Source of the DNA: an uncultured Candidatus Saccharibacteria bacterium | GTDB taxonomy: Bacteria; Patescibacteriota; Minisyncoccia; Minisyncoccales; JANBVM01 | Reading direction: 5' to 3' | Length of the DNA: 64,000 bases | Assembly: GCA_964493485.1 (NCBI GenBank) | Contig: CAZBMQ010000002.1 | Coordinates: forward strand, 45,335 to 109,334 | Part shown: positions 1-64,000 of the stretch, piece by piece | How positions within the stretch are numbered: position 1 is the stretch's first letter | Layout of the letters: each line of letters begins with the position of its first letter | Made by a program: the position numbers and the translations under genes | The notes under the pieces: generated by a model | The model's database searches: none | Told to the model about the DNA's origin: nothing | The model's input: only the letters and a program-made list of their open reading frames with translations

Positions 1-1244
1 CCTAAAATTGTAATCAATGATAAAAAAGGAATAATAAAAAGATTAACAAAAGGTCCTACCAATGGAATTTGACCAAAATTATAAATCAAGACAGGAAGAG
101 TAAAAAATTGTGCAGCTAGTGTAGAAGACAAACTATATCTTATTTCCAATGTCTTTGGAAGTTTTTTAAACAAATTTAAAAATATAGGTTGAAGATAAAC
201 TAATCCTAATACTGCCAAGAAAGAAAGCTGAAAACCTATATCTGATTTTAAAAGTAAAGGATTAAACCACAACATTAAAACTGCCGAAAAAATAACTGCT
301 CTAAAACCATTAGAAATCCTTCCAAAATATTGAGCTGTTAAAAGAAGAATACCCATAATCCCAGCTCTCACGCCAGAAGCTGGAGCTCCAATAATTAAAA
401 CATAAAGTAAAATGAAAATCACAGAAAGATAAAACGCCTGGTTCCTCCAAAAGCCTAAAAACAAAAAGAAGTTTAAAATTAAAACAGAAATAATTGTAAT
501 ATTCATTCCAGAAACAGCAGCTATATGACGAGTCCCTGTAAGATTAAATTTCTCCTTCCATTCTTTTGAAATATTTTCTTCATCTCCAAAAATCAATGCT
601 TCTAATAATCCTGCCTGAGGCATAGGAAGTATTTTGTTTATACTCTTTTTCAAAGTGTTTTTTAAAAAGAATAAGGTTTTTAAAAATTGATTTCCAGAAT
701 TCTTACTGAGTAATTCTATTTTGGGAATATCCATTACAGCATATATTTTATCTTTCGCTAAATACTCTTTATAATTGAAGTCATTAAAAACCTTTGGTTC
801 TTTTAACTCTCCTGTAATCTTCAACCTATCTCCATACTCATATTCAGGATATTTCCAGTAGGTTACTAAAACCCTCTCTTTTTTAGTTGAAAATTCCTTC
901 TTTCCTATCTGCAATACTCTAATCTTTAATTTTCTTGTTTTCTCTCTTGTTATAGGCAAATTATCGACAATTCCTATTATACTTATATCTTTTTTGCCTA
1001 TATATTCTTTAAGAAGGTTGTTCTCTGCTGTAAAAACTGCTTTTTGATGAAGCCATGCAGCAAAGATGAAACTTAAAACACAAAGAGCAATTATAATGAA
1101 CTCTTTGTTTTTCCTAAAAGGAATGATAAGAAAAAATCCAGAAATTAATAAAAGAGGGAGTTGAAAAATAGAAATAAAAGAATCAAAAAAAATCCCTCCT
1201 ATAAAAGAGAGACAAATGCACAATAATGCTTTAGATTTTGTCAT
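1..1244 (-). CDS. comEC: ComEC/Rec2 competence membrane protein, N-terminal part (gene continues past the left window edge)
   Basis: Absent from the ORF track because there is no stop in the window. My minus-strand translation from ATG at 1244..1242 reads MTKSKALLCICLSFIGG..., followed by a polytopic region with ComEC-type blocks GTRHIAAVSGMNI and GAPASGVRAGIMG. Confidence 0.7.
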   Translation of the reverse strand, partial: MTKSKALLCICLSFIGGIFFDSFISIFQLPLLLISGFFLIIPFRKNKEFIIIALCVLSFIFAAWLHQKAVFTAENNLLKEYIGKKDISIIGIVDNLPITREKTRKLKIRVLQIGKKEFSTKKERVLVTYWKYPEYEYGDRLKITGELKEPKVFNDFNYKEYLAKDKIYAVMDIPKIELLSKNSGNQFLKTLFFLKNTLKKSINKILPMPQAGLLEALIFGDEENISKEWKEKFNLTGTRHIAAVSGMNITIISVLILNFFLFLGFWRNQAFYLSVIFILLYVLIIGAPASGVRAGIMGILLLTAQYFGRISNGFRAVIFSAVLMLWFNPLLLKSDIGFQLSFLAVLGLVYLQPIFLNLFKKLPKTLEIRYSLSSTLAAQFFTLPVLIYNFGQIPLVGPFVNLFIIPFLSLITIL

Positions 1245-1250
1245 TAAAAA

Positions 1251-1961
1251 TTATCTTATTTGGCAGATGTCAAAAAACGGTGCAATCGCTTTTTGAATTT
1301 CTAATAAATACTCATTAGGATAAGGTCTTATATTTTGAAAACTCGAATCAATTGTTTTCTCGGCTCTGAAGTTTTGTAGGAAATATTTAGGGGCTGGTTT
1401 TATCCAATGCACAATCTTTAAAATGTCTTCTTTTTCTAATAAGCCCGGCACCACAGTAGTTCTAAATTCAAAATCAATCTTAGAATTTTTTAAAATCTCT
1501 ACACTTTTTTCAATATTCTTCATCATTCTGTTGCTCCAGCATTTTGGCATTCCAACAATCTCTCCATACTTTTCTTTTGGGCCCTTTATATCCATTGCCA
1601 CATAATCTATAAGTTTTTTATCTATTAATTCTTTCAACATCGCAGGATTCGAACCATTAGTATCAAGTTTTACCAAATATCCATTTTTTTTAATCTTTCT
1701 TGCGAAAGCCGGCAATTCTTTATTAAGAGTAGGCTCTCCTCCACAGATTACTACACCTTCTAATAACCCTTTTCTGTCTTTCAAAAAACTGAAAAATTCT
1801 TTTTGTGATATTTTGGGCTGATTTTTAATTTTCTCTGGCAATACAAGTTCTGAAGAATAGCAAAATGGACAACGAAAACCACACCCTACAAGAAAAACAG
1901 TGGCCGCTAAGCGACCAGGGAAATCAATAAGGGTTAATTTTTGAAGCCCACCTATCTGCAT
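1251..1961 (-). CDS. nrdG: Anaerobic ribonucleotide reductase activating protein (radical SAM)
   Basis: Radical-SAM Cys cluster CGFRCPFC near the N-terminus; about 236 aa; immediately downstream of nrdD on the same strand. Confidence 0.9.
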   Translation of the reverse strand: MQIGGLQKLTLIDFPGRLAATVFLVGCGFRCPFCYSSELVLPEKIKNQPKISQKEFFSFLKDRKGLLEGVVICGGEPTLNKELPAFARKIKKNGYLVKLDTNGSNPAMLKELIDKKLIDYVAMDIKGPKEKYGEIVGMPKCWSNRMMKNIEKSVEILKNSKIDFEFRTTVVPGLLEKEDILKIVHWIKPAPKYFLQNFRAEKTIDSSFQNIRPYPNEYLLEIQKAIAPFFDICQIR

Positions 1962-1968
1962 AAACTTA

Positions 1969-4119
1969 TTATACTTTTAGTTTCAAATTATTAACTTTAA
2001 TTTTAGGGGGAACTTCTTTAACCCTGTACTCTTTTCTTTCTTTAAATTCTTGTTGCTTTCCAAGATTCCATTGCTGAACTGGCCTCAAATAACCAACGAT
2101 TCTTGAATAAACCTCACATGGTTGTTCAATAGTACATTTTGGACAGTAAAAATGCTCTCCTGATAAATATCCATGCACAGGACATATTGAAAAGGTAGGA
2201 GTAATAGTAATGTAGGGTAAATGGAAGTTTTCAAAAACCTTCCTCACTAAATTTTTAACATTTTGAATATCGTAAAGTCTTTCCCCTAAAAATAAATGTA
2301 AAACAGTGCCTCCTGTATATTTGCACTGTAATTTATCTTGTAGCTTTAATGCCTTAAATGCATCTACAGTGTAATCGACAGGAAGATGGGTAGAATTGGT
2401 GTAATAAGGAACCTTTTTTGTACCGGCTGTAATTATATCAGGAAACCTCTCTTTATCTTTAAGAGCAAACCTGAAGCTTGTGCTTTCGGCAGGAGTTGCT
2501 TCAAGGTTATAAATATTGCCTGTTTCTTCTTGATATTCTACTAGTCTATCTCTCATGAAGTCCATTACTTCTAAAGCAAACCTTCTTCCCCGTCTTGAAG
2601 CAATATTTTCACCTATAAAATTCAAAAGTGCCTCATTCATTCCTACTAATCCTATTGTTGAAAAATGGTTTGCGTAATATCTGTTTCTCATCTTCTTTAC
2701 ACCCTCTAGGTAATATTTTGAATAAGGATACAGTCCCTTTTCTATTAAATTCTCTAATACTTTTCTCTTTATCTCTAAACTTTCCTTTGCTAAATCCATC
2801 ATTTTTGTCAATCTCTTGAAAAATTCTCTCTTTGTTTTAGATAAATAACCTATCCTGGGGAGATTAATGGTTACTACTCCTATACTGCCTGTTAGAGAGC
2901 CTGAACCAAACAACCCTCCTCCTCCTCTATTGTGAAGCTCTTTTAAATCAAGACGAAGTCTACAGCACATCGAACGAACATCCTCAGGCTTCATTTCAGA
3001 ATTTATATAATTTGCAAAATAATTAGTCCCGTATTTTGCTGAAGCTTCAAAAACCAAATCAAATACAGGATCGTCCCAAGGAAAATCTTTGGTAATGTTA
3101 ATAGTGGGTATTGGAAAATGAAATGGTCTCCCGCTCTTATCTCCCTCGAGGATAACCTCATAAAAAGCCTTATCAAAAATTTTCATTTCTTCCTCAAATT
3201 CTTGATAGGTTTCCTTTTGAGGTTTTCCACCAATAATAACGGGCTGTTTAGCAAAAGCAGGAGAAGGCCTAAGATCCAATGTAATATTGGTAAAGGGACA
3301 TTGAAAGCCTACGCGAGTAGGCACAGCCATATTATAAAGAAATTCCTGAAGAGATTGCTTTACTTGCTGATAACTTAGATTGTCATATCGAATAAATGGA
3401 GCTAAAAGCGTATCAAAATTAGAAAAGGCGACAGCACCTGCTACTTCGCCTTGAAGGGTATAGAGAAAGTTTACAACTTGCCCCAATGCTACCCTGAAAT
3501 GCTTTGGCGGTCTTGACTCTACTTTTCCAGGAACTCCGCCAAACCCCCTTAGTAAAAGATCATAAAGATCCCAACCCATACAATAACACCCTAAGGTGTC
3601 CAGGTTGTGAATATGTAAATCTCCTGCTTCGTTTGCTTCTCTAACTTCTTTTGGATAAATTTTATTGAGCCAATATCTTTTAATAATATATGAAACTCCA
3701 TAATGGTTTAGTCCTTGAAGAGAAAAAGCCATGTTGGCGTTTTCTTGAACCTCCCAATCCAGTCTTCCTAAATATTGATCAATTCTCTCCACTGCTTCCT
3801 CACTAACCACAACAGCCTCTCTTATTCTTCTTCTTTGTTCTCTGTAAAGAATATATGCTTTAGCTGTATCAACCAATCCTTCTAAAATTAAAACCTCTTC
3901 GATAATATCTTGAATCTGTTCTACTGTAGGAATTTCGTTTTCCTTAAATCGTCTGTTTAGAATCCTCACTACCTTATTTGAAAGTCTTTTTGATTTTTTT
4001 CCATCTCCTTGCCCTGTGGCAGTAATAGCTTTAAAAATAGCGTCTGAGATTCTTGATTGATCGAAGTCTACAATAGTTCCATCTCTTTTTTGAACCTTAG
4101 TAATTTTATTCAATGGCAT
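1969..4119 (-). CDS. nrdD: Class III (anaerobic) ribonucleoside-triphosphate reductase
   Basis: N-terminal ATP-cone (VQKRDGTIVDFDQSRISDAI), C-terminal zinc site CPVHG...CPKC, and glycyl-radical loop SRIVGYLRP. Confidence 0.95.
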   Translation of the reverse strand: MPLNKITKVQKRDGTIVDFDQSRISDAIFKAITATGQGDGKKSKRLSNKVVRILNRRFKENEIPTVEQIQDIIEEVLILEGLVDTAKAYILYREQRRRIREAVVVSEEAVERIDQYLGRLDWEVQENANMAFSLQGLNHYGVSYIIKRYWLNKIYPKEVREANEAGDLHIHNLDTLGCYCMGWDLYDLLLRGFGGVPGKVESRPPKHFRVALGQVVNFLYTLQGEVAGAVAFSNFDTLLAPFIRYDNLSYQQVKQSLQEFLYNMAVPTRVGFQCPFTNITLDLRPSPAFAKQPVIIGGKPQKETYQEFEEEMKIFDKAFYEVILEGDKSGRPFHFPIPTINITKDFPWDDPVFDLVFEASAKYGTNYFANYINSEMKPEDVRSMCCRLRLDLKELHNRGGGGLFGSGSLTGSIGVVTINLPRIGYLSKTKREFFKRLTKMMDLAKESLEIKRKVLENLIEKGLYPYSKYYLEGVKKMRNRYYANHFSTIGLVGMNEALLNFIGENIASRRGRRFALEVMDFMRDRLVEYQEETGNIYNLEATPAESTSFRFALKDKERFPDIITAGTKKVPYYTNSTHLPVDYTVDAFKALKLQDKLQCKYTGGTVLHLFLGERLYDIQNVKNLVRKVFENFHLPYITITPTFSICPVHGYLSGEHFYCPKCTIEQPCEVYSRIVGYLRPVQQWNLGKQQEFKERKEYRVKEVPPKIKVNNLKLKV

Positions 4120-4127
4120 GATATTCT

Positions 4128-4156
4128 ATTTTACTCTGACAAAAAAATTGGGTCAA
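4128..4156 (-). promoter_or_regulatory. Candidate sigma70-type promoter for nrdDG
   Basis: Minus strand reads TTGACC (4156..4151), 17 nt, TAAAAT (4133..4128), then 8 nt to the nrdD ATG. The -35 lies inside the ftsZ terminator hairpin. Confidence 0.5.
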
Positions 4157-4164
4157 ACCCAATT
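4141..4164 (-). terminator. Rho-independent terminator after ftsZ
   Basis: Minus strand reads AATTGGGT-TTG-ACCCAATT (8-bp stem) followed by TTTTT. Confidence 0.6.
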
Positions 4165-4205
4165 AATTTTAAAAGAAAATTAAAGTTATCCACAGGTCAA
4201 AAAAT

Positions 4206-5132
4206 CTAAAATCCTGTAATAATAACTGTCACTTTTATTTCTCCTTTTTTTAATTTTTCATCTTGAACAGCACCAAAAATCACCTTGGCTTTAGGATTAA
4301 TCTCTTTAGTAATAATTTTTCCTATCTCTTCTATCTCAGAAAGTGCAACATCCTCTCCTGAAACATTAAACAATATTCCCTTAGCTCCCCTGGGAGTTAA
4401 ATCAAGCAAAGGAGAATTTAAAGCTTGTATTACAGCTTCTTCTGCTCTCTTCTCTCCTCTGCTCTTGCCTATCCCAAATAAAGCGCTGCCTGAATTTTCC
4501 AAAATAGATTTTACATCAGCGAAATCAACATTAACTATTCCCGGAAGCAAAATCAAATCTGAGATCCCTTTTACTGCTTCTCTCAAAATATCATCACAAA
4601 GCCAAAACGCACTTAACAAAGGTGTATCTGGTTCAAGTGTATCTAATAACTTGTCATTCTTAATAATCACCAAAGCATCAACCTTACTTCTTAATGCTTC
4701 TTTGCTCACTTGCGCAATCCTTTTTCGGTAAGCCCCTTCAAATGAAAATGGAAGTGTGACAACAGCCACAGTTAAAATACCTAAACCTTTCGCAATATCA
4801 GCAATAATGGGAGCTGCCCCGCTACCTGTACCTCCACCTAATCCCCCTGTGATAAAAACCATATCTGCTCCTTGTAAAACTTCTCTAATCTCTTCTTTGC
4901 TTTGAAGAGCAGCTGCTTTTCCAATTTCTGGATTCATTCCTGTACCTAAGCCTTTAGTTATCTCGCCTCCGATCTGCAATTTCACATCAGCTTTTATTTT
5001 TTTCAAATCCTGAAAATCTGTATTCATGGCAATCAATTCCACTCCTTTTATCTTAGACTTTCTCATTCTAAAAATAGCGTTCCCTCCAGAACCCCCTACT
5101 CCTACTACTTTTATTTTTGTTGCTGAATTCAT
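4206..5132 (-). CDS. ftsZ: Cell division GTPase FtsZ (core only, 308 aa)
   Basis: Contains VVGVGGSGGNA and the tubulin signature GGLGGGTGSGAAP. The protein ends at VTVIITGF, which is the end of the globular core. Confidence 0.95.
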   Translation of the reverse strand: MNSATKIKVVGVGGSGGNAIFRMRKSKIKGVELIAMNTDFQDLKKIKADVKLQIGGEITKGLGTGMNPEIGKAAALQSKEEIREVLQGADMVFITGGLGGGTGSGAAPIIADIAKGLGILTVAVVTLPFSFEGAYRKRIAQVSKEALRSKVDALVIIKNDKLLDTLEPDTPLLSAFWLCDDILREAVKGISDLILLPGIVNVDFADVKSILENSGSALFGIGKSRGEKRAEEAVIQALNSPLLDLTPRGAKGILFNVSGEDVALSEIEEIGKIITKEINPKAKVIFGAVQDEKLKKGEIKVTVIITGF

Positions 5133-5139
5133 AAAACCT

Positions 5140-6351
5140 TTATGGAATAAAAATTCTTAATAGGTTTTTAACTTTAGAAAATACCCTTCTCCAGGAATCT
5201 AAGCCAGGTTTCTTTTTCTCTTCATCAGCTCCCATCAGCACTAAACCACATACAGTGGCTAGGCTTAAATCTCCATTTAGTCCTTCAATTCCTTTTGGTA
5301 TTCCTAAGCGCACAGGTAGATGAAATTTATTTTTGGCTAATTCTATAATCTTTGGCAATTTAGCTCCGCCTCCAGTCAAAACTATTCCTGCGGGCAAAAG
5401 TTTTTCTTTTGAAATCTTTTTCAATTCTTTATTAGCCTCTTCAAAAATCTCTGAGACCCTGTCTGTAATAACCTTAATTAAAAATTTTTGAGAAAACACC
5501 AAAGGAGTATCCTCTCCAATATTTATCTTTCTCTTTACATCTCTTCCTTTAAAAAGACAAGAGCCGTATTCAATTTTTACTCTTTCTGCAATATCAATAT
5601 CGGTTTTCAGAGCGATGGCTATATCATTAGTAATATTACTAGATCCCATAGGCAACACAGCAAAATGTATTAGATTTCCTTCTTCAAATACAGCTAAGCT
5701 AGTAATTCCTGCTCCTATATCTAAAAGACCAACCCCTAATTCTTTTTGTTTTTCTGTAAGCACTGATCTTGCTGCTGCTATAGAGGAAGGAATTATATCT
5801 AAAACTCCAAGATCAGCATCCAAAACAGCTTGTTTAGTATTTTCCAAATAAGGAGAAAATCCTGCTAGGGCTAAAACTTCAACTTCCAATCTTACTCCTT
5901 GAAGTCCAATAGGATCTTTAATACCTCTTTCTCCATCTACAATAAATTCTTTAGGAAAAACTTCAAAAATCTCTTTGTTGGAAGGTAAATTTATAGTTCT
6001 TGCGGCTTGCAAAACTCTTTGGATATCTTCTTCTGAAATTTTCTGATCCGCCCTAGAAACAGATACCAGCCCTCGGGAAGAAGTAGAAAATATATGACTC
6101 CCCTTCACATTCACATAAACTGAATTAATTTTTTGACCCAACTCTTGCTCAACCCTCCAAAAAAGTTTTCTTAAAATATTAGAAACTTTTTCAACACCTA
6201 TCACTGTTCCCCTTCTTACTCCATCTGAAGGCTCCTCTAACTTCAAAACTAAATTTAATCCAGTCTCGTTCTTTGAATCAACAGCAACTATCATTGCTTT
6301 TGTACTATATGTTCCAATGTCAACACCTGTTATTAATCTTTCTTTTGCCAT
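5140..6351 (-). CDS. ftsA: Cell division protein FtsA
   Basis: Actin-fold ATPase blocks (GVDIGTYSTKA, LLDIGAGITS, VLTGGGAKLP) and a C-terminal amphipathic tail WRRVFSKVKNLLRIF. Adjacent to ftsZ. Confidence 0.9.
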   Translation of the reverse strand: MAKERLITGVDIGTYSTKAMIVAVDSKNETGLNLVLKLEEPSDGVRRGTVIGVEKVSNILRKLFWRVEQELGQKINSVYVNVKGSHIFSTSSRGLVSVSRADQKISEEDIQRVLQAARTINLPSNKEIFEVFPKEFIVDGERGIKDPIGLQGVRLEVEVLALAGFSPYLENTKQAVLDADLGVLDIIPSSIAAARSVLTEKQKELGVGLLDIGAGITSLAVFEEGNLIHFAVLPMGSSNITNDIAIALKTDIDIAERVKIEYGSCLFKGRDVKRKINIGEDTPLVFSQKFLIKVITDRVSEIFEEANKELKKISKEKLLPAGIVLTGGGAKLPKIIELAKNKFHLPVRLGIPKGIEGLNGDLSLATVCGLVLMGADEEKKKPGLDSWRRVFSKVKNLLRIFIP

Positions 6352-6379
6352 TGGATATTGAGTATTGTTTATTATTAAT

Positions 6380-6802
6380 TTACCAGTTTATTTTTTTCAA
6401 ATAATATTCCTCTTTTTTTCTCATTTTCTCAGCCAACGCTTGCGATTTCTCATGGTCATAACCCAAGAGATGTAAAATCCCATGAATCAATACTCGAGCT
6501 AATTCTTTTTTGAATGAAGAATTAAACTCTTTAGCGTTTTTCTTCACTGTATGAGGACAAATAATAATTTCTCCTAAAATATTATTTTTTAAAATTTTAT
6601 CTTGATGAGAAAAAGCTAAAACATCAGTAGGATAATCTCTATTTAAATATTTTTTGTTCAATCTTTTCATTCTTACCAAACCAACAAACACAATAGATAA
6701 ATAAAAATCGCCCCTCTTTTCACTCTTTAAAACAAATTCTGAAATCCTTTTTAAAAATCTTTTGTTTAATCTTATAGAAGTAAAATTATTAATATCAATC
6801 AT
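6380..6802 (-). CDS. ybeY: rRNA maturation endoribonuclease YbeY
   Basis: Zinc motif HGILHLLGYDH; 140 aa. Confidence 0.9.
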   Translation of the reverse strand: MIDINNFTSIRLNKRFLKRISEFVLKSEKRGDFYLSIVFVGLVRMKRLNKKYLNRDYPTDVLAFSHQDKILKNNILGEIIICPHTVKKNAKEFNSSFKKELARVLIHGILHLLGYDHEKSQALAEKMRKKEEYYLKKINW

Positions 6803-7328
6803 AAGAAAGCATCTCTTTCACAATTTTTGAGACCAAACTTCCATCAGCCCTCCCTTTTATTTTTGGCATTAGGTTTGACATTACTCTCCCCATATCCTTA
6901 ATATCCTTTGCATCAATTTCTTCTATCACTTCTCTTGCCATTTTCTTTATCTCCTCTTCAGAAAGCTGCTCAGGTAAATACCTCTTCAAAACCTCAATCT
7001 CCTCTTTTTCTTTCTTTACTAAATCCTCTCTTTCTCCTTTTTCAAAACTCAAAATTGCCTCCTTGCTTTTTTTTATTTTAGAAAGAATCACCTGTAGAAT
7101 TTCTTCATCTGTAAGAGAACTCTCTTTTTCTAACTCTTCTTCAGTTAACTCAGGCTTCTCTTTGCTTAAATTATACCTTTTTTCTTTCTCTTTATTAAGA
7201 ATATCTGCCCTTAACATCCTTAACACAGAAATCTCTATCTCTTTCCTTTCTTTCATCGCCTGCTTAAAATCTGTTTCGATTTTTTCTTTTAACATATTAA
7301 AAAATAAAATCTTTGGCAGTGCCACCAA
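6795..7328 (-). CDS. yqeY: GatB/YqeY domain protein
   Basis: YqeY-like helical protein (LKEKIETDFKQAMKERKEIEISVLRML ... KDMGRVMSNLMPKIKGRADGSLVSKIVKE). The likely true start is the internal Met at 7295. Confidence 0.8.
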   Translation of the reverse strand: MVALPKILFFNMLKEKIETDFKQAMKERKEIEISVLRMLRADILNKEKEKRYNLSKEKPELTEEELEKESSLTDEEILQVILSKIKKSKEAILSFEKGEREDLVKKEKEEIEVLKRYLPEQLSEEEIKKMAREVIEEIDAKDIKDMGRVMSNLMPKIKGRADGSLVSKIVKEMLSYD

Positions 7329-7337
7329 AGATGAGAA

Positions 7338-7559
7338 TTATTTAATCTTCAATCCTAACTTCTCCATTCTCTCATATTCCCTTCTTTTCTCCTCTCTTCG
7401 TAATGCTGCTCTTTTTTTTAACTGTCTTGATTTCTTTCTTTCCTTGTATTGGGCTTTTCTTACCCTAAGCAAAATTCCGCTTTGTTTTACTCTTTTTGAA
7501 AAGCGGCGAACTAAACTCTGTGGATTTTCTTTTTCTTTTCTTTTTACTATTAAAGCCAT
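7338..7559 (-). CDS. rpsU: 30S ribosomal protein S21
   Basis: 73-aa highly basic protein with an S21-like pattern, SLVRRFSKRVKQSGIL...RKAQYKERKKSR. Confidence 0.9.
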   Translation of the reverse strand: MALIVKRKEKENPQSLVRRFSKRVKQSGILLRVRKAQYKERKKSRQLKKRAALRREEKRREYERMEKLGLKIK

Positions 7560-7592
7560 TTGTTTAGTTTTAACTTAAATAATGTTTATTAA

Positions 7593-7949
7593 TTAAGGCA
7601 TACCGGGGATATCTCTTTCTTTTGCACTTTTCCACCCTCCTAAAAGGTGCAAATGCAAATGATCTATCATTTGACCTCCTCCTCTGCCTACATTAAATAC
7701 TAGTTTATAACCTTTTTTATCTAACTTTACTATTTTTGCAACTTTTTTTGCAAGTAAAAATAACTCTCCCACTAAATCCTTATGTCTTTTTGTCAAGTGA
7801 TTAACTGAAATTATATGCCTCTTAGGAACAATCAAAATATGAATAGGGGCTTTGGGCTTAATATCCTTAAAAACAATAAACCCCTTATCTTCATAAATTA
7901 TTTCAGATGGAATATCTCCTTTTATAATCTTGCAAAATATACAATTCAT
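7593..7949 (-). CDS. HIT family nucleotide hydrolase
   Basis: Histidine triad HLHLHLL near the C-terminus and an N-terminal CIFCKI motif. Confidence 0.85.
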   Translation of the reverse strand: MNCIFCKIIKGDIPSEIIYEDKGFIVFKDIKPKAPIHILIVPKRHIISVNHLTKRHKDLVGELFLLAKKVAKIVKLDKKGYKLVFNVGRGGGQMIDHLHLHLLGGWKSAKERDIPGMP

Positions 7950-7963
7950 AACATTTTAGATTA

Positions 7964-9271
7964 TTACTTCTTTATAAGTTTTTTTACTTCTTTCACAATC
8001 TTATCTAGCTTCACCTCTCTTTGTTTGCCTGTAGCCATATGTCTTATTATTATGGTTCCTTGCAATGCTTCTTTTTGTCCAAAAATTAAACTATATTTAA
8101 CTCCCATCTTATCTGCTATCTTCAACTGTGCCCTTAAAGAATCACGACCCAATGATTCTAAAATAGGTAATCTTTCTTTTCTAAATTCTTCCATTAGCTT
8201 TAAAGACTTTCTTTTTGCTAAACTTCCTAATTGTGCTAAGAAAATTTCAGGTTTTACTTCTTTTGAAACTTTTACCCCTCTTTTTTTCATCCATAAAACA
8301 ATTCTCTCTATACCACCGGAACCTCCTACTGCAAAAGTTGGTTTTCCTCCTAACACTTTAACTAAATTATCATATCTGCCTCCACCTCCTAAAGCACTAG
8401 GCTTCACTTCTTCCACACCCTCCTTTTTCGCATCTTTATCCTCTGGAAAATTAGGAAAAATCTCAAATACTGTTCTTGTATAATAATCTAAACCTCTTAC
8501 TAAATAAGGATTTAAATGATATGGTATTTCAAGTTCGTCCAAAATCTCAAGAAACTCTTTAAAATGTTGATGACAATTCTGACAAAGATGATCTATTATT
8601 TGAGGAGCTTGAGAAACTATCCGTTGGCACTTTTCTTCTTTGCAGTCTAAAATCCTTAAAGGATTTTCTTTTATCCTTCTTCGGCAATTAACACATAAAC
8701 TGTTCGCTCTTGATTTCAAATAGTTGACTAAAAGTTTTTTATAATATGGCCTGCAACAACTTGCTCCAATACTGTTAACCTCAATAATTAAATCTTTTAA
8801 TTTCAGCTTTGTTAAAATATTATAAAAAATCTGAACAATCTCCGCGTCCCTTATCGGACTCTCTTCTCCTATAGTCTCTAAACCAAATTGCCAGAACTGA
8901 CGGAATCTTCCAAACTGGGGTTTTTCGTAGCGAAAGAATGGTCCAAAATACCAGAGCTTTACTGGCTTTAAAAGAGCGTGCATTCCATGCTGAAGATATG
9001 CTCTCACTACTGAAGCTGTGCCTTCTGGTCTTAATGTTAAATGATCTCCTCCTTTGGTTTTGAGAGAAAACATTTGTTTTTGAACCACGTCTGTAGTCAC
9101 CCCCACCCCTTTGGAAAAAAGCTCTGTCTCTTCCAAAATCGGAGTCTCTATCTTTTCAAAATGATAAAAAGTAGCAATTTCATTAACGACATTATATATT
9201 TTCTGAAAATATTTCTGATCCTCACCAAGGATATCGTGCATTCCTGTTGGAGATTGAAATTTAATCCTCAT
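7964..9271 (-). CDS. hisS: Histidyl-tRNA synthetase
   Basis: Class II aaRS with HisRS blocks (GMHDILGED, LRPEGTASVVRAY, GGGGRYDNL) and a C-terminal anticodon-binding domain. Confidence 0.95.
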   Translation of the reverse strand: MRIKFQSPTGMHDILGEDQKYFQKIYNVVNEIATFYHFEKIETPILEETELFSKGVGVTTDVVQKQMFSLKTKGGDHLTLRPEGTASVVRAYLQHGMHALLKPVKLWYFGPFFRYEKPQFGRFRQFWQFGLETIGEESPIRDAEIVQIFYNILTKLKLKDLIIEVNSIGASCCRPYYKKLLVNYLKSRANSLCVNCRRRIKENPLRILDCKEEKCQRIVSQAPQIIDHLCQNCHQHFKEFLEILDELEIPYHLNPYLVRGLDYYTRTVFEIFPNFPEDKDAKKEGVEEVKPSALGGGGRYDNLVKVLGGKPTFAVGGSGGIERIVLWMKKRGVKVSKEVKPEIFLAQLGSLAKRKSLKLMEEFRKERLPILESLGRDSLRAQLKIADKMGVKYSLIFGQKEALQGTIIIRHMATGKQREVKLDKIVKEVKKLIKK

Positions 9272-9290
9272 AATAATTTATAGGCACGCA

Positions 9291-9839
9291 TTAATAAGAA
9301 GGAGGTTCTAATTTAGCCAACGCAACAAACGGCCATGCCCTAATATATACTCTTCCAATAATATATTTTTCAGGAAGAGGTCCCCAGCGCCTAGAATCAG
9401 AAGAAAAATTCCTATTGTCACCTAAAACAAAATATTCATTATCTGAAAGAGTAATCCTTATGTTCCCTGAGGTTTTAATATCAGCCGGAAGATATGCTGA
9501 CTCATTCAGCTCTATCCGTTCCCCATCTTTTTTAAAGATTGTTATCTTTCCATCTTTTATCTCTACAGTTTCCCCCGGCAAACCTATAATTCTCTTAATA
9601 TAACGCTGGGACGGATTTCTTGGATATTTAAACACAATAACCTCTCCTCTTTCAGGTTTTCTAAATCTATAAGTAATCTCGTCCACAATCAAATAATCCC
9701 CATTTTCAAAATTGGGCTGCATAGAAATTCCTTGAACAAAAAAAGGTTGAAAAATAAAATAGCGGATAGGAATAACAATAACAGCCGCCAAGATTACTAT
9801 TCTTATAATCTCAGATATGAGAGAGAAAAACTTTTTCAT
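9291..9839 (-). CDS. lepB: Signal peptidase I
   Basis: N-terminal TM segment and S26 blocks GISMQPNF, YIKRIIGLPGE, GDNRNFSSDSR. Confidence 0.9.
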   Translation of the reverse strand: MKKFFSLISEIIRIVILAAVIVIPIRYFIFQPFFVQGISMQPNFENGDYLIVDEITYRFRKPERGEVIVFKYPRNPSQRYIKRIIGLPGETVEIKDGKITIFKKDGERIELNESAYLPADIKTSGNIRITLSDNEYFVLGDNRNFSSDSRRWGPLPEKYIIGRVYIRAWPFVALAKLEPPSY

Positions 9840-9847
9840 ATCTTCCT

Positions 9848-9856
9848 ATTATATCA
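9848..9856 (-). promoter_or_regulatory. Extended -10 promoter for lepB
   Basis: Minus strand reads TGaTATAAT, then 8 nt (aggaagat) to the ATG at 9839. Confidence 0.5.
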
Positions 9857-9924
9857 GTTTTTTCTTTTTTGACAAGGCTCTTTCTAATAAACAATTTCTA
9901 TTTTAGTATTTTAAACATTAAAAG

Positions 9925-9933
9925 TGATATAAT
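9925..9933 (+). promoter_or_regulatory. Extended -10 promoter for pth
   Basis: TGaTATAAT on the plus strand, 15 nt upstream of the ATG at 9949. Divergent from the lepB promoter. Confidence 0.5.
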
Positions 9934-9948
9934 AAAGATATTAAAGAT

Positions 9949-10533
9949 ATGAAATTAATTATAGGCTTAGGTAATCCAGGCAAAGAATATAAAAATACAA
10001 GACACAATCTTGGTTTTATGGTTGTAGATGAATTTAAAGAAAGAAATAACTTTTCTGAATTTAAGTCTTCAAAAAAATTCAAATCTTTAATCTCGAAGGG
10101 TAAATTCAAAGAAAAGAGAATTGTGCTGGCAAAACCTCAAACCTTTATGAATAATTCCGGTATAGCAGTAAAAGAATTAACGAAATCTTTTATAAGAAAG
10201 AATAAAATAAATGATTTTAAACCAGAAAATTTAATTATAATTCATGACGATTTAGACCTTGATTTGGGAAGAATTAAGATTGTTAAAAACAGGGAAGCTG
10301 CAGGACATAAAGGAGTCCAATCAATAATTAATTATCTAAAAACAAAGAACTTTATAAGAATAAGGGTTGGAATTAAGCCTAAAAAAAATATTCTTTGTGC
10401 CCAAGAGTTTGTTCTCCGGGAATTTACAAAAACAGAAAAAAAGATTATAAAAATGACTATTGAAAGAGCTGTAAAGGTTATTGAATTTCTTTTACAGAAT
10501 GGTTTAGAAAGAACAATGAATAAATTTAATTAA
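9949..10533 (+). CDS. pth: Peptidyl-tRNA hydrolase
   Basis: N-terminus LIIGLGNPGKEYKNTRHNLGF and the central IIIHDDLDL block. Confidence 0.9.
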   Translation: MKLIIGLGNPGKEYKNTRHNLGFMVVDEFKERNNFSEFKSSKKFKSLISKGKFKEKRIVLAKPQTFMNNSGIAVKELTKSFIRKNKINDFKPENLIIIHDDLDLDLGRIKIVKNREAAGHKGVQSIINYLKTKNFIRIRVGIKPKKNILCAQEFVLREFTKTEKKIIKMTIERAVKVIEFLLQNGLERTMNKFN

Positions 10534-10553
10534 GCAAAAATATGGCTTAAAAA

Positions 10554-12563
10554 ATGAAAAATAAGGAATTCATAAATAATGTCCTTATTGTAGGGATAAC
10601 CCCCTATTTTCTGAAGAGGGGTAATTTTTGGTTTGAAAAAAACTTAAAAAAAATATTAGAAGCAAGAAAAACGCAATCTTTTTTTGAAAAATACACCATT
10701 TTTATTGAAAAAGATCAAAAATATAACTTCTCTGAATTTCTGAGAAAGTTAGATGAAATGGGCTATGAAAAGGTTTATAAGGTTTCAGAAATTGGAGAAT
10801 TTGCGCAAAGAGGAGGAATTATCGATGTTTTCCCAATAAATACAAACTGGGCTATACGCATTGAATTCTTAGGAAATAAAATTGACACAATTGAAAAGCT
10901 TCCAATAGTAGTAAAAGACGAAGAAAAATCAAAAACTGTTTTAGAGAAAAGATTAAAATCACAAAAACTCTTTTCTGACTTAAAAGGTATCAAACCAGGA
11001 GATTATCTGGTTCATTTAGACCACGGCATAGGCAGGTTTATAGGAAAACAATTAATAGCTGAATATAAATTACCAGCTAATGAGTATTATGTATTAGAAT
11101 ATGCCCAAAAAGACAGGCTTTATGTCCCTGTGGGATTAGAAAGGAAATTATCAAGATATGTGGGATTTGTAGAGCCTAAGATCTCGCGCCTAGGTTCTCC
11201 TTTATGGCAAAAAACAAAAAGAAAAGTAAGAGAAGATGTTAAAAAATTAGCAAGAGAACTTTTAGAGATTTATGCTAAAAGAGAAATAGTAAAAAGAAAA
11301 CCATACCTTCCAGATGATGAGATTGATTCTCAGTTAGCCTCTTCTTTTAAATATGAAGAAACCCCGGATCAATTAAAAGCAATTGAAGATATTAAAAAAG
11401 ATTTAGAAAGTCAAAAACCTATGGATAGACTTTTATGTGGAGATGTAGGATTTGGGAAAACAGAGGTAGCTTTGAGAACAATGGTAAAAGCAGTGAAGTC
11501 TGGATATCAAGCGATATTACTTTGTCCAACAACAATATTGGCTAATCAGCATTTTCAAAATTTTAAACAAAGACTCAAGGGTCTGCCTATCACAATTGAG
11601 ATTCTTTCCAGATTTCAGTCAAAAAAAGAACAAAGAGAAATAATTAAAAATTTACAAAAAGGCAAGATTGACATATTAATAGGAACACACAGGGTATTAT
11701 CTAAAGATGTCTCTTTCTATAACTTAGGGCTATTAATAATTGACGATGAACACCTTTTTGGGGTTAAACAAAAAGAAAAATTAAAAAAAATGAGAGCATC
11801 TCTCGATGTATTGTCTCTCTCAGCAACCCCAATACCAAGAACACTTTACCTTTCTCTTTCTTCATTAAGAGATATCAGTCTTATTAAAACCCCACCTCCT
11901 GAAAGACAACCTGTTAAAACCTTTATTCTCCCATTTTCTGAAAAAACAATTAAAAAAGCTATTCAAAATGAAATCTCCCGTAAAGGCCAAGTATATTATC
12001 TACATAATAGAGTAGAAACTATTGAGACAGCCAAGAAATTCTTAGAACATCTCTTGCCAAGACTTAGATTTGATATTGCACATGGAAGATTAAAGAAAGA
12101 AAAAATAGTAAAAGCTATGGAAAGATTTCAAAGAGGAAAAACAGATGTCTTGATAGCTACTACTATTATTGAAAGTGGTCTAGATCTCCCAAATGTAAAC
12201 ACCTTGATAGTGGCTAATGCAACCCGATTAGGGCTGGCTCAAGCTCATCAGATAAGGGGCAGAATTGGCAGGTCGCATATCCAAGCCTTTGCCTATTTTT
12301 TACACCCTAAGAACCTTTCAGAAAAAGCAAAAATAAGGTTAGAGGCATTAAAAGAAGCACAAGAGCTTGGGGCTGGTTATAGAATTGCTCTAAAAGATTT
12401 GGAGATGAGAGGTGCTGGAAATATTTTAGGAAAAGAACAATCAGGGAACATCAACAGGGTGGGATTAAATCTATACTGCCAAATGTTGTCTGAAGCAATT
12501 GAAAAAATAAAAAAAGAAGGTCAAAAGACCTCTTTAATCAAGGAGCACAAGCCACTCCACTGA
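10554..12563 (+). CDS. mfd: Transcription-repair coupling factor, short form (669 aa)
   Basis: CarD/TRCF RNAP-interaction block GDYLVHLDHGIGRFIG; SF2 motifs GDVGFGKTEVA, IIDDEH, QIRGRIGRS. The protein ends shortly after the translocase module. Confidence 0.85.
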   Translation: MKNKEFINNVLIVGITPYFLKRGNFWFEKNLKKILEARKTQSFFEKYTIFIEKDQKYNFSEFLRKLDEMGYEKVYKVSEIGEFAQRGGIIDVFPINTNWAIRIEFLGNKIDTIEKLPIVVKDEEKSKTVLEKRLKSQKLFSDLKGIKPGDYLVHLDHGIGRFIGKQLIAEYKLPANEYYVLEYAQKDRLYVPVGLERKLSRYVGFVEPKISRLGSPLWQKTKRKVREDVKKLARELLEIYAKREIVKRKPYLPDDEIDSQLASSFKYEETPDQLKAIEDIKKDLESQKPMDRLLCGDVGFGKTEVALRTMVKAVKSGYQAILLCPTTILANQHFQNFKQRLKGLPITIEILSRFQSKKEQREIIKNLQKGKIDILIGTHRVLSKDVSFYNLGLLIIDDEHLFGVKQKEKLKKMRASLDVLSLSATPIPRTLYLSLSSLRDISLIKTPPPERQPVKTFILPFSEKTIKKAIQNEISRKGQVYYLHNRVETIETAKKFLEHLLPRLRFDIAHGRLKKEKIVKAMERFQRGKTDVLIATTIIESGLDLPNVNTLIVANATRLGLAQAHQIRGRIGRSHIQAFAYFLHPKNLSEKAKIRLEALKEAQELGAGYRIALKDLEMRGAGNILGKEQSGNINRVGLNLYCQMLSEAIEKIKKEGQKTSLIKEHKPLH

Positions 12564-12794
12564 TTTTGCTATTTCGTTTATTGTTTCTTTCAAGTTTTTA
12601 AAACAAGCAGAGGCACTCTCTGAAACCTCAGAAAGCAAGGTAGTGTTTTTATTTTTCTGTGAAGCTTCAAAAATCTCAGGTGGAAACCCTCCATTTTCAA
12701 CTTTTATTTCTATATTTAAAATAGGAATCTGGAAATGAAAATCAAAAGGCTTTATCTCTTTAGTTGTAAAAAAAACTTCTATTTTCACTCTCAA
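12534..12794 (-). CDS. Hypothetical 86-aa ORF (doubtful)
   Basis: This is the only ORF in the 350-nt gap after mfd. It has a TTG/GTG start, overlaps the mfd 3' end by 30 nt, and has no recognisable motif. Confidence 0.2.
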   Translation of the reverse strand: MRVKIEVFFTTKEIKPFDFHFQIPILNIEIKVENGGFPPEIFEASQKNKNTTLLSEVSESASACFKNLKETINEIAKSVEWLVLLD

Positions 12795-12896
12795 TCCCTT
12801 TATTAAGTTTTTAAAATCTATATTCAGATAATGAAATATTTAAGAAAAAAAATCAAGTGCTTTCGGTCCTTGTAGGTTTTAAAAATTTCATATTAC

Positions 12897-12905
12897 TGGT
12901 ATAGT
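12897..12905 (+). promoter_or_regulatory. Extended -10 promoter for dprA-topA
   Basis: TGgTATAGT, then 10 nt to the ATG at 12916. Confidence 0.45.
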
Positions 12906-12915
12906 TTAATAATTT

Positions 12916-13782
12916 ATGCATAAAATCGAAATTGTCAGGAAAGAAGACAAAAGCTATCCAGAGAGTCTAAAAAAAATAAAAAATCCTCCCTCAGTTCTTT
13001 ATTTTAAAGGTAAAATTTTGCCAAAAGAAAATTGTTTTGCTATTGTTGGAACAAGACGCTGTTCAAGCTATGGAAAACAAATAGTCCTAGAAATTGCAGG
13101 AGATTTAGCAGAAGCTGGTTTAACAATTGTTTCTGGATTAGCTGAAGGCATAGATACTTTTTCGCATTTAGCAGCAGTAGAAAGACAAAAAAGAACAATT
13201 GCGGTTTTGGGAACAGGGCTTGATGAAAAGTCGATTTATCCTCAATCAAACCTAAAGCTATCTGAAAAAATTTTAGAAACAGGAGGGTGTCTAATATCTG
13301 AATACCCCAAAGGAACGCATGGCACAAAATTCACTTTTCCTGATAGAAACAGAATTATCTCTGGGTTATCTTTAGGCGTGCTGGTAGTCGAAGCTAAACA
13401 AAAATCTGGAGCATTAATCACGGCAAATTGGGCAAGAAAACAAAATAAAAAAGTGTTTGCAATTCCAGGTTCTATACATTCTTTAAATTCAAAAGGATGT
13501 CATAATTTAATTAGAAAAGGAGCAATATTAGTAGAAAATGCAGATGATATCCTAAAAGAACTGAAACTTTTTAAAAAGTCTAGAAAAACTAACAATCTTA
13601 AAGGGCAAAACAAAAATGAAAACTTAGTCTTGGAAGCCTTGAAAGAAGGACCTTTATATATAGATAAAATTATTGAAAAAACTAAACTGCCAGCCTCCAG
13701 CGTGGCAAGCACTATTGCTGTTTTAGAAATAAAAAACAAAATAAGAAATTTAGGGAAAAACATTTTTTCATTATTCCATTAA
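12916..13782 (+). CDS. dprA: DNA processing protein DprA
   Basis: DprA Rossmann blocks IVGTRRCSSYG, SGLAEGIDTFSH, VVEA..KSGALITA, and a C-terminal winged-helix-like tail. Confidence 0.9.
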   Translation: MHKIEIVRKEDKSYPESLKKIKNPPSVLYFKGKILPKENCFAIVGTRRCSSYGKQIVLEIAGDLAEAGLTIVSGLAEGIDTFSHLAAVERQKRTIAVLGTGLDEKSIYPQSNLKLSEKILETGGCLISEYPKGTHGTKFTFPDRNRIISGLSLGVLVVEAKQKSGALITANWARKQNKKVFAIPGSIHSLNSKGCHNLIRKGAILVENADDILKELKLFKKSRKTNNLKGQNKNENLVLEALKEGPLYIDKIIEKTKLPASSVASTIAVLEIKNKIRNLGKNIFSLFH

Positions 13783-13789
13783 CTTATTA

Positions 13790-15871
13790 GTGTATATGAA
13801 ACTAATCCTTGTAGAAAGTCCAACCAAATCCAGAACTCTTAAAAGATTTTTAAGTGAAGATTACGAGGTCTCAGCCACAATGGGACACATCCGTGATTTA
13901 CCAGAAAAAAGCTTTGGAATTGATATAGAAAAGAACTTTACCCCAAAATATATTGTTATTCCAAAGAGAAAAAGAACAATTCTCCAGCTTAAGAAATTAT
14001 CTGCAAAAGCTGAAAAAATTTATCTAGCTATGGATCCTGATAGAGAAGGAGAAGCTATCGCCTGGCATGTTGTTCATGCCCTAAAACTAAAAAATCCAAA
14101 AAGAATTGTTTTTCACGAAATAACAAAACCAGCCATTGAAGAGGCAATAAAAAATCCTAGAGAGATTGACATAAAATTAGTGAATGCCCAACAGGCAAGA
14201 AGAATTTTAGATAGAATTGTAGGATATAAACTTTCACCCTTTTTATGGAAGAAAGTAGTAAGAAAACTATCAGCCGGGAGGGTCCAGTCTGTAGCAGTAA
14301 GACTGGTAGTAGAAAGAGAAAGGGAAATTAAAAAATTCGTACCTCAAGAATATTGGACTATTGAAGCACTTCTTGAAAAACAAAAAATAGAGCAGGAAAA
14401 AAAATACGCATTCAAGGCTCTCTTAGTAAAGAAAAATAATAAAACAATTCCCAAATTAGGAATAAAAACAAAAAAAGAGGCTGAGAAAATAATAAATGAG
14501 CTGAATAGAGCTGTTTATAAAGTTATTGAAATAGAAAAAAAAGAAATCAAAAAAAATCCATTACCTCCATTTACCACATCAACACTTCAACAAGAAGCCT
14601 GGAAAAGATTTCATTTTCCTGCAAAAATCACAATGCAAATAGCACAAAACCTTTATGAAAGAGGTTTTATCACCTATCACAGAACCGATTCTCTGAATCT
14701 TTCTAATCTGGCTTTATTTGGAGCTAAAAAGTTTATTATTGAAAAATATGGAGAAAAATATTGGGCAGGATTTCTAAGAAAATACAAAACTAAAAGTAAA
14801 ACTGCCCAAGAAGCTCATGAGGCAATAAGGCCTACCTATCCCAATAAGACACCTCAAAATATTGAAAAAGATTCAAAACTGACTCCAAGAGCCAAAAAAC
14901 TTTATGATTTAATCTGGAGAAGATTCATTGCGTGCCAAATGGCACCAGCTATCTTTGATTCAATAAAAGTAGATATTTCTGCCACAAAAAGTGAAGAGAA
15001 AATAAATTATATCTTTCAATCAAATGGCCAAACATTAAAATTTGATGGGTTTTTAAAAATATATCCTATAAGGTTTGAGGAGATTGAATTGCCAGCGTTG
15101 GAAAAAAATGAAATTTTAATGTTAGAGAAATTAATTCCTAACCGACATTTTACACAACCTCCTTCAAGATACACAGAAGCTACGCTAATAAAGGCTTTAG
15201 AAGAAAAAGGAATCGGCCGCCCTTCAACCTATGCGCCAATAATATCAACCATTCAGGAAAGAAATTATATAGAAAAAGATGAAAAAAGACGTTTCCGTCC
15301 GACAGAAATAGGAATTGTAGTGAATGATCTTTTGGTCAAACACTTTCCAGATATTGTAGACATCAACTTCACAGCAAGAATGGAAAAGAACCTGGATGAA
15401 ATTGCAAAAGGAAAAAAAGAATGGGTATCTGTAATAAAAGAATTCTATGAACCATTTGAAAAAAATCTTAAGGAAAAAGAAAAAGAAGTACCTGACAAAA
15501 AATTAACATATGAAAAAACTGATAAAAAATGCCCAAAATGCAATAGTCCTCTTGTTATAAAGCTTGGCAAATATGGAAAATTTTATGCCTGTTCTAACTT
15601 CCCAAAATGTAAATATACAGAACCTTTAGAGAAAAAAGCTTTGGGAATCAAGTGTCCTAAATGCCAAAAAGGAAATATTGTTGAAAAAAGAACTAAAAAA
15701 AGAAAACTTTTTTATGGCTGTTCAAACTGGCCAGAATGTGATTTCGCTACCTGGGATGAACCAACAGGAGAATTATGTCCCGAATGTAACTCTCCTTTAA
15801 TAAAAACAAAGAGGGGAAAGATAAAATGTTCAAACAAAAAATGTAGTTTTGGATTGACAAAAAACAAATAG
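13790..15871 (+). CDS. topA: DNA topoisomerase I
   Basis: TOPRIM N-terminus LILVESPTKSRTL, active-site Tyr context ITYHRTDS, and three C-terminal C4 zinc ribbons (CPKC..C..C). The track start is GTG at 13790; ATG at 13796 is the more likely start. Confidence 0.95.
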   Translation: MYMKLILVESPTKSRTLKRFLSEDYEVSATMGHIRDLPEKSFGIDIEKNFTPKYIVIPKRKRTILQLKKLSAKAEKIYLAMDPDREGEAIAWHVVHALKLKNPKRIVFHEITKPAIEEAIKNPREIDIKLVNAQQARRILDRIVGYKLSPFLWKKVVRKLSAGRVQSVAVRLVVEREREIKKFVPQEYWTIEALLEKQKIEQEKKYAFKALLVKKNNKTIPKLGIKTKKEAEKIINELNRAVYKVIEIEKKEIKKNPLPPFTTSTLQQEAWKRFHFPAKITMQIAQNLYERGFITYHRTDSLNLSNLALFGAKKFIIEKYGEKYWAGFLRKYKTKSKTAQEAHEAIRPTYPNKTPQNIEKDSKLTPRAKKLYDLIWRRFIACQMAPAIFDSIKVDISATKSEEKINYIFQSNGQTLKFDGFLKIYPIRFEEIELPALEKNEILMLEKLIPNRHFTQPPSRYTEATLIKALEEKGIGRPSTYAPIISTIQERNYIEKDEKRRFRPTEIGIVVNDLLVKHFPDIVDINFTARMEKNLDEIAKGKKEWVSVIKEFYEPFEKNLKEKEKEVPDKKLTYEKTDKKCPKCNSPLVIKLGKYGKFYACSNFPKCKYTEPLEKKALGIKCPKCQKGNIVEKRTKKRKLFYGCSNWPECDFATWDEPTGELCPECNSPLIKTKRGKIKCSNKKCSFGLTKNK

Positions 15872-15888
15872 TAAGAAAAAATAATATC

Positions 15889-15974
15889 GGGCGAGTGCCG
15901 GAATTTAGCAGACGGTCACGACTCAAAATCGTGTGGAGTTCACCTCCGTGAGGGTGCAAGTCCCTCCTCGCCCA
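15889..15974 (+). tRNA. tRNA-Leu (anticodon CAA), class II with long variable arm, no encoded CCA
   Basis: Hand fold: acceptor GGGCGAG/CTCGCCC plus discriminator A; 3-bp D stem; anticodon stem CACGA/TCGTG with loop CT-CAA-AA; variable arm GGAG..CTCC; T stem GAGGG/CCCTC with loop TGCAAGT. Confidence 0.85.
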
Positions 15975-16016
15975 CAATATTTTTAATGAAAATGAAATCT
16001 CTATCTTTAATAAAAT

Positions 16017-16048
16017 CCAAGTAAATTTTCTTGGCTTTTATTTTTTTT
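16017..16048 (+). terminator. Weak rho-independent terminator after the tRNA
   Basis: CCAAG-8 nt-CTTGG followed by CTTTTATTTTTTTT. Confidence 0.35.
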
Positions 16049-16069
16049 AAATCTTAATACAATAGAAAT

Positions 16070-16663
16070 ATGGAGGAAATTTTTACCAAAGAAGAAATCG
16101 ATGAAGCATTAAATGTTAAAGGAGAAGCAAGGGGTATTGCGATAAAAGAACATTTAGATTTTATCCTTAAAGAAAAGGGAGAAAGTGAACTTAAAAAATT
16201 AGAAGATTTCTTGAAAAAGTTTGGATGCCCTGGATACAAAGAGATAAAACCAATGAGCTTTTATCCATTAAAGTTTTACGCCCTTACGCTTTTAGGAATA
16301 AACAAGATTTTTGGATTCGGTCCAGAAGAATTCGAAAAAATGGGAAGATTCAATGCTAAGTTTTCTATAGTAATAAGATTGTTGATGAAATATTTAATTT
16401 CACTTGATACAGCAGCTCGTCAAGTCCCTAAAATGTGGAGAAGATATTATAGTGTAGGAGAACTGAAAGTTATAGAGTATAGTAAGAATGAAAGATATGT
16501 CACAATAAGATTGGAGAACTTCCGTCCCCATCCAATGTATTGTTATATGGTAAAAGAATATCTCTCTGAACTTTTGGAAATAATAGTTAAAAACCCTGTA
16601 AGGTGTGAAAGGGCCAAATGCGACAAAGGAAATGGTTATCATGAGTTTTTATTAAAATGGTAG
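16070..16663 (+). CDS. Hypothetical protein (197 aa), single-gene unit downstream of tRNA-Leu
   Basis: Clean ORF flanked by terminator-like hairpins. I can name no family with confidence. Confidence 0.6.
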   Translation: MEEIFTKEEIDEALNVKGEARGIAIKEHLDFILKEKGESELKKLEDFLKKFGCPGYKEIKPMSFYPLKFYALTLLGINKIFGFGPEEFEKMGRFNAKFSIVIRLLMKYLISLDTAARQVPKMWRRYYSVGELKVIEYSKNERYVTIRLENFRPHPMYCYMVKEYLSELLEIIVKNPVRCERAKCDKGNGYHEFLLKW

Positions 16664-16676
16664 AAAACTAAAAACT

Positions 16677-16702
16677 AAAAAACTGCCCTTGAAGCAGTTT
16701 TT
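16677..16702. terminator. Bidirectional terminator between convergent genes
   Basis: AAAAAACTGC-7 nt-GCAGTTTTT: an A-tract/T-tract flanked hairpin with a 9-bp stem. It overlaps the stop codon of the minus-strand gene. Confidence 0.5.
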
Positions 16703-17672
16703 AAATTTGTTCAATTGCCAATTTCACTGCACCTATCACAGGCTCTCGGGCTCTGATAAACTTAACTCCTGAAGCTATTTTTTTAATTTCTTTCTTTACT
16801 TTTCTTAACACTATAGAGCATTTAAACATTCCTCCTGCCAACACTAAAGGAAATTCAGTTTGTTCCAATCCAAGCTCCTTAATGGTAGTAATAGCAGTTA
16901 AGGACAATTCTTCTCCTGCATTAATTAATATTTCCTTGGCAATCATATCCCCTTTCTTTGAAGCTTTATCTACTAGTCGAGACAACAAAGAAACATTCTT
17001 TATTATATTATTTTCAAGATAGATTCTTTTTTTCAAAACACCTGGCTTTTTTGTTTTAAACTTCTTAAACAAAAGATTGGTTATCAAGGTTTTCTTTCCT
17101 CTTCCGTCTAACTCTTTAAAAACTGCCTGGTATGCTTTCTGACCCACCCAAAAAGCAGAACCTTCATCAGCTAACCATCCCCAACCACTAACATGAGATT
17201 CTTTTTTCCCCCTCCACCCATGGGCAACCGATCCTGTCCCAGAAATCAAAACAACACCATCTTTTTTGTTGGTGCCGGAGCGAAAGGCAGCAATCTGGTC
17301 GCTCTCAATGGTTACCTTGCCATTAAAAATCTGGGAGATTTTAGTTTCAAAAAAAAGCTCTTTTTTTATAATATTTTTATATTCTTTATTTTCCTCTACA
17401 GCAGCTAAAGCTATAAATGTCGACAATATTTCTTTTTTCTTGGTAATTGGTAATACCTTATGTATTGCATCGCTAATATTTAAAACGCTCTTTTTAAGAC
17501 CTACTTTCACAAAACTAGAAGGACCTGTTTCTGCTGTCTTTAAAATCCTTCCTTTTAAATCAGCTAAAACAGCAATTGTTTTTGTCCCTCCCCCATCAAC
17601 ACCAATTACATATTCTTTGTGACTCTTTTTATAAGTTCTGTTTAAAGGGTTTTTCTTTCTCATCTTTAACAC
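16701..17672 (-). CDS. BadF/BadG/BcrA/BcrD-type ATPase, N-acetylglucosamine kinase-like
   Basis: N-terminal phosphate-1 motif [17 protein letters not shown], and an ASKHA-fold layout. Confidence 0.7.
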
Positions 17673-18934
17673 TTCTTCTTTTGTTTTTTAATCTCTTTAA
17701 ACTCTGTATAAAAAACTGTATCATCTTCAATGTTCCCCATTACCAAAGAACCTGGTCCAATAACACAATTTGAGCCAATTAATACGCCTGGCATAAGTGA
17801 ACAATTAATTCCAGTTTTGGTATCTTCGCCTATGATACATCCTAAACTAGTCAATCCAGTATCTACTCTTTTGTTAGAAACAATAGATTTTATCTCTTTT
17901 CTGTCTATCCTTCTGTTTGCTGTAACCGTTCCAGCTCCAATCTTGCATCCTTTTGCCAATATAGAATCTCCAATAAAGTTTGAGTGTGTATGGACATCTT
18001 CTTGAAAAATAGAACGAGTAATCTCGCTATGAGCTCCGATTAAAACATTATCTTCTAAATTAGTATACTCCCTTATTAAAGAATTATCTCCAATAACACA
18101 GTTTTCTCCAATATAACAAGGTCCTTTTATCGTGGTGTTTTTATAAATTTTGACATTTTTACCAATATATACCTTCCCTTCGATAACTGCTCTTTTCGAA
18201 ATCTTTGCCGATTTTTCTATCTTCTTTTTCAAATATCTGTTGAATAAATATCTTTCTACTCCAAAAAGATGCCAAGGATATTTAAGAGTAGAAGCTTTTT
18301 CTTCTTTTCCTAAAATAACAACATTAACCTCTCTTTCTTTCATATATTTCGATAATGCATCTTCAAAATCATAAGTGTGCTTTTTCACTTTTTTATAATA
18401 ATCAAAGAATTTTGGCTCTAAAATATAAATCCCTACTACTTTTATATCTGAGGGTTCTTTTCCTTTTTTTGGCTTTTCAACAATTTCTAAAACTTTATTT
18501 TTCTTTATTTTCATTATCCCATAGAGTTGCGGGTTTTTTGTCTTTCTGCCAAATAAAATATTTTTATGTCTTTTAATTTTTAATTTTGCATTTTTAAGTA
18601 TCTCATCTACATCGACTCTTTCTGCATTTAAAACTAAAAATCTATCTTTTAACAAATCTCTCGCTTGCCATAAAGCATCACCCATACCCTTTGGTTTTTG
18701 TTGAACAACATATTTAATCTTTAACTTAAAATTGTACTCTTGAAGTTCCTTTTGCACATTTCTTTTTTTCCCTTGTACAATTATCACTTTTGGTATTCCC
18801 AAATTCTCTAATCCTTTTAAAGTATAAAAAAGCAGGGGTTTACCCATAATCTTAATTAAACATTTACGCTTTTTATTCAAAGGCCAAAATCTTTTAGATT
18901 CACCAGCTGCCAATACTATTGCTTGTGTAATCAT
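17666..18934 (-). CDS. Sugar-1-phosphate nucleotidyltransferase fused to left-handed beta-helix (GlmU-like)
   Basis: N-terminus [15 protein letters not shown] (NTP-transferase) and C-terminal hexapeptide repeats ([35 protein letters not shown]). Confidence 0.7.
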
Positions 18935-19917
18935 ATTAAAGACAATATTACTTTTGCTAATTTCTTGGGATCGTGAACAATTTCACCCGATGGGGTAAGA
19001 AGATTTCTTCCAATAAACTTTTTGTTTTTTGAAAGGGTTTTATCTATCTCCACCAATTTTATTTCTTCTGGATGTATCTTTTTATGAAATGCTAATCTTT
19101 TTAAAGAGGGCTTTTTTGTATTATAAATTACATAATCCACCTCTCCATTCAGATAATACTCTATTTGCTTAACAAAATCTAAAACCTTAAATGTATTAGT
19201 CTCTCCATATTTTGTCATCAAATTACAAACGTATACTATCTTTGCTTTACTTTTCTTAATTGCTTCTGGTATCCCTTCGACTAATAGAATCTGAGCCAAA
19301 GAAGAGTATAAATCTCCAGGCCCAATAACAATAAGGTCTGCTTTCTTTATTGCTTTTAAGGACTTAGGATATGCTTTAGCTTTTGGTCTTAGAAATACTT
19401 TTTTAATCTTCAATCTACCGTTGTGTTTTGGTCTATCAATGTTTGTTTCTCCAGAAATAATTTTTCCATTTTCCAGAACTGCAAAGAGATGGGAATTATC
19501 CAAGGTGACCGGTAAAACTTGATGCTGAATATTTAAAATCTTACACATCTCATCACATACCTTGTCATAATTATTTGTTGAAAGCTCTAACGCAGTAATT
19601 AAAAGATTGGCAAAATTATGATCCTTAAGCTCGCCCGTTTGAAATCTATAATTAAAGAGGTTTTCTACTACTGGAGAAGTGTTCGCTAAAGCTATAAATG
19701 CCCGCCTTATGTCACCGGGTGAAATAATCTTATAATCCTTTCTCAATCTTCCAGCTGAACCTCCTGAGTCTAACATTGCACATATTGCAGAAATTCTTAC
19801 AGGATGCTTCTTCAACCCTGTCAACACTGCTTTTGGCATTGCATTTCCCCCTCCTAAACATATAATCTTTGGTAATTCAGAAGATTTTTTCTTGGTAATC
19901 TTTCGCTTTTTTTTCAT
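18931..19917 (-). CDS. YvcK/CofD-family (UPF0052) protein
   Basis: Blocks [41 protein letters not shown]. Confidence 0.8.
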
Positions 19918-19936
19918 AACATTTTGTTTTTTTTAT

Positions 19937-19957
19937 GAGCGAGGTATTACCTCGCTC
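19937..19957. repeat. GC-rich inverted repeat (9-bp stem, 3-nt loop)
   Basis: GAGCGAGGT-att-ACCTCGCTC. The T-tract lies on the 5' side for the plus strand, so the hairpin is followed by A-rich sequence on the minus-strand transcript. Confidence 0.6.
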
Positions 19958-20019
19958 TTCAGAATAATAGAGTTTACTAATTCTATTTTGGCCAATAATT
20001 ATATAAAAATCAAATAAAA

Positions 20020-20649
20020 TTATCTTAATATTTTTAAAATTTTTTCTTTAGGAATCTCTCCTTCTCTTATGATTTTAAAATCCACCAAATCAACCACTGT
20101 AGATGACAGCGATTCTTTTAAATTCCCCGCATCCAAAACCAAATCAGGTTGATATTTTTTTCTTGTAAATTCTTTTAATATATCTTTTATTTTTGTTATA
20201 GCTCTCTTTCCGGAAATATTGGCTGAGGTTTCTGCTAAGGGTAAATTTAATTCTTTTAACAATAAGTTTAATAACTTATATTTCGGTATCCTCAATCCAA
20301 TTTTTTTATCTTTGCTCAAAATACCTTTTGGAAATTTTAAAGATTTTGCCTCCAATACAGCTGTGAATTTTCCGGGCCAAACCTTTTTTAAAATCTTTTC
20401 TTGCCTTTTGCCAATATATGCTATAGACTTTGCCATTTTTAAATCTTTTACAAAAACAGGAAGCGGTTTTTTGAAAGATCTTTTTTTAATCTGAAATATC
20501 TGTTTTATAGCAATATTATTTTTAACATCTGCTATTAAACCATATACTGTATCTGTAGGGCATACAACTACTCCTCCCTTTTTAATAGTTTCTACAGTCT
20601 CTTTTATTGCTTTTTTTGTATTTTTCGGAGAAATTTTTAGAATCTTCAT
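20020..20649 (-). CDS. tsaC: L-threonylcarbamoyladenylate synthase (YrdC/TsaC)
   Basis: YrdC-fold blocks VVCPTDTVYGL and ETSANISG. Confidence 0.85.
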   Translation of the reverse strand: MKILKISPKNTKKAIKETVETIKKGGVVVCPTDTVYGLIADVKNNIAIKQIFQIKKRSFKKPLPVFVKDLKMAKSIAYIGKRQEKILKKVWPGKFTAVLEAKSLKFPKGILSKDKKIGLRIPKYKLLNLLLKELNLPLAETSANISGKRAITKIKDILKEFTRKKYQPDLVLDAGNLKESLSSTVVDLVDFKIIREGEIPKEKILKILR

Positions 20650-20659
20650 ACTCTCAATT

Positions 20660-20668
20660 TTTATATCA
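20660..20668 (-). promoter_or_regulatory. Extended -10 promoter for tsaC
   Basis: Minus strand reads TGaTATAAA, then 10 nt to the ATG at 20649. Confidence 0.45.
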
Positions 20669-20762
20669 TAAAATCAAACTGAATCAAATAAACAACACAA
20701 GAATTTGACTTATAAACGTCCTGGGTATATCTTTATTAAAAAGATATTTCAAAAATAAATAG

Positions 20763-21062
20763 GTGAAGGTTATAAGAAAAAAAGGAAAAATAAATATTCC
20801 TAAAGATATACCAAAATGGCTCCACAATAAGGCTTCGATAGAAGAAATTAAAAAAACTTTTAATGATTCTGATCTCTTTTTATTGATTGGAAAACATATC
20901 GCAGTATGTTCACATCCAAACTGTAAAATGATCAGAGAGATTTTAGATAAAGAAGAATGTCTTCCAGATCATGTGCTTGAAAAAATAATCTCTTCAAAAG
21001 AAAGAAAAGTTTACATAGGGCATCTTTCAATTCTTAAGATAGAGAAGAAATATAATTTTTAA
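20763..21062 (+). CDS. Hypothetical 99-aa protein (GTG start)
   Basis: ORF followed by its own terminator at 21072..21110. It contains C-x2-H-x2-C (CSHPNC) but matches no family I recognise. Confidence 0.55.
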   Translation: MKVIRKKGKINIPKDIPKWLHNKASIEEIKKTFNDSDLFLLIGKHIAVCSHPNCKMIREILDKEECLPDHVLEKIISSKERKVYIGHLSILKIEKKYNF

Positions 21063-21071
21063 AATATATAT

Positions 21072-21110
21072 CCGAGCTACAAAATAATTGTAATTGCTCG
21101 GTGTTTTTTT
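21072..21110 (+). terminator. Rho-independent terminator
   Basis: CCGAGC...GCTCGG hairpin followed by TGTTTTTTT. Confidence 0.6.
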
Positions 21111-21133
21111 GTTCCAACAGTCATTAAAAATTT

Positions 21134-21162
21134 TTGTCAAAATCTAAATTTTAATTTATAAT
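21134..21162 (+). promoter_or_regulatory. Sigma70-type promoter for murA
   Basis: TTGTCA (21134..21139), 17 nt, TATAAT (21157..21162), then 8 nt to the ATG at 21171. Confidence 0.55.
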
Positions 21163-21170
21163 AATTAATC

Positions 21171-22433
21171 ATGCAAAAAAGATTTTTCTTAATAAAAGGA
21201 GGCAAACCATTGAAGGGTGAGGTTAAAATTTCTGGATATAAAAATTCAGCAGGAGCCATATTAACTGCTTCTCTGCTTTCTGAAAAAAGCTCTATAATCG
21301 ACAATTTGCCTCTTTGTTTAGATGTTCTCAATTTAATAAAGATTCTCGAAGAAATGGGGGCTGAGATAAAATGGTTGGGAAAAAGAAAAATCAAAATAGA
21401 CCCAGCAAACATTAATCCTAATAAAATCCCAACTAATGTGTTTGAAAAAATGAGAATATCTGTTTTGTTGATAGGGCCCCTTTTGGCAAGATTTAGAAAA
21501 TTTAAAGTTCCTCATCCGGGTGGAGACAGAATTGGATTAAGGCCTATTTCTGCTCATTTAGATGCATTAAGAAACTTTGGAGTAAAGATTAAAGAAAAAG
21601 GTAATTTTTACTTTTTCGAGGCTCCAAAGAATAAAAAAGGAACACGAGTAGTATTAAAAGAATTTTCTGTCACTGCAACTGAAAACATAATGATGCTGGC
21701 TGCAAAAGCTGAAGGCAAGACAAAGATTGAAATCGCTGCATGCGAACCACAAGTACAGGACTTAGGAGAATTTTTGAGAAAAATGGAGGCAGAAGTAAAA
21801 GGAGCAGGGACACATACCATCGAAATAAAAGGTAAAAAGAAACTTCAAGGCACGAGCTTTAGAATATCACCTGATCCTTCTGAAACTGCCACATTTTTAA
21901 TTGCTTTTGCAATCACAGGAGGGGAAGGAAAAATCAAAAATACAAACCCAGAACATCTTTCTTTCTTTTTAGAAAAAATGAAAGAAATAGGGGTGAAGTT
22001 CAAGATAAAAAAGAATACCGTATTAGTAAAAAAATCAAAAAAATTCCATCCTACGAAAATTCAAATTCTTCCCTATCCAGGTTTCCCAACAGACCTACAA
22101 CCTGAAACCTCTGTTCTTCTAACACAAGCTGAGGGGAAATCTTTAATTCATGACCCTCTTTATGAAAACCGTTTTAATCATCTTCATGAATTGAGAAAAA
22201 TGGGAGCAGATATTGAAATCACTGATCCGCATAGAGCCTTAATATTCGGAAAAACGAAATTGACCGGAACAAAAATAAATGCTCCTGATATAAGGGCAGG
22301 AGCAGCATTGATATTGGCTGGACTAATAGCAAAGGGGCAGACCCAGATTGAAAATGTTTATCAAATTGATAGGGGTTATGAAAAATTGGATGAAAAACTT
22401 AGAAAATTAGGGGCTGATATCAAAAGGGTTTGA
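21171..22433 (+). CDS. murA: UDP-N-acetylglucosamine 1-carboxyvinyltransferase
   Basis: EPSP-synthase fold. The active-site loop is VPHPGGDRIGLRPI, with Asp where E. coli has Cys115. Confidence 0.95.
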   Translation: MQKRFFLIKGGKPLKGEVKISGYKNSAGAILTASLLSEKSSIIDNLPLCLDVLNLIKILEEMGAEIKWLGKRKIKIDPANINPNKIPTNVFEKMRISVLLIGPLLARFRKFKVPHPGGDRIGLRPISAHLDALRNFGVKIKEKGNFYFFEAPKNKKGTRVVLKEFSVTATENIMMLAAKAEGKTKIEIAACEPQVQDLGEFLRKMEAEVKGAGTHTIEIKGKKKLQGTSFRISPDPSETATFLIAFAITGGEGKIKNTNPEHLSFFLEKMKEIGVKFKIKKNTVLVKKSKKFHPTKIQILPYPGFPTDLQPETSVLLTQAEGKSLIHDPLYENRFNHLHELRKMGADIEITDPHRALIFGKTKLTGTKINAPDIRAGAALILAGLIAKGQTQIENVYQIDRGYEKLDEKLRKLGADIKRV

Positions 22434-22435
22434 CA

Positions 22436-23305
22436 CTAAGCAAATTCTTTAATAGTCTTTGAAGTATTAATCTTTCTTTTTATTCTATACCAGGGTTTCT
22501 TCAACTGAGGCCACTGATCTTCAAAAGTGGGCTTTTTTATTTTATAAAATATTCCAACAGGAATTTTGGCTTTTTCGTCTAAAGAATAGTTCCATTCTAT
22601 GCTTTTTTTGAAAGCTTGCTTAAAATCAGCAGGATTATGGTTTTTATCTAATTTATAAATATGTTTTTGGATATAAGGAGCGAAATTGTGAAAGGTTAAA
22701 CAAGGCTGTAAGACATCAACAAGCGCAAATCCCCTGTGTTTTATTGCTTCTTTTATTAACCCTCTCAAATGAACTCTGTCCAAAGCATATCCCCGAGCAA
22801 CAAATGTCGCTCCATTTACTAAAGCCAAAGCTATTGGATTTAACGGTCCGTCTTTCACCCCCAAAGGAGTGGAACGACCTATAAACCCTATTTCTGATGT
22901 AGGAGTAGCCTGTCCTGTAGTAAGAGCAAAAACCTTATTGTTGTGAACAATCATTGTAATGTCAGCGTTATAACGACAGTTATGCACAAAATGAGAAATA
23001 CCTTCAGCATAAGTATCTCCATCTCCTCCGAAACCAATGACTGTAAGCTCAGGATTGCCTACTTTCATACCTAAACAAAGAGGCAAAACCCGACCATGCA
23101 GTCCGTAAAAACCATTTACATTTAAATAATCAAATATCTTTGCATGACATCCTATACCGCTGGCGATAGCAACATCTTTAGCTTTTATCTTTTTTTCATT
23201 AACCAAATCTGTTAGAGCTTCTTTAACTGCTTGTAAAATTCCAAAATTCGGACAACCAGGACACCATGTATTTTCTTCTTTTGTATCAAAATATTGAGGT
23301 TTCAT
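22436..23305 (-). CDS. 2-oxoacid:ferredoxin oxidoreductase, beta (TPP-binding) subunit
   Basis: N-terminal WCPGCPNFG; TPP-binding region GFGGDGDTYAEG...HNN. Confidence 0.9.
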   Translation of the reverse strand: MKPQYFDTKEENTWCPGCPNFGILQAVKEALTDLVNEKKIKAKDVAIASGIGCHAKIFDYLNVNGFYGLHGRVLPLCLGMKVGNPELTVIGFGGDGDTYAEGISHFVHNCRYNADITMIVHNNKVFALTTGQATPTSEIGFIGRSTPLGVKDGPLNPIALALVNGATFVARGYALDRVHLRGLIKEAIKHRGFALVDVLQPCLTFHNFAPYIQKHIYKLDKNHNPADFKQAFKKSIEWNYSLDEKAKIPVGIFYKIKKPTFEDQWPQLKKPWYRIKRKINTSKTIKEFA

Positions 23306-23307
23306 AA

Positions 23308-24951
23308 TTATTTTTTCTTTTTGATGCTGTAAATTATATCATCTAATGTAAATGGCCTAGCATCATATTTTAGAACCTTTTCTTTTATAAAAATCCCTGT
23401 CTGTTCAGCAATTATATCGCCTAATAATCCTGTAGCATTATTCTCTACTAAAACTACCCTTTGAGATTTTTTTATTTCTTTTTCTACTATTTCTTTAGGA
23501 AATGGACTAATATAAGAAACTTGTAGGAATCTAAAGTCTTTTAACTCATGCAAAGCATCAATAATTGCTCCTTTGGTAGATCCCCATCCAATTATTAGAT
23601 TTTTTCCCTTCCCATAAACACTAACCGGATTGAGTTTCTTTATCTCTTCTCGAATATATTTTATTTTCTTTATTCTTTTATCGTTCATTCTTACTGTCCA
23701 TTTAGCATCTTCAATGGTATTCCCATATTCATTGTGTTCATAACTGGTGGCTCTAGCTACTGGGCCTTGACCTGGCACAGCTCTTGGAGAAACTCCATCA
23801 TTTGTAATCTTATAGCTTTTATAATCTTTCGGAGGATTCTTTAAAATAAATCTTTCGTAAGGCAAAGAAGAAATCTTTAATTCATCGAAACTATAATCAC
23901 TCTCTGCTCCATGCTTATCGTTTATAACAATCGCCAAGTTCCTGTATTTTGAAGAAAGATAAAATGCTTCTTGGGTTCTTATTATCGCTTCTTGTGCATC
24001 TCCTGGAGCCACAACTATTCTTAAAAATTCCCCATGTCCTGCATTTACTGCAAATTTCAAATCACTCTGTGCAGTATAAGTAGGAACACCTGTCGCAGGA
24101 CCTGTCCTTTGGGCTAAATAAACCACTAAAGGAATTTCAGATATCCCAGCCAAACTCATTGCTTCTGTCATTAAAGCAAATCCTCCTCCTGAAGTACCTA
24201 CCATTGTTTTAGCTCCGGCAAAAGAAGCTCCCAAAGCAGTGTTTATTACTCCAATCTCGTTTTCTAACTGCAACACTAAAAATTTGTGCTCCAATTGCTT
24301 ACCTGCTAAAAAGTGCAACACAGGGGTGGCTGGAGTCATTGGATAAGCAATATAAATATCTATTCCTGCATTAATAGCGCCTACCCCTGTACCTTGACTT
24401 CCTGAAATAAAATATTTCTTTTTGCCTATTCTTTTGAAACTCTCCTTCTTTTCCCCTATCCCATAACCTATCTCAATTGCTTTTTTGATTAAATCTATCT
24501 TCCCTTTTTTAAAAATGTCTTCTGCTTCTCGCAATAAGAATTTTTTATCAACCCCAAAGTATTTAAAAAGCCACCCAATAAAAATATCATTTTCAATAAT
24601 TTGGGGGGCTTTAAGCTTTTTTAAAATAGGCTGGATGTCAATCTTGTATATTTTTTTTGCTTTTAAACTCTTGTCTCCTACAATAAATCCTTGCTTTTTT
24701 AAATCCTTTTGATGGAGATTAATTGTTTTTTGATCAAAAGCTAAAATTATATCATATCTATTTCTGTGAGAATAAACCGGTTTATCAGAAATCCTTAAAA
24801 CATTAAAATTATGCCCTCCTCGAATAAGAGAAGGGTAATCTCTATAATTAAAAACATAATAGCCTAAATTACAAAATATCTTTCCTATAAAATGTGAAGT
24901 TACAGCTGTACCCTGTCCTGCTTTTCCTCCTATCAAAATTGTTTTTTCCAT
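23308..24951 (-). CDS. 2-oxoacid:ferredoxin oxidoreductase, fused gamma/alpha subunit
   Basis: N-terminal gamma-like GGKAGQG domain followed by the alpha domain (AYPMTPATP, MTEAMSLAG). Adjacent to the beta subunit. Confidence 0.9.
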   Translation of the reverse strand: MEKTILIGGKAGQGTAVTSHFIGKIFCNLGYYVFNYRDYPSLIRGGHNFNVLRISDKPVYSHRNRYDIILAFDQKTINLHQKDLKKQGFIVGDKSLKAKKIYKIDIQPILKKLKAPQIIENDIFIGWLFKYFGVDKKFLLREAEDIFKKGKIDLIKKAIEIGYGIGEKKESFKRIGKKKYFISGSQGTGVGAINAGIDIYIAYPMTPATPVLHFLAGKQLEHKFLVLQLENEIGVINTALGASFAGAKTMVGTSGGGFALMTEAMSLAGISEIPLVVYLAQRTGPATGVPTYTAQSDLKFAVNAGHGEFLRIVVAPGDAQEAIIRTQEAFYLSSKYRNLAIVINDKHGAESDYSFDELKISSLPYERFILKNPPKDYKSYKITNDGVSPRAVPGQGPVARATSYEHNEYGNTIEDAKWTVRMNDKRIKKIKYIREEIKKLNPVSVYGKGKNLIIGWGSTKGAIIDALHELKDFRFLQVSYISPFPKEIVEKEIKKSQRVVLVENNATGLLGDIIAEQTGIFIKEKVLKYDARPFTLDDIIYSIKKKK

Positions 24952-24960
24952 ATATCTTTT

Positions 24961-24988
24961 ATTATAATGTCTGATAAAAGCATGGCAA
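24961..24988 (-). promoter_or_regulatory. Sigma70-type promoter for the oxidoreductase operon
   Basis: Minus strand reads TTGCCA (24988..24983), 16 nt, TATAAT (24966..24961), then 9 nt to the ATG at 24951. Confidence 0.55.
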
Positions 24989-25020
24989 GAGTTTTATCCA
25001 CAGGAGACTTTTTTCAATAT

Positions 25021-26832
25021 TTACTCAACAGTCACACTTTTTGCTAAATTTCTAGGTTTGTCTACATCTCTTCCCAACAATACTGCCATATAATAAGCGA
25101 AGAGATGGAGGGGAATAACAGAAAGCATTGGGGTTAGCATTTCCAAAGTCTTTGGAATATAAATTACATCATCTACCAATTCTTTTATCTTTTGGTCTCC
25201 TTCTGTGGCAATGGCAAATACAGGTCCTCCTCTAGCTTTTATCTCTTCAATGTTTGAAATCATCTTCTCATATACTGAATCTAAAGGACAAATAGCTATT
25301 GTAGGAAAATTCTCATCAATCAAGGCTAAAGGTCCGTGTTTCAACTCGCCACCTGCTCCTCCTTCGGCATGCAAATAAGAAATCTCTTTTAATTTCAAGG
25401 CTCCTTCTAAAGCCACAGGGAAGTTATATTTTCTACCTATAAACCAAAAGTTCTTGAAATCCTTGTATTTCTCTGCCAGTTTCTCAACCCTGGCAGAGTT
25501 TTTTAAAACATCTTTTGCTAATTGAGGAATTTTTGAAAGTTCTGATACAATCCTTCTGCCCATTATCAAAGACATTTCTCTTTGTCTGCCTAAATATACT
25601 GTAAACATAGCTAAAGTAGAAAGTTGTCCCAAGAATGCCTTAGTGGAGGCTACAGCGATTTCAGGCCCTGATCTTATATATACACCTGCATCTGTTTCTC
25701 TTGATTGGGTAGAGCCTACAACATTTGTAATTCCTATGGTTAATATCCCTTTCTTTTTCATCTCACGGAGGCTAGCCAATGTGTCTGCGGTCTCACCAGA
25801 TTGAGAAACAAAAACAGCGGCTGTACTATTTTTTACTATTGGCTTTCTATAACGAAACTCTGAACCTATATCTACATCCGTTGGAATTCCAGCATATTCT
25901 TCCAGCATATATTTCCCTACTCTTGCTGCATAATTTGCAGTACCACATGCAACCAAAATCAATCTTTTCACCTTTTTCAATTCTTCTGAAACATTATCTA
26001 ACCCTCCTAATTTTACTGTTCCTTCTTCCGGTATTAATCTTCCTTTAATGGCGTTTTCAACTGCTGTAGGTTCTTCCATTATCTCTTTAAGCATAAAATG
26101 GGGGTAACCTTTTTTCTCTGCTTCCTCAGGAGTCCAATCAATAGAAACTGTAGGCTTTTCTTTCAAAATAAAGAAGTTATCAGGTTTCAATACAGCGATT
26201 TCATTATCATCTAAATTAATCACCTGTCTTGTATGAGTAATAATAGCTGCGGGATCAGACGCTACTAAGAACTCGTCTTTACCAATACCTAAAATTATAG
26301 GGGAAGAAAAACGAGCAGCTACAATTTTCTCTGGTTCTTTTCGCGATATAACGGTTATTCCGTAAGTGCCTCTTATTTTTTTTAAAGCTTTTCTCAAGGC
26401 TTCCTCAAGATTGCCGTTAAAATATTTTTCTATTAAATGAGACAACACCTCTGTATCAGTTTCAGAAGTAAAACTATGCCCCTCTGAGATTAATTCTTCT
26501 TTCAACTGTTTATAATTTTCAATGATTCCATTGTGAACCAGAAATATTTCTTTTTTACAATCAAAATGAGGATGAGCATTTGCATCAGTGACCCCGCCTG
26601 TCGTAGCCCATCTGGTATGCGCCTGACCCACATTTCCCTCAATATTAAAATTTAAAAGCTTCTCTTCATCGTCTGAAATCTTCCCTGCTTTTTTATATAA
26701 AAATGGATCTTTCAAACCATTAAGAACACAAAAGCCGTAGCTGTCATAGCCACGGTATTCCATTCTTTTTAATCCAGATATCAAAGCTGGAAATGCGGGC
26801 TTCCTACCTATATATCCGATTATCCCGCACAT
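25021..26832 (-). CDS. glmS: Glutamine--fructose-6-phosphate aminotransferase
   Basis: N-terminal MCGIIGY (Ntn Cys), two SIS domains, and a C-terminal KSVTVE. Confidence 0.95.
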   Translation of the reverse strand: MCGIIGYIGRKPAFPALISGLKRMEYRGYDSYGFCVLNGLKDPFLYKKAGKISDDEEKLLNFNIEGNVGQAHTRWATTGGVTDANAHPHFDCKKEIFLVHNGIIENYKQLKEELISEGHSFTSETDTEVLSHLIEKYFNGNLEEALRKALKKIRGTYGITVISRKEPEKIVAARFSSPIILGIGKDEFLVASDPAAIITHTRQVINLDDNEIAVLKPDNFFILKEKPTVSIDWTPEEAEKKGYPHFMLKEIMEEPTAVENAIKGRLIPEEGTVKLGGLDNVSEELKKVKRLILVACGTANYAARVGKYMLEEYAGIPTDVDIGSEFRYRKPIVKNSTAAVFVSQSGETADTLASLREMKKKGILTIGITNVVGSTQSRETDAGVYIRSGPEIAVASTKAFLGQLSTLAMFTVYLGRQREMSLIMGRRIVSELSKIPQLAKDVLKNSARVEKLAEKYKDFKNFWFIGRKYNFPVALEGALKLKEISYLHAEGGAGGELKHGPLALIDENFPTIAICPLDSVYEKMISNIEEIKARGGPVFAIATEGDQKIKELVDDVIYIPKTLEMLTPMLSVIPLHLFAYYMAVLLGRDVDKPRNLAKSVTVE

Positions 26833-26837
26833 ATCTT

Positions 26838-29327
26838 TTATATTACTATATTAATTAATTTTCCTGGAACAAAGATAACTTTTTTAACCTTTTTATCCTG
26901 TACTCTCTTTTTAATCTTCTCTCTCTCTAATGTCAACTTTTCTGCTTCTTCTTTTGAAATACCGGCATCCACTTCTATTTTGTCCCGAACCTTGCCATTA
27001 ATCTGGATTATTAAGGTTATTTTTTCTTCCTTTATTAATTCTGAGTCGTATTCAGGCCATTTTTGATTATGTATTGAATCTTGATATCCTAAGTTGTGCC
27101 AAAGTTCTTCTGCAATGTGAGGTGCAAATGGAGCCAATAAGACGAGAAGTTTTTCAAATACATCTTTACCCACTTCTTCTTTCTTTTCGTAGCAAAGATT
27201 AATAAATTCCATAAAAGCAGCAATGGCTGTATTAAACTTCATAAGCTCTATATCTTCTGAAACCTTTTTAATAAGCCTATGAAGCTGTCTGAGAATTTCC
27301 TGGCTGCTTTCCTGTTTCTGACCACACTCCTGTGCCAAATTCCATACTCTGTTTAAAAACCTATTCACTCCTTTTACTCCTTGACTACTCCAATCAATCG
27401 CCTGGTCAAAAGGACCCATAAACATCTCATATACTCTTAATGTATCTGCTCCATATTCTTTAACAATATCATCTGGGTTTATTACATTACCAAAGGACTT
27501 TGACATCTTTCTACCATCTTCTGCCAGCACTGTGCCATGAGATGTTCTCTTTTTATATGGTTCTGGATGCGGAGCAACACCTATATCAAAAAGAAATTTA
27601 TAAATAAATCGAGAATACAACAAATGCAATGTTGTATGCTCCATGCCGCCATTGTACCAATCCACAGGCATCCAGTATTCTGCTTTTTTCTTATCTACAA
27701 TCTCTTTATCATTTTTAGGATCGCAATATCTTAAATAATACCAATTCGAACCTGCCCAATTTGGCATTGTATCTGTTTCTCTCTGGGCTTCACTTTGACA
27801 TTTAGGACATTTAACATTAACCCATTCTTTTATCACAGACAAAGGAGATTCTCCCGTGTCTGTAGGCTTATACTTTTCTACATATGGGAGTTCTATTGGC
27901 AAATCTTCTTCAGAAACAGCAACCCATCCAGGATTTAAAATCTCTCCTTTATTAAATTCTTTTTCAAGTTCAGAGATTAAATTTTGAGCCTTAAAACTCT
28001 CTATTCTTTTTTTACATTCTTTGCAAAAAACCAAAGGAATGGGTTCTCCCCAATAGTGTTGGCGGGAGAATACCCAATCTCTTAATTTGTATTGAACTTT
28101 CTTTCTCCCAAAATTATTCTTTTCCAGCCATTCAGTAATTTTTTCTATAGCTTCTTTTGAAGATAATCCAGTAAATGGTCCTGAATTTACCAAAATACCG
28201 TAGTCCACAAAAGCTTCTTTTGATATATCTCCGCCTTTTACAACTTCCCTTATTTCTAATCCATATCGCTTGGCAAAATCGTAATCTCTTTTATCATGGG
28301 CCGGCACCATCATCACTGCACCTCCCCCATAGGTTGCTACCACATAATCACCAATCCAAATAGGCACCTTCTCATTATTAAGAGGATTTATACAAAAAGC
28401 CCCTGTAAATACTCCTGTTTTTTTCTTTTCTAACTTTGTCCTTTCAAACTCTGATTTTTCTTTTGATTCTTTAATGTATTTTTTAACCTCATCTAAGTGT
28501 TCTTTTGTTACTATCTTTTCTACCAAAGGATGTTCAGGAGCTAACACAAGGGCTGTGACACCAAAAATAGTATCTGCTCTAGTAGTAAATACTTTTATTG
28601 TTTCTTCTAAATTTTCTACTTTAAAATCTATCTCTACTCCATAACTTCTCCCTATCCAATCCATCTGCTGAGCTTTTATTTTATCTAAATAATCAACCTT
28701 ATCTAAATCTTCAATCAATCTATCTGCATATTTTGTAATTTTCAACATCCACTGCTTAAGTTCCTTTTGAGTAACTTGAGCTTTACACCTTTCACACTTC
28801 CCATCAATTACCTCTTCATTAGCTAAACCAATCTTACAAGAAGGACACCAATTAATTGGGATTTTAGCTTGATATGCTAATCCATTCTCAAAAAGTTTTA
28901 AAAAAATCCATTGTGTCCATTTATAATATTTAGGATCTGTTGTATTAACCTCTCTATCCCAATCAAAAGAAAGACCCAAACTCTTCAATTGTCTCTTGAA
29001 ATTTGCTACGTTCTTTTCAGTAGCCTTTGAAGGATGAATTCCTGTTTTAATAGCATAATTCTCTGTGGGCAATCCAAAAGCATCCCAACCTATAGGAAAC
29101 AGAACATTAAAACCCTGCATTCTATATTTTCTAGCTATAGCATCCATTGCAGAGTAGCTCCTGCAATGACCTACATGAAGCCCCTGACCAGAAGGATATG
29201 GAAATTCAACAAGAATATATTTTTTAGGCTTTTCTGAGAAATCTTGAGCCTTATAAAAGCCCTTTTCCTCCCAAAATTTCTGCCATTTTGGCTCTATTTT
29301 CTGAGGCTCGTATTTCATATTTTTCAT
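26838..29327 (-). CDS. leuS: Leucyl-tRNA synthetase
   Basis: Class I aaRS with a HIGH variant (LHVGH), KMSKS, and a CP1 editing domain. Confidence 0.95.
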   Translation of the reverse strand: MKNMKYEPQKIEPKWQKFWEEKGFYKAQDFSEKPKKYILVEFPYPSGQGLHVGHCRSYSAMDAIARKYRMQGFNVLFPIGWDAFGLPTENYAIKTGIHPSKATEKNVANFKRQLKSLGLSFDWDREVNTTDPKYYKWTQWIFLKLFENGLAYQAKIPINWCPSCKIGLANEEVIDGKCERCKAQVTQKELKQWMLKITKYADRLIEDLDKVDYLDKIKAQQMDWIGRSYGVEIDFKVENLEETIKVFTTRADTIFGVTALVLAPEHPLVEKIVTKEHLDEVKKYIKESKEKSEFERTKLEKKKTGVFTGAFCINPLNNEKVPIWIGDYVVATYGGGAVMMVPAHDKRDYDFAKRYGLEIREVVKGGDISKEAFVDYGILVNSGPFTGLSSKEAIEKITEWLEKNNFGRKKVQYKLRDWVFSRQHYWGEPIPLVFCKECKKRIESFKAQNLISELEKEFNKGEILNPGWVAVSEEDLPIELPYVEKYKPTDTGESPLSVIKEWVNVKCPKCQSEAQRETDTMPNWAGSNWYYLRYCDPKNDKEIVDKKKAEYWMPVDWYNGGMEHTTLHLLYSRFIYKFLFDIGVAPHPEPYKKRTSHGTVLAEDGRKMSKSFGNVINPDDIVKEYGADTLRVYEMFMGPFDQAIDWSSQGVKGVNRFLNRVWNLAQECGQKQESSQEILRQLHRLIKKVSEDIELMKFNTAIAAFMEFINLCYEKKEEVGKDVFEKLLVLLAPFAPHIAEELWHNLGYQDSIHNQKWPEYDSELIKEEKITLIIQINGKVRDKIEVDAGISKEEAEKLTLEREKIKKRVQDKKVKKVIFVPGKLINIVI

Positions 29328-29356
29328 ATTATCGCTTAAATTTTAATTTGTAAACC

Positions 29357-29365
29357 TGGTATAAT
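29357..29365 (+). promoter_or_regulatory. Extended -10 promoter for the deacetylase gene
   Basis: TGgTATAAT, then 6 nt to the ATG at 29372. Confidence 0.5.
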
Positions 29366-29371
29366 TAATCA

Positions 29372-30466
29372 ATGAAAACAGCTTTAGTGTATAATCCAAA
29401 ATTAAAAGACTACAGTTTTGGCAAAGGACATCCTTTTACTAGCGAGCGTTTTGAAAATTTTCTTAATTTTGCGAAAAAAAAGCTATCTAATTTTCGAAAT
29501 ATCTTTGAAGAAATCATCTCAGAACCAGCTACCAAAGAGGATCTGAAACTAATTCATACCAAAACATATATTGATATTATTTCAAAAGCTTCGAAAGGCA
29601 TCTTTTTGCCAAATATTTTTCTTTACGCTACTCAAGATAACTTTAATCCCTCCACAGGATATCTGCCAAAAGGAATAGATGCAGCTGCGAGAATAGCTGT
29701 AGGGGTCTCGTTAAAAGCTAGCCAATTGGTTTTTGAAGGAAAATTTAAAAAAGCAATCGCTCTAGGCGGAGGACTCCATCATGCTAAAAAAGAAAAAGGG
29801 GAAGGTTTTTGTATATATAATGATGTTGCTATCTGCGCGAAAAAACTGCTTTTGCAAGGATTAAAAAGAATCTTAATTTTAGATACAGATGCTCATGCCG
29901 GAAATGGAACGGCTGAAGCTTTCTATGAGGAAAACCGAGTTTTATTTATTGATATCCATCAAGACCCTTCAACTCTGTATCCCGGAACAGGTTTTATTTA
30001 TGAATTAGGTAAAGGGAAGGGCGAAGGTTTTACAATAAATATACCTCTACCTCCAGGAGCCAGTGATAAATCTTATGAATATGTGTTCGAAGAAATAATT
30101 TTGCCTCTGGTTAAAGAGTTTAAACCAGAGATTATCATAAGAAATGGCGGTTCTGATCCTTATTTTGCGGATGGACTGACTAATTTAGGATTAACGCTGG
30201 ATGGATTCAGAATGATTGGAGAAAAAGTAAGAATCTTATCTGAAAAACTTTGTAATGGAAAGGAGATTGACCTTATAGCTTCTGGATATAATCCAAAAGT
30301 ATTGCCTTTGGCATGGCTTTCTTTAATCTCAGGGCTTTTAGGTTTGGAGTTGAAAATAAAAGAGCTCAAAGAACCAATATTTTCAAAAGACTTCAAACTG
30401 AAAGAAACAAAAGAAGTAGTAAAAGAATTAAAATCTTATCTAAAAAAATATTGGAAATGTTTTTAA
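29372..30466 (+). CDS. Histone deacetylase / acetoin-utilisation (AcuC) / acetylpolyamine amidohydrolase family protein
   Basis: Blocks GGLHHAKKEKGEGFCIYND, DTDAHAGNGT (the metal ligands D, H) and a late SGY. Confidence 0.85.
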   Translation: MKTALVYNPKLKDYSFGKGHPFTSERFENFLNFAKKKLSNFRNIFEEIISEPATKEDLKLIHTKTYIDIISKASKGIFLPNIFLYATQDNFNPSTGYLPKGIDAAARIAVGVSLKASQLVFEGKFKKAIALGGGLHHAKKEKGEGFCIYNDVAICAKKLLLQGLKRILILDTDAHAGNGTAEAFYEENRVLFIDIHQDPSTLYPGTGFIYELGKGKGEGFTINIPLPPGASDKSYEYVFEEIILPLVKEFKPEIIIRNGGSDPYFADGLTNLGLTLDGFRMIGEKVRILSEKLCNGKEIDLIASGYNPKVLPLAWLSLISGLLGLELKIKELKEPIFSKDFKLKETKEVVKELKSYLKKYWKCF

Positions 30467-30501
30467 TTAAAACAAAATAATACCCCTCAACCACACTAGC
30501 A

Positions 30502-30547
30502 CACTAATAACCTAAATTGTACGATCGTACAATTTAGGTTATTAGTG
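30502..30547. repeat. 46-bp perfect palindrome
   Basis: CACTAATAACCTAAATTGTACGA|TCGTACAATTTAGGTTATTAGTG, centred on CGATCG, in the gap between convergent genes. Confidence 0.95.
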
Positions 30548-30565
30548 GGCTGTTAAATCCCTATC

Positions 30566-30635
30566 TACTGTTTCTTACTGTTACCTAGTGTTACCTAGTG
30601 TTTTTTACTGTTATCTATTGTTATCTATATTCTCT
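30566..30635. repeat. Tandem array of about 7 degenerate 10-bp units
   Basis: Units: tactgtttct tactgttacc tagtgttacc tagtgttttt tactgttatc tattgttatc tatattctct. The core TGTT recurs every 10 bp. Confidence 0.9.
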
Positions 30636-30640
30636 AAAGA

Positions 30641-31477
30641 TTATATTTTGAATAATTTTTTTGCATTTTTGGTTGTAACATCTGCAAGCTCTCCCAGGCT
30701 TATTTTTTTTACATCAGCTATAGTCTGGGCAATATATTTTACAAAAACTGGCTCATTTCGTTCTTTTTTAACCTCAGGTGGTATTAAATAAGGACAATCT
30801 GTTTCAACTAAAATTCTTTCAAGCGGCGTATATCTTATAGCTTCTTTGAAATTAACCCCTTCAATGTTTTTATAAATTATCCCATTAAAACCAATATAAA
30901 AACCGAGATTTAAAAAATCTTTTAACTCATTTATTCCCCCAACAAAGCTATGGGCTACAGCTCTCTCAGGAAATACTTTTGAGCTTTGTCGTAAAAACTC
31001 AATCAAATCTTGATGTGCCATTCTGCAATGAAATATTACAGGTAAATTAAGCTCTTTTGCCAAACTTAATTCCTGATAAAGCAATTCTTTTTGTCTTTGT
31101 TTGAACAGCTCTTTTTTTCTCTTTGTTTTTGGCTTCCAATAATAGTCAAACCCAATTTCTCCTATTGCCACAACTTTTTCAGAACTTGCTAATTTTTTGT
31201 ATTGTCCATAATCAAAATTAACTTCAAAATGTTTCCCTTCTTTAGGGTCGATTTTTATCTTAACCAAACCTGTTTCCAGATTAATAGGATGCAAACCAAC
31301 AGAAGCCAAAACTCCTTCCTTATAGTTCTCTGCTATCGCTACTGCTTTTCTTGAAGTTTCAAGATTTGTACCAATATTAACAACCCAAATGTTATTGTCT
31401 AAACATCTTTTGATGACCTCTTTTCTATCTTTATCAAAGGCTGCAAAATTCAAATGTGCGTGTGTATCAATCAGCAT
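30641..31477 (-). CDS. tatD: TatD-family metal-dependent hydrolase
   Basis: N-terminal LIDTHAHLNF and the later metal-ligand blocks IGEIGFDY, FHCR, ETDCPYL. Confidence 0.9.
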   Translation of the reverse strand: MLIDTHAHLNFAAFDKDRKEVIKRCLDNNIWVVNIGTNLETSRKAVAIAENYKEGVLASVGLHPINLETGLVKIKIDPKEGKHFEVNFDYGQYKKLASSEKVVAIGEIGFDYYWKPKTKRKKELFKQRQKELLYQELSLAKELNLPVIFHCRMAHQDLIEFLRQSSKVFPERAVAHSFVGGINELKDFLNLGFYIGFNGIIYKNIEGVNFKEAIRYTPLERILVETDCPYLIPPEVKKERNEPVFVKYIAQTIADVKKISLGELADVTTKNAKKLFKI

Positions 31478-31500
31478 ATAGTTTTATTTTATATTTTTTA

Positions 31501-31535
31501 AAAAAATAAAAAAACTCCCCAATGAAATAAGGGAG
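31501..31535 (-). terminator. Candidate rho-independent terminator after the 111-aa ORF
   Basis: Minus strand reads CTCCC-11 nt-GGGAG followed by TTTTTTATTTTTTT. Confidence 0.45.
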
Positions 31536-31547
31536 ATTAAGAGATGT

Positions 31548-31883
31548 TTACTTCTTAAACCATCTCTTTTTAGAAGAAACGAATGGTTCTTTTTTCTCAT
31601 CAAATAAAAATGAATCTACTGTATTAATAAACCCTTTTTGCTCCAATGTTCCTTCCTCAAATAGAGAAGTTACAAGAGTATCTAATATCTCCTTTGTAAA
31701 TTTTTCTAAAACCAGAATTAATCTCCGCTGAGTGGATGTTCTCGGATAAAGAATAATTCTTCTGCTTCTTAAAGCTATCCATAATTGATAAGTACCAGGG
31801 TAATCTTGAACAAGCTCTTTTATTTTCTCTAAGAAATCAGTCACCTGTTTTTCTTCTACTCCATTATAAATTACCAAAGGCAC
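31548..31883 (-). CDS. Hypothetical 111-aa protein (GTG/TTG start)
   Basis: ORF with a downstream terminator-like hairpin. There is no internal Met and no recognisable motif. Confidence 0.5.
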   Translation of the reverse strand: MPLVIYNGVEEKQVTDFLEKIKELVQDYPGTYQLWIALRSRRIILYPRTSTQRRLILVLEKFTKEILDTLVTSLFEEGTLEQKGFINTVDSFLFDEKKEPFVSSKKRWFKK

Positions 31884-32030
31884 CTTTATATCACTTTTAA
31901 AATTTTATTTTTTAAATATACTATTTTGGTAATATCACATTATCACATCTTTTCCTAAAGTCAATCCTATACATCTTTCCTATTTATTAAATCTTTTTTA
32001 TCAAATCTTTTTTTATTTCTTATTTTTTTA

Positions 32031-32074
32031 TTCATACGCGTTAATTTCTGATATCCGAAATTAACGCGTATGAA
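32031..32074. repeat. 18-bp-stem inverted repeat with T-rich 5' and A-rich 3' flanks
   Basis: TTCATACGCGTTAATTTC-tgatatcc-GAAATTAACGCGTATGAA. The flanking T- and A-runs could extend the stem. Confidence 0.85.
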
Positions 32075-32118
32075 AAGAAAGCAAAAAATAAAAGAAAAAT
32101 AGAGAAAAAAGAGAAAAA

Positions 32119-33594
32119 TTAAGAGACAATCCTTGGAAAAAGAGCTTTTCCTTTCTCAACCAAAAAAATACATTCTTTACCATCTGACTCTATTCCAAGT
32201 TGACATAATATCTCGTCAGAAGTTTTGGGCATAAAAGGCTTTAACATCTTTGCGATCTCTGAAATAGTAAAAAGTAAACACAACACACATATCCTCTGAA
32301 TATCTGTTTTTTTCCACACTCTTTTGGCCTCAATATATTGATCACAAAAACCAATCAAATCCCAAACTGAAGCCAAGGCTTCATCAAATCTTAGTATATT
32401 CAAGGCTTTATGATACTTTTCCCAAGCATTGTCTATTTCTTCTCGAAATTCTGTATTCTGTATCTCTGCAATCTTCAAAATCTCTTTTTTAAAACCGGAT
32501 TTTTCTGCTATCGAGGTAAGCCGAGCTAATAAATTACCAAGTCCTTTAGCTAAATCCGCATTATACTTTTCTCTTAACTTATCCCAAGAAATATCTCCAT
32601 CTCTTCCAAAAGGACAGATTGATAAAAGTAAATAACGCGCGCCGTCTACCCCAAACCTTTCAATCAATTCTTCTGGCCATATCACATTACCTAAAGACTT
32701 ACTCATTTTCTGGCCTTCTATAGTAAAATATCCGTGAACAAACAACTGTTTTGGCAAAGGAATACCCAAACCTAAAAGAATCGCAGGCCAAATAGTGGCA
32801 TGAACCCTGAGAATATCTTTTGCCATTAATTGAACATTAGCAGGCCAGAATTCTGGTATTTTATCCGGATCCCCTTCCCAACCAATTCCAGTAAGATAAT
32901 TTAAGAAGGCATCAATCCAAACATATGTAGTAAGATGAGGGGCAAAAGGCAAAGGAATACCCCATTTTACCTTTTTCCGAGAAATAGAAATATCTCGCAA
33001 ACCTCCTTTCAAAAACTCTAATACTTCTTTTTTCTTATCTTCTGGTCTTATCAAGAGCTCGTCGTTCCTTATCTTTTCTTCAAGCTCTTTTTCAAATTTG
33101 GAAAGCCTAAAAAGATAACTTTCTTCTTCCAATATCTCAGGCTTGGTCTTATGATCAGGACATTTCCCATCCACCAAATCACTCTCTGTTTTATACTGCT
33201 CACATCCCAAACAATAAAGTCCTTTATACACTCCTTTGTAAATCAATCCTTTTTTATATAAAACCTCCAAGGCTCTTTCTATAACCCTTATATGATCAGG
33301 ATCAGTAGTTCTTATAAAATTATCATAAGAGATATTTAATTTCTCCCACGCATCTTTAAATTTCTCAGCATTCTCATCACACAACTGCTTAGGTTCTTTA
33401 TTCAACTTCTTTGCAACCTGCTCGATTTTACCGCCATGCTCATCTGTGCCTGTTAAAAAAAATACTTTTTCTCCTTTTTGTCTGTGATACCGAGCCAAAA
33501 CATCAGCAGCTATAGTGGTATAAGCATGGCCTAAATGAGTCTTATCGTTTACATAATAGATTGGAGTTGTAACATAAAATTTCTTTTCTGGCAT
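32119..33594 (-). CDS. metG: Methionyl-tRNA synthetase (short form)
   Basis: Blocks PIYYVNDKTHLGH and KMSKSLGN, and a zinc-knuckle CLGCEQY...CPDH. Confidence 0.95.
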   Translation of the reverse strand: MPEKKFYVTTPIYYVNDKTHLGHAYTTIAADVLARYHRQKGEKVFFLTGTDEHGGKIEQVAKKLNKEPKQLCDENAEKFKDAWEKLNISYDNFIRTTDPDHIRVIERALEVLYKKGLIYKGVYKGLYCLGCEQYKTESDLVDGKCPDHKTKPEILEEESYLFRLSKFEKELEEKIRNDELLIRPEDKKKEVLEFLKGGLRDISISRKKVKWGIPLPFAPHLTTYVWIDAFLNYLTGIGWEGDPDKIPEFWPANVQLMAKDILRVHATIWPAILLGLGIPLPKQLFVHGYFTIEGQKMSKSLGNVIWPEELIERFGVDGARYLLLSICPFGRDGDISWDKLREKYNADLAKGLGNLLARLTSIAEKSGFKKEILKIAEIQNTEFREEIDNAWEKYHKALNILRFDEALASVWDLIGFCDQYIEAKRVWKKTDIQRICVLCLLFTISEIAKMLKPFMPKTSDEILCQLGIESDGKECIFLVEKGKALFPRIVS

Positions 33595-33692
33595 AATTTC
33601 TTAAAAACCACAAAATATTCTATTATTAAAAATAAATCAACCTTTTAAGGTTTTTATGGAGTTGAGATTTGTAAAATTTTTAAAAATCTCAA

Positions 33693-34721
33693 CTAAATAT
33701 TGGACAACATCTCTTCTTTTCTCTTCTTTAAAAAATCTTTTAAAAACTCATAAATAACACTCGTTAAGGGAATAGTTAAAATAGCTCCCAACACTCCCCA
33801 CAGTCTTCCCCCTATTAATAAAGCTACCAAAACTAAAATTGCAGGAAGCCCGACAAACTTTTTTGTTAACACCGGCGTAAGGATATTCCCTTCTATTTGT
33901 TGAATTAAAATAAAAGCAATCAATACAAATAATGCCTTTAGCCAAGAATCCAAAGCAATCAATATCACAATCAACATGCCTGCAAAGATAGGTCCTAAAA
34001 CCGGGATAATATCCATTACTCCAGAGAACACACTTAAAACAAAGGCATAATTAATATTAAAAACACTGAGTGTGATATAAGAAAGCAATCCTACAAAAAG
34101 AGCACTTAATATTCTGGTACCAAACCAAGCAGCAGTCTTTATTTGACACCTTTCCCATAAATCCAAAAAATAAGCTTCTGTTTTTTTAGGAACAACAAGC
34201 TCAATAGCTTCCTTCACTTTGTCTTTCTCAATAGAAAAGAAAATAGCCATAGCAAAGATGGTCACAGTAGAAAAAATCCCTCCAAAAATAGAAATTACAG
34301 CTCCAAATATACTTGAAGAAACCTTTACCAACCAATCTTGAAGAGCCTGAGTAAAGGTCTCAAAACTTTCAAAGGCTTCAAGCTTCAATCCTCTTAAAGG
34401 AGGAGCTAACTTCTCAAAATATTGCGGAAAAAGCTGAGTGAATTGCTGAATTTCAAAAATAAACACTGGTATAGTCCAATAAAGAAGAAATGTCAAAATT
34501 CCAAAAAATGCAACATATACAAATATTGTTGCTATAACCCTAGGTATTCTAAGTCTTTCTAAAAAATCAACTGCTGGGTTAAACAGAATAGAAATTATTA
34601 ATGCAAAAAGAATCCAAATCAAAATATCTTTTGTTAGATAAAGAATATAAAAACCCAAAAACACAATTGCAATTTTCAAAATTGTTCCCCAGGAAATGTC
34701 TAAAATTTGTTCTTCGTTCAT
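33693..34721 (-). CDS. AI-2E family transporter (UPF0118/PerM-like)
   Basis: About 8 TM segments with the characteristic C-terminal IPVLGPIF...QQIEGNILTP block. Confidence 0.85.
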   Translation of the reverse strand: MNEEQILDISWGTILKIAIVFLGFYILYLTKDILIWILFALIISILFNPAVDFLERLRIPRVIATIFVYVAFFGILTFLLYWTIPVFIFEIQQFTQLFPQYFEKLAPPLRGLKLEAFESFETFTQALQDWLVKVSSSIFGAVISIFGGIFSTVTIFAMAIFFSIEKDKVKEAIELVVPKKTEAYFLDLWERCQIKTAAWFGTRILSALFVGLLSYITLSVFNINYAFVLSVFSGVMDIIPVLGPIFAGMLIVILIALDSWLKALFVLIAFILIQQIEGNILTPVLTKKFVGLPAILVLVALLIGGRLWGVLGAILTIPLTSVIYEFLKDFLKKRKEEMLSNI

Positions 34722-35983
34722 ATTTTTAATAATTTTTGAAACCTTTCTTTGTCCTTAAAAGGCCCTATGATAGCTAGATTTAACTTGGAAGGTTGAAAAA
34801 TATCTCTCGCTACTTTTAAGATATCAAGAGAGGAAACCTTGTCAATTTTCTTAAAGATTTGTTCTGGCGTCAAAATCTTTTTTTCCAAAATCTCTTGGTT
34901 GGCAAAAAAGGAAGCCTTGGCGTCTGAAGATTCCAGCAAAAGTGCAGTCTTCCCTTTAATATAATCTTTTGCTTTCTTAAGCTCCTCTTGCGGCACTTTT
35001 TCTCTGCATAGTTTTTTATATTCCTCTAAGATAGCTAAAATCACTTCCTCTATTCTTTTATCATCCACTCCTGCCCTGGTAACCAAATATCCTGTGTCAG
35101 GATCAGCAGAAGAATCAGTGCTAATGTAATAAGCAGCTCCCATTTGTTCTCTTATTTTAATAAACAAGCGAGAACTCATCATCCCTCCTAAAATAATGGA
35201 TAATAATTTTTGTGCATATCTCTGAGGATTGAAAAGATTATATGCTCTTACTCCTAAATATAAATGGGCCTGGTCTGTTTTTCTTTTATGTAAAAGCAAT
35301 TTTGGTTCTGATTGCTTCTCTTTCACAGGTGGTTTTTTAAAAGGTTGTGTCTTTTTAATTTTTGAAAAGTATTTCTTTACTTTCTTTACAGCCAAAGAAT
35401 TGCTAACCCTTCCTGCTATACACACAATTGTGTTTGATGCAACATATTGGTTCTTCATATATTCTAATAATTTTCCTCGGGTAATTCTGCTTACAGTTTC
35501 TTTTGTACCCGCAATATCCCAGCCTGCCGGCTGATCTCCATACAAAAGCTTTTCCCATAATATTTCAATATAAGACATTGGGTGGTCATAACGCATATTA
35601 ATCTCTTCAATAATCACTCCTTTTTCTTTTTCTATTTCCTCTTTTGGCAGGGTGGAGTTTAAATAAATATCAGAAACCCAATCCAAAGCTGTTTCAAAAT
35701 GGTCTGAAGCTACTTTTGCAAAATATCCTGTATATTCCTGAGAGGTAAAGGCATTGTAAATCCCCCCTATTCTGTCTAATGTTTCACTGATAGCAATAGG
35801 GGAAGGTCTTTTTTTAGTTCCTTTAAAGTACATATGCTCTAAAAAATGAGAAATTCCATTAATGTCTTTTGTTTCATATTTTGAACCAGTGCCCACCAAT
35901 ACCAAAACCGTCACAGCCTGTGTGGTCTTTTGCGGAACCGTAATAATTCTTAATCCATTTTTTAAAGTAGTTTTTTTAAACAT
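34718..35983 (-). CDS. M16 (pitrilysin/insulinase) family zinc peptidase
   Basis: Inverted zinc motif HFLEH plus a downstream E; two-domain length. Confidence 0.85.
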   Translation of the reverse strand: MFKKTTLKNGLRIITVPQKTTQAVTVLVLVGTGSKYETKDINGISHFLEHMYFKGTKKRPSPIAISETLDRIGGIYNAFTSQEYTGYFAKVASDHFETALDWVSDIYLNSTLPKEEIEKEKGVIIEEINMRYDHPMSYIEILWEKLLYGDQPAGWDIAGTKETVSRITRGKLLEYMKNQYVASNTIVCIAGRVSNSLAVKKVKKYFSKIKKTQPFKKPPVKEKQSEPKLLLHKRKTDQAHLYLGVRAYNLFNPQRYAQKLLSIILGGMMSSRLFIKIREQMGAAYYISTDSSADPDTGYLVTRAGVDDKRIEEVILAILEEYKKLCREKVPQEELKKAKDYIKGKTALLLESSDAKASFFANQEILEKKILTPEQIFKKIDKVSSLDILKVARDIFQPSKLNLAIIGPFKDKERFQKLLKI

Positions 35984-36002
35984 CCCTTTTTTCAGATATG
36001 GT

Positions 36003-37415
36003 TTATTCTTCTAATTTTTTCTTTAATACTTTTTTCAACTCTTTTATCTTCACCCTGTCCTGCTCCATAGTGTCTCTGTCTCTTATGGTCACATCTTTCT
36101 GTTCCAAGCTCTCAAAATCAATGGTCACAGCAAAAGGAACACCAATCTCATCTGCCCTCCGGTATCTTCTTCCAATTGAACCTACCTCGTCATATTGACA
36201 TACAAAGTCTTTTTTCAATAAATCATAAACCTCCTTTGCTTTCTTGACTAATTCTGGTTTATTTTTAAGTAAAGGCAAAACCATCACCTTTATTGGAGCC
36301 AGTTTCTTATTTATTTTAAGCACAACTTCAATTTCTTTTGTCGCTTTTGTTGTTTTTGTTCTTCCTCCCCTAACTTCTTCATAACTATTGCACAGCACAG
36401 CAAACATAATTCTTTCTATTCCACATGAAGGTTCAATAACATAGGGGATATAATATTTTTTTGTTTTCTCATCAAAATATTTTAAATCCACTCCTGAAAA
36501 CTCTTGGTGCTGTTTCAAGTCAAAATCTGTTCTGTTTGCTATTCCTTCTATTTCCCCCCAACCAAAAGGAAACTCATATTCAATATCAATGCAAGACTTG
36601 GCATAGTGGGCAAGCTCTTCTTTCTCATGGGGCCGGATTCTTAATTTCTTTTCTGGAAAACCCAATTCGCTAACATACCACTCCATTCTGTTTTCCACCC
36701 ATTCTTCAAAAGCCTTTTCGTCTTCTCCTGGTTTTACAAAATATTCCAATTCCATCTGCTCGAATTCTCTCACCCTAAAAATAAAATTCCTTGGTGTAAT
36801 TTCATTCCTAAAAGCCTTTCCGATCTGAGCTATTCCAAAAGGAATTTTCAATCTTTGGGTATCCATTATGTTTTTATAATTTATAAATATCCCCTGAGCA
36901 GTTTCTGGTCTTAAATAGGCTATAGAGCTTGTATCTTCTACAGGACCTATAAAAGTCTTAAACATTAAATTAAACTGACGGGGAAGCATAAGCTCCCCTC
37001 CACACTCAGGACATCTTATTTTCTTTATAGCTTTTTCAATATCTTTTTGTTCTTCTTCTGTAAAAAGTCCGTGTTCGTCAAGTTTTGCAGAATTTTTAAA
37101 ATCTTCTATCAAATGATCTGCTCTGAACCTTTTATGACATTTCTTGCATTCAGATAAAGGGTCCACAAAGCTTTTCACATGACCTGAAGCTTCCCATACT
37201 TTAGGATTGAATATAACTGAAGAATCTAGTCCTACGACATCATCTCTTTGCCAAACTATATTCTTCCACCAAGATCTTTTGATATTATTCTTTAACTCAA
37301 CGCCAAGAGGTCCAAAATCATAAAAACCAGCTAACCCGCCATAAATTTCTGAAGAAGGAAAGATAAACCCCCTTCTTTTGCATAGAGAAATAATTTTATC
37401 TATTACATCAGCCAT
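36003..37415 (-). CDS. glyQS: Glycyl-tRNA synthetase (alpha2 type)
   Basis: Class II aaRS with GlyRS blocks (FPSSEIYGG, LRPETAQG, PSCGIERI) and a C-terminal anticodon-binding domain. Confidence 0.95.
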   Translation of the reverse strand: MADVIDKIISLCKRRGFIFPSSEIYGGLAGFYDFGPLGVELKNNIKRSWWKNIVWQRDDVVGLDSSVIFNPKVWEASGHVKSFVDPLSECKKCHKRFRADHLIEDFKNSAKLDEHGLFTEEEQKDIEKAIKKIRCPECGGELMLPRQFNLMFKTFIGPVEDTSSIAYLRPETAQGIFINYKNIMDTQRLKIPFGIAQIGKAFRNEITPRNFIFRVREFEQMELEYFVKPGEDEKAFEEWVENRMEWYVSELGFPEKKLRIRPHEKEELAHYAKSCIDIEYEFPFGWGEIEGIANRTDFDLKQHQEFSGVDLKYFDEKTKKYYIPYVIEPSCGIERIMFAVLCNSYEEVRGGRTKTTKATKEIEVVLKINKKLAPIKVMVLPLLKNKPELVKKAKEVYDLLKKDFVCQYDEVGSIGRRYRRADEIGVPFAVTIDFESLEQKDVTIRDRDTMEQDRVKIKELKKVLKKKLEE

Positions 37416-37431
37416 ATTTTTGTATTAATAT

Positions 37432-39099
37432 CTACTTTACAATACCCATTTCTTCTGTTATAGATGCATCGTCTGGTAAGGTAGTGTCTATAGCAGAATC
37501 TGAATATTGTATAATTGTTTCTGTCCAAGTATCCTCTCCTGTTATCTTAACGGGACCAATAAGGTTTGGGCTTTTATTTCTTTGAAGTTCACTTGGGGTA
37601 AGGGCAACCTGAAACGCTATCGTTAAGCCTTCTTTTGTAACACCAATACCCCTTTCAAGATCTCCAAGAGACCAAACAATCTCTCTTGATTGAGAATCAA
37701 ATGTAAATTTAGGAACCTCTTCTTCTGGAAAAATTTCTCCTGTCAGTTCTACATTTTCTGGCAATACAGCTTTTACTTTTGCGTTTTTTACATCAGAATA
37801 ATAGTTCTTCACATGCCACATTATAGTATATGTTGTCTTCTTGCCAACCTCCGGCGGAATTGGGCCTGAATTTCCAAACACTTCATCTTGGAAATATCCT
37901 TTTTGTACTATCTCCAGTTTTGAACTGATTTTGGTAACAAATTCTTCTTTTGCTTGACCTATAAAAACTGTATTCCTCAAGGTTGGGTTTTTTACATTCC
38001 CCAAATCATCTTTTAATTTTATCCAGAATTCAACCTTCCCTTCTTCTAAAGGAACCAGATATTGAAGTTTAGGAACCTTTCTCCAGTCGAATACTATTGA
38101 GTTATCTCCTTCTTGATAGTTTCCTGTATCTGATTTTATTGTAGTAAAATCAAAAGCCTCTCCTTCAAGCCTGCTTACCATAAATAGATTATTCAGTCCT
38201 TCATCACCTATGTTTTTGAAAAATATTTCATAATGAAGCCAATCGCCAGGCAAAGCAACATATTGAGGATTTCCATTTATTTCTTGTCTTAAATATAAAA
38301 GAGGTTTAACAATTTCTACTCCCTTAGTTATTTCTTTCAATAAAATAAATTCTCCATCTTTTAAGATTCCTAATTTAGCCTTAAAAATTCTTGCTTCTCC
38401 TACATTACCTGAAAGCTTTCCAACTACTTCAATTCTTCCACCTTCAGCTTTATTCAATACAGGAATTTCCCAGTCTGTTTTTTCAATAGACTTTGGTGTA
38501 GACCTAATAAACTCAAAACCAAAAGGGTATTCAATCTGACACCTTAAATCAGTCAAAAGATAATCAACATTTGAAAAATAATTTATTCTAAAAATAAATT
38601 CTTTGTCTGCCCCTACTTTTGAGGGTAAATCAAATTCAAATGTGATAGGAGCTGATTTAATTTGAGTAGTAAAGCTCGAAGAAGATTCATATCTAGCTTT
38701 TAAATCTTTAGGCTGATAACTCAAAGTGGCTCTCGCTATTTTTATCTCTCCTTCCTTGCCCAATAACTTCATTTTAAAAGAAATTGTTTTTTCTTCTCCA
38801 GGATAAATAGCATCACCCAACTGGTCTGTTCCCAAAGTCTCTCTCTCAAAAATTTTATCATCGCGTATAGAATATTTTGGAGCTTCAAATATTAACTCAG
38901 GATTATCTAAACGAAAGTTTCCATTGTTTTTATATCTGATAACATATTCTACCTCCTGTCCAAGTTCAGCTTCTGAAGGACCTAAAATCTCGAGTTTTAA
39001 AATTTCTTTTGAAAAAAGATTGCCCTGCCAATTCCAAAAAAAGCCAGCTATCCCGGCAATTATTGCTAATATTAATAAAAATCCAAAAAATTTATTCAT
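37432..39099 (-). CDS. Membrane-anchored extracytoplasmic repeat protein (DUF11/CARDB-like beta-sandwich repeats)
   Basis: N-terminal TM segment FFGFLLILAIIAGIAGFFW, then repeated blocks of the form G.x.Y.I..KN.G (GQEVEYVIRYKNNGN, GDWLHYEIFFKNIGD, GKKTTYTIMWHVKN). Confidence 0.7.
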   Translation of the reverse strand: MNKFFGFLLILAIIAGIAGFFWNWQGNLFSKEILKLEILGPSEAELGQEVEYVIRYKNNGNFRLDNPELIFEAPKYSIRDDKIFERETLGTDQLGDAIYPGEEKTISFKMKLLGKEGEIKIARATLSYQPKDLKARYESSSSFTTQIKSAPITFEFDLPSKVGADKEFIFRINYFSNVDYLLTDLRCQIEYPFGFEFIRSTPKSIEKTDWEIPVLNKAEGGRIEVVGKLSGNVGEARIFKAKLGILKDGEFILLKEITKGVEIVKPLLYLRQEINGNPQYVALPGDWLHYEIFFKNIGDEGLNNLFMVSRLEGEAFDFTTIKSDTGNYQEGDNSIVFDWRKVPKLQYLVPLEEGKVEFWIKLKDDLGNVKNPTLRNTVFIGQAKEEFVTKISSKLEIVQKGYFQDEVFGNSGPIPPEVGKKTTYTIMWHVKNYYSDVKNAKVKAVLPENVELTGEIFPEEEVPKFTFDSQSREIVWSLGDLERGIGVTKEGLTIAFQVALTPSELQRNKSPNLIGPVKITGEDTWTETIIQYSDSAIDTTLPDDASITEEMGIVK

Positions 39100-39129
39100 A
39101 GTCTTTTAAATATATGTATTTTTATTATA

Positions 39130-39864
39130 TCATATTTCTCCAACCTGTTCTGAAATAAATTCAAAATAATACTTAGAAAGTTTGTCTAACTCCTGAAAAT
39201 GTTTTTCTTTAAGTTTTAATCTATATATATAATTCTTTTCTTTTTTAAGAACCACTCTTAATATCTTTATAACATCTGAGCTAACTTCTTTGGCAGAGTT
39301 TTCTTTTAAAAAACATTTTTCGCAAACCACTCCACCATGCTGCGGACTGAAATATAATTTCTGAGGCTCCAATTCCCCCTGACATAAAACACATTTATAA
39401 AGCTCAGGAGCATAACCCAAAAGAGAAAGAAAGTTCCAAAAAAAATAATGATAGATTATTTTAGGATTTCTCTTCTTTGTATCAAGTTTATCCAAGTCTC
39501 TAAAGGTTTCAACTAAGAGATTCCAAATTCTTTCATCTGGCTCTTGGCCGTGGATTAATGCATCTAGAACTTCAGAAATCTCAAGAGCTATTGTAGATTT
39601 TTCTAAATCTCTGCTTAAGTTTTTGAATTTTTCAATCAAGATTGCATCTGTTAAGGTTTTATGAGCTTTGCCTTGAATAAATTCAATCTCTGAGAGATAA
39701 AAAAGATCTATACCCGCTCTCAGTTTTGAAGAAATCTTTCTTATAGCTTTTCCTAAAATCTCTAATCTGCCAAAATCCTTTGTATAAATACTAAATAGCT
39801 GATCTGCCTCTTTTCTATCAACTTTTTTTAAAACGATTCCTTGTGTCCTGTAATGAATAAACAT
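39130..39864 (-). CDS. recO: DNA repair protein RecO
   Basis: N-terminal OB-fold block GIVLKKVDRKEADQLFSIYTKDFGR and a C-terminal zinc site CVLC...CEKC. Confidence 0.85.
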   Translation of the reverse strand: MFIHYRTQGIVLKKVDRKEADQLFSIYTKDFGRLEILGKAIRKISSKLRAGIDLFYLSEIEFIQGKAHKTLTDAILIEKFKNLSRDLEKSTIALEISEVLDALIHGQEPDERIWNLLVETFRDLDKLDTKKRNPKIIYHYFFWNFLSLLGYAPELYKCVLCQGELEPQKLYFSPQHGGVVCEKCFLKENSAKEVSSDVIKILRVVLKKEKNYIYRLKLKEKHFQELDKLSKYYFEFISEQVGEI

Positions 39865-40389
39865 TTATTTACCAAATATCTCTTTTCTTTTTAACCATCT
39901 TATTTTTCTCTCAATCTCTTGTCTTTCTTCTTGGGGTTTACCCCATTTTTCCCTCTCTAAACCTTTTATAATTTTAGGAATATCTTTTTTGTCAAGATAA
40001 TAAGTTTTTCCAGTATATTTTTTAATCTTCTTTTTTAATTCATTTCCTATTTCTCTTCTTTCTTTTTCTGTAAACATCTTCCCTCCTGTGCCAGGAATAT
40101 ATGGAGAAGCTTTTCTTATTTCTTCTAAAAACTTAGATATTGGAATCTGAGATTTTCCTCTAAATATGGTCATGTCCTTTTCTTCTAAAGAAGATTTTGA
40201 ACTAGAGGGTTTCTCTCTTAAAGACTTCTGAGGAAGCTTTGGTCCTCTTATTAATTCTCCTACTCCCTTAACAAAATCCTTGGCAAGCCCTTTACCAAAT
40301 TTTCCTATAGAACTCCTAAAAGACTTTGGTTTTTCTCCAGCTGGTCCGGTGGGAAAAGGTCTGGGAGGTAGCTCATCATCTAAAGGCAT
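39865..40389 (-). CDS. Hypothetical basic 174-aa protein
   Basis: ORF abuts the recO start with no gap. It is Lys/Pro-rich and low-complexity, with no recognisable motif. Confidence 0.5.
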   Translation of the reverse strand: MPLDDELPPRPFPTGPAGEKPKSFRSSIGKFGKGLAKDFVKGVGELIRGPKLPQKSLREKPSSSKSSLEEKDMTIFRGKSQIPISKFLEEIRKASPYIPGTGGKMFTEKERREIGNELKKKIKKYTGKTYYLDKKDIPKIIKGLEREKWGKPQEERQEIERKIRWLKRKEIFGK

Positions 40390-40403
40390 ATTAAATGGAA
40401 GTT

Positions 40404-43400
40404 TTATTTTTTAACCTTTTTAATGTAAAGATATAATTTTTCTCCATCGATTTCTATTTGTTTTTTCACTTTAAATCCAGCTTTGCCTTCTTTTAAATCT
40501 TTGGCTCTTGTTTTATTGACTATCTTTATTTTATTCTTTAACAAGAACTCCTTTATCCTCTCACTTGCCTCAAAATAAATCAATATTGTATCTCTGGGAG
40601 TAAAACCTCCCTCTTTTCTCGTCTGTTGTAAATTTCTAATAATTTCTCTTAGGTTCCCCTCTTCTTTTAAATCAGGACTAATTTTTGTGTCTAATTCTAC
40701 TTTCTCTTTAAGGGAAGAGTCGGAAACTATTTCTTTTATATTCACTTCATCTTTTATCAAACCTAATATTTCTTTATATTCCTTAAATTCTTTATTAATC
40801 TTTAGTGTCTGTAATGGTTGTCTTATTTTAATACCAGCTTTTGCTCTTTCTGACAACGCCAATTTTACTACTTCTCTCGCTTCTTTCATTTTTTCATTTA
40901 ATTTATTATCGATTGCCTTTTTATCAGCCTTAGGCCAATCTTCTAAATGAACTGATTTTGTTTTGTATCCTAAACCTTTCAATCCCTGATAAACAGCCTC
41001 GCTTACAAAAGGAATAAATGGAGCTGTCAATTTAACTAAATTCAAAAGTACAAAACCTAAAGTTTTTGAACCCCACACAAAATCTCTCTTTGTTTTTTTA
41101 TCAAGAATAACGCTCTGTTTGGACAAAGAATGAAATCTGGGTCTAGATCTCCTTATATACCAAAGAGAAAGGTCTTCGATAGTGAAAGCTTCAATCAAAC
41201 GAGCAGCTCCTGTGATATCATATTTTTCTAATAACTCTGTTGCCTCCAAAATCAATTTATTTAGTTTGGAAATAATCCATTTATCTAAAATATTCGGGCT
41301 TTTAGGTGCTTTAGAGGTTACTCTAATATGATTCTTTGGAGTATAGGTAATAAAGAAAGAAAAACAATTCCATAGGGTCATAATAAAACGCTTCAATCTT
41401 TCTTCCACTTCTTTTTCTGAAAACAACTTCGGATCACCAGGCTGACTCATAGTATAAAAACACCATCTTACGGCATCTATCCCATATTTCTCAACCACAT
41501 ACCAAGGGTCTACTATGTTGCCCTTTGATTTAGACATCTTTTCTCCTTTTTCATCTAAAATATGTCCTAAAGAAACAACATTTTTATAAGACGGACCCTT
41601 TCCCAGCAAGGTTGAAATAGCTAAAAGGGTATAAAACCAACCTCTGGTTTGATCAACTGCTTCACAAATAAAGTCAGCTGGGTATTGGATTTTTTTATCA
41701 ATCAATTTCTTATTCTCAAAAGGATAATGATATTGAGCAAAAGGCATTGTTCCTGAATCAAACCAGCAATCAATCACTTCTGGAACCCTTTCCATTATTC
41801 CATTGCAATGCTTGCAATAAAATTTCACTTCATCTATATAGGGACGGTGAAAATCAAGTTCTCCTTTTTCATTAAAAGGCATTAATACAAAATCTATTTC
41901 CTTTAACTGACCTGGTTTTATTGTCTTTCTTTTTAATTTTTGTTTAACAAGTTCTTCTTTTGAAAGCCCCTTTAAAGCCCCTTCCAAAAGCCAAAGGGGA
42001 TCTCCATGGCTAACAATTAATATCTTTTTATTCTTATATTTTTTATCAATCTGCTTCAAAAATTTAAGCATTCTCTTTCTACAACTGAGCCATGTCTCTC
42101 CGCCTTTTGGTTTTTTATAAAACCTATCTTTTATGTCGGGAAAAGCTTTAAAAAGTTCTGTTTTTTTCTTTCCCCGATAAATCCCTAAATTTACATCCCT
42201 CAACTTTTTATCAAACTTTACTTTAATGCCAAGCTCTTTGGCAACAATTTCTGCGGTTTCTTTTGTTCTTTTGTAGTCTGAAGAAAATATTAAATCAATT
42301 TTTAACTTTTTTAACCTTTTAGCAACCTTCTTTATTTCTTCAACTCCCTTTTTGGTCAAGCCTAAGGAAAAATCAGCTGATTTAGGATAGATTATACCCT
42401 TCAATTCATCAATGTATTTTGTGGTGCCGTGACGAAGAACAAAATACCTGTTTGTGGTATATTTCTGCTCCAAAAGATCTTTTCTGCCGCCTATTACTTC
42501 TATATTTGAGCATGACTTACATTGCCATACCGGCAATGGAGTACCCCAGTATCTTTCTCTTGAAAGGGCCCAGTCCTTTACATCCCTCAACCATTCACCA
42601 AACCTTCCTTCTTTTATATATGAGGGCACCCAATTAATCTTTTTATTATTCTCAATCAATTCTTTCTTTATCTTTTTCATTCTTATAAACCAGCTCTTTT
42701 TAGCATAATAAAGCAGAGGTGTCTTGCATCTCCAACAGAAAGGATAATCATGTTCATATAATTCCTCTTTAAATAACAGGTTTCTTTCTTTCAAATCTTC
42801 TATAATTAATGGATCTGCATCTTTGAAAAACATCCCCGCCCATTTTTGAACATCAAGATTAAACCTGCCTTCTTTGTTTACGGTCAACAAAATTGGTATC
42901 TCTGGAATCCCCTTTGCCTTATATTCTTTATTTATGTTCCTCACAGCCTCCATATCCTCTTCTCCAAAAGCAGGAGCTATATGAACCAAGCCTGTCCCCT
43001 CATCTAAGGAAACAAAATCTGCCAAGATGGTCTTGTATGCTTTTTTAGAAGTTTCATAATGCAAAGGGTATAAAGGTTCGTATCTTAAATCAGCTAATTC
43101 TTTACCTTTAAATCTCTCAACAACCTCCCCCTCCACACCGCTTGGAGAAATTCTATCTTCAGCCAATATCAAATACTCATTATTTACCTTCACCTTTGCA
43201 TAAGTAAACTCAGGATTTATAGCAACAGCTACATTCCCTGGCAATGTCCAGGGGGTGGTTGTCCAAATTAACAAATAAGAATCTTTAAATTCTAAATTCT
43301 TTACTCTCAACTTTACATATAGAGAAGGTTCTTTTATTTTTTTATAACCCTGGGCCACCTCATGGGTTGACAAAGATGTACCGCATCTCGGACAATAATG

Positions 43401-43925
43401 CACTACCCTAAAGTCTTTATATAAAAATCCTTTCTTGTAGATTTGTTTAAGAATCCACCAAACAGATTCAATATATTCTGGACTATATGTAATATAGGCA
43501 TTTTCCAAGTCCAACCAAAAACCAATTCTTTCTGTCAGCCTCTCCCAATCCCTCTTATATTTCCACACAGATGCTTTGCATTTTTTATTAAACTTTGCAA
43601 CCCCATACCGCTCTATATCTTTCTTTGACTTCAAACCAAGCTCTTTCTCTATCTCTAGTTCAACTGGCAAACCATGTGTATCCCATCCGCCTTTTCTCAC
43701 AACCTCAAAACCTTTCATAGTTTTATAACGACACTCCAGGTCTTTAAAAGAACGGGTCAAAACATGATGAATACCAGGCCTTCCATTCGCTGTTGGAGGA
43801 CCTTCATAAAATACAAATCTTGGCTTACCTCTTGTCTTTTTTAAGCTTTTTTTAAATATTTCTTTTTCTTTCCAGAATTTCAAAACTCTTTCTTCTTGTT
43901 TGGGAAAATTAGTCTTCATACACAT
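40404..43925 (-). CDS. ileS: Isoleucyl-tRNA synthetase carrying an internal histidine-phosphatase (PGAM-like) domain
   Basis: Class I blocks PGIHHV, CP1 WTTTPWTLPGN, KMSKS. An insert of about 190 aa at aa 492-685 carries VLRHGTT, SSDYKRTKETA, GGETW, IVSHGDP. The likely start is Met3 (43919). Confidence 0.95.
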   Translation of the reverse strand: MCMKTNFPKQEERVLKFWKEKEIFKKSLKKTRGKPRFVFYEGPPTANGRPGIHHVLTRSFKDLECRYKTMKGFEVVRKGGWDTHGLPVELEIEKELGLKSKKDIERYGVAKFNKKCKASVWKYKRDWERLTERIGFWLDLENAYITYSPEYIESVWWILKQIYKKGFLYKDFRVVHYCPRCGTSLSTHEVAQGYKKIKEPSLYVKLRVKNLEFKDSYLLIWTTTPWTLPGNVAVAINPEFTYAKVKVNNEYLILAEDRISPSGVEGEVVERFKGKELADLRYEPLYPLHYETSKKAYKTILADFVSLDEGTGLVHIAPAFGEEDMEAVRNINKEYKAKGIPEIPILLTVNKEGRFNLDVQKWAGMFFKDADPLIIEDLKERNLLFKEELYEHDYPFCWRCKTPLLYYAKKSWFIRMKKIKKELIENNKKINWVPSYIKEGRFGEWLRDVKDWALSRERYWGTPLPVWQCKSCSNIEVIGGRKDLLEQKYTTNRYFVLRHGTTKYIDELKGIIYPKSADFSLGLTKKGVEEIKKVAKRLKKLKIDLIFSSDYKRTKETAEIVAKELGIKVKFDKKLRDVNLGIYRGKKKTELFKAFPDIKDRFYKKPKGGETWLSCRKRMLKFLKQIDKKYKNKKILIVSHGDPLWLLEGALKGLSKEELVKQKLKRKTIKPGQLKEIDFVLMPFNEKGELDFHRPYIDEVKFYCKHCNGIMERVPEVIDCWFDSGTMPFAQYHYPFENKKLIDKKIQYPADFICEAVDQTRGWFYTLLAISTLLGKGPSYKNVVSLGHILDEKGEKMSKSKGNIVDPWYVVEKYGIDAVRWCFYTMSQPGDPKLFSEKEVEERLKRFIMTLWNCFSFFITYTPKNHIRVTSKAPKSPNILDKWIISKLNKLILEATELLEKYDITGAARLIEAFTIEDLSLWYIRRSRPRFHSLSKQSVILDKKTKRDFVWGSKTLGFVLLNLVKLTAPFIPFVSEAVYQGLKGLGYKTKSVHLEDWPKADKKAIDNKLNEKMKEAREVVKLALSERAKAGIKIRQPLQTLKINKEFKEYKEILGLIKDEVNIKEIVSDSSLKEKVELDTKISPDLKEEGNLREIIRNLQQTRKEGGFTPRDTILIYFEASERIKEFLLKNKIKIVNKTRAKDLKEGKAGFKVKKQIEIDGEKLYLYIKKVKK

Positions 43926-43971
43926 TTAAAATATCATTTTAGGCTATTTTTTTCAATTTAACCTTTTATAT

Positions 43972-45696
43972 TTACATCTTTTTTAAAACTTTTATCCCAA
44001 GAAGATTCAAACCATTTTTTATAACTTGAGAAGCAGCCTTAACCAAGGATAAACGAGCATTTTGAAGCCCCTTAGTTTCAGCCTTTAAAACAGGAAGGGA
44101 CTCATAAAAATTGTTAAATGCTTGGGCTGTTTCAAAAAGAAAATTGCAAATTAGGTTGGGACTGTATTTCTCTGCAGCCTGCAACACAATCTCTGGGAAT
44201 TGCAAAAGTAATTTAATAAGTGCCTGTTCTTTTTCTTGCTTCAGTCTTAAAAGATATCGTCCTGAGATTATTTTTGTTTTTGCTTTTCTCAAAATACTGC
44301 AGGCTCTTGCATAGGTATACTGAAGATATACACCAGAATTGCCTTGCAAGGAAATAGATTCATCAAAATCAAATGCTATTTCTGTGGGTGGACTTACCTT
44401 TAAGAAAGAATATTTAACAGCACCTACAGCTATTGTTTCTGCAGCCTTGTCAGAAACCAAGGGAAAATTCTTTTTTATTCTTCTTTTTACTTCGTCTAAA
44501 AGCCATTCTCCTGGTATTACGTTTCCCTTTCTAGAACTCATTTTCCCTCCTTTCAATCTTACCCAACCGGAAACAAGATGGTATTCCCTTCCTTTTGTAT
44601 AAGGAAACACTTGTTCTAGAGCAAAGAAGATGACTTTAAAATAATCTGACTGCTCTGGTCCCACATTATGAATAATCAGGTCAGGATTATACTCTTTAAA
44701 CTGAAGTCTTGCCAACTCCATCTCTTTTGCTTCATAGGTAGCATTGCCTTCTTTGGTAATAAACACACGGTCATGAAGGCCATATTTTGATCCCGGAAAA
44801 ATAATAGCTCCTTTGCTTTTCTCAAAAATGCCTTTTTCTAAAAATCTCAAAACAATTTCTTTTCCCTTCTTGGTTACTTCATCTTCAAAATAATATCTAT
44901 CAAAACTGGTATAGACCCTCTTATATATTCTCTCAAAATAATCCAAGCTCCATTGTCGTGTCTCTCGCCATAAATCTTTAATCTTCGGATCTTTATTATA
45001 TATCTGTTTGTTTATTTTCAAAATTTCCTCCTTTGCCTTTTCGTTTTTTTCATAGGCTGTATTTCCTTTTACATAACATTCTGCTAAAAACTCAATTTTT
45101 TTATCCAAAGTATTTAGTTTCTTTAACCTGCTTTTAAAATCTTTAACCTGTTTCACTACCCAAAGACATTTTGCAATATGTAAGCCCACATCCCCCTGAT
45201 AATTGGCTCTTATTACTTTTGTCCCAATGGCTTCTAAAATTCTAGCTATTGCTTCCCCATTTGTAATATTCCGTAAGTGACCGATATGAAAGATTTTATG
45301 GGTGTTTGGGTGAGCATATTCTACCATTATTGTCTTTCCTTTTCCAATTTTGCTCGTTCCATATTTCTTTCTCTTTTTAAAAATTTGGTTAATCTGTTTT
45401 GCCAAATATTCTTTTGAAAGAAATATGTTGATAAAGCCTGGTTCTACAGCTTCAATCTTATCAAAAAATAACTTAGCAGACTTGTTTAACTCTTTTGCGA
45501 TTAATTCTGCTATTGTGATAGGCTTTATCTTTGCCGCTTTGCTTATCTGTAAAGCAATATTTGTGGAATAATCTCCATGCTCTCTTTCCTTTGGATGTTC
45601 GATTTTTACTGCAGGAATTTCAAAAATAGGAATTTTTCTTTCCTTCTGAAGATTTAATATTGTATTTTTTATTAAGTTCTTTATTTCCTCTTTCAT
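43972..45696 (-). CDS. argS: Arginyl-tRNA synthetase
   Basis: Class I aaRS with YAHPNTHKIFHIGHLR, an MSSRKG (KMSKS-like) motif, and a C-terminal DALR domain ending in M. Confidence 0.95.
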   Translation of the reverse strand: MKEEIKNLIKNTILNLQKERKIPIFEIPAVKIEHPKEREHGDYSTNIALQISKAAKIKPITIAELIAKELNKSAKLFFDKIEAVEPGFINIFLSKEYLAKQINQIFKKRKKYGTSKIGKGKTIMVEYAHPNTHKIFHIGHLRNITNGEAIARILEAIGTKVIRANYQGDVGLHIAKCLWVVKQVKDFKSRLKKLNTLDKKIEFLAECYVKGNTAYEKNEKAKEEILKINKQIYNKDPKIKDLWRETRQWSLDYFERIYKRVYTSFDRYYFEDEVTKKGKEIVLRFLEKGIFEKSKGAIIFPGSKYGLHDRVFITKEGNATYEAKEMELARLQFKEYNPDLIIHNVGPEQSDYFKVIFFALEQVFPYTKGREYHLVSGWVRLKGGKMSSRKGNVIPGEWLLDEVKRRIKKNFPLVSDKAAETIAVGAVKYSFLKVSPPTEIAFDFDESISLQGNSGVYLQYTYARACSILRKAKTKIISGRYLLRLKQEKEQALIKLLLQFPEIVLQAAEKYSPNLICNFLFETAQAFNNFYESLPVLKAETKGLQNARLSLVKAASQVIKNGLNLLGIKVLKKM

Positions 45697-45703
45697 CGTA
45701 AAA

Positions 45704-47023
45704 TTATTTTTTAAATTTTCTTAAGATTTCCTTTGCTTTTTTAAAAGAAATATTTCTTTCTCTAACCATCTGGTCTGCTATTTTTTCAATCATCTTACCT
45801 TTTGCACCAACCTCCATTGCAATATTTTTAGCCCGAATTTTAAGATGTCCTTTAAATATCCCTTCTGAAACCAAAGCTCTTAAAGCGCTGAAGTTCTGAA
45901 TCAGTCCTACAGAAGCTATTACCTCAGCCAACTCCTGGCCTGATTTTACTTTTAAAATTTTAAGAGAAATCTTAGCTATTGGATGAATATTTATTACTCC
46001 TCCCACAGTGCCTACCATTATTGGAACAGTCATCTCACCAATTAAATCTCCATTCCTATCCTTTTTCCAAATACTCAAAGGTCTATATCTTCCGGATCTT
46101 GAAGCAAAACCATGAGCTCCAGCTTCCAATGCCCTATAATCATTACCGCAAGCCAATGCTACAGCAGTCATTCCATTCAAAATCCCTTTGTTGTGGGTAA
46201 CTGCCCTATAAATATCCATCTCTGCTATTTTTTGGGCCTTTACAATTCCGTCTATTATTTTCTCGGGGAAAAATCCTTCTTTTTTTAAAACCTTTCTTGT
46301 AATTTTTGTTTTTACTTTTATCAATCTTTTTTCAGCTAAGTTAGAAACTATTTTTAAAAGACTCTTTGCTTTTATAATATTCTTTTCAATAAAGAATGCT
46401 GTTCTTTCAGTAATAAAATCTACTGTATTAGCTCCCATCGCATCTTTTGTGTCTATTAATAAATGAATTCTTATTAAACTGCCTATTTTCGTTTTTTTAA
46501 AAACCTTTATCTCAAAATCTTTTACTCCGCCTCCTAATTTAGTTAATACAGGATTTTGTTTATTGGCAAATTTTAAAATTTTTACCTTATTTTTTAATAT
46601 TTTTTCTCTTACTGCTTCTGCATTTTTTAAATCTACAATATAAATCTGTCCTATCATTAAATTCCCTAAGCTCTTTGCAAAAATCCCTCCGTTTTCCCTT
46701 GTCAATTTCGCTCCATAAGAAGCAGCGGCCACCACAGAAGGCTCTTCAGTAACCATTGGTACAAAATAATCCTTACCATTAATCAAAAAATTAGGAGCAA
46801 CAGAATATGGAAGAGGAAATATCCCTATTACATTCTCAGAAATCTCTTCCAAAGTCTTGGGGCTCAAAATTCCTTTTTTGATAACCTCAATCTCTTTATT
46901 GGTTAAACCAGCAAAATCTTTCAGAATCTTTGTTCTTTCTTTTGCGTTTAATTTAAAAAAACCTGGAATCCTGCTATTTTTTTTCATTAGTTTTAGCTTA
47001 TCTGATTTTTCTGTTAAAATCAA
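45704..47023 (-). CDS. mvaA: Class II hydroxymethylglutaryl-CoA reductase
   Basis: Blocks IPGF..L..ER near the N-terminus, TEEPSVVAAAS, DAMGANTV, and GTVGG. The true start may be Met13 (46987). Confidence 0.85.
   Translation of the reverse strand: MILTEKSDKLKLMKKNSRIPGFFKLNAKERTKILKDFAGLTNKEIEVIKKGILSPKTLEEISENVIGIFPLPYSVAPNFLINGKDYFVPMVTEEPSVVAAASYGAKLTRENGGIFAKSLGNLMIGQIYIVDLKNAEAVREKILKNKVKILKFANKQNPVLTKLGGGVKDFEIKVFKKTKIGSLIRIHLLIDTKDAMGANTVDFITERTAFFIEKNIIKAKSLLKIVSNLAEKRLIKVKTKITRKVLKKEGFFPEKIIDGIVKAQKIAEMDIYRAVTHNKGILNGMTAVALACGNDYRALEAGAHGFASRSGRYRPLSIWKKDRNGDLIGEMTVPIMVGTVGGVINIHPIAKISLKILKVKSGQELAEVIASVGLIQNFSALRALVSEGIFKGHLKIRAKNIAMEVGAKGKMIEKIADQMVRERNISFKKAKEILRKFKK
47012..47020 (+). 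promoter_or_regulatory. Extended -10 promoter for smpB
   Basis: TGtTAAAAT, then 6 nt to the ATG at 47027. Confidence 0.45.
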
Positions 47024-47026
47024 AGA

Positions 47027-47476
47027 ATGAAAGAATTAGCTAAAAACAAAAAAGCTTATTTCAATTACGAAATTTTAGAAAAGTTTGTAGCTGGAATTTC
47101 TCTCACTGGACAAGAAGTGAAATCAATAAAATCAGGTAGAATAAATCTGGCTGGAGCTTATGTGGTAATAAAAGCCGGAGAAGTCTTTTTAATTGGGGCT
47201 AATGTCCCTCCTTATCAGCCTAAAAATGCCCCTAAAGATTATAATCCTGAAAGATCAAGAAAACTTTTACTTAAGAAGTCCGAAATTAAATATTTAATAG
47301 GAAAAACCAAACAAAAAGGTTTGACAATTGTGCCATTAAAGGTATATAATATAAAAGGAAAAGTAAAGATAGAATTTGCAATAGCTAAAGGAAGAAGAAA
47401 ACCTGATAAAAGAGAGAAGATAAAGAAAAGAGAAACTGAAAGAGAAATAAGAAGAATTTTAAGAGGTAAATCTTAA
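47027..47476 (+). CDS. smpB: SsrA-binding protein SmpB
   Basis: SmpB blocks NKKAYFNYEI, GQEVKSIK, and a basic C-terminal tail. Adjacent to the tmRNA. Confidence 0.95.
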   Translation: MKELAKNKKAYFNYEILEKFVAGISLTGQEVKSIKSGRINLAGAYVVIKAGEVFLIGANVPPYQPKNAPKDYNPERSRKLLLKKSEIKYLIGKTKQKGLTIVPLKVYNIKGKVKIEFAIAKGRRKPDKREKIKKRETEREIRRILRGKS

Positions 47477-47516
47477 TATTAAATGTTTAAGATTCAGAGC
47501 TTCCTATATAAATGGT

Positions 47517-47859
47517 GGGGATGGAAAGCTTTGACAGAAACCTAACCAAGATATGCAAGCCGAGTATTCTCTAATCTCGTAAAACTTAGAGAAAAAAATA
47601 AGTGCCAACTTATTCAGGCAACCTGCATTAGCATACGCCTAATGCCATCTATTTTGCTGATTCTCGATAGGTAAAATAGGTGTCATACAATCGAGATAGA
47701 TGCTTTATCTTGGTCTAAATAAAGCATTGAAATAACAGACCAAAAATAGAAAGGTTTTTGCCTAATTTTATACTTTCTGTTATCTTCTAAATTAGGATAA
47801 GCTCGTAGAAGTATCTTGGAAAGGATTTCTGGACAAGGGGGCAGAACCCTTCATCTCCA
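47517..47859 (+). ncRNA. ssrA: tmRNA (ssrA), tag ANLFRQPALAYA, no encoded CCA
   Basis: The 5' end GGGGATGGAAAGCTTTGACAG...GCAAGCCGAG parallels E. coli GGGGCUGAUUCUGGAUUCGACGGG...GCAUGCCGAGG. The acceptor GGGGATG/CATCTCC carries the G3:U70 pair. AAAAATAAGT-GCC AAC... is the resume context, and the tag ORF at 47604..47642 ends ...GCA TAC GCC TAA. The 3' end reads GGATTTCTGGAC-AAGGG-GGCAGAA-CCCTT-CATCTCC-A. Confidence 0.9.
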
Positions 47860-47882
47860 CAAATCCTTCGTTAAAATAAACC

Positions 47883-48422
47883 TTGATAAAAAAACCACTA
47901 ATCAACAATAGAATAAGGGCTTCAAAAGTAAGATTGATTGATGATACTGGAAAACAAGTAGGTATTGTTCCCTTGGAAGAAGCGCTCCGAATAGCTAGGG
48001 AGCGTAATTTAGATTTAATTCAAGTAACTGACAAGGTTGATCCTCCTGTGTGCAAGATATTAGATTATGGAAAATACCTTTACCAACTTCAGAAAAAAGA
48101 AAAAAAAGCTAAAAAAAGCAGCGAGATTAAAGGTGTAAGATTAAGATTTAACATATCTCCTCACGATTTAGAAACCAAAATGCATCAGGCTGAAAAATTT
48201 TTAAGCCAAGGAGATAAAGTAAAAATAGAAATGATTTTAAGAGGAAGAGAGAAAAGACTGGCAGGGTTTGCTAAAGAAAAATTAAATAATTTCATAAAAG
48301 AATTAGAGGAAAAAGTTCCAATCAAAATAGAAGGAGGACTTAGAAAAAAAGGAAATGGATTTGTTATAATAATTGCGAGCAATCCGCAACATGGAACACA
48401 AAACATAGAGCATAGAGCATAA
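47883..48422 (+). CDS. infC: Translation initiation factor IF-3 (non-AUG start)
   Basis: N-terminus INNRIRASKVRLIDDTGKQVGIV plus the IF3 C-domain. There is no in-frame ATG near the N-terminus, so the start is TTG at 47883 or ATA at 47886. Confidence 0.9.
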   Translation: MIKKPLINNRIRASKVRLIDDTGKQVGIVPLEEALRIARERNLDLIQVTDKVDPPVCKILDYGKYLYQLQKKEKKAKKSSEIKGVRLRFNISPHDLETKMHQAEKFLSQGDKVKIEMILRGREKRLAGFAKEKLNNFIKELEEKVPIKIEGGLRKKGNGFVIIIASNPQHGTQNIEHRA

Positions 48423-48481
48423 AAGAAATTTCTTCATAATCTTTTTATTCTCTGTTCTGTGTTTTTTGTTCTTTTATCTTT

Positions 48482-48670
48482 ATGAAAGTTAGAAAATCAA
48501 TATTAAAAAGATTTAAGATAACAAAAACAGGAAAGGTTCTAAGAAGAAGAACCGGTCTTGATCATTTCTTAGCTAAAAAATCAGCAAAAAGAAAAAGAAA
48601 AAAGAAAAAAATGGTTGAAGTCTCAAAAACAGAGGCAAAAAAAATAAAAAAATTATTAGCTAGACCTTAA
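48482..48670 (+). CDS. rpmI: 50S ribosomal protein L35
   Basis: 62-aa basic protein MKVRKSILKRFKITKTGKVLRRRTG, in the infC-rpmI-rplT order. Confidence 0.9.
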   Translation: MKVRKSILKRFKITKTGKVLRRRTGLDHFLAKKSAKRKRKKKKMVEVSKTEAKKIKKLLARP

Positions 48671-48677
48671 TATTAAT

Positions 48678-49025
48678 ATGGTAAGAGTAAAACGCGGCAA
48701 AGCCGCTCATAAAAAAAGAAAGCGTGTCTTGAAGCAAACCAAGGGATTTATGTGGGGAAGGAAGTCAAAATACAGACTGGCAAAAGATGCCTTATTTCAC
48801 GCTTGGACTCATGCATATAGAGATAGAAAAAGAAAAAAAAGAACATTTAGAGCTCTGTGGCAAACACAAATTAATGCAGCTTGCAGAGAAAAAGGTATTT
48901 CCTATAACAAATTTATCCACGGATTGAAAGAAAATAAGATTGAAATAAATAGAAAGGTATTGGCTGAGTTAGCTCAAAAGCATCCAGAAATTTTTGAAAA
49001 GATTTTAGAAAAAGTCAAAGCTTAA
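48678..49025 (+). CDS. rplT: 50S ribosomal protein L20
   Basis: MVRVKRGKAAHKKRKRVLKQTKGF...YRDRKRKKRTFRALW. Confidence 0.95.
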   Translation: MVRVKRGKAAHKKRKRVLKQTKGFMWGRKSKYRLAKDALFHAWTHAYRDRKRKKRTFRALWQTQINAACREKGISYNKFIHGLKENKIEINRKVLAELAQKHPEIFEKILEKVKA

Positions 49026-49050
49026 ATCCCTATCAAAAAAACTATTTTAA

Positions 49051-49078
49051 AAAACCTGCATTCTGCAGGTTTTTTATT
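49051..49078. terminator. Bidirectional rho-independent terminator (end of infC-rpmI-rplT; convergent with the NUDIX gene)
   Basis: AAAACCTGCA-ttc-TGCAGGTTTTTTATT. Confidence 0.7.
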
Positions 49079-49098
49079 AATCTTTAGCAAGAATGAAA

Positions 49099-49521
49099 TC
49101 ACACTTTATGATCTCGTAGGAATTGTTCGGCTTTTTTTAATACATTTCTTGCATTCTGAAAAGTTAATCTTTCCAAGGCTTTTTCAAAATTCAACCATTC
49201 AAAATCTGTATGTTCCCAAGATATCTTTACGGTTTTTGTTTTGGTCTCAGCTAAAAAAAACACAACTGTTTTAAAAATATTTTTGCCGTCTCTTTTATAG
49301 AAATACTTTATTGTCTCTTTAAAACCCTCAATAAACCTAATGTCTTTAATCCCTGTTTCTTCTTCAATTTCTCTTACAACTGTTTCTTCCAATTTTTCTC
49401 CTTTTTCAATATTTCCCTTTGGAAAAGCCCAGTGTCCAGCCTGATGATGTAATAAAAGATAATAATAGATATTATCTTCTTTTCTAAAAACCACAGCTCC
49501 GGCTGATCTTTCTAAGGGCAT
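49099..49521 (-). CDS. NUDIX hydrolase
   Basis: Nudix box GNIEKGEKLEETVVREIEEETGI. Confidence 0.85.
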   Translation of the reverse strand: MPLERSAGAVVFRKEDNIYYYLLLHHQAGHWAFPKGNIEKGEKLEETVVREIEEETGIKDIRFIEGFKETIKYFYKRDGKNIFKTVVFFLAETKTKTVKISWEHTDFEWLNFEKALERLTFQNARNVLKKAEQFLRDHKV

Positions 49522-49522
49522 A

Positions 49523-51247
49523 TTATTTAAAATATCTTAAGAGTTTGGATAATGGTTGAGTATTGATAATGTCCTTTTTCTCTGCCCAGCCTCGACGCGC
49601 CTGAGCCACTCCCAGTTCCATATATCTCATCTGATCTTTATGATGAGAATCTGTATTGATTATCATTTTCACTCCTTCTTCTTTACATCTTCTAATATTC
49701 TGGTCTCCCAAATCTAATCTCATTGGTGTGGAATTGATTTCTAAAATAACTCCAAACTCCTTTGCCGCTCTCAAAATCTTGTCAAAATCAATCTCATATT
49801 CTTCTCTTTTCTTAAGAAGTCTTCCTGTGGGGTGAGAAATGATGTCTATATGAGGATTTTTCATAGCCCTTATCATCCTTTCTGTCATTTCTTGTTTAGA
49901 CATTCTAAAATTCGAGTGAATTCCAGCAATAGCATAATCTAATTTTTTCAAAGCCTCATCTGTTATATCAATTGACCCATCTTTTAAAATATTGGTTTCT
50001 GCTCCCTGTAATATTTTAAATTTTAGATTCTTTGACTTAAATTCTGTATTTAGTTTTTCAATTTCCTTTCTCTGTTGGGATAGTTGTTTTTCATCCAAAC
50101 CATTTTCAATTCTTAAAAATTTTGTATGGTCTGCGATTCCTAAATATTCATAACCCATCTCTAATGCTTTTTGGGCCATTTCTAAAATTGAATGCTCTCC
50201 TCCGTTCCAACTCGAATGACAATGTAAATCACCCTTAATGTCTTCCTGCTTTATTAATTTAGGGAGACATCCTTTAAGAGCTGCTTCAATCTCTCCTTGG
50301 TTTTCACGTATTTCTGGAGGAATCCAGGACATACCTAATTTTTCATAAATTTCTTTCTCTGTCCTCCCTGCAATCATTCTATTTCCTTTGAATAATCCGT
50401 ATTCATTTAGTTTAAATCCTTTAGAAATAGCTATCTTTCTTGTAGCAATATTGTGCTCTTTCGAACCTGTGAAATATTGAAGAGCAGCACCGTAACTCTT
50501 TTTTGGTATTACCCTTACATCGACATCAAAACCTTCTTTTAATCTAATAGAAGATTTTGTAGGACCCTTTCCCCAAACCTTGACAACACCTGGGAGAGAA
50601 ACAAAAAAATCCATTACTTTTTCGGGTTTTTCTGAAATTATTAAAAAATCTACATCTCCAATAGTTTCTTTCCTTCTCCTTAAAGACCCAACCATATCAA
50701 TTGCTTCTATTTCTTTTAAGCTCTTTAATCTTTCATATATTTCTCTTGCTATTGGCAGAATTTCTCCTAATAAAAATCTGCCTTTGCTTTTTTTCAAAAA
50801 CTCAATTCCCTGCAGAATATTCTTTTCTGTCTTCTCTCCAAAACCAAATAAAGGAGCTATCTTATGGGCTTTTGCTGCTTTTTCTAAATCCTTTAAATTC
50901 TTTATCCCTAATTTCTGATACAACACCTTTATTCTCTTAGGGCCCATTCCTTCGATAGCAGTAAGTTCCTCTATATCAACCGGCGCTTTTTTCTTCAGAT
51001 CTTCGTAATATTTTATCTTTCCCTTTTTTAGATACTCTTCTATTTTTGAAGCAATACCTTTCCCTACTCCTGGAATTTTCTTTAATCCTTCTACCCCTTC
51101 TTTTTTATAAATTTCTTCTACATCCCTTTCTAAATTCTCCAACACCATGGCTACCTTTTGATAAGCATAGGGTTTAAAAGGAACGCCTTCCATTTCAAGG
51201 TACTCTGATATTGCATAAAAGATTTTAGCAATTTCTAAATTCTTCAT
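49523..51247 (-). CDS. polX: Family X DNA polymerase with C-terminal PHP domain
   Basis: N-terminal HhH motifs (IPGVGKGIASKI, IEGMGPKR), the nucleotidyltransferase block GSLRRRKETIGDVDFLI, and PHP DLHCHSSW...DSHH. Confidence 0.9.
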   Translation of the reverse strand: MKNLEIAKIFYAISEYLEMEGVPFKPYAYQKVAMVLENLERDVEEIYKKEGVEGLKKIPGVGKGIASKIEEYLKKGKIKYYEDLKKKAPVDIEELTAIEGMGPKRIKVLYQKLGIKNLKDLEKAAKAHKIAPLFGFGEKTEKNILQGIEFLKKSKGRFLLGEILPIAREIYERLKSLKEIEAIDMVGSLRRRKETIGDVDFLIISEKPEKVMDFFVSLPGVVKVWGKGPTKSSIRLKEGFDVDVRVIPKKSYGAALQYFTGSKEHNIATRKIAISKGFKLNEYGLFKGNRMIAGRTEKEIYEKLGMSWIPPEIRENQGEIEAALKGCLPKLIKQEDIKGDLHCHSSWNGGEHSILEMAQKALEMGYEYLGIADHTKFLRIENGLDEKQLSQQRKEIEKLNTEFKSKNLKFKILQGAETNILKDGSIDITDEALKKLDYAIAGIHSNFRMSKQEMTERMIRAMKNPHIDIISHPTGRLLKKREEYEIDFDKILRAAKEFGVILEINSTPMRLDLGDQNIRRCKEEGVKMIINTDSHHKDQMRYMELGVAQARRGWAEKKDIINTQPLSKLLRYFK

Positions 51248-51250
51248 ATC

Positions 51251-51886
51251 TTAGAATGGAGAAAAGTAAGGAAAAAATGGAAAAGCATGGTCTTTTGGAA
51301 TAATGTCTTGACGAATTAATAAAAGAAGAAGGCTGGATATTATGGTTAAAATTCCTACTAAAATAAATACAATTTGAAAACCAAAAAATCCCACCAATAA
51401 ACCACCAACAGCACCTGCAAGTCCTATGCCAAAACCCAAAGAAGTGCTTCTCATGCTCCACTCAAAAGCCTCTTTTCCCTTATCGATATGCCGTGTAAAA
51501 ATAGCTGACCAAGAAGGAATCACCATCGCCATGCCAAAAGCGTGCAAAACATGAAAAGCATAAATATGCCAAGGTTTAGATGATATAAGAAAACCAAAAG
51601 GCACGAAAGCTGTTAAAAATATACCTATTGTCATAAACCAAAAATCATCTTTCTCTCCGTGATTTTTATCTAAATATCTGCCTATTGGAATTTGCAAAAT
51701 AGATTTAACAATCCAATAGATCAAGGAGGCAAAACCAGCAACTTTTGCTCCCACAATAGGATCGCCAATAGTAATTTTCTGAACAATAAATATAGCAAAA
51801 ATAGGCGCCAATAAACCCCATCCACTATTTAAAACAAAATCACTGTATATTAAAAACCTGATAACTTTATTAATGGATTTCAACAT
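51251..51886 (-). CDS. Six-TM MFS-like (half-size) membrane protein
   Basis: About 6 hydrophobic segments and an MFS-like loop GRYLDKNHGEK after TM2. Only 211 aa. Confidence 0.6.
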   Translation of the reverse strand: MLKSINKVIRFLIYSDFVLNSGWGLLAPIFAIFIVQKITIGDPIVGAKVAGFASLIYWIVKSILQIPIGRYLDKNHGEKDDFWFMTIGIFLTAFVPFGFLISSKPWHIYAFHVLHAFGMAMVIPSWSAIFTRHIDKGKEAFEWSMRSTSLGFGIGLAGAVGGLLVGFFGFQIVFILVGILTIISSLLLLLIRQDIIPKDHAFPFFPYFSPF

Positions 51887-51890
51887 TTAT

Positions 51891-52295
51891 TCAGGCATTA
51901 ATTATTTTTACTAATATTTCTCTTTCTCTCGGCCGATTATCAAAATCAATAAATACTATTTGCTGCCAAGTACCTATAACAATTCTCCCTTGTTCAATTG
52001 GGACACTTAAAAATGGTTTAATTAAAGACGAACGTACATGGGCATAACCATTACAATCTCCCCATCTCTTGCAATGTTCATAGTCCTTTGTCATAGGAAC
52101 TATCTTATCTAATATTTTTTTAAAATCCTCAATCAGTCCTGGTTCATATTCCATAGTGGTAATACCGCAGGTAGAGCCAGGGCAAGAAATTAAACAGATT
52201 CCGTCTTTAACTCCGGCCTTTTCAACAATCTCAGAAACTTTATTTGTGATATCAATAATATCATTAAATCCTCTTGTTGTGATTGAAAATCTCAT
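51891..52295 (-). CDS. YjbQ/UPF0047 family protein
   Basis: C-terminal block NGYAHVRSSL...P...GRIVIGTWQQIVFIDFD.RPRER, typical of UPF0047. Confidence 0.8.
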   Translation of the reverse strand: MRFSITTRGFNDIIDITNKVSEIVEKAGVKDGICLISCPGSTCGITTMEYEPGLIEDFKKILDKIVPMTKDYEHCKRWGDCNGYAHVRSSLIKPFLSVPIEQGRIVIGTWQQIVFIDFDNRPREREILVKIINA

Positions 52296-52372
52296 ATTTA
52301 TTAATTATAGCTTAAATAAAAATAAATAAAAAAACCTCTTTAAAAGGTGTCTGTTTACATTAGTAAAACAAA

Positions 52373-53080
52373 TTATTTTAAATCATCCCAAGTGGCAGAG
52401 AGATAAAATACTATCGGAGCTAACATCATTCCAATCCTCACAAGAAGAATCAACCAACCCGTGAAAATACCCAAAGAATCAATAACCCCTGTAATTGCAT
52501 AAATAAAAAATCCAACACTAAAACCAAACAGTTGTCTATCTAAGGGACTATCTGTTTTTCTCCATTTCTTAAAGGTACTAATAAAGTTTGCGATGATACA
52601 AATAAAAGCTGGGAGAAAAACTGTAAAGATGAAAAGTTTGTTGGCTTTTTCATTTGGATTATGGTGGCTACCCCAATAAGTAAGTTCTCCCTCGACAATC
52701 CCATATTTTAAAAATGCAAAAACAGTTAAAAAAATTGTGAATGTAAAAAAGACATTAAACAAAAGGTGAATTTTTTTTCTATTTCTAAAGAAGCTCCAAC
52801 CAAAATAATAAAAAGCTGGAAGTAAATGAATGTAATTAAAAGGGCCACTAATCCACCTGAAAAGAAAGATATTGATATAATGAAGATTGAACAAAGTAAA
52901 GGTCTTTCTCAAACCAATAATCCCCCAAAGAATTCCTAAAAACAAAGAAAAATAATCAAGATGTTCTGTATATTCTACTTTCTTTTCTTTTCTTATCTTC
53001 CTTAGATTAAAAAATACTACTATGCTGGTAAAGCTAATGAAAAAACATAAAAAGACATTATATAAAACACCTGTATACAT
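52373..53080 (-). CDS. Seven-TM membrane protein, paralog A (235 aa)
   Basis: About 7 hydrophobic segments by eye. Shares the blocks DYFSL.LG.LW, H L.P.FYY.GWSFF, TYWG and RQLF.F..G..Y.I.GV.D with the next gene. Confidence 0.65.
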   Translation of the reverse strand: MYTGVLYNVFLCFFISFTSIVVFFNLRKIRKEKKVEYTEHLDYFSLFLGILWGIIGLRKTFTLFNLHYINIFLFRWISGPFNYIHLLPAFYYFGWSFFRNRKKIHLLFNVFFTFTIFLTVFAFLKYGIVEGELTYWGSHHNPNEKANKLFIFTVFLPAFICIIANFISTFKKWRKTDSPLDRQLFGFSVGFFIYAITGVIDSLGIFTGWLILLVRIGMMLAPIVFYLSATWDDLK

Positions 53081-53116
53081 ATTGTTGAATAAAAATAAAT
53101 TTAATTAATTATTATA

Positions 53117-53824
53117 TCAATCTTCTGTTTCAAATACAGCAGCTAAATAAAAAATAAGAGGGGTTATCATCATTCCACTTCTGGTAAGAAGAACTGTCCA
53201 ATTTTGAGCAGCACCCATTACATCAAAAACCCCTATTATGGAATATAACAGAAGTCCGAGGGTAAAAAGAAATAATTGTCTCTCAGCAATATCATTGGTT
53301 TTTTTCCATCTACTAAGTCGCCTAATAAAATCAATAATAAGACAGGGGAAAAGAGGAATAAAAACCCCAAAAACAAAAATCTTATTACTCAAACTATTCG
53401 GCACCATGTTATTTCCCCAATATGTAGGTTCTGGTCGAGAAAATCCATACCTCAAAAGCGTAAAAACTGCTGTTAATGCAACTATTGTAAAAAAACTATT
53501 AAATAAAAATCTTATTCTTTTGTTGTCTTTGAAAAAACTCCATCCCAAATAAAAGAAACCCGGAATTAAATGAAGATAACCAAGAGGACCTGCTAATAAT
53601 TTATAGGTTAAAATCTCAAATTCTATATTGCCAAGCCATAAAAACAAAATCCTTATTCCCACAGAAACCCACAACAAACCTAACATCAAAGAAAAATAAT
53701 CAACACCTTCACTGTATTTTATTCTTCTTTCTTCTCTTATCTTACGAAGCAGTCTAAATACTATAAGCCCTGTAACCCCTGAAACAAAACATACAAATGC
53801 GTGGTATAAAATACCTACAGACAT
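53117..53824 (-). CDS. Seven-TM membrane protein, paralog B (235 aa)
   Basis: Same length and collinear conserved blocks as 52373..53080. Confidence 0.65.
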   Translation of the reverse strand: MSVGILYHAFVCFVSGVTGLIVFRLLRKIREERRIKYSEGVDYFSLMLGLLWVSVGIRILFLWLGNIEFEILTYKLLAGPLGYLHLIPGFFYLGWSFFKDNKRIRFLFNSFFTIVALTAVFTLLRYGFSRPEPTYWGNNMVPNSLSNKIFVFGVFIPLFPCLIIDFIRRLSRWKKTNDIAERQLFLFTLGLLLYSIIGVFDVMGAAQNWTVLLTRSGMMITPLIFYLAAVFETED

Positions 53825-53874
53825 ATTATTATAATTATATATATTTTACCATTTTGAAAAATAATTTTATCAGT

Positions 53875-54897
53875 CTATAATGGATTGTTTTTTGAAGGAT
53901 TGCCTATTTTTCTAAAAATAAAGTCTTTAAAGAAAACAGCGCCAAATCTTAATAGAATTGCCAGCCCTGCTAATGCAAACAGAAGCTCCGCAGCTCTAAT
54001 AATTATTGTAAACGCAGTAGCTGTTGAAAAACCTAATCCAAGCGCATTAAAAGCGAAGGCTTGAATTGCTTCATGAGAACCAAGAGCCGTAGGGATTGGG
54101 ATCATCGCAGCCAAATAGGTAAATCCAAGAATGGATAAAGCTGACAAAATAGAGGTTTTTTTTCCTAAAAAATCTATCAAAATCCATACCCTTATATACA
54201 TCACTCCTGCTCGAAGAAAAGAAACTGCAAAACTCCGCCACATTGCTTTTTTCTGAGGTTTAAAAAAAATAAAAATTTCTTTTTCTGTTTCTAGCGGCTC
54301 TTTATCTAAAGTGCCATCGAAAACTCTGCCAAATGTTTTTGCTATACTTTCTCTTTTAAAAACCTTGAAATAAAAAACAAAAATTCCAACTGCGAAAAAT
54401 AAAAATACTCCTCCAAATATTAACCCTAAATTCTTTGGGGGAAGTCCTATATTATAAAAAAAGAATAAAACACCAAATACAATAACAATTAAATTAGTAG
54501 TCCATTCCAACACTCTATCAATTATTATTGAAGCCATGGCTTTTGCCCATGTAATTTGTTTTTTCTCTTTTAACGCATATCCACGAAATATCTCGCCTGC
54601 CCAGAGTAATATAGGAGCCAAAAACATTACAGCAAAACCAGCCAAATATGATTTAAAAAGCTCCCAAAAAGAAATCTCCAAACCCTCTCCTTTTAATATC
54701 TCCTTCCATTTAAGGTTGCCAAGAAACATTATAATTAGTGTAAGAAAAAAAATTACTATTCCCTGCCATCCACTAAACACCAAAAAGGCTCTCTTTATCT
54801 CTTCAAATCCTACAAAATTGATAACCCATATAAAAAGACATATTCCTACTAAAAAGGAAATGAAAAACAATAGGATTTTTTTCATATCAAGTATCAT
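53875..54897 (-). CDS. UPF0104 / lysylphosphatidylglycerol-synthase-TM-region family membrane protein
   Basis: The polytopic N-terminus KKILLFFISFLVGICLFIWVINFVGFEEIKRAF is typical of the family. The likely start is Met5 (54885). Confidence 0.75.
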   Translation of the reverse strand: MILDMKKILLFFISFLVGICLFIWVINFVGFEEIKRAFLVFSGWQGIVIFFLTLIIMFLGNLKWKEILKGEGLEISFWELFKSYLAGFAVMFLAPILLWAGEIFRGYALKEKKQITWAKAMASIIIDRVLEWTTNLIVIVFGVLFFFYNIGLPPKNLGLIFGGVFLFFAVGIFVFYFKVFKRESIAKTFGRVFDGTLDKEPLETEKEIFIFFKPQKKAMWRSFAVSFLRAGVMYIRVWILIDFLGKKTSILSALSILGFTYLAAMIPIPTALGSHEAIQAFAFNALGLGFSTATAFTIIIRAAELLFALAGLAILLRFGAVFFKDFIFRKIGNPSKNNPL

Positions 54898-54921
54898 ATT
54901 CTAATTTTATATAATTTCTAA

Positions 54922-54957
54922 TTAAATAACAAAACACCCCAAGCATTTCTGGGGTGT
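54922..54957 (-). terminator. Rho-independent terminator after the protease gene
   Basis: Minus strand reads ACACCCCA-8 nt-TGGGGTGT followed by TTTGTTATTT. Confidence 0.65.
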
Positions 54958-54986
54958 CAAGTTATTAAAAACTTCAAATTCTATAA

Positions 54987-56966
54987 TTACTGGATGTAGT
55001 AATAATCTTTATTCGTAGGATATTCTACTCCATCTGCACATTTTACTTTATATACCGGCACATAAGAAGACCTAGATGTAACCTCCCAGTTTTCGTTATC
55101 CCCTGCGTCTTTATATTTATATACCGTCCTTCTGCCTATGAAATACCTGTAATTATTGTATTTATATGTCCCCTGAGCGCACTTACAGAATTTTTTAAGT
55201 TGACTTCTGTTTCTATAAAGATATTGATTTTCTCCACTCCAGCATAATTCTCCTGAAGAACAATCTGGATCATTAGAAGAATTACATTCAGGGCCACAGC
55301 ATCCATCATTTATACCGCAAGCTGGCCATATATTAACGCAAACATCTAAATCTTCATCACAGGAATCAGTCGTGCAAGACTCATTATCACTGCAGTCTCG
55401 TTGTGTTCCTACATTACATATTCCATTCATACAAACATCTTCTATGGTACAAAATTCTCCATCATCACAGCTCGTACCGTCTGGTTTATTTCTCTCTTCT
55501 CCAGTATCCAGCCATTGGGTGTCGGTAATATTATACTGACAATCTAAAACAGCATCGCAATAATAGTCTCTATATTCCTGCTCTTTTTGTTCTTTTTCTG
55601 TACATTGAGTGATAGAGACCCATTTAGTATTTCCTGTATCAAACCAGCCGTCTGCCTGACAATAATTATCATTTGTGGTATTAACACATACCCCATCTAC
55701 ACACGCATCAATAGTACATAGAATATTATCATTACAATCAGCATCTATAGTACATGCAGGTTGCTGAGGTTTAACAGCTAAATATGCTTCATAAGCATTC
55801 ACCACCCCAGCTCCAGTAATCTCTGAATCACATGTTACCTCTCTTTGTCTATAACAAGTATTTCCCCACCAGAATATACATTTATAACATTTGTTGGCTG
55901 GATCAGCTGTCTCATATAAAACATTTTTTATTTTATCTGTTGATAAATTAGAATCTGTTTCTAGTAATAAAGCAGTGACTCCTGAAACATGGGGAGCTGC
56001 CATAGAAGTGCCAGACATATAACCATATCCTCCAATTACTGAAGAATAAATACTAACTCCTGGAGCTAAAATGTCCAAAGCCTTTCCTCTACCAGACCAA
56101 TATGGAACATTGTTGCTGCTGTCCACTGCACCCACAGCAATTGCCTTTGAGGCACAACCGGGAGAAGAAACTCCTCTTCCGTCATTTCCTGCTGATACAA
56201 CAACAGTTAATCCCTGGTCCACAACCCAATTCACTTTTTGAGCCAAGGGATCATCATCACAGTTTTCTGAAGTGTAGCTTCCTCCTCCGATACTAATACT
56301 CATTACCTTGGCATCTGTCTCTACTGCGGCCTCCATCGCAGCTATCATATCATCTTCATAACATGCACCATCTGCATTGCATACCTTGTACATATATATC
56401 CCAGAATCAGAGGCTACTCCTTTAGAGTTATTGTCTTGAACTCCATTTGATGTAATTATCCCAGCTACATGTGTGCCGTGGCCATGATCATCTTCTGGAT
56501 AAGGATCGTTATTAACATAATCATAACCTCCAAGATAACTGTCTTTAAGTTCTGGATGGTCTGTATCTATTCCAGTATCTAAAACAGCTATCTTTATACC
56601 TTTTCCTGTAATTCCTTCAGCCCAAACTTTATCTGCTCCTATTTGTTTATCTGCATTAAGATCTGTAATATGGAAAACTCTTGCCTCTCTAACATTTAAT
56701 TCCGGCACAATCTCTTTCGGACATTCAAAAGAGGTTAAGTGGCTTAATCTATGTTTTATTAAACATCCTCTTTCTTTAATCGAATTAATAATGTCTTCAT
56801 TAACGCTGTCTATAATTACTCTTTCGTAAACTTCTCTGTTAAAAATATCCCTATCAGCAATAATCTCATACGCTCTTTTTATTTGATATGTATTAATTGC
56901 CAATGGAAGAGTGCCTGCCAATACTCCTACCATTAAGATAGGAAGAAATATTTTTCCTTTTTGCAT
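54987..56966 (-). CDS. Secreted subtilisin-like (S8) serine protease with a Cys-rich C-terminal region
   Basis: Signal/TM segment IFLPILMVGVLAGTL; catalytic triad blocks AVLDTGIDTDHPEL, HGTHVAG, GTSMAAPHVSG; and a C-terminal region of about 255 aa with many Cys in C.D..C..D.C..G.C repeats. Confidence 0.9.
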   Translation of the reverse strand: MQKGKIFLPILMVGVLAGTLPLAINTYQIKRAYEIIADRDIFNREVYERVIIDSVNEDIINSIKERGCLIKHRLSHLTSFECPKEIVPELNVREARVFHITDLNADKQIGADKVWAEGITGKGIKIAVLDTGIDTDHPELKDSYLGGYDYVNNDPYPEDDHGHGTHVAGIITSNGVQDNNSKGVASDSGIYMYKVCNADGACYEDDMIAAMEAAVETDAKVMSISIGGGSYTSENCDDDPLAQKVNWVVDQGLTVVVSAGNDGRGVSSPGCASKAIAVGAVDSSNNVPYWSGRGKALDILAPGVSIYSSVIGGYGYMSGTSMAAPHVSGVTALLLETDSNLSTDKIKNVLYETADPANKCYKCIFWWGNTCYRQREVTCDSEITGAGVVNAYEAYLAVKPQQPACTIDADCNDNILCTIDACVDGVCVNTTNDNYCQADGWFDTGNTKWVSITQCTEKEQKEQEYRDYYCDAVLDCQYNITDTQWLDTGEERNKPDGTSCDDGEFCTIEDVCMNGICNVGTQRDCSDNESCTTDSCDEDLDVCVNIWPACGINDGCCGPECNSSNDPDCSSGELCWSGENQYLYRNRSQLKKFCKCAQGTYKYNNYRYFIGRRTVYKYKDAGDNENWEVTSRSSYVPVYKVKCADGVEYPTNKDYYYIQ

Positions 56967-57076
56967 AGTGTAATGTTTAGATTAATCTAATTTTAAAATT
57001 AACAAATATCGACCACTAATAATTAGAAAGGTTTTTCTAAGAGGCTAGTTCATTTTAGTGTGCTCAGAGGAACTTG

Positions 57077-58096
57077 TCAATGAATTATTATTTTTGTACC
57101 TTCAACACCGCTTTTACTTAAAAAAGAGCTGAAACCATAATCTTTAAAGGTGTTTATTAATTTTAAGGCTTTGTCTTTATTGTCAAAAAGAACCAAACAG
57201 CATCCACCTCCCCAACCCCCAGTCGGCTTAACCCCTAAAGCCTTGTTTTTTAATGCAATCTCCACTATATTATCAAGTTTAGGGGTTGAAATCTTTAATT
57301 TTTTTAACTCTTTATAATATTCAACCATCAATTTCCCAAGCAAAAAAAGATTTTTAGAATTTAAGGCTCCTAGAGCCTTTTGAGAAATAATATCTAAAGA
57401 GTGTAAAATATCATCTACAAACTTAGAATTCTTTTTTTTCTCCTCTCTCACAAAAGAAACCATTTCTCCTGTCTGGGCTTCTTCTCCACTATCAACAATC
57501 AAAAGAGGTATTTCAAAGTTAATGTTTAAGGGAATGACTCCTTGGGACTTTTTGTACTTCAAATATCCCCCATAGGTCACTATAGTATTGTCTATTCCAG
57601 AAGGAGTCCCTCCATGAGCTAAAATATCTCCTAAAAAAGCGAAATCTGATATTTCTTTTTTAGATACATCTTCTTTTAATAGGCTCAACACTCCAAAAGC
57701 GACAGCTGAAAATACAGCTGAACTTGATCCTAAATTCTTGGGAATATCAGACTTAATTTCAATTTCTAAACCCCTGAAACCATATTTTTTAGCGATATCT
57801 CCAAGAATAAAAAAAACAGGGACAAGCCTATTTTCCTGATAAATCTCTCTTATCTTTTGGAACTCTTTGTTTGTTTTTAACTTATTAATTGTTTCAAATA
57901 AATCTAAAAGCTGTTTTTCCTGAAAAGAATTGGAAAGATCCAAATCAATAGATCTTACAGAAATATTCTCTTTATTAGAAAAAGAAACCTTTACATAACA
58001 TCTCTTATCAATAGTGCACGCAATCCCCAATTTATCATAAACCACAGCATGTTCCCCAAAAAGAATCACTTTGCCTGGTGATGAGGTAATTATCAT
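57077..58096 (-). CDS. mvk: Mevalonate kinase (GHMP family)
   Basis: Blocks GKVILFGEHAVVY, PKNLGSSSAV, KPTGGWGGGC. Confidence 0.85.
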   Translation of the reverse strand: MIITSSPGKVILFGEHAVVYDKLGIACTIDKRCYVKVSFSNKENISVRSIDLDLSNSFQEKQLLDLFETINKLKTNKEFQKIREIYQENRLVPVFFILGDIAKKYGFRGLEIEIKSDIPKNLGSSSAVFSAVAFGVLSLLKEDVSKKEISDFAFLGDILAHGGTPSGIDNTIVTYGGYLKYKKSQGVIPLNINFEIPLLIVDSGEEAQTGEMVSFVREEKKKNSKFVDDILHSLDIISQKALGALNSKNLFLLGKLMVEYYKELKKLKISTPKLDNIVEIALKNKALGVKPTGGWGGGCCLVLFDNKDKALKLINTFKDYGFSSFLSKSGVEGTKIIIH

Positions 58097-58845
58097 TTTA
58101 ATAGCGAAATAAGTCTTTGAGCGTTTTCAATAGCATAGCCATGGAAATCATTATTAAAATAACAATAAACAGAAAACTTCTTTAGCCATTTTTTGATTTT
58201 CTGAGAAAGAACTTTTAATTCTTCCTCTGAGTATTTCGAAGAAAATAAAGCACCTGGACCATGCATTCTTATATATACAAATTTGCCTGTTATTGCTTCT
58301 GCTTTGGGATATCGAGAAGAGTCAGCAATTACCCAAACTGCTTTATATTTTCTTAAAAGCTTATAAACTTGTTCGCTGCACCAAGATTTATGACGGAATT
58401 CCAAGACATAATTAATATTATATTTGTTATTTTTTTCTTGATATTTAAAAATAAGTTTTAAAAATCTTTCTAATCTCTCTTCATTCTCTTTTGTTAAATG
58501 AAAGCTAGGAGGAAATTGAAATAATATAGGCCCAAGCTTTTCTTTCAAATTTAAAGCGTTTTGAATAAACTGATCTAAGGCCTCTTCTATACCCCGGAGT
58601 CTTTTTATATGAGTAATAAATCTACTAGCTTTTACAGAGAATACAAAATCTTTTGGGGTAAATTTATACCAGTTTTGATAAGTAGTTGGTCTAGGCAAAT
58701 GATAAAAAGAATAATTGATTTCAGCTGTAGAAAAATATTTAGAAAAATGCTCTAACTTTTCTTTCGAAGACAAACCTTTTGGATAAAATATCCCATCCCA
58801 ATGAGAATAACTCCATCCAGAAGTCCCAATAAAAAATCTTGGCAT
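58093..58845 (-). CDS. DUF72 (UPF0759) family protein
   Basis: N-terminus IGTSGWSYSHWDGIFYP and the later FEFRH.SW block. Its stop overlaps the mvk start by 4 nt. Confidence 0.85.
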   Translation of the reverse strand: MPRFFIGTSGWSYSHWDGIFYPKGLSSKEKLEHFSKYFSTAEINYSFYHLPRPTTYQNWYKFTPKDFVFSVKASRFITHIKRLRGIEEALDQFIQNALNLKEKLGPILFQFPPSFHLTKENEERLERFLKLIFKYQEKNNKYNINYVLEFRHKSWCSEQVYKLLRKYKAVWVIADSSRYPKAEAITGKFVYIRMHGPGALFSSKYSEEELKVLSQKIKKWLKKFSVYCYFNNDFHGYAIENAQRLISLLK

Positions 58846-58858
58846 AAAAATCTTTTAA

Positions 58859-59629
58859 TTAATATTTTAAATTATGAGAGGGGAACTTTTCTTGAAGGAA
58901 GGAAGAAATCTTAGGCCCAATATAAGGTGAATCCCAACAATATTGATGCCCAGGAAGATAAAAAGCTCGAGAAAAAGAAAGATTCACCCCTGAAATTCTT
59001 GCTAAACCCCACCTAAATGGAGCTTTTATCAATGAAGATATTAATACTAATATCTTTTTTCTGGAGAGAGGATCTCTTCCCTCATTATCTAGGGAAATGA
59101 TATTTTGAGAATTTAAAGATTCCTCCCAAAACGGAACACCTACTTCAATAGCAAACACTTTGTCTCCGCCTTCTTTCTGTATTTTTTCCATTACCTTATC
59201 AACAAAGGCTGCGCCATTGGACAACCCTGTCATAATTATTTTGTTCTTTGGGTTGTCTTTTAAAAAATAATTAATTTCTTTTGCCAGTTGTGTAGATTGA
59301 GTTTTAAAAGAGTTAAAAAGCTCCCTCAATCCCTCTATCCTTCCCAAAAAACTGTTTTTTGTCCTTTTATAAGGAACAACTATAGACTTATAACCTAATT
59401 TATTTAAGGTTTCTTGAATTCCATCTACAATAGGTCTAAAATCATCGGCCTCTTCTAAAGGAGTATCCCCCCATCCTCCAGAATTAAAAATAACTACAAC
59501 CTTGTCTTGTGAAACAGACTCTAAAACATCTCTCAAGTGAGAGTTGTCAGGAAATTCTCCCGGAAGGAAAAGAAAAATAAAAATTAATATTGAAGAAATT
59601 GCGAGAATTCTTTTTGTTTTTTTAGGCAT
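58859..59629 (-). CDS. Exported alpha/beta-hydrolase-like protein
   Basis: N-terminal signal/TM segment ILAISSILIFIFLFL and a nucleophile-elbow-like GLSNG. The assignment is weak. Confidence 0.5.
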   Translation of the reverse strand: MPKKTKRILAISSILIFIFLFLPGEFPDNSHLRDVLESVSQDKVVVIFNSGGWGDTPLEEADDFRPIVDGIQETLNKLGYKSIVVPYKRTKNSFLGRIEGLRELFNSFKTQSTQLAKEINYFLKDNPKNKIIMTGLSNGAAFVDKVMEKIQKEGGDKVFAIEVGVPFWEESLNSQNIISLDNEGRDPLSRKKILVLISSLIKAPFRWGLARISGVNLSFSRAFYLPGHQYCWDSPYIGPKISSFLQEKFPSHNLKY

Positions 59630-59641
59630 CTTTTAATAATC

Positions 59642-60946
59642 TTAATAAAACTTTCTTTTTATCTCATCGAAAAACTGAAAACATATCTTATCATCGCATT
59701 TTTCAAAAGCCCATTCCCAAATTGGTGCGGCAAGAAAACTCTTTTTCTCTTCGTAAGAAAGGGCTTGAAGTAAAACTGCCAAAACATTAAGTTGAGATAG
59801 AAAATAACCTTCCGGAGTGCTCCTTGTTCTATATTCATCCCATAGTTGGATTATTTCTTTTTTAAACCCTCTATCTAATTTATTTGTTAGTTTTTCTAAC
59901 GCCTTTTTTTCATTTTGATAATCTTTAATAAATTTTTTTGTCTTTTCTTTTTTAGAAAGCCTTGTCCATCTCTCTAAAAGCTTTCTTCTTTTCTTTTTAT
60001 CTTTGGGTAAAATATCGTCATAAGGTGTAGTGTCCCCGGTATAAACAGCTGAAATTTCATGACACAATGCCATTTTCAAAAGCTTTTCTATATTATACTT
60101 TTTCTCCTTTTCACTTCCAAACACCCAAGCCATTAAAACCAGTGTAAAAATATGACCTGCCACAGTTTCTGGGTTTTTGACTTCTCTAATAACCCAATAC
60201 ATTCTTGGCATTTTTTTAAGTTTTCCTATATCTAAAAGAAATTCTAAAATATTCTCTAAGTCTTGATTCTCTTTTGATATCTTAATTTTTTTTCTATAAA
60301 ATTTCTTTTGAATAATCTTTAAGAAATCTAATAAGAGAGCATCCTCTGTTATCTCTTCTATTTCCTCCCACCAACCAACTACTGGGGTATCTTTACCACT
60401 CCCAAAATATTCAACAGCTTGAATCAAGGTCTCTATTTTATCTACCTGTTTTACAAACTTTCCCTCTTTTGAAACTCCTTTTTCATAATCAAACCAATTA
60501 GAAAAAATATCTCTTCTTAGTTTGGGTTTAAGATTTTTTATCAATCTTAACAATCCTTTCTTTTCTTTTTCAAACTTCTTCTTTCCTCTTTTCTCTTTTT
60601 CTTTTTTTGAAAGACGGACCCATTTTTTTAGTACTTCTTTTCTCTTTTTTTTGTCTTTAGGTAAATTAATATAATAAAAAAATGGAGTTACATCGCCTGC
60701 ATAGACCTCACAAAGGTCATGAGAAAGAGCTACTTTTATCGCTCTTTTTACATTTAAACCCCTTTTTGCGCTTAATATCCAAGAAGCTATTGCAACCCTA
60801 AAAATATGCTCTGCAATAGTTTCTGGGTTTTTTACATTCCTTAAAACCCATCCTGTGCGAGGAGTTTCCTTTAACTTGTTTATTTTAATTAAAAAATTAA
60901 GCTTCTCTTTCATCAAAATAAAATATGTTAGGTTTTTACCTAACAT
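59642..60946 (-). CDS. Tandem HD-domain (YfbR-like) phosphohydrolase
   Basis: Two collinear halves, each with PRTGW/PRMYW, ET(I/V)A(E/G)HIF, AL(S/C)H(D/E)..(E/A)VY(A/T)GD(V/T)TP and a Lys-rich KDKKKR... segment. The likely start is Met12 (60913). Confidence 0.8.
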   Translation of the reverse strand: MLGKNLTYFILMKEKLNFLIKINKLKETPRTGWVLRNVKNPETIAEHIFRVAIASWILSAKRGLNVKRAIKVALSHDLCEVYAGDVTPFFYYINLPKDKKKRKEVLKKWVRLSKKEKEKRGKKKFEKEKKGLLRLIKNLKPKLRRDIFSNWFDYEKGVSKEGKFVKQVDKIETLIQAVEYFGSGKDTPVVGWWEEIEEITEDALLLDFLKIIQKKFYRKKIKISKENQDLENILEFLLDIGKLKKMPRMYWVIREVKNPETVAGHIFTLVLMAWVFGSEKEKKYNIEKLLKMALCHEISAVYTGDTTPYDDILPKDKKKRRKLLERWTRLSKKEKTKKFIKDYQNEKKALEKLTNKLDRGFKKEIIQLWDEYRTRSTPEGYFLSQLNVLAVLLQALSYEEKKSFLAAPIWEWAFEKCDDKICFQFFDEIKRKFY

Positions 60947-60990
60947 ATTATGGCATAACTTCTTTCAATCTTCAATGAGGCACTTAAAAG

Positions 60991-61464
60991 TTAAGACAAA
61001 TCATATTTTATCTTTTTTATCTTATAAACCACTTTTATGGGAGAGGTAATTACCACCTCGTCTCCAATTTTATGTCCTAAAAGAATTCTGCCTACCGGAG
61101 AATCAGAAGAAATTTTCCCCTCGCTAGGATTGGCTTCAAGAGTACCCACAATCATAAATTCGTTGGTCTGTCCATCAGGCTCTTGTAATGTCACCGTAGC
61201 TCCTAAATCTACTACATTTCTTCTGTTTTTCGGTGGAAGCTTAATTAATTCTACATTTTTAAGAATATGCTCTAATTCAGCTATCCTTGTCTCTAAAAAA
61301 CTTAAATCTTCTCTAAAAGAAAGGTATTCTGGATTTAAATCTTCAGAATGTAAAATTCGAGGAGACTCTCCTTTTGTTTTAGCTAACTTAATTCTCTTTA
61401 AATCTTGATATTCCTTTTGAAGTTTTTCTAATCCTTTTTTAGTTAAATAAAATTTCTCTTCCAT
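60991..61464 (-). CDS. greA: Transcription elongation factor GreA
   Basis: N-terminal coiled coil (LTKKGLEKLQKEYQDL) and the C-terminal block ISSDSPVGRILLGHKIGDEV. Confidence 0.95.
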   Translation of the reverse strand: MEEKFYLTKKGLEKLQKEYQDLKRIKLAKTKGESPRILHSEDLNPEYLSFREDLSFLETRIAELEHILKNVELIKLPPKNRRNVVDLGATVTLQEPDGQTNEFMIVGTLEANPSEGKISSDSPVGRILLGHKIGDEVVITSPIKVVYKIKKIKYDLS

Positions 61465-61477
61465 AATTTAAAAATGA

Positions 61478-61505
61478 GACAAAAATAGCCTCTCGGCGAG
61501 AGGTC
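61478..61505 (-). terminator. Intrinsic terminator 14 nt upstream of the greA start codon
   Basis: Minus strand reads CCTCTC-GCC-GAGAGG followed by CTATTTTTGTCTCATTTTT. Confidence 0.5.
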
Positions 61506-61533
61506 TAGTAGCAAGCGGTTTGTTTTTTAAAGG

Positions 61534-61680
61534 TCATCTCTTCCTACTAAACCTCTCTTCTCTTTTTAATGATGTCATTGGAATAGAGATGCAAAAACAA
61601 CAGACTCTTAAAGTCCTGTCTGATATTAAAAGACTATTTTTTCCATCAATTCTTCGGTTCATAATCTCTTCAAAAAGCAT
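61534..61680 (-). CDS. Candidate leaderless 48-codon sORF / leader peptide upstream of greA
   Basis: Hand translation: ATG at 61680, 5 nt after a TATAAT, gives MLFEEIMNRRIDGKNSLLISDRTLRVCCFCISIPMTSLKREERFSRKR, with the TGA stop at 61536..61534. It falls below the ORF-track length cut-off. Confidence 0.3.
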   Translation of the reverse strand: MLFEEIMNRRIDGKNSLLISDRTLRVCCFCISIPMTSLKREERFSRKR

Positions 61681-61685
61681 TATTA

Positions 61686-61715
61686 ATTATAGTCAAAGCC
61701 AAAAAGTATTGTCAA
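61686..61715 (-). promoter_or_regulatory. Near-consensus sigma70 promoter driving the greA leader
   Basis: Minus strand reads TTGACA (61715..61710), 18 nt, TATAAT (61691..61686). Confidence 0.5.
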
Positions 61716-61770
61716 GTGCTTTTTATTTATTAAAAATTTGTTTAGAATTAATCAAGATATAATAAATAAT

Positions 61771-62793
61771 ATGTTAGAGTTCGACGGTTCCACATTGGAG
61801 GGAGGCGGTCAAATATTAAGAACTGCCATTGCTCTTTCTGCAATCCTTAAAAAGCCTTGCAGGGTTTTTAATATTAGAAAAGGAAGAAAAAAACCAGGTT
61901 TAGCTATTCAACATCTTTTGGGCATCCAAAGCCTAGCCCAACTTTGTGGAGGACAAATAGAAGGAGGGTTTTTAGGCTCTACAGAGATAATCTTTTATCC
62001 CGGTTCAGAATATAAAAGGAGTATTTCTATAAATATTCCAACTGCGGGAAGTATCACGCTTATTTTGCAGGTTCTAACCCCCCTTTCTCATTCTCTACCA
62101 TTTCCTATCGAAGTCAGCTTCAAAGGGGGAGCTACAGACACTTTCTTTTCTCCAACAATTGATTATTTCAAATATGTTTTTTCAAGAAATCTTGAAAAAG
62201 TAGGAGGGATGGTAGAAGTAGAAATATCTAAAAGAGGCTATTATCCAGAAGGTGGAGCTAGTGTTAAAGCAAAAATTCATCCAGCAAAATTCAAGCCCAT
62301 TAATTTAACAGAAAGAGAAGATTTTGAACAATTACTTATCTTTTCTGGAGCTTCTGCAACATTAAAAAATAAAAAAGTGGCAGAACGACAGATTATGGGA
62401 GTAAAAGAGGTTATTGGAAAACTAAAACTACCTATTAAAGAAAAAGTAAAATACTATGAAACAGATTGTCCAGGATCTCATATCTGCTTGGTAGCAGAAT
62501 TCAAAAATACAATTATAGGTGTGGATAACTTGGGGAAACTTGGAAAAAGAGCAGAAGATGTAGGAAAAGAGGCAGTCTTAGAATTATTAAAAGAAGAAAA
62601 ATCTAAGGCTTGCTTAGATAAAAATATGGGAGACCAAATTCTGCCATTTTTAGCGCTAATAAAAGAAAAGTCTAAGGTTACAGTCTCTGAAATAACTAAT
62701 CATTGCAAGACTAATATGTGGGTAATAGAAAAGTTTGGAATTGGAAAATTTGAAACAAAAAACAATTTAATCACCTGGCTTCCAACAGTTTAA
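61771..62793 (+). CDS. rtcA: RNA 3'-terminal phosphate cyclase
   Basis: Blocks LEFDGSTLEGGGQILRTAIALS and GDQILPFLAL, with the catalytic His retained in EITNHCKTNMWVIEKF. Start taken at ATG 61771, not the track TTG at 61738. A TATAAT at 61758..61763 lies 7 nt upstream. Confidence 0.9.
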   Translation: MLEFDGSTLEGGGQILRTAIALSAILKKPCRVFNIRKGRKKPGLAIQHLLGIQSLAQLCGGQIEGGFLGSTEIIFYPGSEYKRSISINIPTAGSITLILQVLTPLSHSLPFPIEVSFKGGATDTFFSPTIDYFKYVFSRNLEKVGGMVEVEISKRGYYPEGGASVKAKIHPAKFKPINLTEREDFEQLLIFSGASATLKNKKVAERQIMGVKEVIGKLKLPIKEKVKYYETDCPGSHICLVAEFKNTIIGVDNLGKLGKRAEDVGKEAVLELLKEEKSKACLDKNMGDQILPFLALIKEKSKVTVSEITNHCKTNMWVIEKFGIGKFETKNNLITWLPTV

Positions 62794-63298
62794 TTATTTT
62801 TTGCTTAATTTCTTCTCTATTTTTCTTGGTTAAATTTAAAATTTTTGTATCTTCTCTTTTCTTAACTAAATTACAAAAGGAATTCGGACTTAGGGTTATT
62901 GTTCCCAAAACTTTCTTTTTACTTTTTAGAGCAGCTAACACTGCTTTTTTAAATTTAAAAGAAAACAATTCCATCTTTCCTATCTCATCAATAATAATCA
63001 CTTCTGTATCATTATCATACAAACAATCTAAAATAGAATCCACGCCAATTCTTTCAAGATTCTGAATGTCTACCTTATATCTGCCTACTCTATATTTACT
63101 TTTTTTTATATCTCTATGAGCCAATATAGCTTTTTCCCCTGAAAGAGTTATTATCTCAAAACCTTTTCTTTCATTCTTTTCACGAATTTCCCGAGTATAA
63201 AATCCTCCTGTTTTAAAGTTTAACTCTTTAACTGTCTCTATTATTAAACTAGTCTTTCCGCAACCAGGTTTCCCAGTAATAAATACATTCTTTATCAT
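62771..63298 (-). CDS. THEP1-type nucleoside-triphosphatase (NTPase_1)
   Basis: Walker A motif GKPGCGKTS, GFYTREIRE, and Walker B IIIDEIGKME. The 3' end overlaps the rtcA 3' end by 23 nt. Confidence 0.8.
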   Translation of the reverse strand: MIKNVFITGKPGCGKTSLIIETVKELNFKTGGFYTREIREKNERKGFEIITLSGEKAILAHRDIKKSKYRVGRYKVDIQNLERIGVDSILDCLYDNDTEVIIIDEIGKMELFSFKFKKAVLAALKSKKKVLGTITLSPNSFCNLVKKREDTKILNLTKKNREEIKQKIIKLLEAR

Positions 63299-63519
63299 TT
63301 TAATAATCTAAAAATTATATAAAAAATAATTGAAAGAAAAACGCTTATTACAAAACATGTTCCAAGAGGAGCAATCAAAGTAAAGTTTTCTTTTTTTATA
63401 TAAATATCTCCGGGAAGTTTTCCTATATATGGAACTTTTTCCACTGATAATAAAATAATTCCTGTTAAAACTAACAGAAAACCAAAGAAAATTAAAATTT
63501 TTGCAAGTTGAGCAATCAT
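63295..63519 (-). CDS. DUF2905-like small membrane protein
   Basis: 74 aa with two TM segments and the block GKLPGDIYIKKENFT. Confidence 0.7.
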   Translation of the reverse strand: MIAQLAKILIFFGFLLVLTGIILLSVEKVPYIGKLPGDIYIKKENFTLIAPLGTCFVISVFLSIIFYIIFRLLK

Positions 63520-64000
63520 TGATTTTGATAAAGTCTTTTTAATCCTAATTTTTTGGCTAAATCTATTACATCCTGGTATTCTTTCTCTGTTATCCTGCGC
63601 GAAAGTTCAGGATACTTAAAAGCTTTAAAACAAGGGTAATACTGATCCATAATATTTAAAAATGTGTTTTTTGAAATCTCTTTGGACAGAAATCCAAGAA
63701 CTTTCCGAGAACCTGCTAAATTATTAGGCAGAACTAAATGTCTTACTAATACACCTTTTATAGCAACACCTTCTTTATTTAAAACCAAATCCCCTACCTG
63801 TCTATGCATTTCTTTTACTGCCTTTTTCATAATATCAAAATAATCAGGAATTCCTGAATATCTCAAAGCTACTCTATTATCAGAATATTTTACATCCGGC
63901 ATATAAATATCGATTATTCCGTCCAGTAATCTCAAAACCTTATAAGAATCGTAAGAGCTTGTGTTGTAAATAAGGGGAATTTTTAATCCATATTCAATTG
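63516..64000 (-). CDS. Radical SAM protein (PflX/pyruvate formate-lyase-activase-like), C-terminal part; the 5' end lies beyond the window
   Basis: The track starts at an internal TTG (63935), but the frame stays open to nt 64000 (...IEYGLKIPLIYNTSSYDSYKVLRLLDGIIDIYMPDVKY). Confidence 0.7.
   Translation of the reverse strand, partial: IEYGLKIPLIYNTSSYDSYKVLRLLDGIIDIYMPDVKYSDNRVALRYSGIPDYFDIMKKAVKEMHRQVGDLVLNKEGVAIKGVLVRHLVLPNNLAGSRKVLGFLSKEISKNTFLNIMDQYYPCFKAFKYPELSRRITEKEYQDVIDLAKKLGLKRLYQNQ

What the first reader, a model, noticed from the sequence alone, without database searches (positions are those of the whole stretch)
41871..42452. Complete histidine-phosphatase (PGAM-like) domain inserted inside isoleucyl-tRNA synthetase
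The ileS ORF is 1173 aa, whereas bacterial IleRS enzymes are typically about 920-1050 aa. All class I blocks are present and collinear: PGIHHV, CP1 WTTTPWTLPGN, KMSKS. The anomaly lies between the zinc knuckle PLPVWQCKSC (aa ~465-472) and the block HRPYIDEV..C..C...DCWFDSG (aa ~693-724). In Thermus-type IleRS these are only a few tens of residues apart. Here they are separated by about 190 extra residues.

The extra residues carry, in the right order and spacing, the four catalytic hallmarks of branch-1 histidine phosphatases:
- YFVLRHGTT (RHG)
- SSDYKRTKETA (second Arg)
- GGETW (acid Glu)
- IVSHGDP (second His)

The reading frame is continuous, so this is one polypeptide with two apparently intact active sites. 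I know of no described IleRS with a phosphatase module. It could act on a phosphorylated nucleotide by-product (for example Ap4A-type products or pyrophosphate-linked species), on a tRNA end, or on a phosphorylated inhibitor. These functional ideas are speculation.
Basis: partly seen in the sequence, partly recalled or inferred. Interest (0 to 1): 0.8.

Follow-up and report, generated by a model that had tools for sequence, protein, structure and literature searches.

The report
Phosphatase domain built into isoleucyl-tRNA synthetase
An essential translation enzyme (isoleucyl-tRNA synthetase) of a tiny "candidate phyla radiation" bacterium carries a complete, apparently active phosphatase inside one of its surface loops; the same pairing recurs, fused or as neighbouring genes, in hundreds of related species, and I found no paper that describes it.

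Summary
ORF 40404-43925 (-) is a 1173-aa type-2 IleRS (TIGR00392, 910 bits). It is interrupted at aa 491-686 by a full His_Phos_1 domain (E 1.7e-34).

The insert sits at the tip of the zinc-stapled CP3 hairpin, between CKSC (469-472) and CKHC (704-707). It is not an assembly artefact: the identical protein lies on 4 contigs from at least 2 separate assemblies.

All 120 nearest homologues (57-73% identity; source-given names, where present, are Nealsonbacteria, Paceibacteria or Parcubacteria) share the architecture. R498, H499, R553, E610 and H640 are invariant in them.

New findings:
- In 80 species-level loci, 46 have the phosphatase (HP) embedded. In 26 the orthologous ~195-aa HP is a separate gene upstream of an insert-less ileS, and in 25 of these its stop abuts or overlaps the ileS start.
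- Other IleRS carry HP in tandem or at other loops.
- ValRS of Gracilibacteria/Peregrinibacteria carries 1-3 HP copies at the equivalent CP3 site.
- ArgRS-HP and TsaC-HP fusions also exist.

The catalytic residues are kept in about 97% of 235 HP domains.

Best reading: an active PhoE/PspA/CobC-like phosphomonoesterase that works as a partner of class Ia synthetases. The substrate is unknown. No paper describing this was found.

The parts
40404..43925 (-). Whole gene ileS::HP. One continuous 1173-aa ORF: type-2 IleRS with an embedded histidine phosphatase.
   Evidence: The identical protein is found on 4 contigs from at least 2 assemblies.
42456..43925 (-). IleRS N-terminal part (aa 1-490): first Rossmann half, CP core with zinc site C178/C181/C397/C400, CP1 editing domain, CP2, and the first arm of CP3.
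   Evidence: TIGR00392 match 3-493. Sub-profile IleN covers aa 3-488, E=1.5e-273. The cysteines are invariant.
43764..43775 (-). Class I signature motif in its swapped form GIHH (GXHH instead of HXGH).
   Evidence: GXHH is the mupirocin hyper-resistance variant of IleRS2 (PMC10485003).
42510..42521 (-). First zinc knuckle of CP3, C469-K-S-C472.
   Evidence: Invariant in 120 homologues. The CP3 of Thermus IleRS is zinc-binding (PMC7191050).
41868..42455 (-). Histidine phosphatase (HP) domain, aa 491-686, inserted at the tip of the CP3 hairpin.
   Evidence: PF00300 E=1.7e-34. HP sub-profile E=1.1e-85. AF2 pLDDT is at least 86 in all but one ten-residue block of the insert (aa 511-520: 70) in the full-length model and 91.3 when folded alone. 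Foldseek TM 0.74-0.78 to PspA, GpgP and PhoE.
42426..42434 (-). RHG motif: R498, nucleophile H499, G500.
   Evidence: R and H are invariant in 120 homologues. RH is kept in about 97% of 235 HP domains across all architectures.
42267..42269 (-). Second phosphate-pocket arginine, R553 (SSDYKRT).
42096..42098 (-). Proton donor E610 (GGETW).
42006..42008 (-). Second catalytic histidine H640 (VSHGDP).
41850..41888 (-). C-terminal linker VLMPFNEKGELDF. It returns the chain to the hairpin. The motif LPxNxxGxLDF is specific to embedded forms and is absent from free-standing HP proteins.
   Evidence: pLDDT 91 for aa 681-690.
41805..41816 (-). Second zinc knuckle of CP3, C704-K-H-C707.
40407..41849 (-). 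IleRS C-terminal part (aa 693-1173): second Rossmann half with DCWFDSG and KMSKS (41526-41540), the anticodon-binding domain, and the type-2 C-terminal domain (DUF5915).
   Evidence: Best structural matches are P. megaterium IleRS2 8C8U/V/W and T. thermophilus 1ILE.
43972..45696 (-). argS, the upstream neighbour. It is part of the conserved block smpB(-)/argS/[HP]/ileS/recO.
39130..39864 (-). recO, the downstream member of the conserved block.

Best explanation
What it is. The gene encodes one polypeptide with three conserved catalytic centres. Two belong to a type-2 (GXHH) isoleucyl-tRNA synthetase: the synthetic site and the CP1 editing site. The third is a catalytically intact branch-1 histidine phosphatase (HP) of the short PhoE/PspA/CobC-like kind. 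HP is spliced into the tip of the zinc-stapled CP3 hairpin of the Rossmann-fold domain.

What it belongs to. It is the fused state of a conserved two-component module. In related Paceibacteria the orthologous HP is a ~195-aa protein encoded immediately upstream of ileS, with its stop abutting or overlapping the ileS start.

Most likely way of working (inferred, not shown). HP is a phosphomonoesterase. H499 takes the phosphoryl group, R498, R553 and H640 hold it, and E610 protonates the leaving group. HP acts next to the synthetase catalytic domain on a phosphorylated species tied to the aminoacylation cycle.

Candidate substrates, ranked.
1. A terminal phosphate of a nucleotide or pyrophosphate-type by-product. 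IleRS, ValRS, ArgRS and TsaC, the enzymes found fused to HP, all form an adenylate and release PPi and later AMP.
2. A phospho-residue on the synthetase itself.
3. A phosphorylated tRNA end.

Shown versus inferred. Shown here: the architecture, the conservation of catalytic residues, the gene linkage and the recurrent fusion. Inferred: that the enzyme is active, that the coupling is functional, and what the substrate is.
For: Domain identity and integrity
- PF00300 E=1.7e-34 and TIGR00392 at 910 bits.
- The catalytic set R-H-R-E-H is invariant in 120 homologues. It is kept in about 97% of 235 HP domains, whether embedded, free or multi-copy.
- AF2 is confident for the insert and for both linkers (pLDDT 94 and 91), which suggests a defined rather than floppy junction.
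- The excised domain folds like PspA, GpgP and PhoE.

Partnership with IleRS
- Of 80 species-level loci, 46 are embedded and 26 have HP upstream of ileS. In 25 of those 26 the HP stop lies within -8 to +10 nt of the ileS start, often as an ATGA overlap.
- HP is retained as a stand-alone gene in the same synteny when the host ileS is gone (L012, L017, L032).

Recurrence
- Tandem HP-HP inserts occur.
- HP occurs at three other IleRS sites: a second point in CP3, the HYPF loop, and the anticodon-binding-domain loop.
- ValRS carries 1-3 HP copies at the equivalent CP3 site in 69 of 119 clusters.
- ArgRS-HP and TsaC-HP fusions exist.
- No N-terminal HP-IleRS fusion was seen, although the adjacent arrangement would seem to make one easy.

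Evolutionary rate
- The insert evolves faster than the catalytic core (50% against 72-78% pairwise identity) while its active site stays fixed. This is the pattern expected of an enzyme under selection.
Against: - No biochemical data exist and no substrate can be read from the sequence.
- Every curated equivalog (CobC, PspA, dPGM, SixA, GpmB) scores far below its cut-off.
- I could not obtain model coordinates or PAE, so the distance and orientation of the HP pocket relative to the synthetic site, the KMSKS loop and the tRNA path are unknown.
- HP tolerates several insertion sites and a free-standing state. This argues against a strict geometric coupling and is compatible with mere tethering or co-expression.
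- Some free HP genes are not next to ileS (L040, L041, L057).
- Two HP-less ValRS genomes have no HP gene beside valS.
- The ArgRS-HP fusion can be explained trivially by the gene order argS-HP.
- PPi hydrolysis is not, to my knowledge, a described activity of branch-1 histidine phosphatases.
Confidence: 0.6

Rival explanations
1. Hitch-hiking housekeeping enzyme. HP is an ordinary metabolic phosphatase, for example a phosphoserine, sugar-phosphate or broad-specificity phosphatase. Its gene happens to lie in the argS-ileS block. Fusion to an essential, constitutively expressed gene is neutral or only secures expression, with no mechanistic link to aminoacylation.
For: - The nearest solved relatives are small-molecule phosphatases: PhoE 1EBB/1H2E, PspA 4IJ5, GpgP, CobC.
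- HP also exists unlinked to ileS (L040, L041, L057).
- HP is found fused to whichever gene is upstream, ArgRS or TsaC.
- Several insertion sites are tolerated.
Against: - Internal insertion is mechanistically much harder than end-to-end fusion, yet it recurs at four or more IleRS sites and in ValRS of a different CPR class. The trivially reachable N-terminal fusion is never seen.
- Gene adjacency is very tight in 25 of 26 adjacent loci.
- Multi-copy inserts keep their catalytic residues.
Confidence: 0.22
2. Self-protection phosphatase. HP removes an inhibitory phosphate from the synthetase itself, for example a phosphoserine in or near the KMSKS loop like those that HipA/HipT-type toxin kinases place on GltX and TrpS. 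Alternatively it hydrolyses a phosphorylated or phosphoramidate aaRS-directed antibiotic.
For: - The superfamily includes protein phosphatases such as SixA, PGAM5 and Sts-1 (established knowledge). SixA gives a weak sub-threshold hit.
- The closest fold is a phosphoserine phosphatase.
- The host enzyme carries the GXHH motif linked to antibiotic hyper-resistance, so these IleRS may be under inhibitor pressure.
- NCBIfam lists an IleRS with a GNAT domain (NF040702). This is another accessory catalytic domain on IleRS that is plausibly protective (my inference).
Against: - No kinase or toxin partner is seen in the conserved neighbourhood.
- HP occurs equally with canonical HYGH IleRS.
- No phosphorylated IleRS or ValRS inhibitor, and no IleRS-targeting kinase, is known to me.
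- Tandem and multi-site copies are not needed for a cis-acting repair.
Confidence: 0.08
3. tRNA-end healing. HP removes a 2'- or 3'-terminal phosphate, or the product of a cyclic-phosphate opening, from tRNA(Ile) before charging.
For: - All the aaRS hosts (IleRS, ValRS, ArgRS) bind tRNA 3' ends.
- A CobC-like histidine phosphatase is fused to RNase H in mycobacterial Rv2228c/RnhC. That model, NF005567, is among the best NCBIfam hits (E 1.4e-22, below cut-off).
- CP3 belongs to the catalytic domain that receives the acceptor end (PMC7191050).
Against: - Repair restricted to one or two tRNA species makes little sense.
- TsaC, another fusion partner, does not bind tRNA ends.
- Known RNA 3'-phosphatases belong to other folds (established knowledge).
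- No evidence on geometry is available.
Confidence: 0.06
4. Artefact or dead insert: a chimeric assembly, an intein-like mobile element, or a catalytically inert structural spacer.
For: None beyond the unusual length of the ORF.
Against: - The identical protein lies on 4 contigs from at least 2 independent assemblies and in NCBI, JGI, ENA and Logan sources.
- More than 120 homologues at 57-73% identity have the same architecture.
- There is no Hint or intein hit, no flanking repeats and no composition break.
- The catalytic residues are invariant.
Confidence: 0.01

Closest known systems
Type-2 (eukaryote-like, mupirocin-resistant) IleRS, e.g. Priestia megaterium IleRS2 (8C8U/8C8V/8C8W) and Thermus thermophilus IleRS (1ILE)
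   Same: - Whole-chain fold (Foldseek E 1e-82 to 1e-73, 33-40% identity).
- Both Thermus-type zinc sites.
- The CP1 editing domain and KMSKS.
- The type-2 C-terminal domain (DUF5915).
- The GXHH signature-motif variant described by Brkic et al. 2023 (PMC10485003).
   Different: About 195 extra residues forming a second enzyme at the tip of CP3. None of the solved or described IleRS has this.
Short branch-1 histidine phosphatases: PhoE/YhfR (1EBB, 1H2E), PspA phosphoserine phosphatase (4IJ5), GpgP Rv2419c (4PZ9), CobC (6NRU, 6E4B)
   Same: - Fold (TM 0.73-0.79), a size of about 200 aa, and the RHG...R...E...H catalytic set.
- No mutase-type C-terminal tail.
   Different: - Only 20-29% identity.
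- Fails every curated equivalog cut-off.
- Has its own signature (N-x-Y-F-x-L-RHG, a WPEK loop, SSDxxRTxQTA).
- Is embedded in, or tightly adjacent to, an aaRS.
Mycobacterial Rv2228c / RnhC: RNase H fused to a CobC-like acid phosphatase (NCBIfam NF005567)
   Same: A nucleic-acid-processing enzyme covalently joined to a short histidine phosphatase whose physiological substrate is unclear. It is among the best NCBIfam hits for the insert (E 1.4e-22).
   Different: - End-to-end fusion, not a loop insertion.
- Different partner enzyme.
- Score 80.6 against a cut-off of 326, so not the same family.
IleRS with an N-acetyltransferase domain (NCBIfam NF040702, ileS_w_GNAT), and idiosyncratic class Ia insertions such as the LeuRS leucine-specific domain
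   Same: A precedent that class Ia synthetases accept extra modules in loops of the catalytic domain, including a second catalytic domain.
   Different: - Different inserted fold and chemistry.
- Judging from where the model aligns, a different insertion site.
- NF040702 scores 323 against a cut-off of 1999, so this protein is not a member.

Membership tests
Histidine phosphatase superfamily, branch 1 (Pfam PF00300 His_Phos_1) | Profile match above the curated gathering score | tested here: met
   119.7 bits in the full protein and 124.8 bits on the excised insert, against a cut-off of 21.7. E=1.7e-34 and 4.3e-36.
Histidine phosphatase superfamily, branch 1 (Pfam PF00300 His_Phos_1) | RHG motif with the nucleophilic histidine at the end of strand 1 | tested here: met
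   R498-H499-G500 follow strand E493-498. R and H are invariant in 120 homologues.
Histidine phosphatase superfamily, branch 1 (Pfam PF00300 His_Phos_1) | Second Arg, second His and an acidic proton donor in the canonical order | tested here: met
   R553, E610 and H640 are invariant. The pattern RH-R-E-H is kept in about 97% of 235 domains.
Histidine phosphatase superfamily, branch 1 (Pfam PF00300 His_Phos_1) | PGM-like alpha/beta fold | tested here: met
   AF2 model of the insert has pLDDT 91.3 and pTM 0.89. Foldseek TM 0.73-0.79 to PspA, GpgP, PhoE, CobC and dPGM.
Histidine phosphatase superfamily, branch 1 (Pfam PF00300 His_Phos_1) | Phosphomonoesterase or phosphotransfer activity through a phosphohistidine intermediate | not testable with these tools
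   Needs an enzyme assay.
Cofactor-dependent phosphoglycerate mutase (dPGM; TIGR01258, NF038349 and relatives) | Score above the curated cut-off of a dPGM model | tested here: not met
   NF038349 scores 80.6-85.2 against 225. TIGR01258 scores 36.2 against 81.7. NF010713 scores 28.7 against 305. The 'PGAM-like' label refers to the fold only.
Alpha-ribazole phosphatase CobC (TIGR03162), phosphoserine phosphatase PspA (NF045917), SixA (TIGR00249) | Score above the curated equivalog cut-off | tested here: not met
   CobC scores 82.5-87.6 against 162.9. PspA scores 65.5-69.9 against 350. SixA scores 31.6-36.4 against 74.5. The insert belongs to none of the named equivalogs.
Isoleucine--tRNA ligase (TIGR00392) | Score above the equivalog cut-off, collinear over both halves | tested here: met
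   909.9 bits against 621.4, in two stretches split at about aa 493.
Isoleucine--tRNA ligase (TIGR00392) | Class I signature motifs HIGH and KMSKS | tested here: met
   KMSKS at aa 796-800. HIGH is present as the swapped GIHH variant, which is functional in IleRS2 according to PMC10485003.
Isoleucine--tRNA ligase (TIGR00392) | CP1 editing domain | tested here: met
   The WTTTPWTLPGN block is invariant. The region is covered by TIGR00392 and aligns structurally with IleRS2. Editing activity itself was not tested.
Type-2 IleRS (IleRS2) | Type-2 C-terminal organisation and closest fold to IleRS2 rather than IleRS1 | tested here: met
   DUF5915 at aa 999-1171. The best Foldseek hits are P. megaterium IleRS2 and T. 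thermophilus IleRS (E 1e-82 to 1e-73), against IleRS1 at about 1e-50.
Acquired mupirocin-resistance IleRS MupA/MupB (NF000257/NF000258) | Score above the exception-model cut-off (1900) | tested here: not met
   836 and 825 bits. Related IleRS2, but not MupA or MupB.
Intein or other self-splicing insertion | Hint-domain match and splice-junction residues (C/S/T at +1; HN followed by C/S/T) | tested here: not met
   No Hint or intein family hit in Pfam. The junctions read ...QKYTTN|RYFVLRHG and ...NEKGELDF|HRPY.

The most novel reading that the evidence does not exclude
The phosphatase is a dedicated extra catalytic centre of class Ia synthetases in CPR bacteria. It is an obligate partner, fused or co-translated, that acts on a product or substrate of the aminoacylation cycle. 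Examples would be local removal of PPi or a nucleotide by-product to pull amino-acid activation forward in PPi-rich, energy-poor cells, or dephosphorylation of tRNA or of the synthetase. IleRS and ValRS would have acquired it convergently and repeatedly. That would be a previously unrecognised accessory activity of aminoacyl-tRNA synthetases.
Probability: 0.35. Interest if true: 0.85.

Novelty: new variant of a known kind. Interest (0 to 1): 0.72.

Why it matters
Aminoacyl-tRNA synthetases are among the best-studied enzymes, and their accessory domains (editing, tRNA-binding, signalling) have each revealed new biology. To my knowledge and in the searchable literature, a conserved and apparently active phosphatase has not been described physically wired into IleRS. 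Here it appears in hundreds of CPR species, and in parallel in ValRS of another CPR class.

The gene-neighbour and fusion pattern is a classic Rosetta-stone signal of functional interaction. The pattern is repeated at several insertion sites.

If the coupling is real, it points to an unknown requirement of translation in ultra-small, metabolically dependent bacteria. It also gives a directly testable system: one recombinant protein, one point mutant and a panel of phosphorylated substrates.

There is a practical consequence as well. NCBI labels the named members of this group 'class I tRNA ligase family protein' rather than isoleucine--tRNA ligase. I suspect the insert is the reason, which I did not test. 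Genome-based inferences of aaRS content in CPR could be affected.

Tried and rejected
- Assembly chimera: rejected. The identical protein is in independent assemblies, and there are 120+ homologues.
- Recent foreign insertion or mobile element: rejected as far as tested. There is no GC break, no flanking direct or inverted repeats of note and no intein or Hint hit.
- Dead structural spacer: rejected by the conservation of the catalytic residues.
- True phosphoglycerate mutase, CobC, PspA or SixA: all curated cut-offs are missed.
- Single ancient insertion with vertical descent: not supported. Embedded and adjacent states interleave in NJ trees of both HP and the IleRS core, and the two trees are discordant. 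Two examples: L066 has a clade-A IleRS with an 'embedded-type' HP; L034 has a clade-C IleRS with a 'free-type' HP. The trees are NJ without support values, so I did not try to count events.
- A general 'HP next to valS' rule: not found in two HP-less ValRS genomes.
- Geometry of HP relative to the synthetic site: could not be evaluated. The prediction tool returns no coordinates or PAE.
A literature search on Parcubacteria and pyrophosphatase gave nothing usable.
- Literature: six searches combining aaRS, IleRS, histidine phosphatase, His_Phos_1, phosphoglycerate mutase, Parcubacteria and Patescibacteria found no description.
Full report
**1.

The window contains a single uninterrupted ORF at 40404-43925 on the minus strand, 1173 aa long. 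NCBIfam's isoleucine--tRNA ligase equivalog TIGR00392 scores 909.9 bits against a cut-off of 621.4. The match comes in two stretches that break at about residue 493.

Pfam places His_Phos_1 (PF00300) at residues 495-661 with E=1.7e-34. On the excised segment 41871-42452 the E-value is 4.3e-36. A profile built from the family delimits the domain as aa 491-686, which is window 41868-42455.

- GIHH (51-54)
- CKSC (469-472)
- RHG (498-500)
- R553, E610 and H640
- CKHC (704-707)
- KMSKS (796-800)

**2. It is not an artefact**

- The identical protein is encoded on four contigs from at least two independent ENA assemblies. Both loci shown have the same neighbours.
- It is also recorded from NCBI, JGI and Logan sources.
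- There is no composition break across the insert.
- There are no meaningful flanking repeats.
- There is no intein-type hit.

**3. Where it is inserted**

Four CxxC motifs are present. C178/C181/C397/C400 and C469/C472/C704/C707 are invariant in 120 homologues.

According to PMC7191050, Thermus IleRS has one zinc motif in the CP core. A second lies in the CP3 subdomain, which connects CP2 to the second half of the Rossmann fold.

The phosphatase therefore sits at the tip of the zinc-stapled CP3 hairpin. Insert-less relatives read 'C-x2-C...IGSxxELxxxxxxxxKDLHRPYID...C-x2-C' at this place, with about 10-15 residues where this protein has about 195.

The AF2 model of the whole chain has mean pLDDT 86.4 and pTM 0.79. 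The insert is confidently modelled: every ten-residue block is at least 86 except aa 511-520 (70). Both linkers are also confident (481-490: 94; 681-690: 91), which suggests a defined junction.

The host is a type-2 IleRS. The best structural matches are P. megaterium IleRS2 (8C8U/V/W, E about 1e-82) and T. thermophilus 1ILE. The C-terminal DUF5915 domain is present.

**4. The insert is a bona fide, probably active, histidine phosphatase**

Folded alone, it gives pLDDT 91.3 and pTM 0.89. It superposes on the following at TM 0.73-0.79:
- PspA phosphoserine phosphatase (4IJ5/4IJ6)
- mycobacterial GpgP (4PZ9)
- PhoE (1H2E)
- CobC (6NRU, 6E4B)

By sequence profile the nearest solved proteins are PhoE (5e-25) and PspA (8e-24).

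It reaches none of the curated cut-offs for dPGM, CobC, PspA, GpmB or SixA. It is therefore a separate subfamily of the short 'phosphatase' kind and not a mutase.

R498, H499, R553, E610 and H640 are invariant in 120 homologues at 57-73% identity. Mean pairwise identity of the insert is 50%. The catalytic core is at 72-78% and the anticodon-binding and C-terminal part is at 58%. The domain drifts while its active site stays fixed.

**5. Distribution: a lineage trait, and one state of a two-gene module**

All 120 best database relatives carry PF00133 plus PF00300. The few that carry a source name are called Nealsonbacteria, Paceibacterales/Paceibacterota, Parcubacteria or Pacebacteria.

A scan of one genome per GTDB species with a single peptide pattern from the insert gave 348 confirmed loci. 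The 80 that were kept come from Nealson-, Wildermuth-, Lipton-, Azam-, Jorgensen-, Colwell-, Terry- and Wolfebacteria, among others.

Sub-profile searches of these loci show three situations:
- **Embedded (46 loci).** HP lies inside ileS.
- **Adjacent (26 loci).** A free-standing ~190-200-aa HP ORF lies directly upstream of an insert-less ileS (940-1026 aa) on the same strand.
- **Alone (8 loci).** HP has no ileS in the available flank. Three of these loci end right after HP.

In 25 of the 26 adjacent loci, the HP stop codon lies between 8 nt before and 10 nt after the ileS start. It is often an ATGA overlap. Such spacing is commonly associated with translational coupling (my inference).

Free HP proteins begin M-x(2-6)-K-N-x-Y-F-x-L-R-H-G and end at the last beta strand (...KTGExRxL). 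Embedded forms add a conserved return linker LPxNxxGxLDF.

The neighbourhood smpB(-)/argS/HP/ileS/recO is conserved and matches the window: argS at 43972-45696 and recO at 39130-39864.

In L012, L017 and L032 the same synteny holds only an HP gene. Its N-terminal extension (KQKYFSIKEVHNDYFILRH) looks like a relic of the hairpin arm. In L032 a deeply different ileS lies 566 nt downstream. HP is thus retained when its host is replaced.

**6. Recurrence**

A profile search of 1.84 billion representative proteins found 329 clusters of this HP subfamily at E<=1e-30. Among the best 150:
- 64 are free HP proteins.
- About 70 are IleRS-embedded. Many of these are contig-truncated.
- Several have tandem HP-HP in the hairpin (P0208, 1468 aa; P0233; P0239; P0267).
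- P0212 has HP between 'HYPF' and 'FPAEFIAEGQDQTRGWF', with an uninterrupted hairpin.
- P0237 has HP at that same site plus a loop of the anticodon-binding domain.
- P0155 has HP in the hairpin plus the anticodon-binding-domain loop.
- P0186 has HP after the second CxxC plus the HYPF site.
- P0134 is an ArgRS-HP C-terminal fusion.
- P0210 is a TsaC-HP fusion.
- P0121 is a ValRS with four HP domains.

Following up the ValRS: 69 of the 119 related ValRS clusters listed carry 1-3 HP domains. The names given are Gracilibacteria and Peregrinibacteria. 69 of the 82 HP copies counted lie between 'WWGHRIP' and 'DTWFSS', the topological equivalent of the IleRS CP3 site. 8 lie between 'QWF' and 'WWGH'.

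Across 235 HP domains of all architectures, the catalytic set is intact in about 97%.

No N-terminal HP-IleRS fusion was seen. I would expect the adjacent arrangement to make one easy to reach.

**7. Evolutionary history is not simple**

The IleRS cores of the 80 loci fall into three deep clades. Between-clade identity is 38-46% and within-clade identity is 52-64%.
- **Clade A** reads 'PITANNPMGVHH'.
- **Clade B** reads 'PPFAxGxPHYGH'.
- **Clade C** reads 'PPTANxxPG[ILV]HH'. The window belongs here.

Each clade contains both embedded and adjacent members. The insertion point and linker motifs are the same in all embedded members.

The HP and IleRS trees are discordant:
- L066 has a clade-A IleRS, but its HP resembles embedded HPs of clades B and C.
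- L034 has a clade-C IleRS, but its free HP resembles other free HPs.

This implies repeated ileS replacement or recombination, repeated insertion and excision, or both. The trees are neighbour-joining without support values, so I do not count events.

**8. How it most likely works**

*Shown.* The polypeptide has an intact IleRS and an intact histidine-phosphatase catalytic set. The two are genetically coupled across a large radiation, as neighbours or as fusions, repeatedly and at several sites, and in parallel in ValRS.

*Inferred.* HP is an active phosphomonoesterase. By the established mechanism of the fold, H499 is phosphorylated, R498, R553 and H640 bind the phosphoryl group, and E610 is the general acid. 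HP works in the immediate vicinity of the class Ia catalytic domain.

*On geometry.* Several loops and a free-standing form are tolerated. Proximity therefore seems to matter more than exact geometry.

*On the substrate.* The fold needs a terminal phosphate, which argues against diesters such as Ap4A or aminoacyl-adenylates.

The four enzymes found fused to HP are IleRS, ValRS, ArgRS and TsaC. All form an adenylate from ATP and release PPi, then AMP. I therefore rank a nucleotide or pyrophosphate-type by-product first.

This ranking is weak for two reasons. The ArgRS fusion is explained by gene order alone. PPi hydrolysis is not a known activity of this branch.

The rivals are:
- an unrelated housekeeping phosphatase that merely rides on an essential gene;
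- dephosphorylation of the synthetase itself, or of a phosphorylated inhibitor;
- tRNA-end healing.

**9. Comparison with what is known, and novelty**

Both parts belong to well-known families. Accessory domains in aaRS are also a known theme: NCBIfam even has an IleRS-with-GNAT model, and mycobacterial RnhC joins RNase H to a CobC-like phosphatase.

I did not find any description of a phosphatase inside, or operonically coupled to, a class Ia synthetase. That covers six full-text searches and two recent IleRS-evolution papers.

The architecture is visible in precomputed Pfam annotations of public proteins. The named ones are labelled only 'class I tRNA ligase family protein' or 'isoleucyl-tRNA synthetase'.

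I therefore class it as a new variant of a known kind. The finding is real, widespread and undescribed, and its function is open.

**10. Limits**

- No coordinates or PAE were available for the models, so the orientation of the phosphatase pocket is unknown.
- Only 64 kb of the genome is available, so the absence of other phosphatases or of a pyrophosphatase cannot be tested.
- Taxon labels of many MAGs are unreliable. Examples are 'uncultured Candidatus Saccharibacteria', 'Pacearchaeota' and 'Humimicrobiaceae'.

Noticed in passing
window 43764-43775 (-), aa 51-54 of IleRS: The class I HIGH motif is the swapped form GIHH (GXHH). Brkic et al. 2023 (PMC10485003) showed that this variant gives IleRS2 hyper-resistance to mupirocin. 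In related loci both GXHH and the canonical HYGH occur, each with embedded and with adjacent HP.
   Followed up: partly
loci L012, L017, L032 (HP ORFs at about 3905-4576): In the same synteny as the window (HMG-CoA reductase, argS, ..., recO, 555-aa protein), the ileS::HP gene is replaced by a 214-223-aa HP-only ORF. Its N-terminal extension 'KQKYFSIKEVHNDYFILRH' looks like a relic of the CP3 hairpin arm. In L032 a deeply divergent ileS (clade A) lies 566 nt downstream.
   Followed up: partly
proteins P0121, P0271-P0388 (ValRS): Valyl-tRNA synthetases named Gracilibacteria or Peregrinibacteria carry one to three histidine-phosphatase domains. Most are at the CP3-equivalent site (WWGHRIP...DTWFSS) and some lie between QWF and WWGH. 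Two HP-less ValRS genomes have no HP gene beside valS.
   Followed up: partly
proteins P0134 and P0210: The same phosphatase subfamily is also found as a C-terminal fusion to ArgRS (689 aa) and to the t6A enzyme TsaC/Sua5 (387 aa). In the window, TsaC is free-standing at 20020-20649 (-).
   Followed up: no
proteins P0208, P0233, P0239, P0267, P0212, P0237, P0155, P0186: Some IleRS variants have two tandem HP domains in the CP3 hairpin. Others have HP at other sites: the loop between HYPF and FPADFI..DQTRGWF, after the second CxxC, and a loop of the anticodon-binding domain. Nearly all copies keep the catalytic residues: one (P0186 copy 1) has Gln at the acid position and some have RHA for RHG.
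   Followed up: partly
loci L054, L078, L062: Tandem duplicated free-standing HP genes (HP-HP-ileS) occur. L040 and L057 have a MazG-like NTP pyrophosphohydrolase gene 8 nt after HP. L012 has a Ham1/RdgB-type gene two ORFs upstream of HP.
   Followed up: no
window 39865-40389 (-): A 174-aa ORF lies between ileS and recO. It has no Pfam hit on record and is Lys/Pro/Gly-rich at its N-terminus. It is called as a gene in both loci shown from independent assemblies.
   Followed up: no
window 26838-29327 (-) and 32119-33594 (-): An 829-aa LeuRS has no extra domain, and a 491-aa class I synthetase-like ORF is also present. The phosphatase insertion is therefore not a general feature of this organism's class I synthetases.
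   Followed up: partly
name column: NCBI labels the named members of this group 'class I tRNA ligase family protein' rather than isoleucine--tRNA ligase, with one exception (P0116, 'isoleucyl-tRNA synthase'). I suspect the insert is the reason (not tested). If so, automated inventories could miscount IleRS in CPR genomes.
   Followed up: no

Follow-up and report, generated by a model that had tools for sequence, protein, structure and literature searches.

Locus and organization

The window, i.e. the whole 64-kb stretch of DNA that was analysed, is placed in Candidatus Nealsonbacteria or neighbouring Paceibacteria (Patescibacteria/CPR) on the basis of GreA homologues and of the loci fetched for comparison. 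The gene greA is located on the minus strand (61464..60991), rtcA starts at about 61771 on the plus strand, and the leader elements lie between the two on the minus strand. The gap of 306 nt was noted as unusually long in a preliminary description of this DNA, and it is the fifth longest among the 55 gaps of the window, the median being 28 nt. The features of the locus are the following:

61686..61715, minus strand: sigma-70-type promoter; -35 element TTGACA at 61715..61710, 18-nt spacer, -10 element TATAAT at 61691..61686
61534..61680, minus strand: leader sORF, 48 codons from the first ATG; reads through the 5' arm of P2, with the UGA stop (61536..61534) in the loop of P2
61592..61622, minus strand: internal hairpin P0, CAGAC-12 nt-GUCUG at 61622..61601, followed by the U/G-rich tract UUGUUUUUG at 61600..61592
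61535..61591, minus strand: P1, a helix of the preliminary description (61591..61585 with 61541..61535); unsupported
61544..61557, minus strand: 5' arm of P2, GAGAGGUUUAGUAG; the antiterminator arm within the sORF
61498..61511, minus strand: 3' arm of P2, CUACUAGACCUCUC; holds the 5' arm of T; the switching segment that the two helices share
61479..61507, minus strand: terminator T, hairpin UAG-A-CCUCUC GCC GAGAGG-CUA at 61507..61486, then UUUUUGU at 61485..61479
61477..61560, minus strand: match to covariance model R1 (P2 + T module), 41 bits, E = 2.8e-8; the sole strong match in the 64-kb window
60991..61464, minus strand: greA, 157 aa, with the domains GreA_GreB_N and GreA_GreB; the regulated gene in the proposed model
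60949..60922, minus strand: terminator-like hairpin of greA itself, from the terminator scan

The promoter TTGACA-18-TATAAT, reported earlier at the same place, scores 12/12 against the consensus, and no other perfect match occurs within the 2 kb covered by the scan. The elements CTTGACA...TATAAT are kept in the closest relatives, and in many loci they can be seen ahead of the sORF. The distance from T to the ATG of greA is 7-25 nt in most loci, too short to accommodate a promoter of its own for the gene, in agreement with the earlier failure to find one between the terminator and the gene. More distant loci without the module have a plain promoter directly upstream of greA. Initiation of translation that is independent of a Shine-Dalgarno sequence, and leaderless, appears to be normal in this genome, because GGAG or GAGG is present at -20..-4 in 0 of 47 long ORFs of the window (background 7%) and TATAAT is located 5-13 nt ahead of the ATG in many genes of the window. 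Judged from the sequence, the other genes have a very short leader or none, and the greA leader of ~215 nt would be exceptional here. The G-rich arms of the leader were also considered as Shine-Dalgarno sites; this was rejected for the window on the same count of 0/47 genes with GGAG/GAGG.

Structure of the leader RNA

The fold of the leader is more stable than that of its shuffles (z = -4.0, with 0/200 shuffles as good). The pairing of P2, 61557..61544 with 61511..61498, runs over 14 bp without interruption and has a 3-bp extension, so that P2 is longer than the helix first described; it has an energy of -25.6 kcal/mol alone. T (-8.0 kcal/mol alone) was detected independently by a terminator scan, and its hairpin, described before in a shorter form, extends to 61507..61486. 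The 5' arm of T lies wholly within the 3' arm of P2. The overlap of the two helices, previously given as 4 nt, is 6-10 nt, and the U-tract ends ~16 nt upstream of the greA ATG (61464), where 14 nt had been given. Folding of the leader, proposed as a check in the preliminary description, was carried out in two ways. In ensemble folding of the naked leader of the window the probability of P2 is ~1 and that of T is 0. In constrained folding, with pairing forbidden at 61562..61530 (the ribosome footprint at the end of the sORF), T becomes the MFE structure. P2 thus dominates and T forms only with the 5' arm of P2 masked, which confirms P2 and T as two mutually exclusive helices that make up a thermodynamic switch.

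The preliminary description had counted three mutually exclusive helices, the third being P1; mutual exclusion holds for P2 and T, and P1 drops out. The latter is a 7-nt complementarity (CAUCUCU/AGAGAUG) with a duplex energy of -7.6 kcal/mol and an ensemble probability of 0.000; it is not conserved, and it overlaps just the weak extension of P2, not the 14-bp core. Complementarity between the upstream part of the sORF and the 5' arm of P2 showed no excess over shuffles in the window (z = +0.34), nor across the relatives (mean z = -0.23; swap test p ~0.12). In 7 loci this complementarity reaches z < -2, and a subset may have an anti-antiterminator, while a conserved anti-antiterminator (1:2) sequestering segment 2 was not found in the window or the relatives.

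The sORF of the window contains VCCFC, as had been noticed, and the run Cys-Cys-Phe-Cys was proposed to have a regulatory role. The run is real in this sORF; as a regulatory run it fails, being absent from the relatives, even the closest. Two or more Cys residues are present in just 9 of 52 sORFs, and no conserved regulatory codon run was found in these sORFs. Because Cys-Cys-Phe-Cys is encoded by the 3' arm of P0 and its U-rich tail, UUGUUUUUG, the run is probably a by-product of a feature at the RNA level. Sensing of Cys through CCFC was accordingly rejected, the run being both non-conserved and encoded by the U/G-rich tract after P0. A hairpin with a U-rich tract within the sORF is present in 22 of 55 loci, compared with 13.9% of shuffles, and these P0-like elements end 9-44 nt (median 32) ahead of P2. 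Close relatives have different stems at the position of P0, and column-wise covariation is marginal in the larger group. By analogy with classical attenuators, P0 is tentatively regarded as a candidate RNA polymerase pause site that would synchronise ribosome and polymerase. Taken as a whole, the preliminary description named elements that are real at or near the positions it gave, with the exception of P1, the role of CCFC and a conserved leaderless start of the sORF (see below).

Conservation and covariation among relatives

The comparison set consists of 80 greA loci, one per species, with GreA identities of 55-83%. By eye, most loci share the same topology just upstream of greA: G-rich, C-rich and again G-rich arms follow one another, the first two separated by an A-rich loop and the last two by a short one, and a U-tract comes at the end. 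The sequences of the arms vary by lineage (GAGAGGUUUAG, GGGGGUUCAG, GAGGGGAUUAG, CGGGGACUGA and AAGGGAG). R1, a covariance model with P2 as its structure, matched about 56-57 loci at E <= 2e-6 and ~63 at E < 1e-3 in the 80 Paceibacteria/Nealsonbacteria genomes, and each of these matches directly precedes greA in the sense orientation. Elsewhere in 537 kb no match was better than E ~0.007, leaving aside lower-scoring matches to these hairpins on the antisense strand. A second copy in the window, at 42112..42181, was considered and rejected; it is a weak R1 match inside an ORF of 1173 aa and is attributed to chance.

RNAalifold on MAFFT alignments returned almost no structure, because variable loops shift homologous arms out of register, and was replaced by explicit structure counts and partner-swap tests. 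On the sequence-only MAFFT alignment 85.9% of the cells of P2 are paired and 11 of the 13 pairs have compensatory changes; the covariation score is 0.377, compared with 0.185 for shuffles (0/500) and at most 0.172 for slid controls. The corresponding values from the model alignment are 88.2% paired cells and a score of 0.420 versus 0.191. The structure is assigned to the greA-sense strand, because many G-U pairs occur in P2. The partner-swap test is free of alignment: the shared middle segment was joined either to its own downstream (T) or upstream (P2) arm or to that of another genome. Own partners gave -12.41 kcal/mol for T (permuted -8.33 +/- 0.36) and -16.16 kcal/mol for P2 (permuted -10.69 +/- 0.44), with 0/10,000 permutations in either case; the sequences are phylogenetically related, and the significance of these permutations, like that of the shuffles, is therefore overstated. 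The T hairpin is present in 55 of 55 distinct sequences, with energies of -8 to -18 kcal/mol, and is followed by a U-tract in most of them, the tract being poor in some relatives. On the alignment of a second covariance model T is 78.8% paired, and 80.6% at slide +1, two registers being mixed; covariation of T is based on the energy-based swap test and not on column counts. Covariation in orthologous greA leaders had been suggested as a check, and conservation of the helices or the sORF in relatives as the point on which the reading depends: P2 covaries, P2 and T fit the partners of their own genome best, and P2, T and the sORF are all conserved.

In the loci L031, L053, L059 and L047 a GGAG-like site 10-15 nt upstream of the greA ATG may instead be sequestered.

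Proposed mechanism

We consider it moderately probable that the leader controls greA as an attenuator of transcription, conserved among the relatives and dependent on a ribosome that translates the sORF. An attenuator-type leader, with greA dependent on read-through, had been claimed before and is supported by the finding that P2 and T are conserved, covary and occur only upstream of greA. Transcription from the promoter at 61715..61686 would yield the leader of ~215 nt, in which the sORF runs into the 5' arm of the strong hairpin P2, and T is situated ~16 nt upstream of the greA start codon. In the ON state the 5' arm of P2 would be free; P2 would then form first, since it is far more stable than T and is transcribed earlier, T would be blocked, and the polymerase would enter greA. 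In the OFF state the 5' arm of P2 would be masked by a ribosome that is translating the last part of the sORF or is positioned on the stop codon; the C-rich segment would pair with the downstream G-rich arm, T would form and transcription would stop. Efficient, well-coupled translation of the sORF would thus keep greA low, and slow, stalled, absent or uncoupled translation would raise it.

A masking agent is needed in such a leader, because the conserved and covarying T can form only when the 5' arm of P2 is masked, and the only conserved candidate for this role appears to be a ribosome on the sORF. From the structures and their conservation we infer that T terminates transcription in vivo and that the sORF is translated, as well as the direction of the control and the identity of the physiological signal. 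A rise of greA when ribosomes lag would be a sensible response, because the function of GreA is the rescue of RNA polymerase that has backtracked.

The leader ORF and alternative explanations

The 48-codon sORF of the window (61680..61534), with its ATG 5 nt past the -10 box, is as first described, and an alternative in-frame start at 61662 would give 42 codons (MNRR...). An ATG ORF of 27-48 codons that ends between -6 and +30 nt from the start of the P2 5' arm is present in 52 of the 53 loci first scored, while dinucleotide shuffles of the upstream 200 nt satisfy the same definition in 8.4% of cases. The frame is therefore maintained. The leaderless start named in the preliminary description is plausible for 61680 in this genome; it is not a conserved feature, since the start codon of the closest relatives aligns with the second in-frame ATG of the window, at 61662, and in most relatives the ATG follows the -10 box at a distance of 11-39 nt. 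The start codon and the initiation signals of the sORF are uncertain.

Two layouts of the stop codon were found. In the first, the beginning of the P2 arm falls on the stop codon, which is UGA in most cases (UGAGGGG...). In the second, to which the window belongs, the frame crosses the arm and the stop is 14-30 nt further on, in the loop. The loop of P2 has a median length of 39 nt in the read-through layout and of 20 nt in the stop-at-arm layout, and the offset of the stop is correlated with loop length (r = 0.87 overall; rho = 0.74 within one group). The longer loop of the read-through layout keeps the stop 18-45 nt (median 27) away from the 3' arm of P2, and never closer than 18 nt, about one ribosome half-footprint. 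Such a spacing would be expected if a terminating ribosome covers the 5' arm and leaves the 3' arm free for T.

The peptide itself is under little constraint. The pN/pS ratio is 0.74 in frame, compared with 0.71 and 0.62 out of frame, and does not distinguish the frames. Close pairs have 24 synonymous and 43 non-synonymous codon changes, a mild synonymous excess only, and ungapped codon-position entropy was uninformative about the frame. The amino acids C, T and R are enriched and D and E are depleted, so that the composition resembles that of non-coding sequence. Sequence conservation of the peptide is very low. Because the frame is maintained and the constraint on the peptide is weak, the sORF would fit a leader peptide whose translation matters rather than its sequence.

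The same lack of frame-specific constraint, together with the non-coding-like composition, would also suit a P2/T switch that is real and set by polymerase kinetics or by a protein factor, e.g. by GreA feedback as in E. coli GraL, the frame being an untranslated by-product of RNA constraints. The hydrophobic or Cys-rich stretch, which is encoded by a U-rich tract after the hairpin, points the same way. In this respect, E. coli GreA represses its own gene in cis via a leader terminator (PMC6829880), and the greA leaders of Proteobacteria, bacilli and Clostridia are antiterminator/terminator pairs with no reported peptide (PMC2965389). We regard this explanation as rather unlikely, however, for the frame would scarcely be retained in 52/53 highly diverged, AT-rich leaders (8.4% of shuffles) if translation were not selected for, and the stop position co-varies with P2 loop length at a minimum spacing of 18 nt. 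In addition, the loop of P2 is A-rich and variable, with no conserved loop or bulge for the binding of a factor, and no other conserved element able to mask the 5' arm of P2 was found.

The sORF might instead be a genuine small-protein gene that is co-transcribed with greA, with T as a leaky terminator and P2 as a stabilising hairpin, and without a switch. The basic N-terminus and hydrophobic C-terminus of the peptide, the conserved position and length (27-48 codons) and a weak recurring motif, ..KW.YAI.VLTFGK.., would agree with this, as would the single ORF of this type called by a gene caller, in one metagenome contig, and the one exact sORF present in a protein collection. The sORF peptides are otherwise nearly absent from public protein sets, and no Pfam or NCBIfam family matched them. 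Furthermore, the amino acids are barely conserved, with no synonymous bias relative to the other frames, and a simple terminator has no need of a covarying rival hairpin that is stronger, uses the 5' arm of the terminator and begins exactly where the ORF ends, in two different layouts. A small-protein gene of this kind is held to be improbable.

A main role of the terminated leader RNA as a trans-acting small RNA, with control of greA secondary, is very improbable, although compatible with the attenuator. The precedent is GraL, which works both in trans and in cis in E. coli (PMC2836576, PMC6829880). Against such a role, just the paired arms are conserved and covary, which fits a structure and not a conserved seed, and neither a second copy nor a target-like match was found in the window.

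Implications

The ribosome-dependent attenuator could further act as a kinetic comparator, in which the leader weighs the speed of the polymerase against the dwell of the ribosome and so contributes to GreA homeostasis; we consider this extension unlikely. A ribosome finishing the sORF would hold the 5' arm of P2 for a short dwell time, and the A-rich loop of P2, whose length tracks the position of the stop, would be the spacer or timer that the polymerase crosses. With ample GreA, a fast, non-backtracked polymerase would reach T under the ribosome and terminate. With scarce GreA, the polymerase would be slow or backtracked, the ribosome would depart first, P2 would form and greA would be transcribed. 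If this holds, the result would be negative autoregulation of greA, and the ribosome would be the kind of accessory factor, present only in vivo, that is missing from the E. coli GreA/GraL model.

Evidence on regulation is rare in CPR bacteria. The CPR lineage of the window is uncultivated and has tiny genomes, in which Shine-Dalgarno sequences are missing and most genes are leaderless. The compact leader, supported by covariation, would tie a terminator/antiterminator switch of greA to a short ORF that is presumably translated. How cells set the level of GreA is unsettled even in E. coli, and here greA expression may follow the relative progress of ribosome and polymerase, a variable tied to the function of GreA. 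The covariance model R1 and ~57 natural sequence variants are available as a resource. The conserved small ORFs are almost missing from public annotation, which is a gap in the latter.

Comparison with known systems

The only gathering-level Rfam match in the whole window was tmRNA, elsewhere, and at a permissive threshold nothing above 17 bits or below E = 2.6 was found in 61300..61900. The greA/rnk genes were ranked seventh among the gene families prone to 5' attenuators, and terminator/antiterminator leaders of greA were reported from Proteobacteria, bacilli and Clostridia (PMC2965389, Naville & Gautheret 2010). The leader terminator of E. coli greA gives rise to GraL (PMC2836576, Potrykus 2010), so that the precedent for a regulated greA leader that had been invoked is sound (PMC2836576, PMC2965389). 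E. coli GreA was further described to autoregulate in cis via the leader, only in vivo, with an additional factor required whose identity was left open in that study (PMC6829880, Dylewski 2019); autoregulation by GreA through the leader is known from E. coli alone. The leader of the window has in common with these systems an intrinsic terminator in the leader of greA, which lies on the same strand as the gene and near its start codon, and an alternative antiterminator that excludes this terminator; dependence of greA on read-through and recurrence across phyla are also common features. The assignment to the greA-leader attenuators is one of functional class, the comparison being based on the Rfam scan and on published descriptions. 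Peculiar to the window are the leader of ~215 nt and a conserved ORF of 27-48 codons that ends at the antiterminator arm, whereas GraL has ~19 nt before the terminator and no leader peptide has been described for the enterobacterial and Bacillus greA leaders. A peptide-coupled greA leader was claimed as new in the preliminary description; no uORF-coupled greA leader and no leader-peptide attenuation in CPR bacteria were found in the literature searched, and a uORF-coupled version of the known greA-leader attenuators would accordingly appear to be new.

The trp, his, leu, thr, ilv and phe attenuators resemble the window in that they have a leader ORF on which a ribosome at the stop codon masks segment 2 and allows the 3:4 terminator. 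The 2:3 antiterminator and the 3:4 terminator share a segment in both, and P0 may correspond to the pause hairpin of those leader ORFs. As in the trp/his type, the leader ORF of the window overlaps the alternative structures and its stop is placed for masking the 5' arm of the antiterminator. It differs from that type in having no regulatory codon run and no conserved 1:2 anti-antiterminator, and the downstream gene is not biosynthetic. Since the 1:2 helix is missing, the untranslated RNA is predicted to read through and not to super-attenuate.

The closest logic is that of the uORF attenuators of the whiB7 type (also the vmlR, erm and cat-type leaders), which combine a poorly conserved uORF, a Rho-independent terminator and a competing antiterminator, all of which are also found here. 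In whiB7, efficient translation of the uORF leads to the terminator and inefficient translation to read-through, and there is no run of codons for a cognate amino acid. In contrast to whiB7, a resistance regulator, the gene regulated here codes for a transcription elongation factor; Shine-Dalgarno sequences are lacking in its CPR host, and the direction of control is derived from the model, by which read-through on impaired translation of the sORF is predicted, as for whiB7.

Gene starts and flanking features

An open reading frame runs antisense to the leader of greA:
61520..61762, + strand, 80-codon ORF with a TTG start, antisense over the whole greA leader

This ORF is probably spurious, since the G-U pairs, together with covariance-model scores that are 25 bits higher on the sense (greA) strand, point to the minus strand as the one that carries the conserved features.

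Of the 47 ORFs in the window that are 150 aa or longer (starts, for example, at 29371+, 21170+, 39049-, 54161- and 62039-), none carries GGAG or GAGG at positions -20 to -4, against a background of 7%, and in many long ORFs a TATAAT box lies just 5-13 nt ahead of the ATG. Judged from these start regions, the mRNAs of this genome seem to be Shine-Dalgarno-less and largely leaderless or near-leaderless.

The following features lie on the 3' side of greA:
60975..60947, - strand, TG-extended -10-like site
60949..60922, - strand, terminator-like hairpin of 12 bp after greA
59642..60946, - strand, ORF of 434 aa downstream of greA, with two YfbR-like/HD_3 domains in tandem, as seen on its homologues

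The hairpin overlaps the first ATG of the 434-aa ORF, and the true start of this gene is probably a downstream Met (MKEKL...).

Intergenic gaps, with ORFs of 70 aa or longer taken as their borders, have a median of 28 nt in the window. The longest contains the tmRNA gene:
47517..47862, + strand, tmRNA (Rfam RF00023, 115 bits)

Four further gaps are unusually long, at 255-641 nt each (31478..32118, 20650..21170, 12564..12915 and 48423..48677); the Rfam scan of the window returned no family at gathering score in these four.

Variation of the leader among related greA loci

A second conserved insert of about 60-85 nt separates the intrinsic terminator, T, from greA in L014, L026, L027, L039 and L057, and the T-greA spacers are also longer in L012, L024/L060 and L074. 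The insert of the five loci holds a mini-ORF of 12-14 codons, MF(N/D)E..., and two hairpins (GATGAAT..ATTCATC and GTAAATAAT..ATTATTTAC), and closes with TTCGATG where greA starts. The insert may add a further level of regulation, or it may be a small mobile one.

In L031, L053, L059, L047 and L033 the last ~40 nt before greA hold a T-equivalent hairpin without a U-tract. Its 3' arm, GGAGG or GGGGG, stands 10-15 nt ahead of the ATG of greA. This hairpin may represent a translational form of the switch between T and the antiterminator helix P2, one that sequesters the ribosome-binding site.

A segment strongly complementary to the P2 5' arm (z < -2) is found in seven relatives (L016, L067, L037, L005, L033, L009 and L001), 53-82 nt upstream, at codons ~8-14 of the leader ORF; it often reads AAUCCC, coding Asn-Pro. 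The segment may be a lineage-specific anti-antiterminator, in which case the leaders of these seven loci would be fully trp-like.
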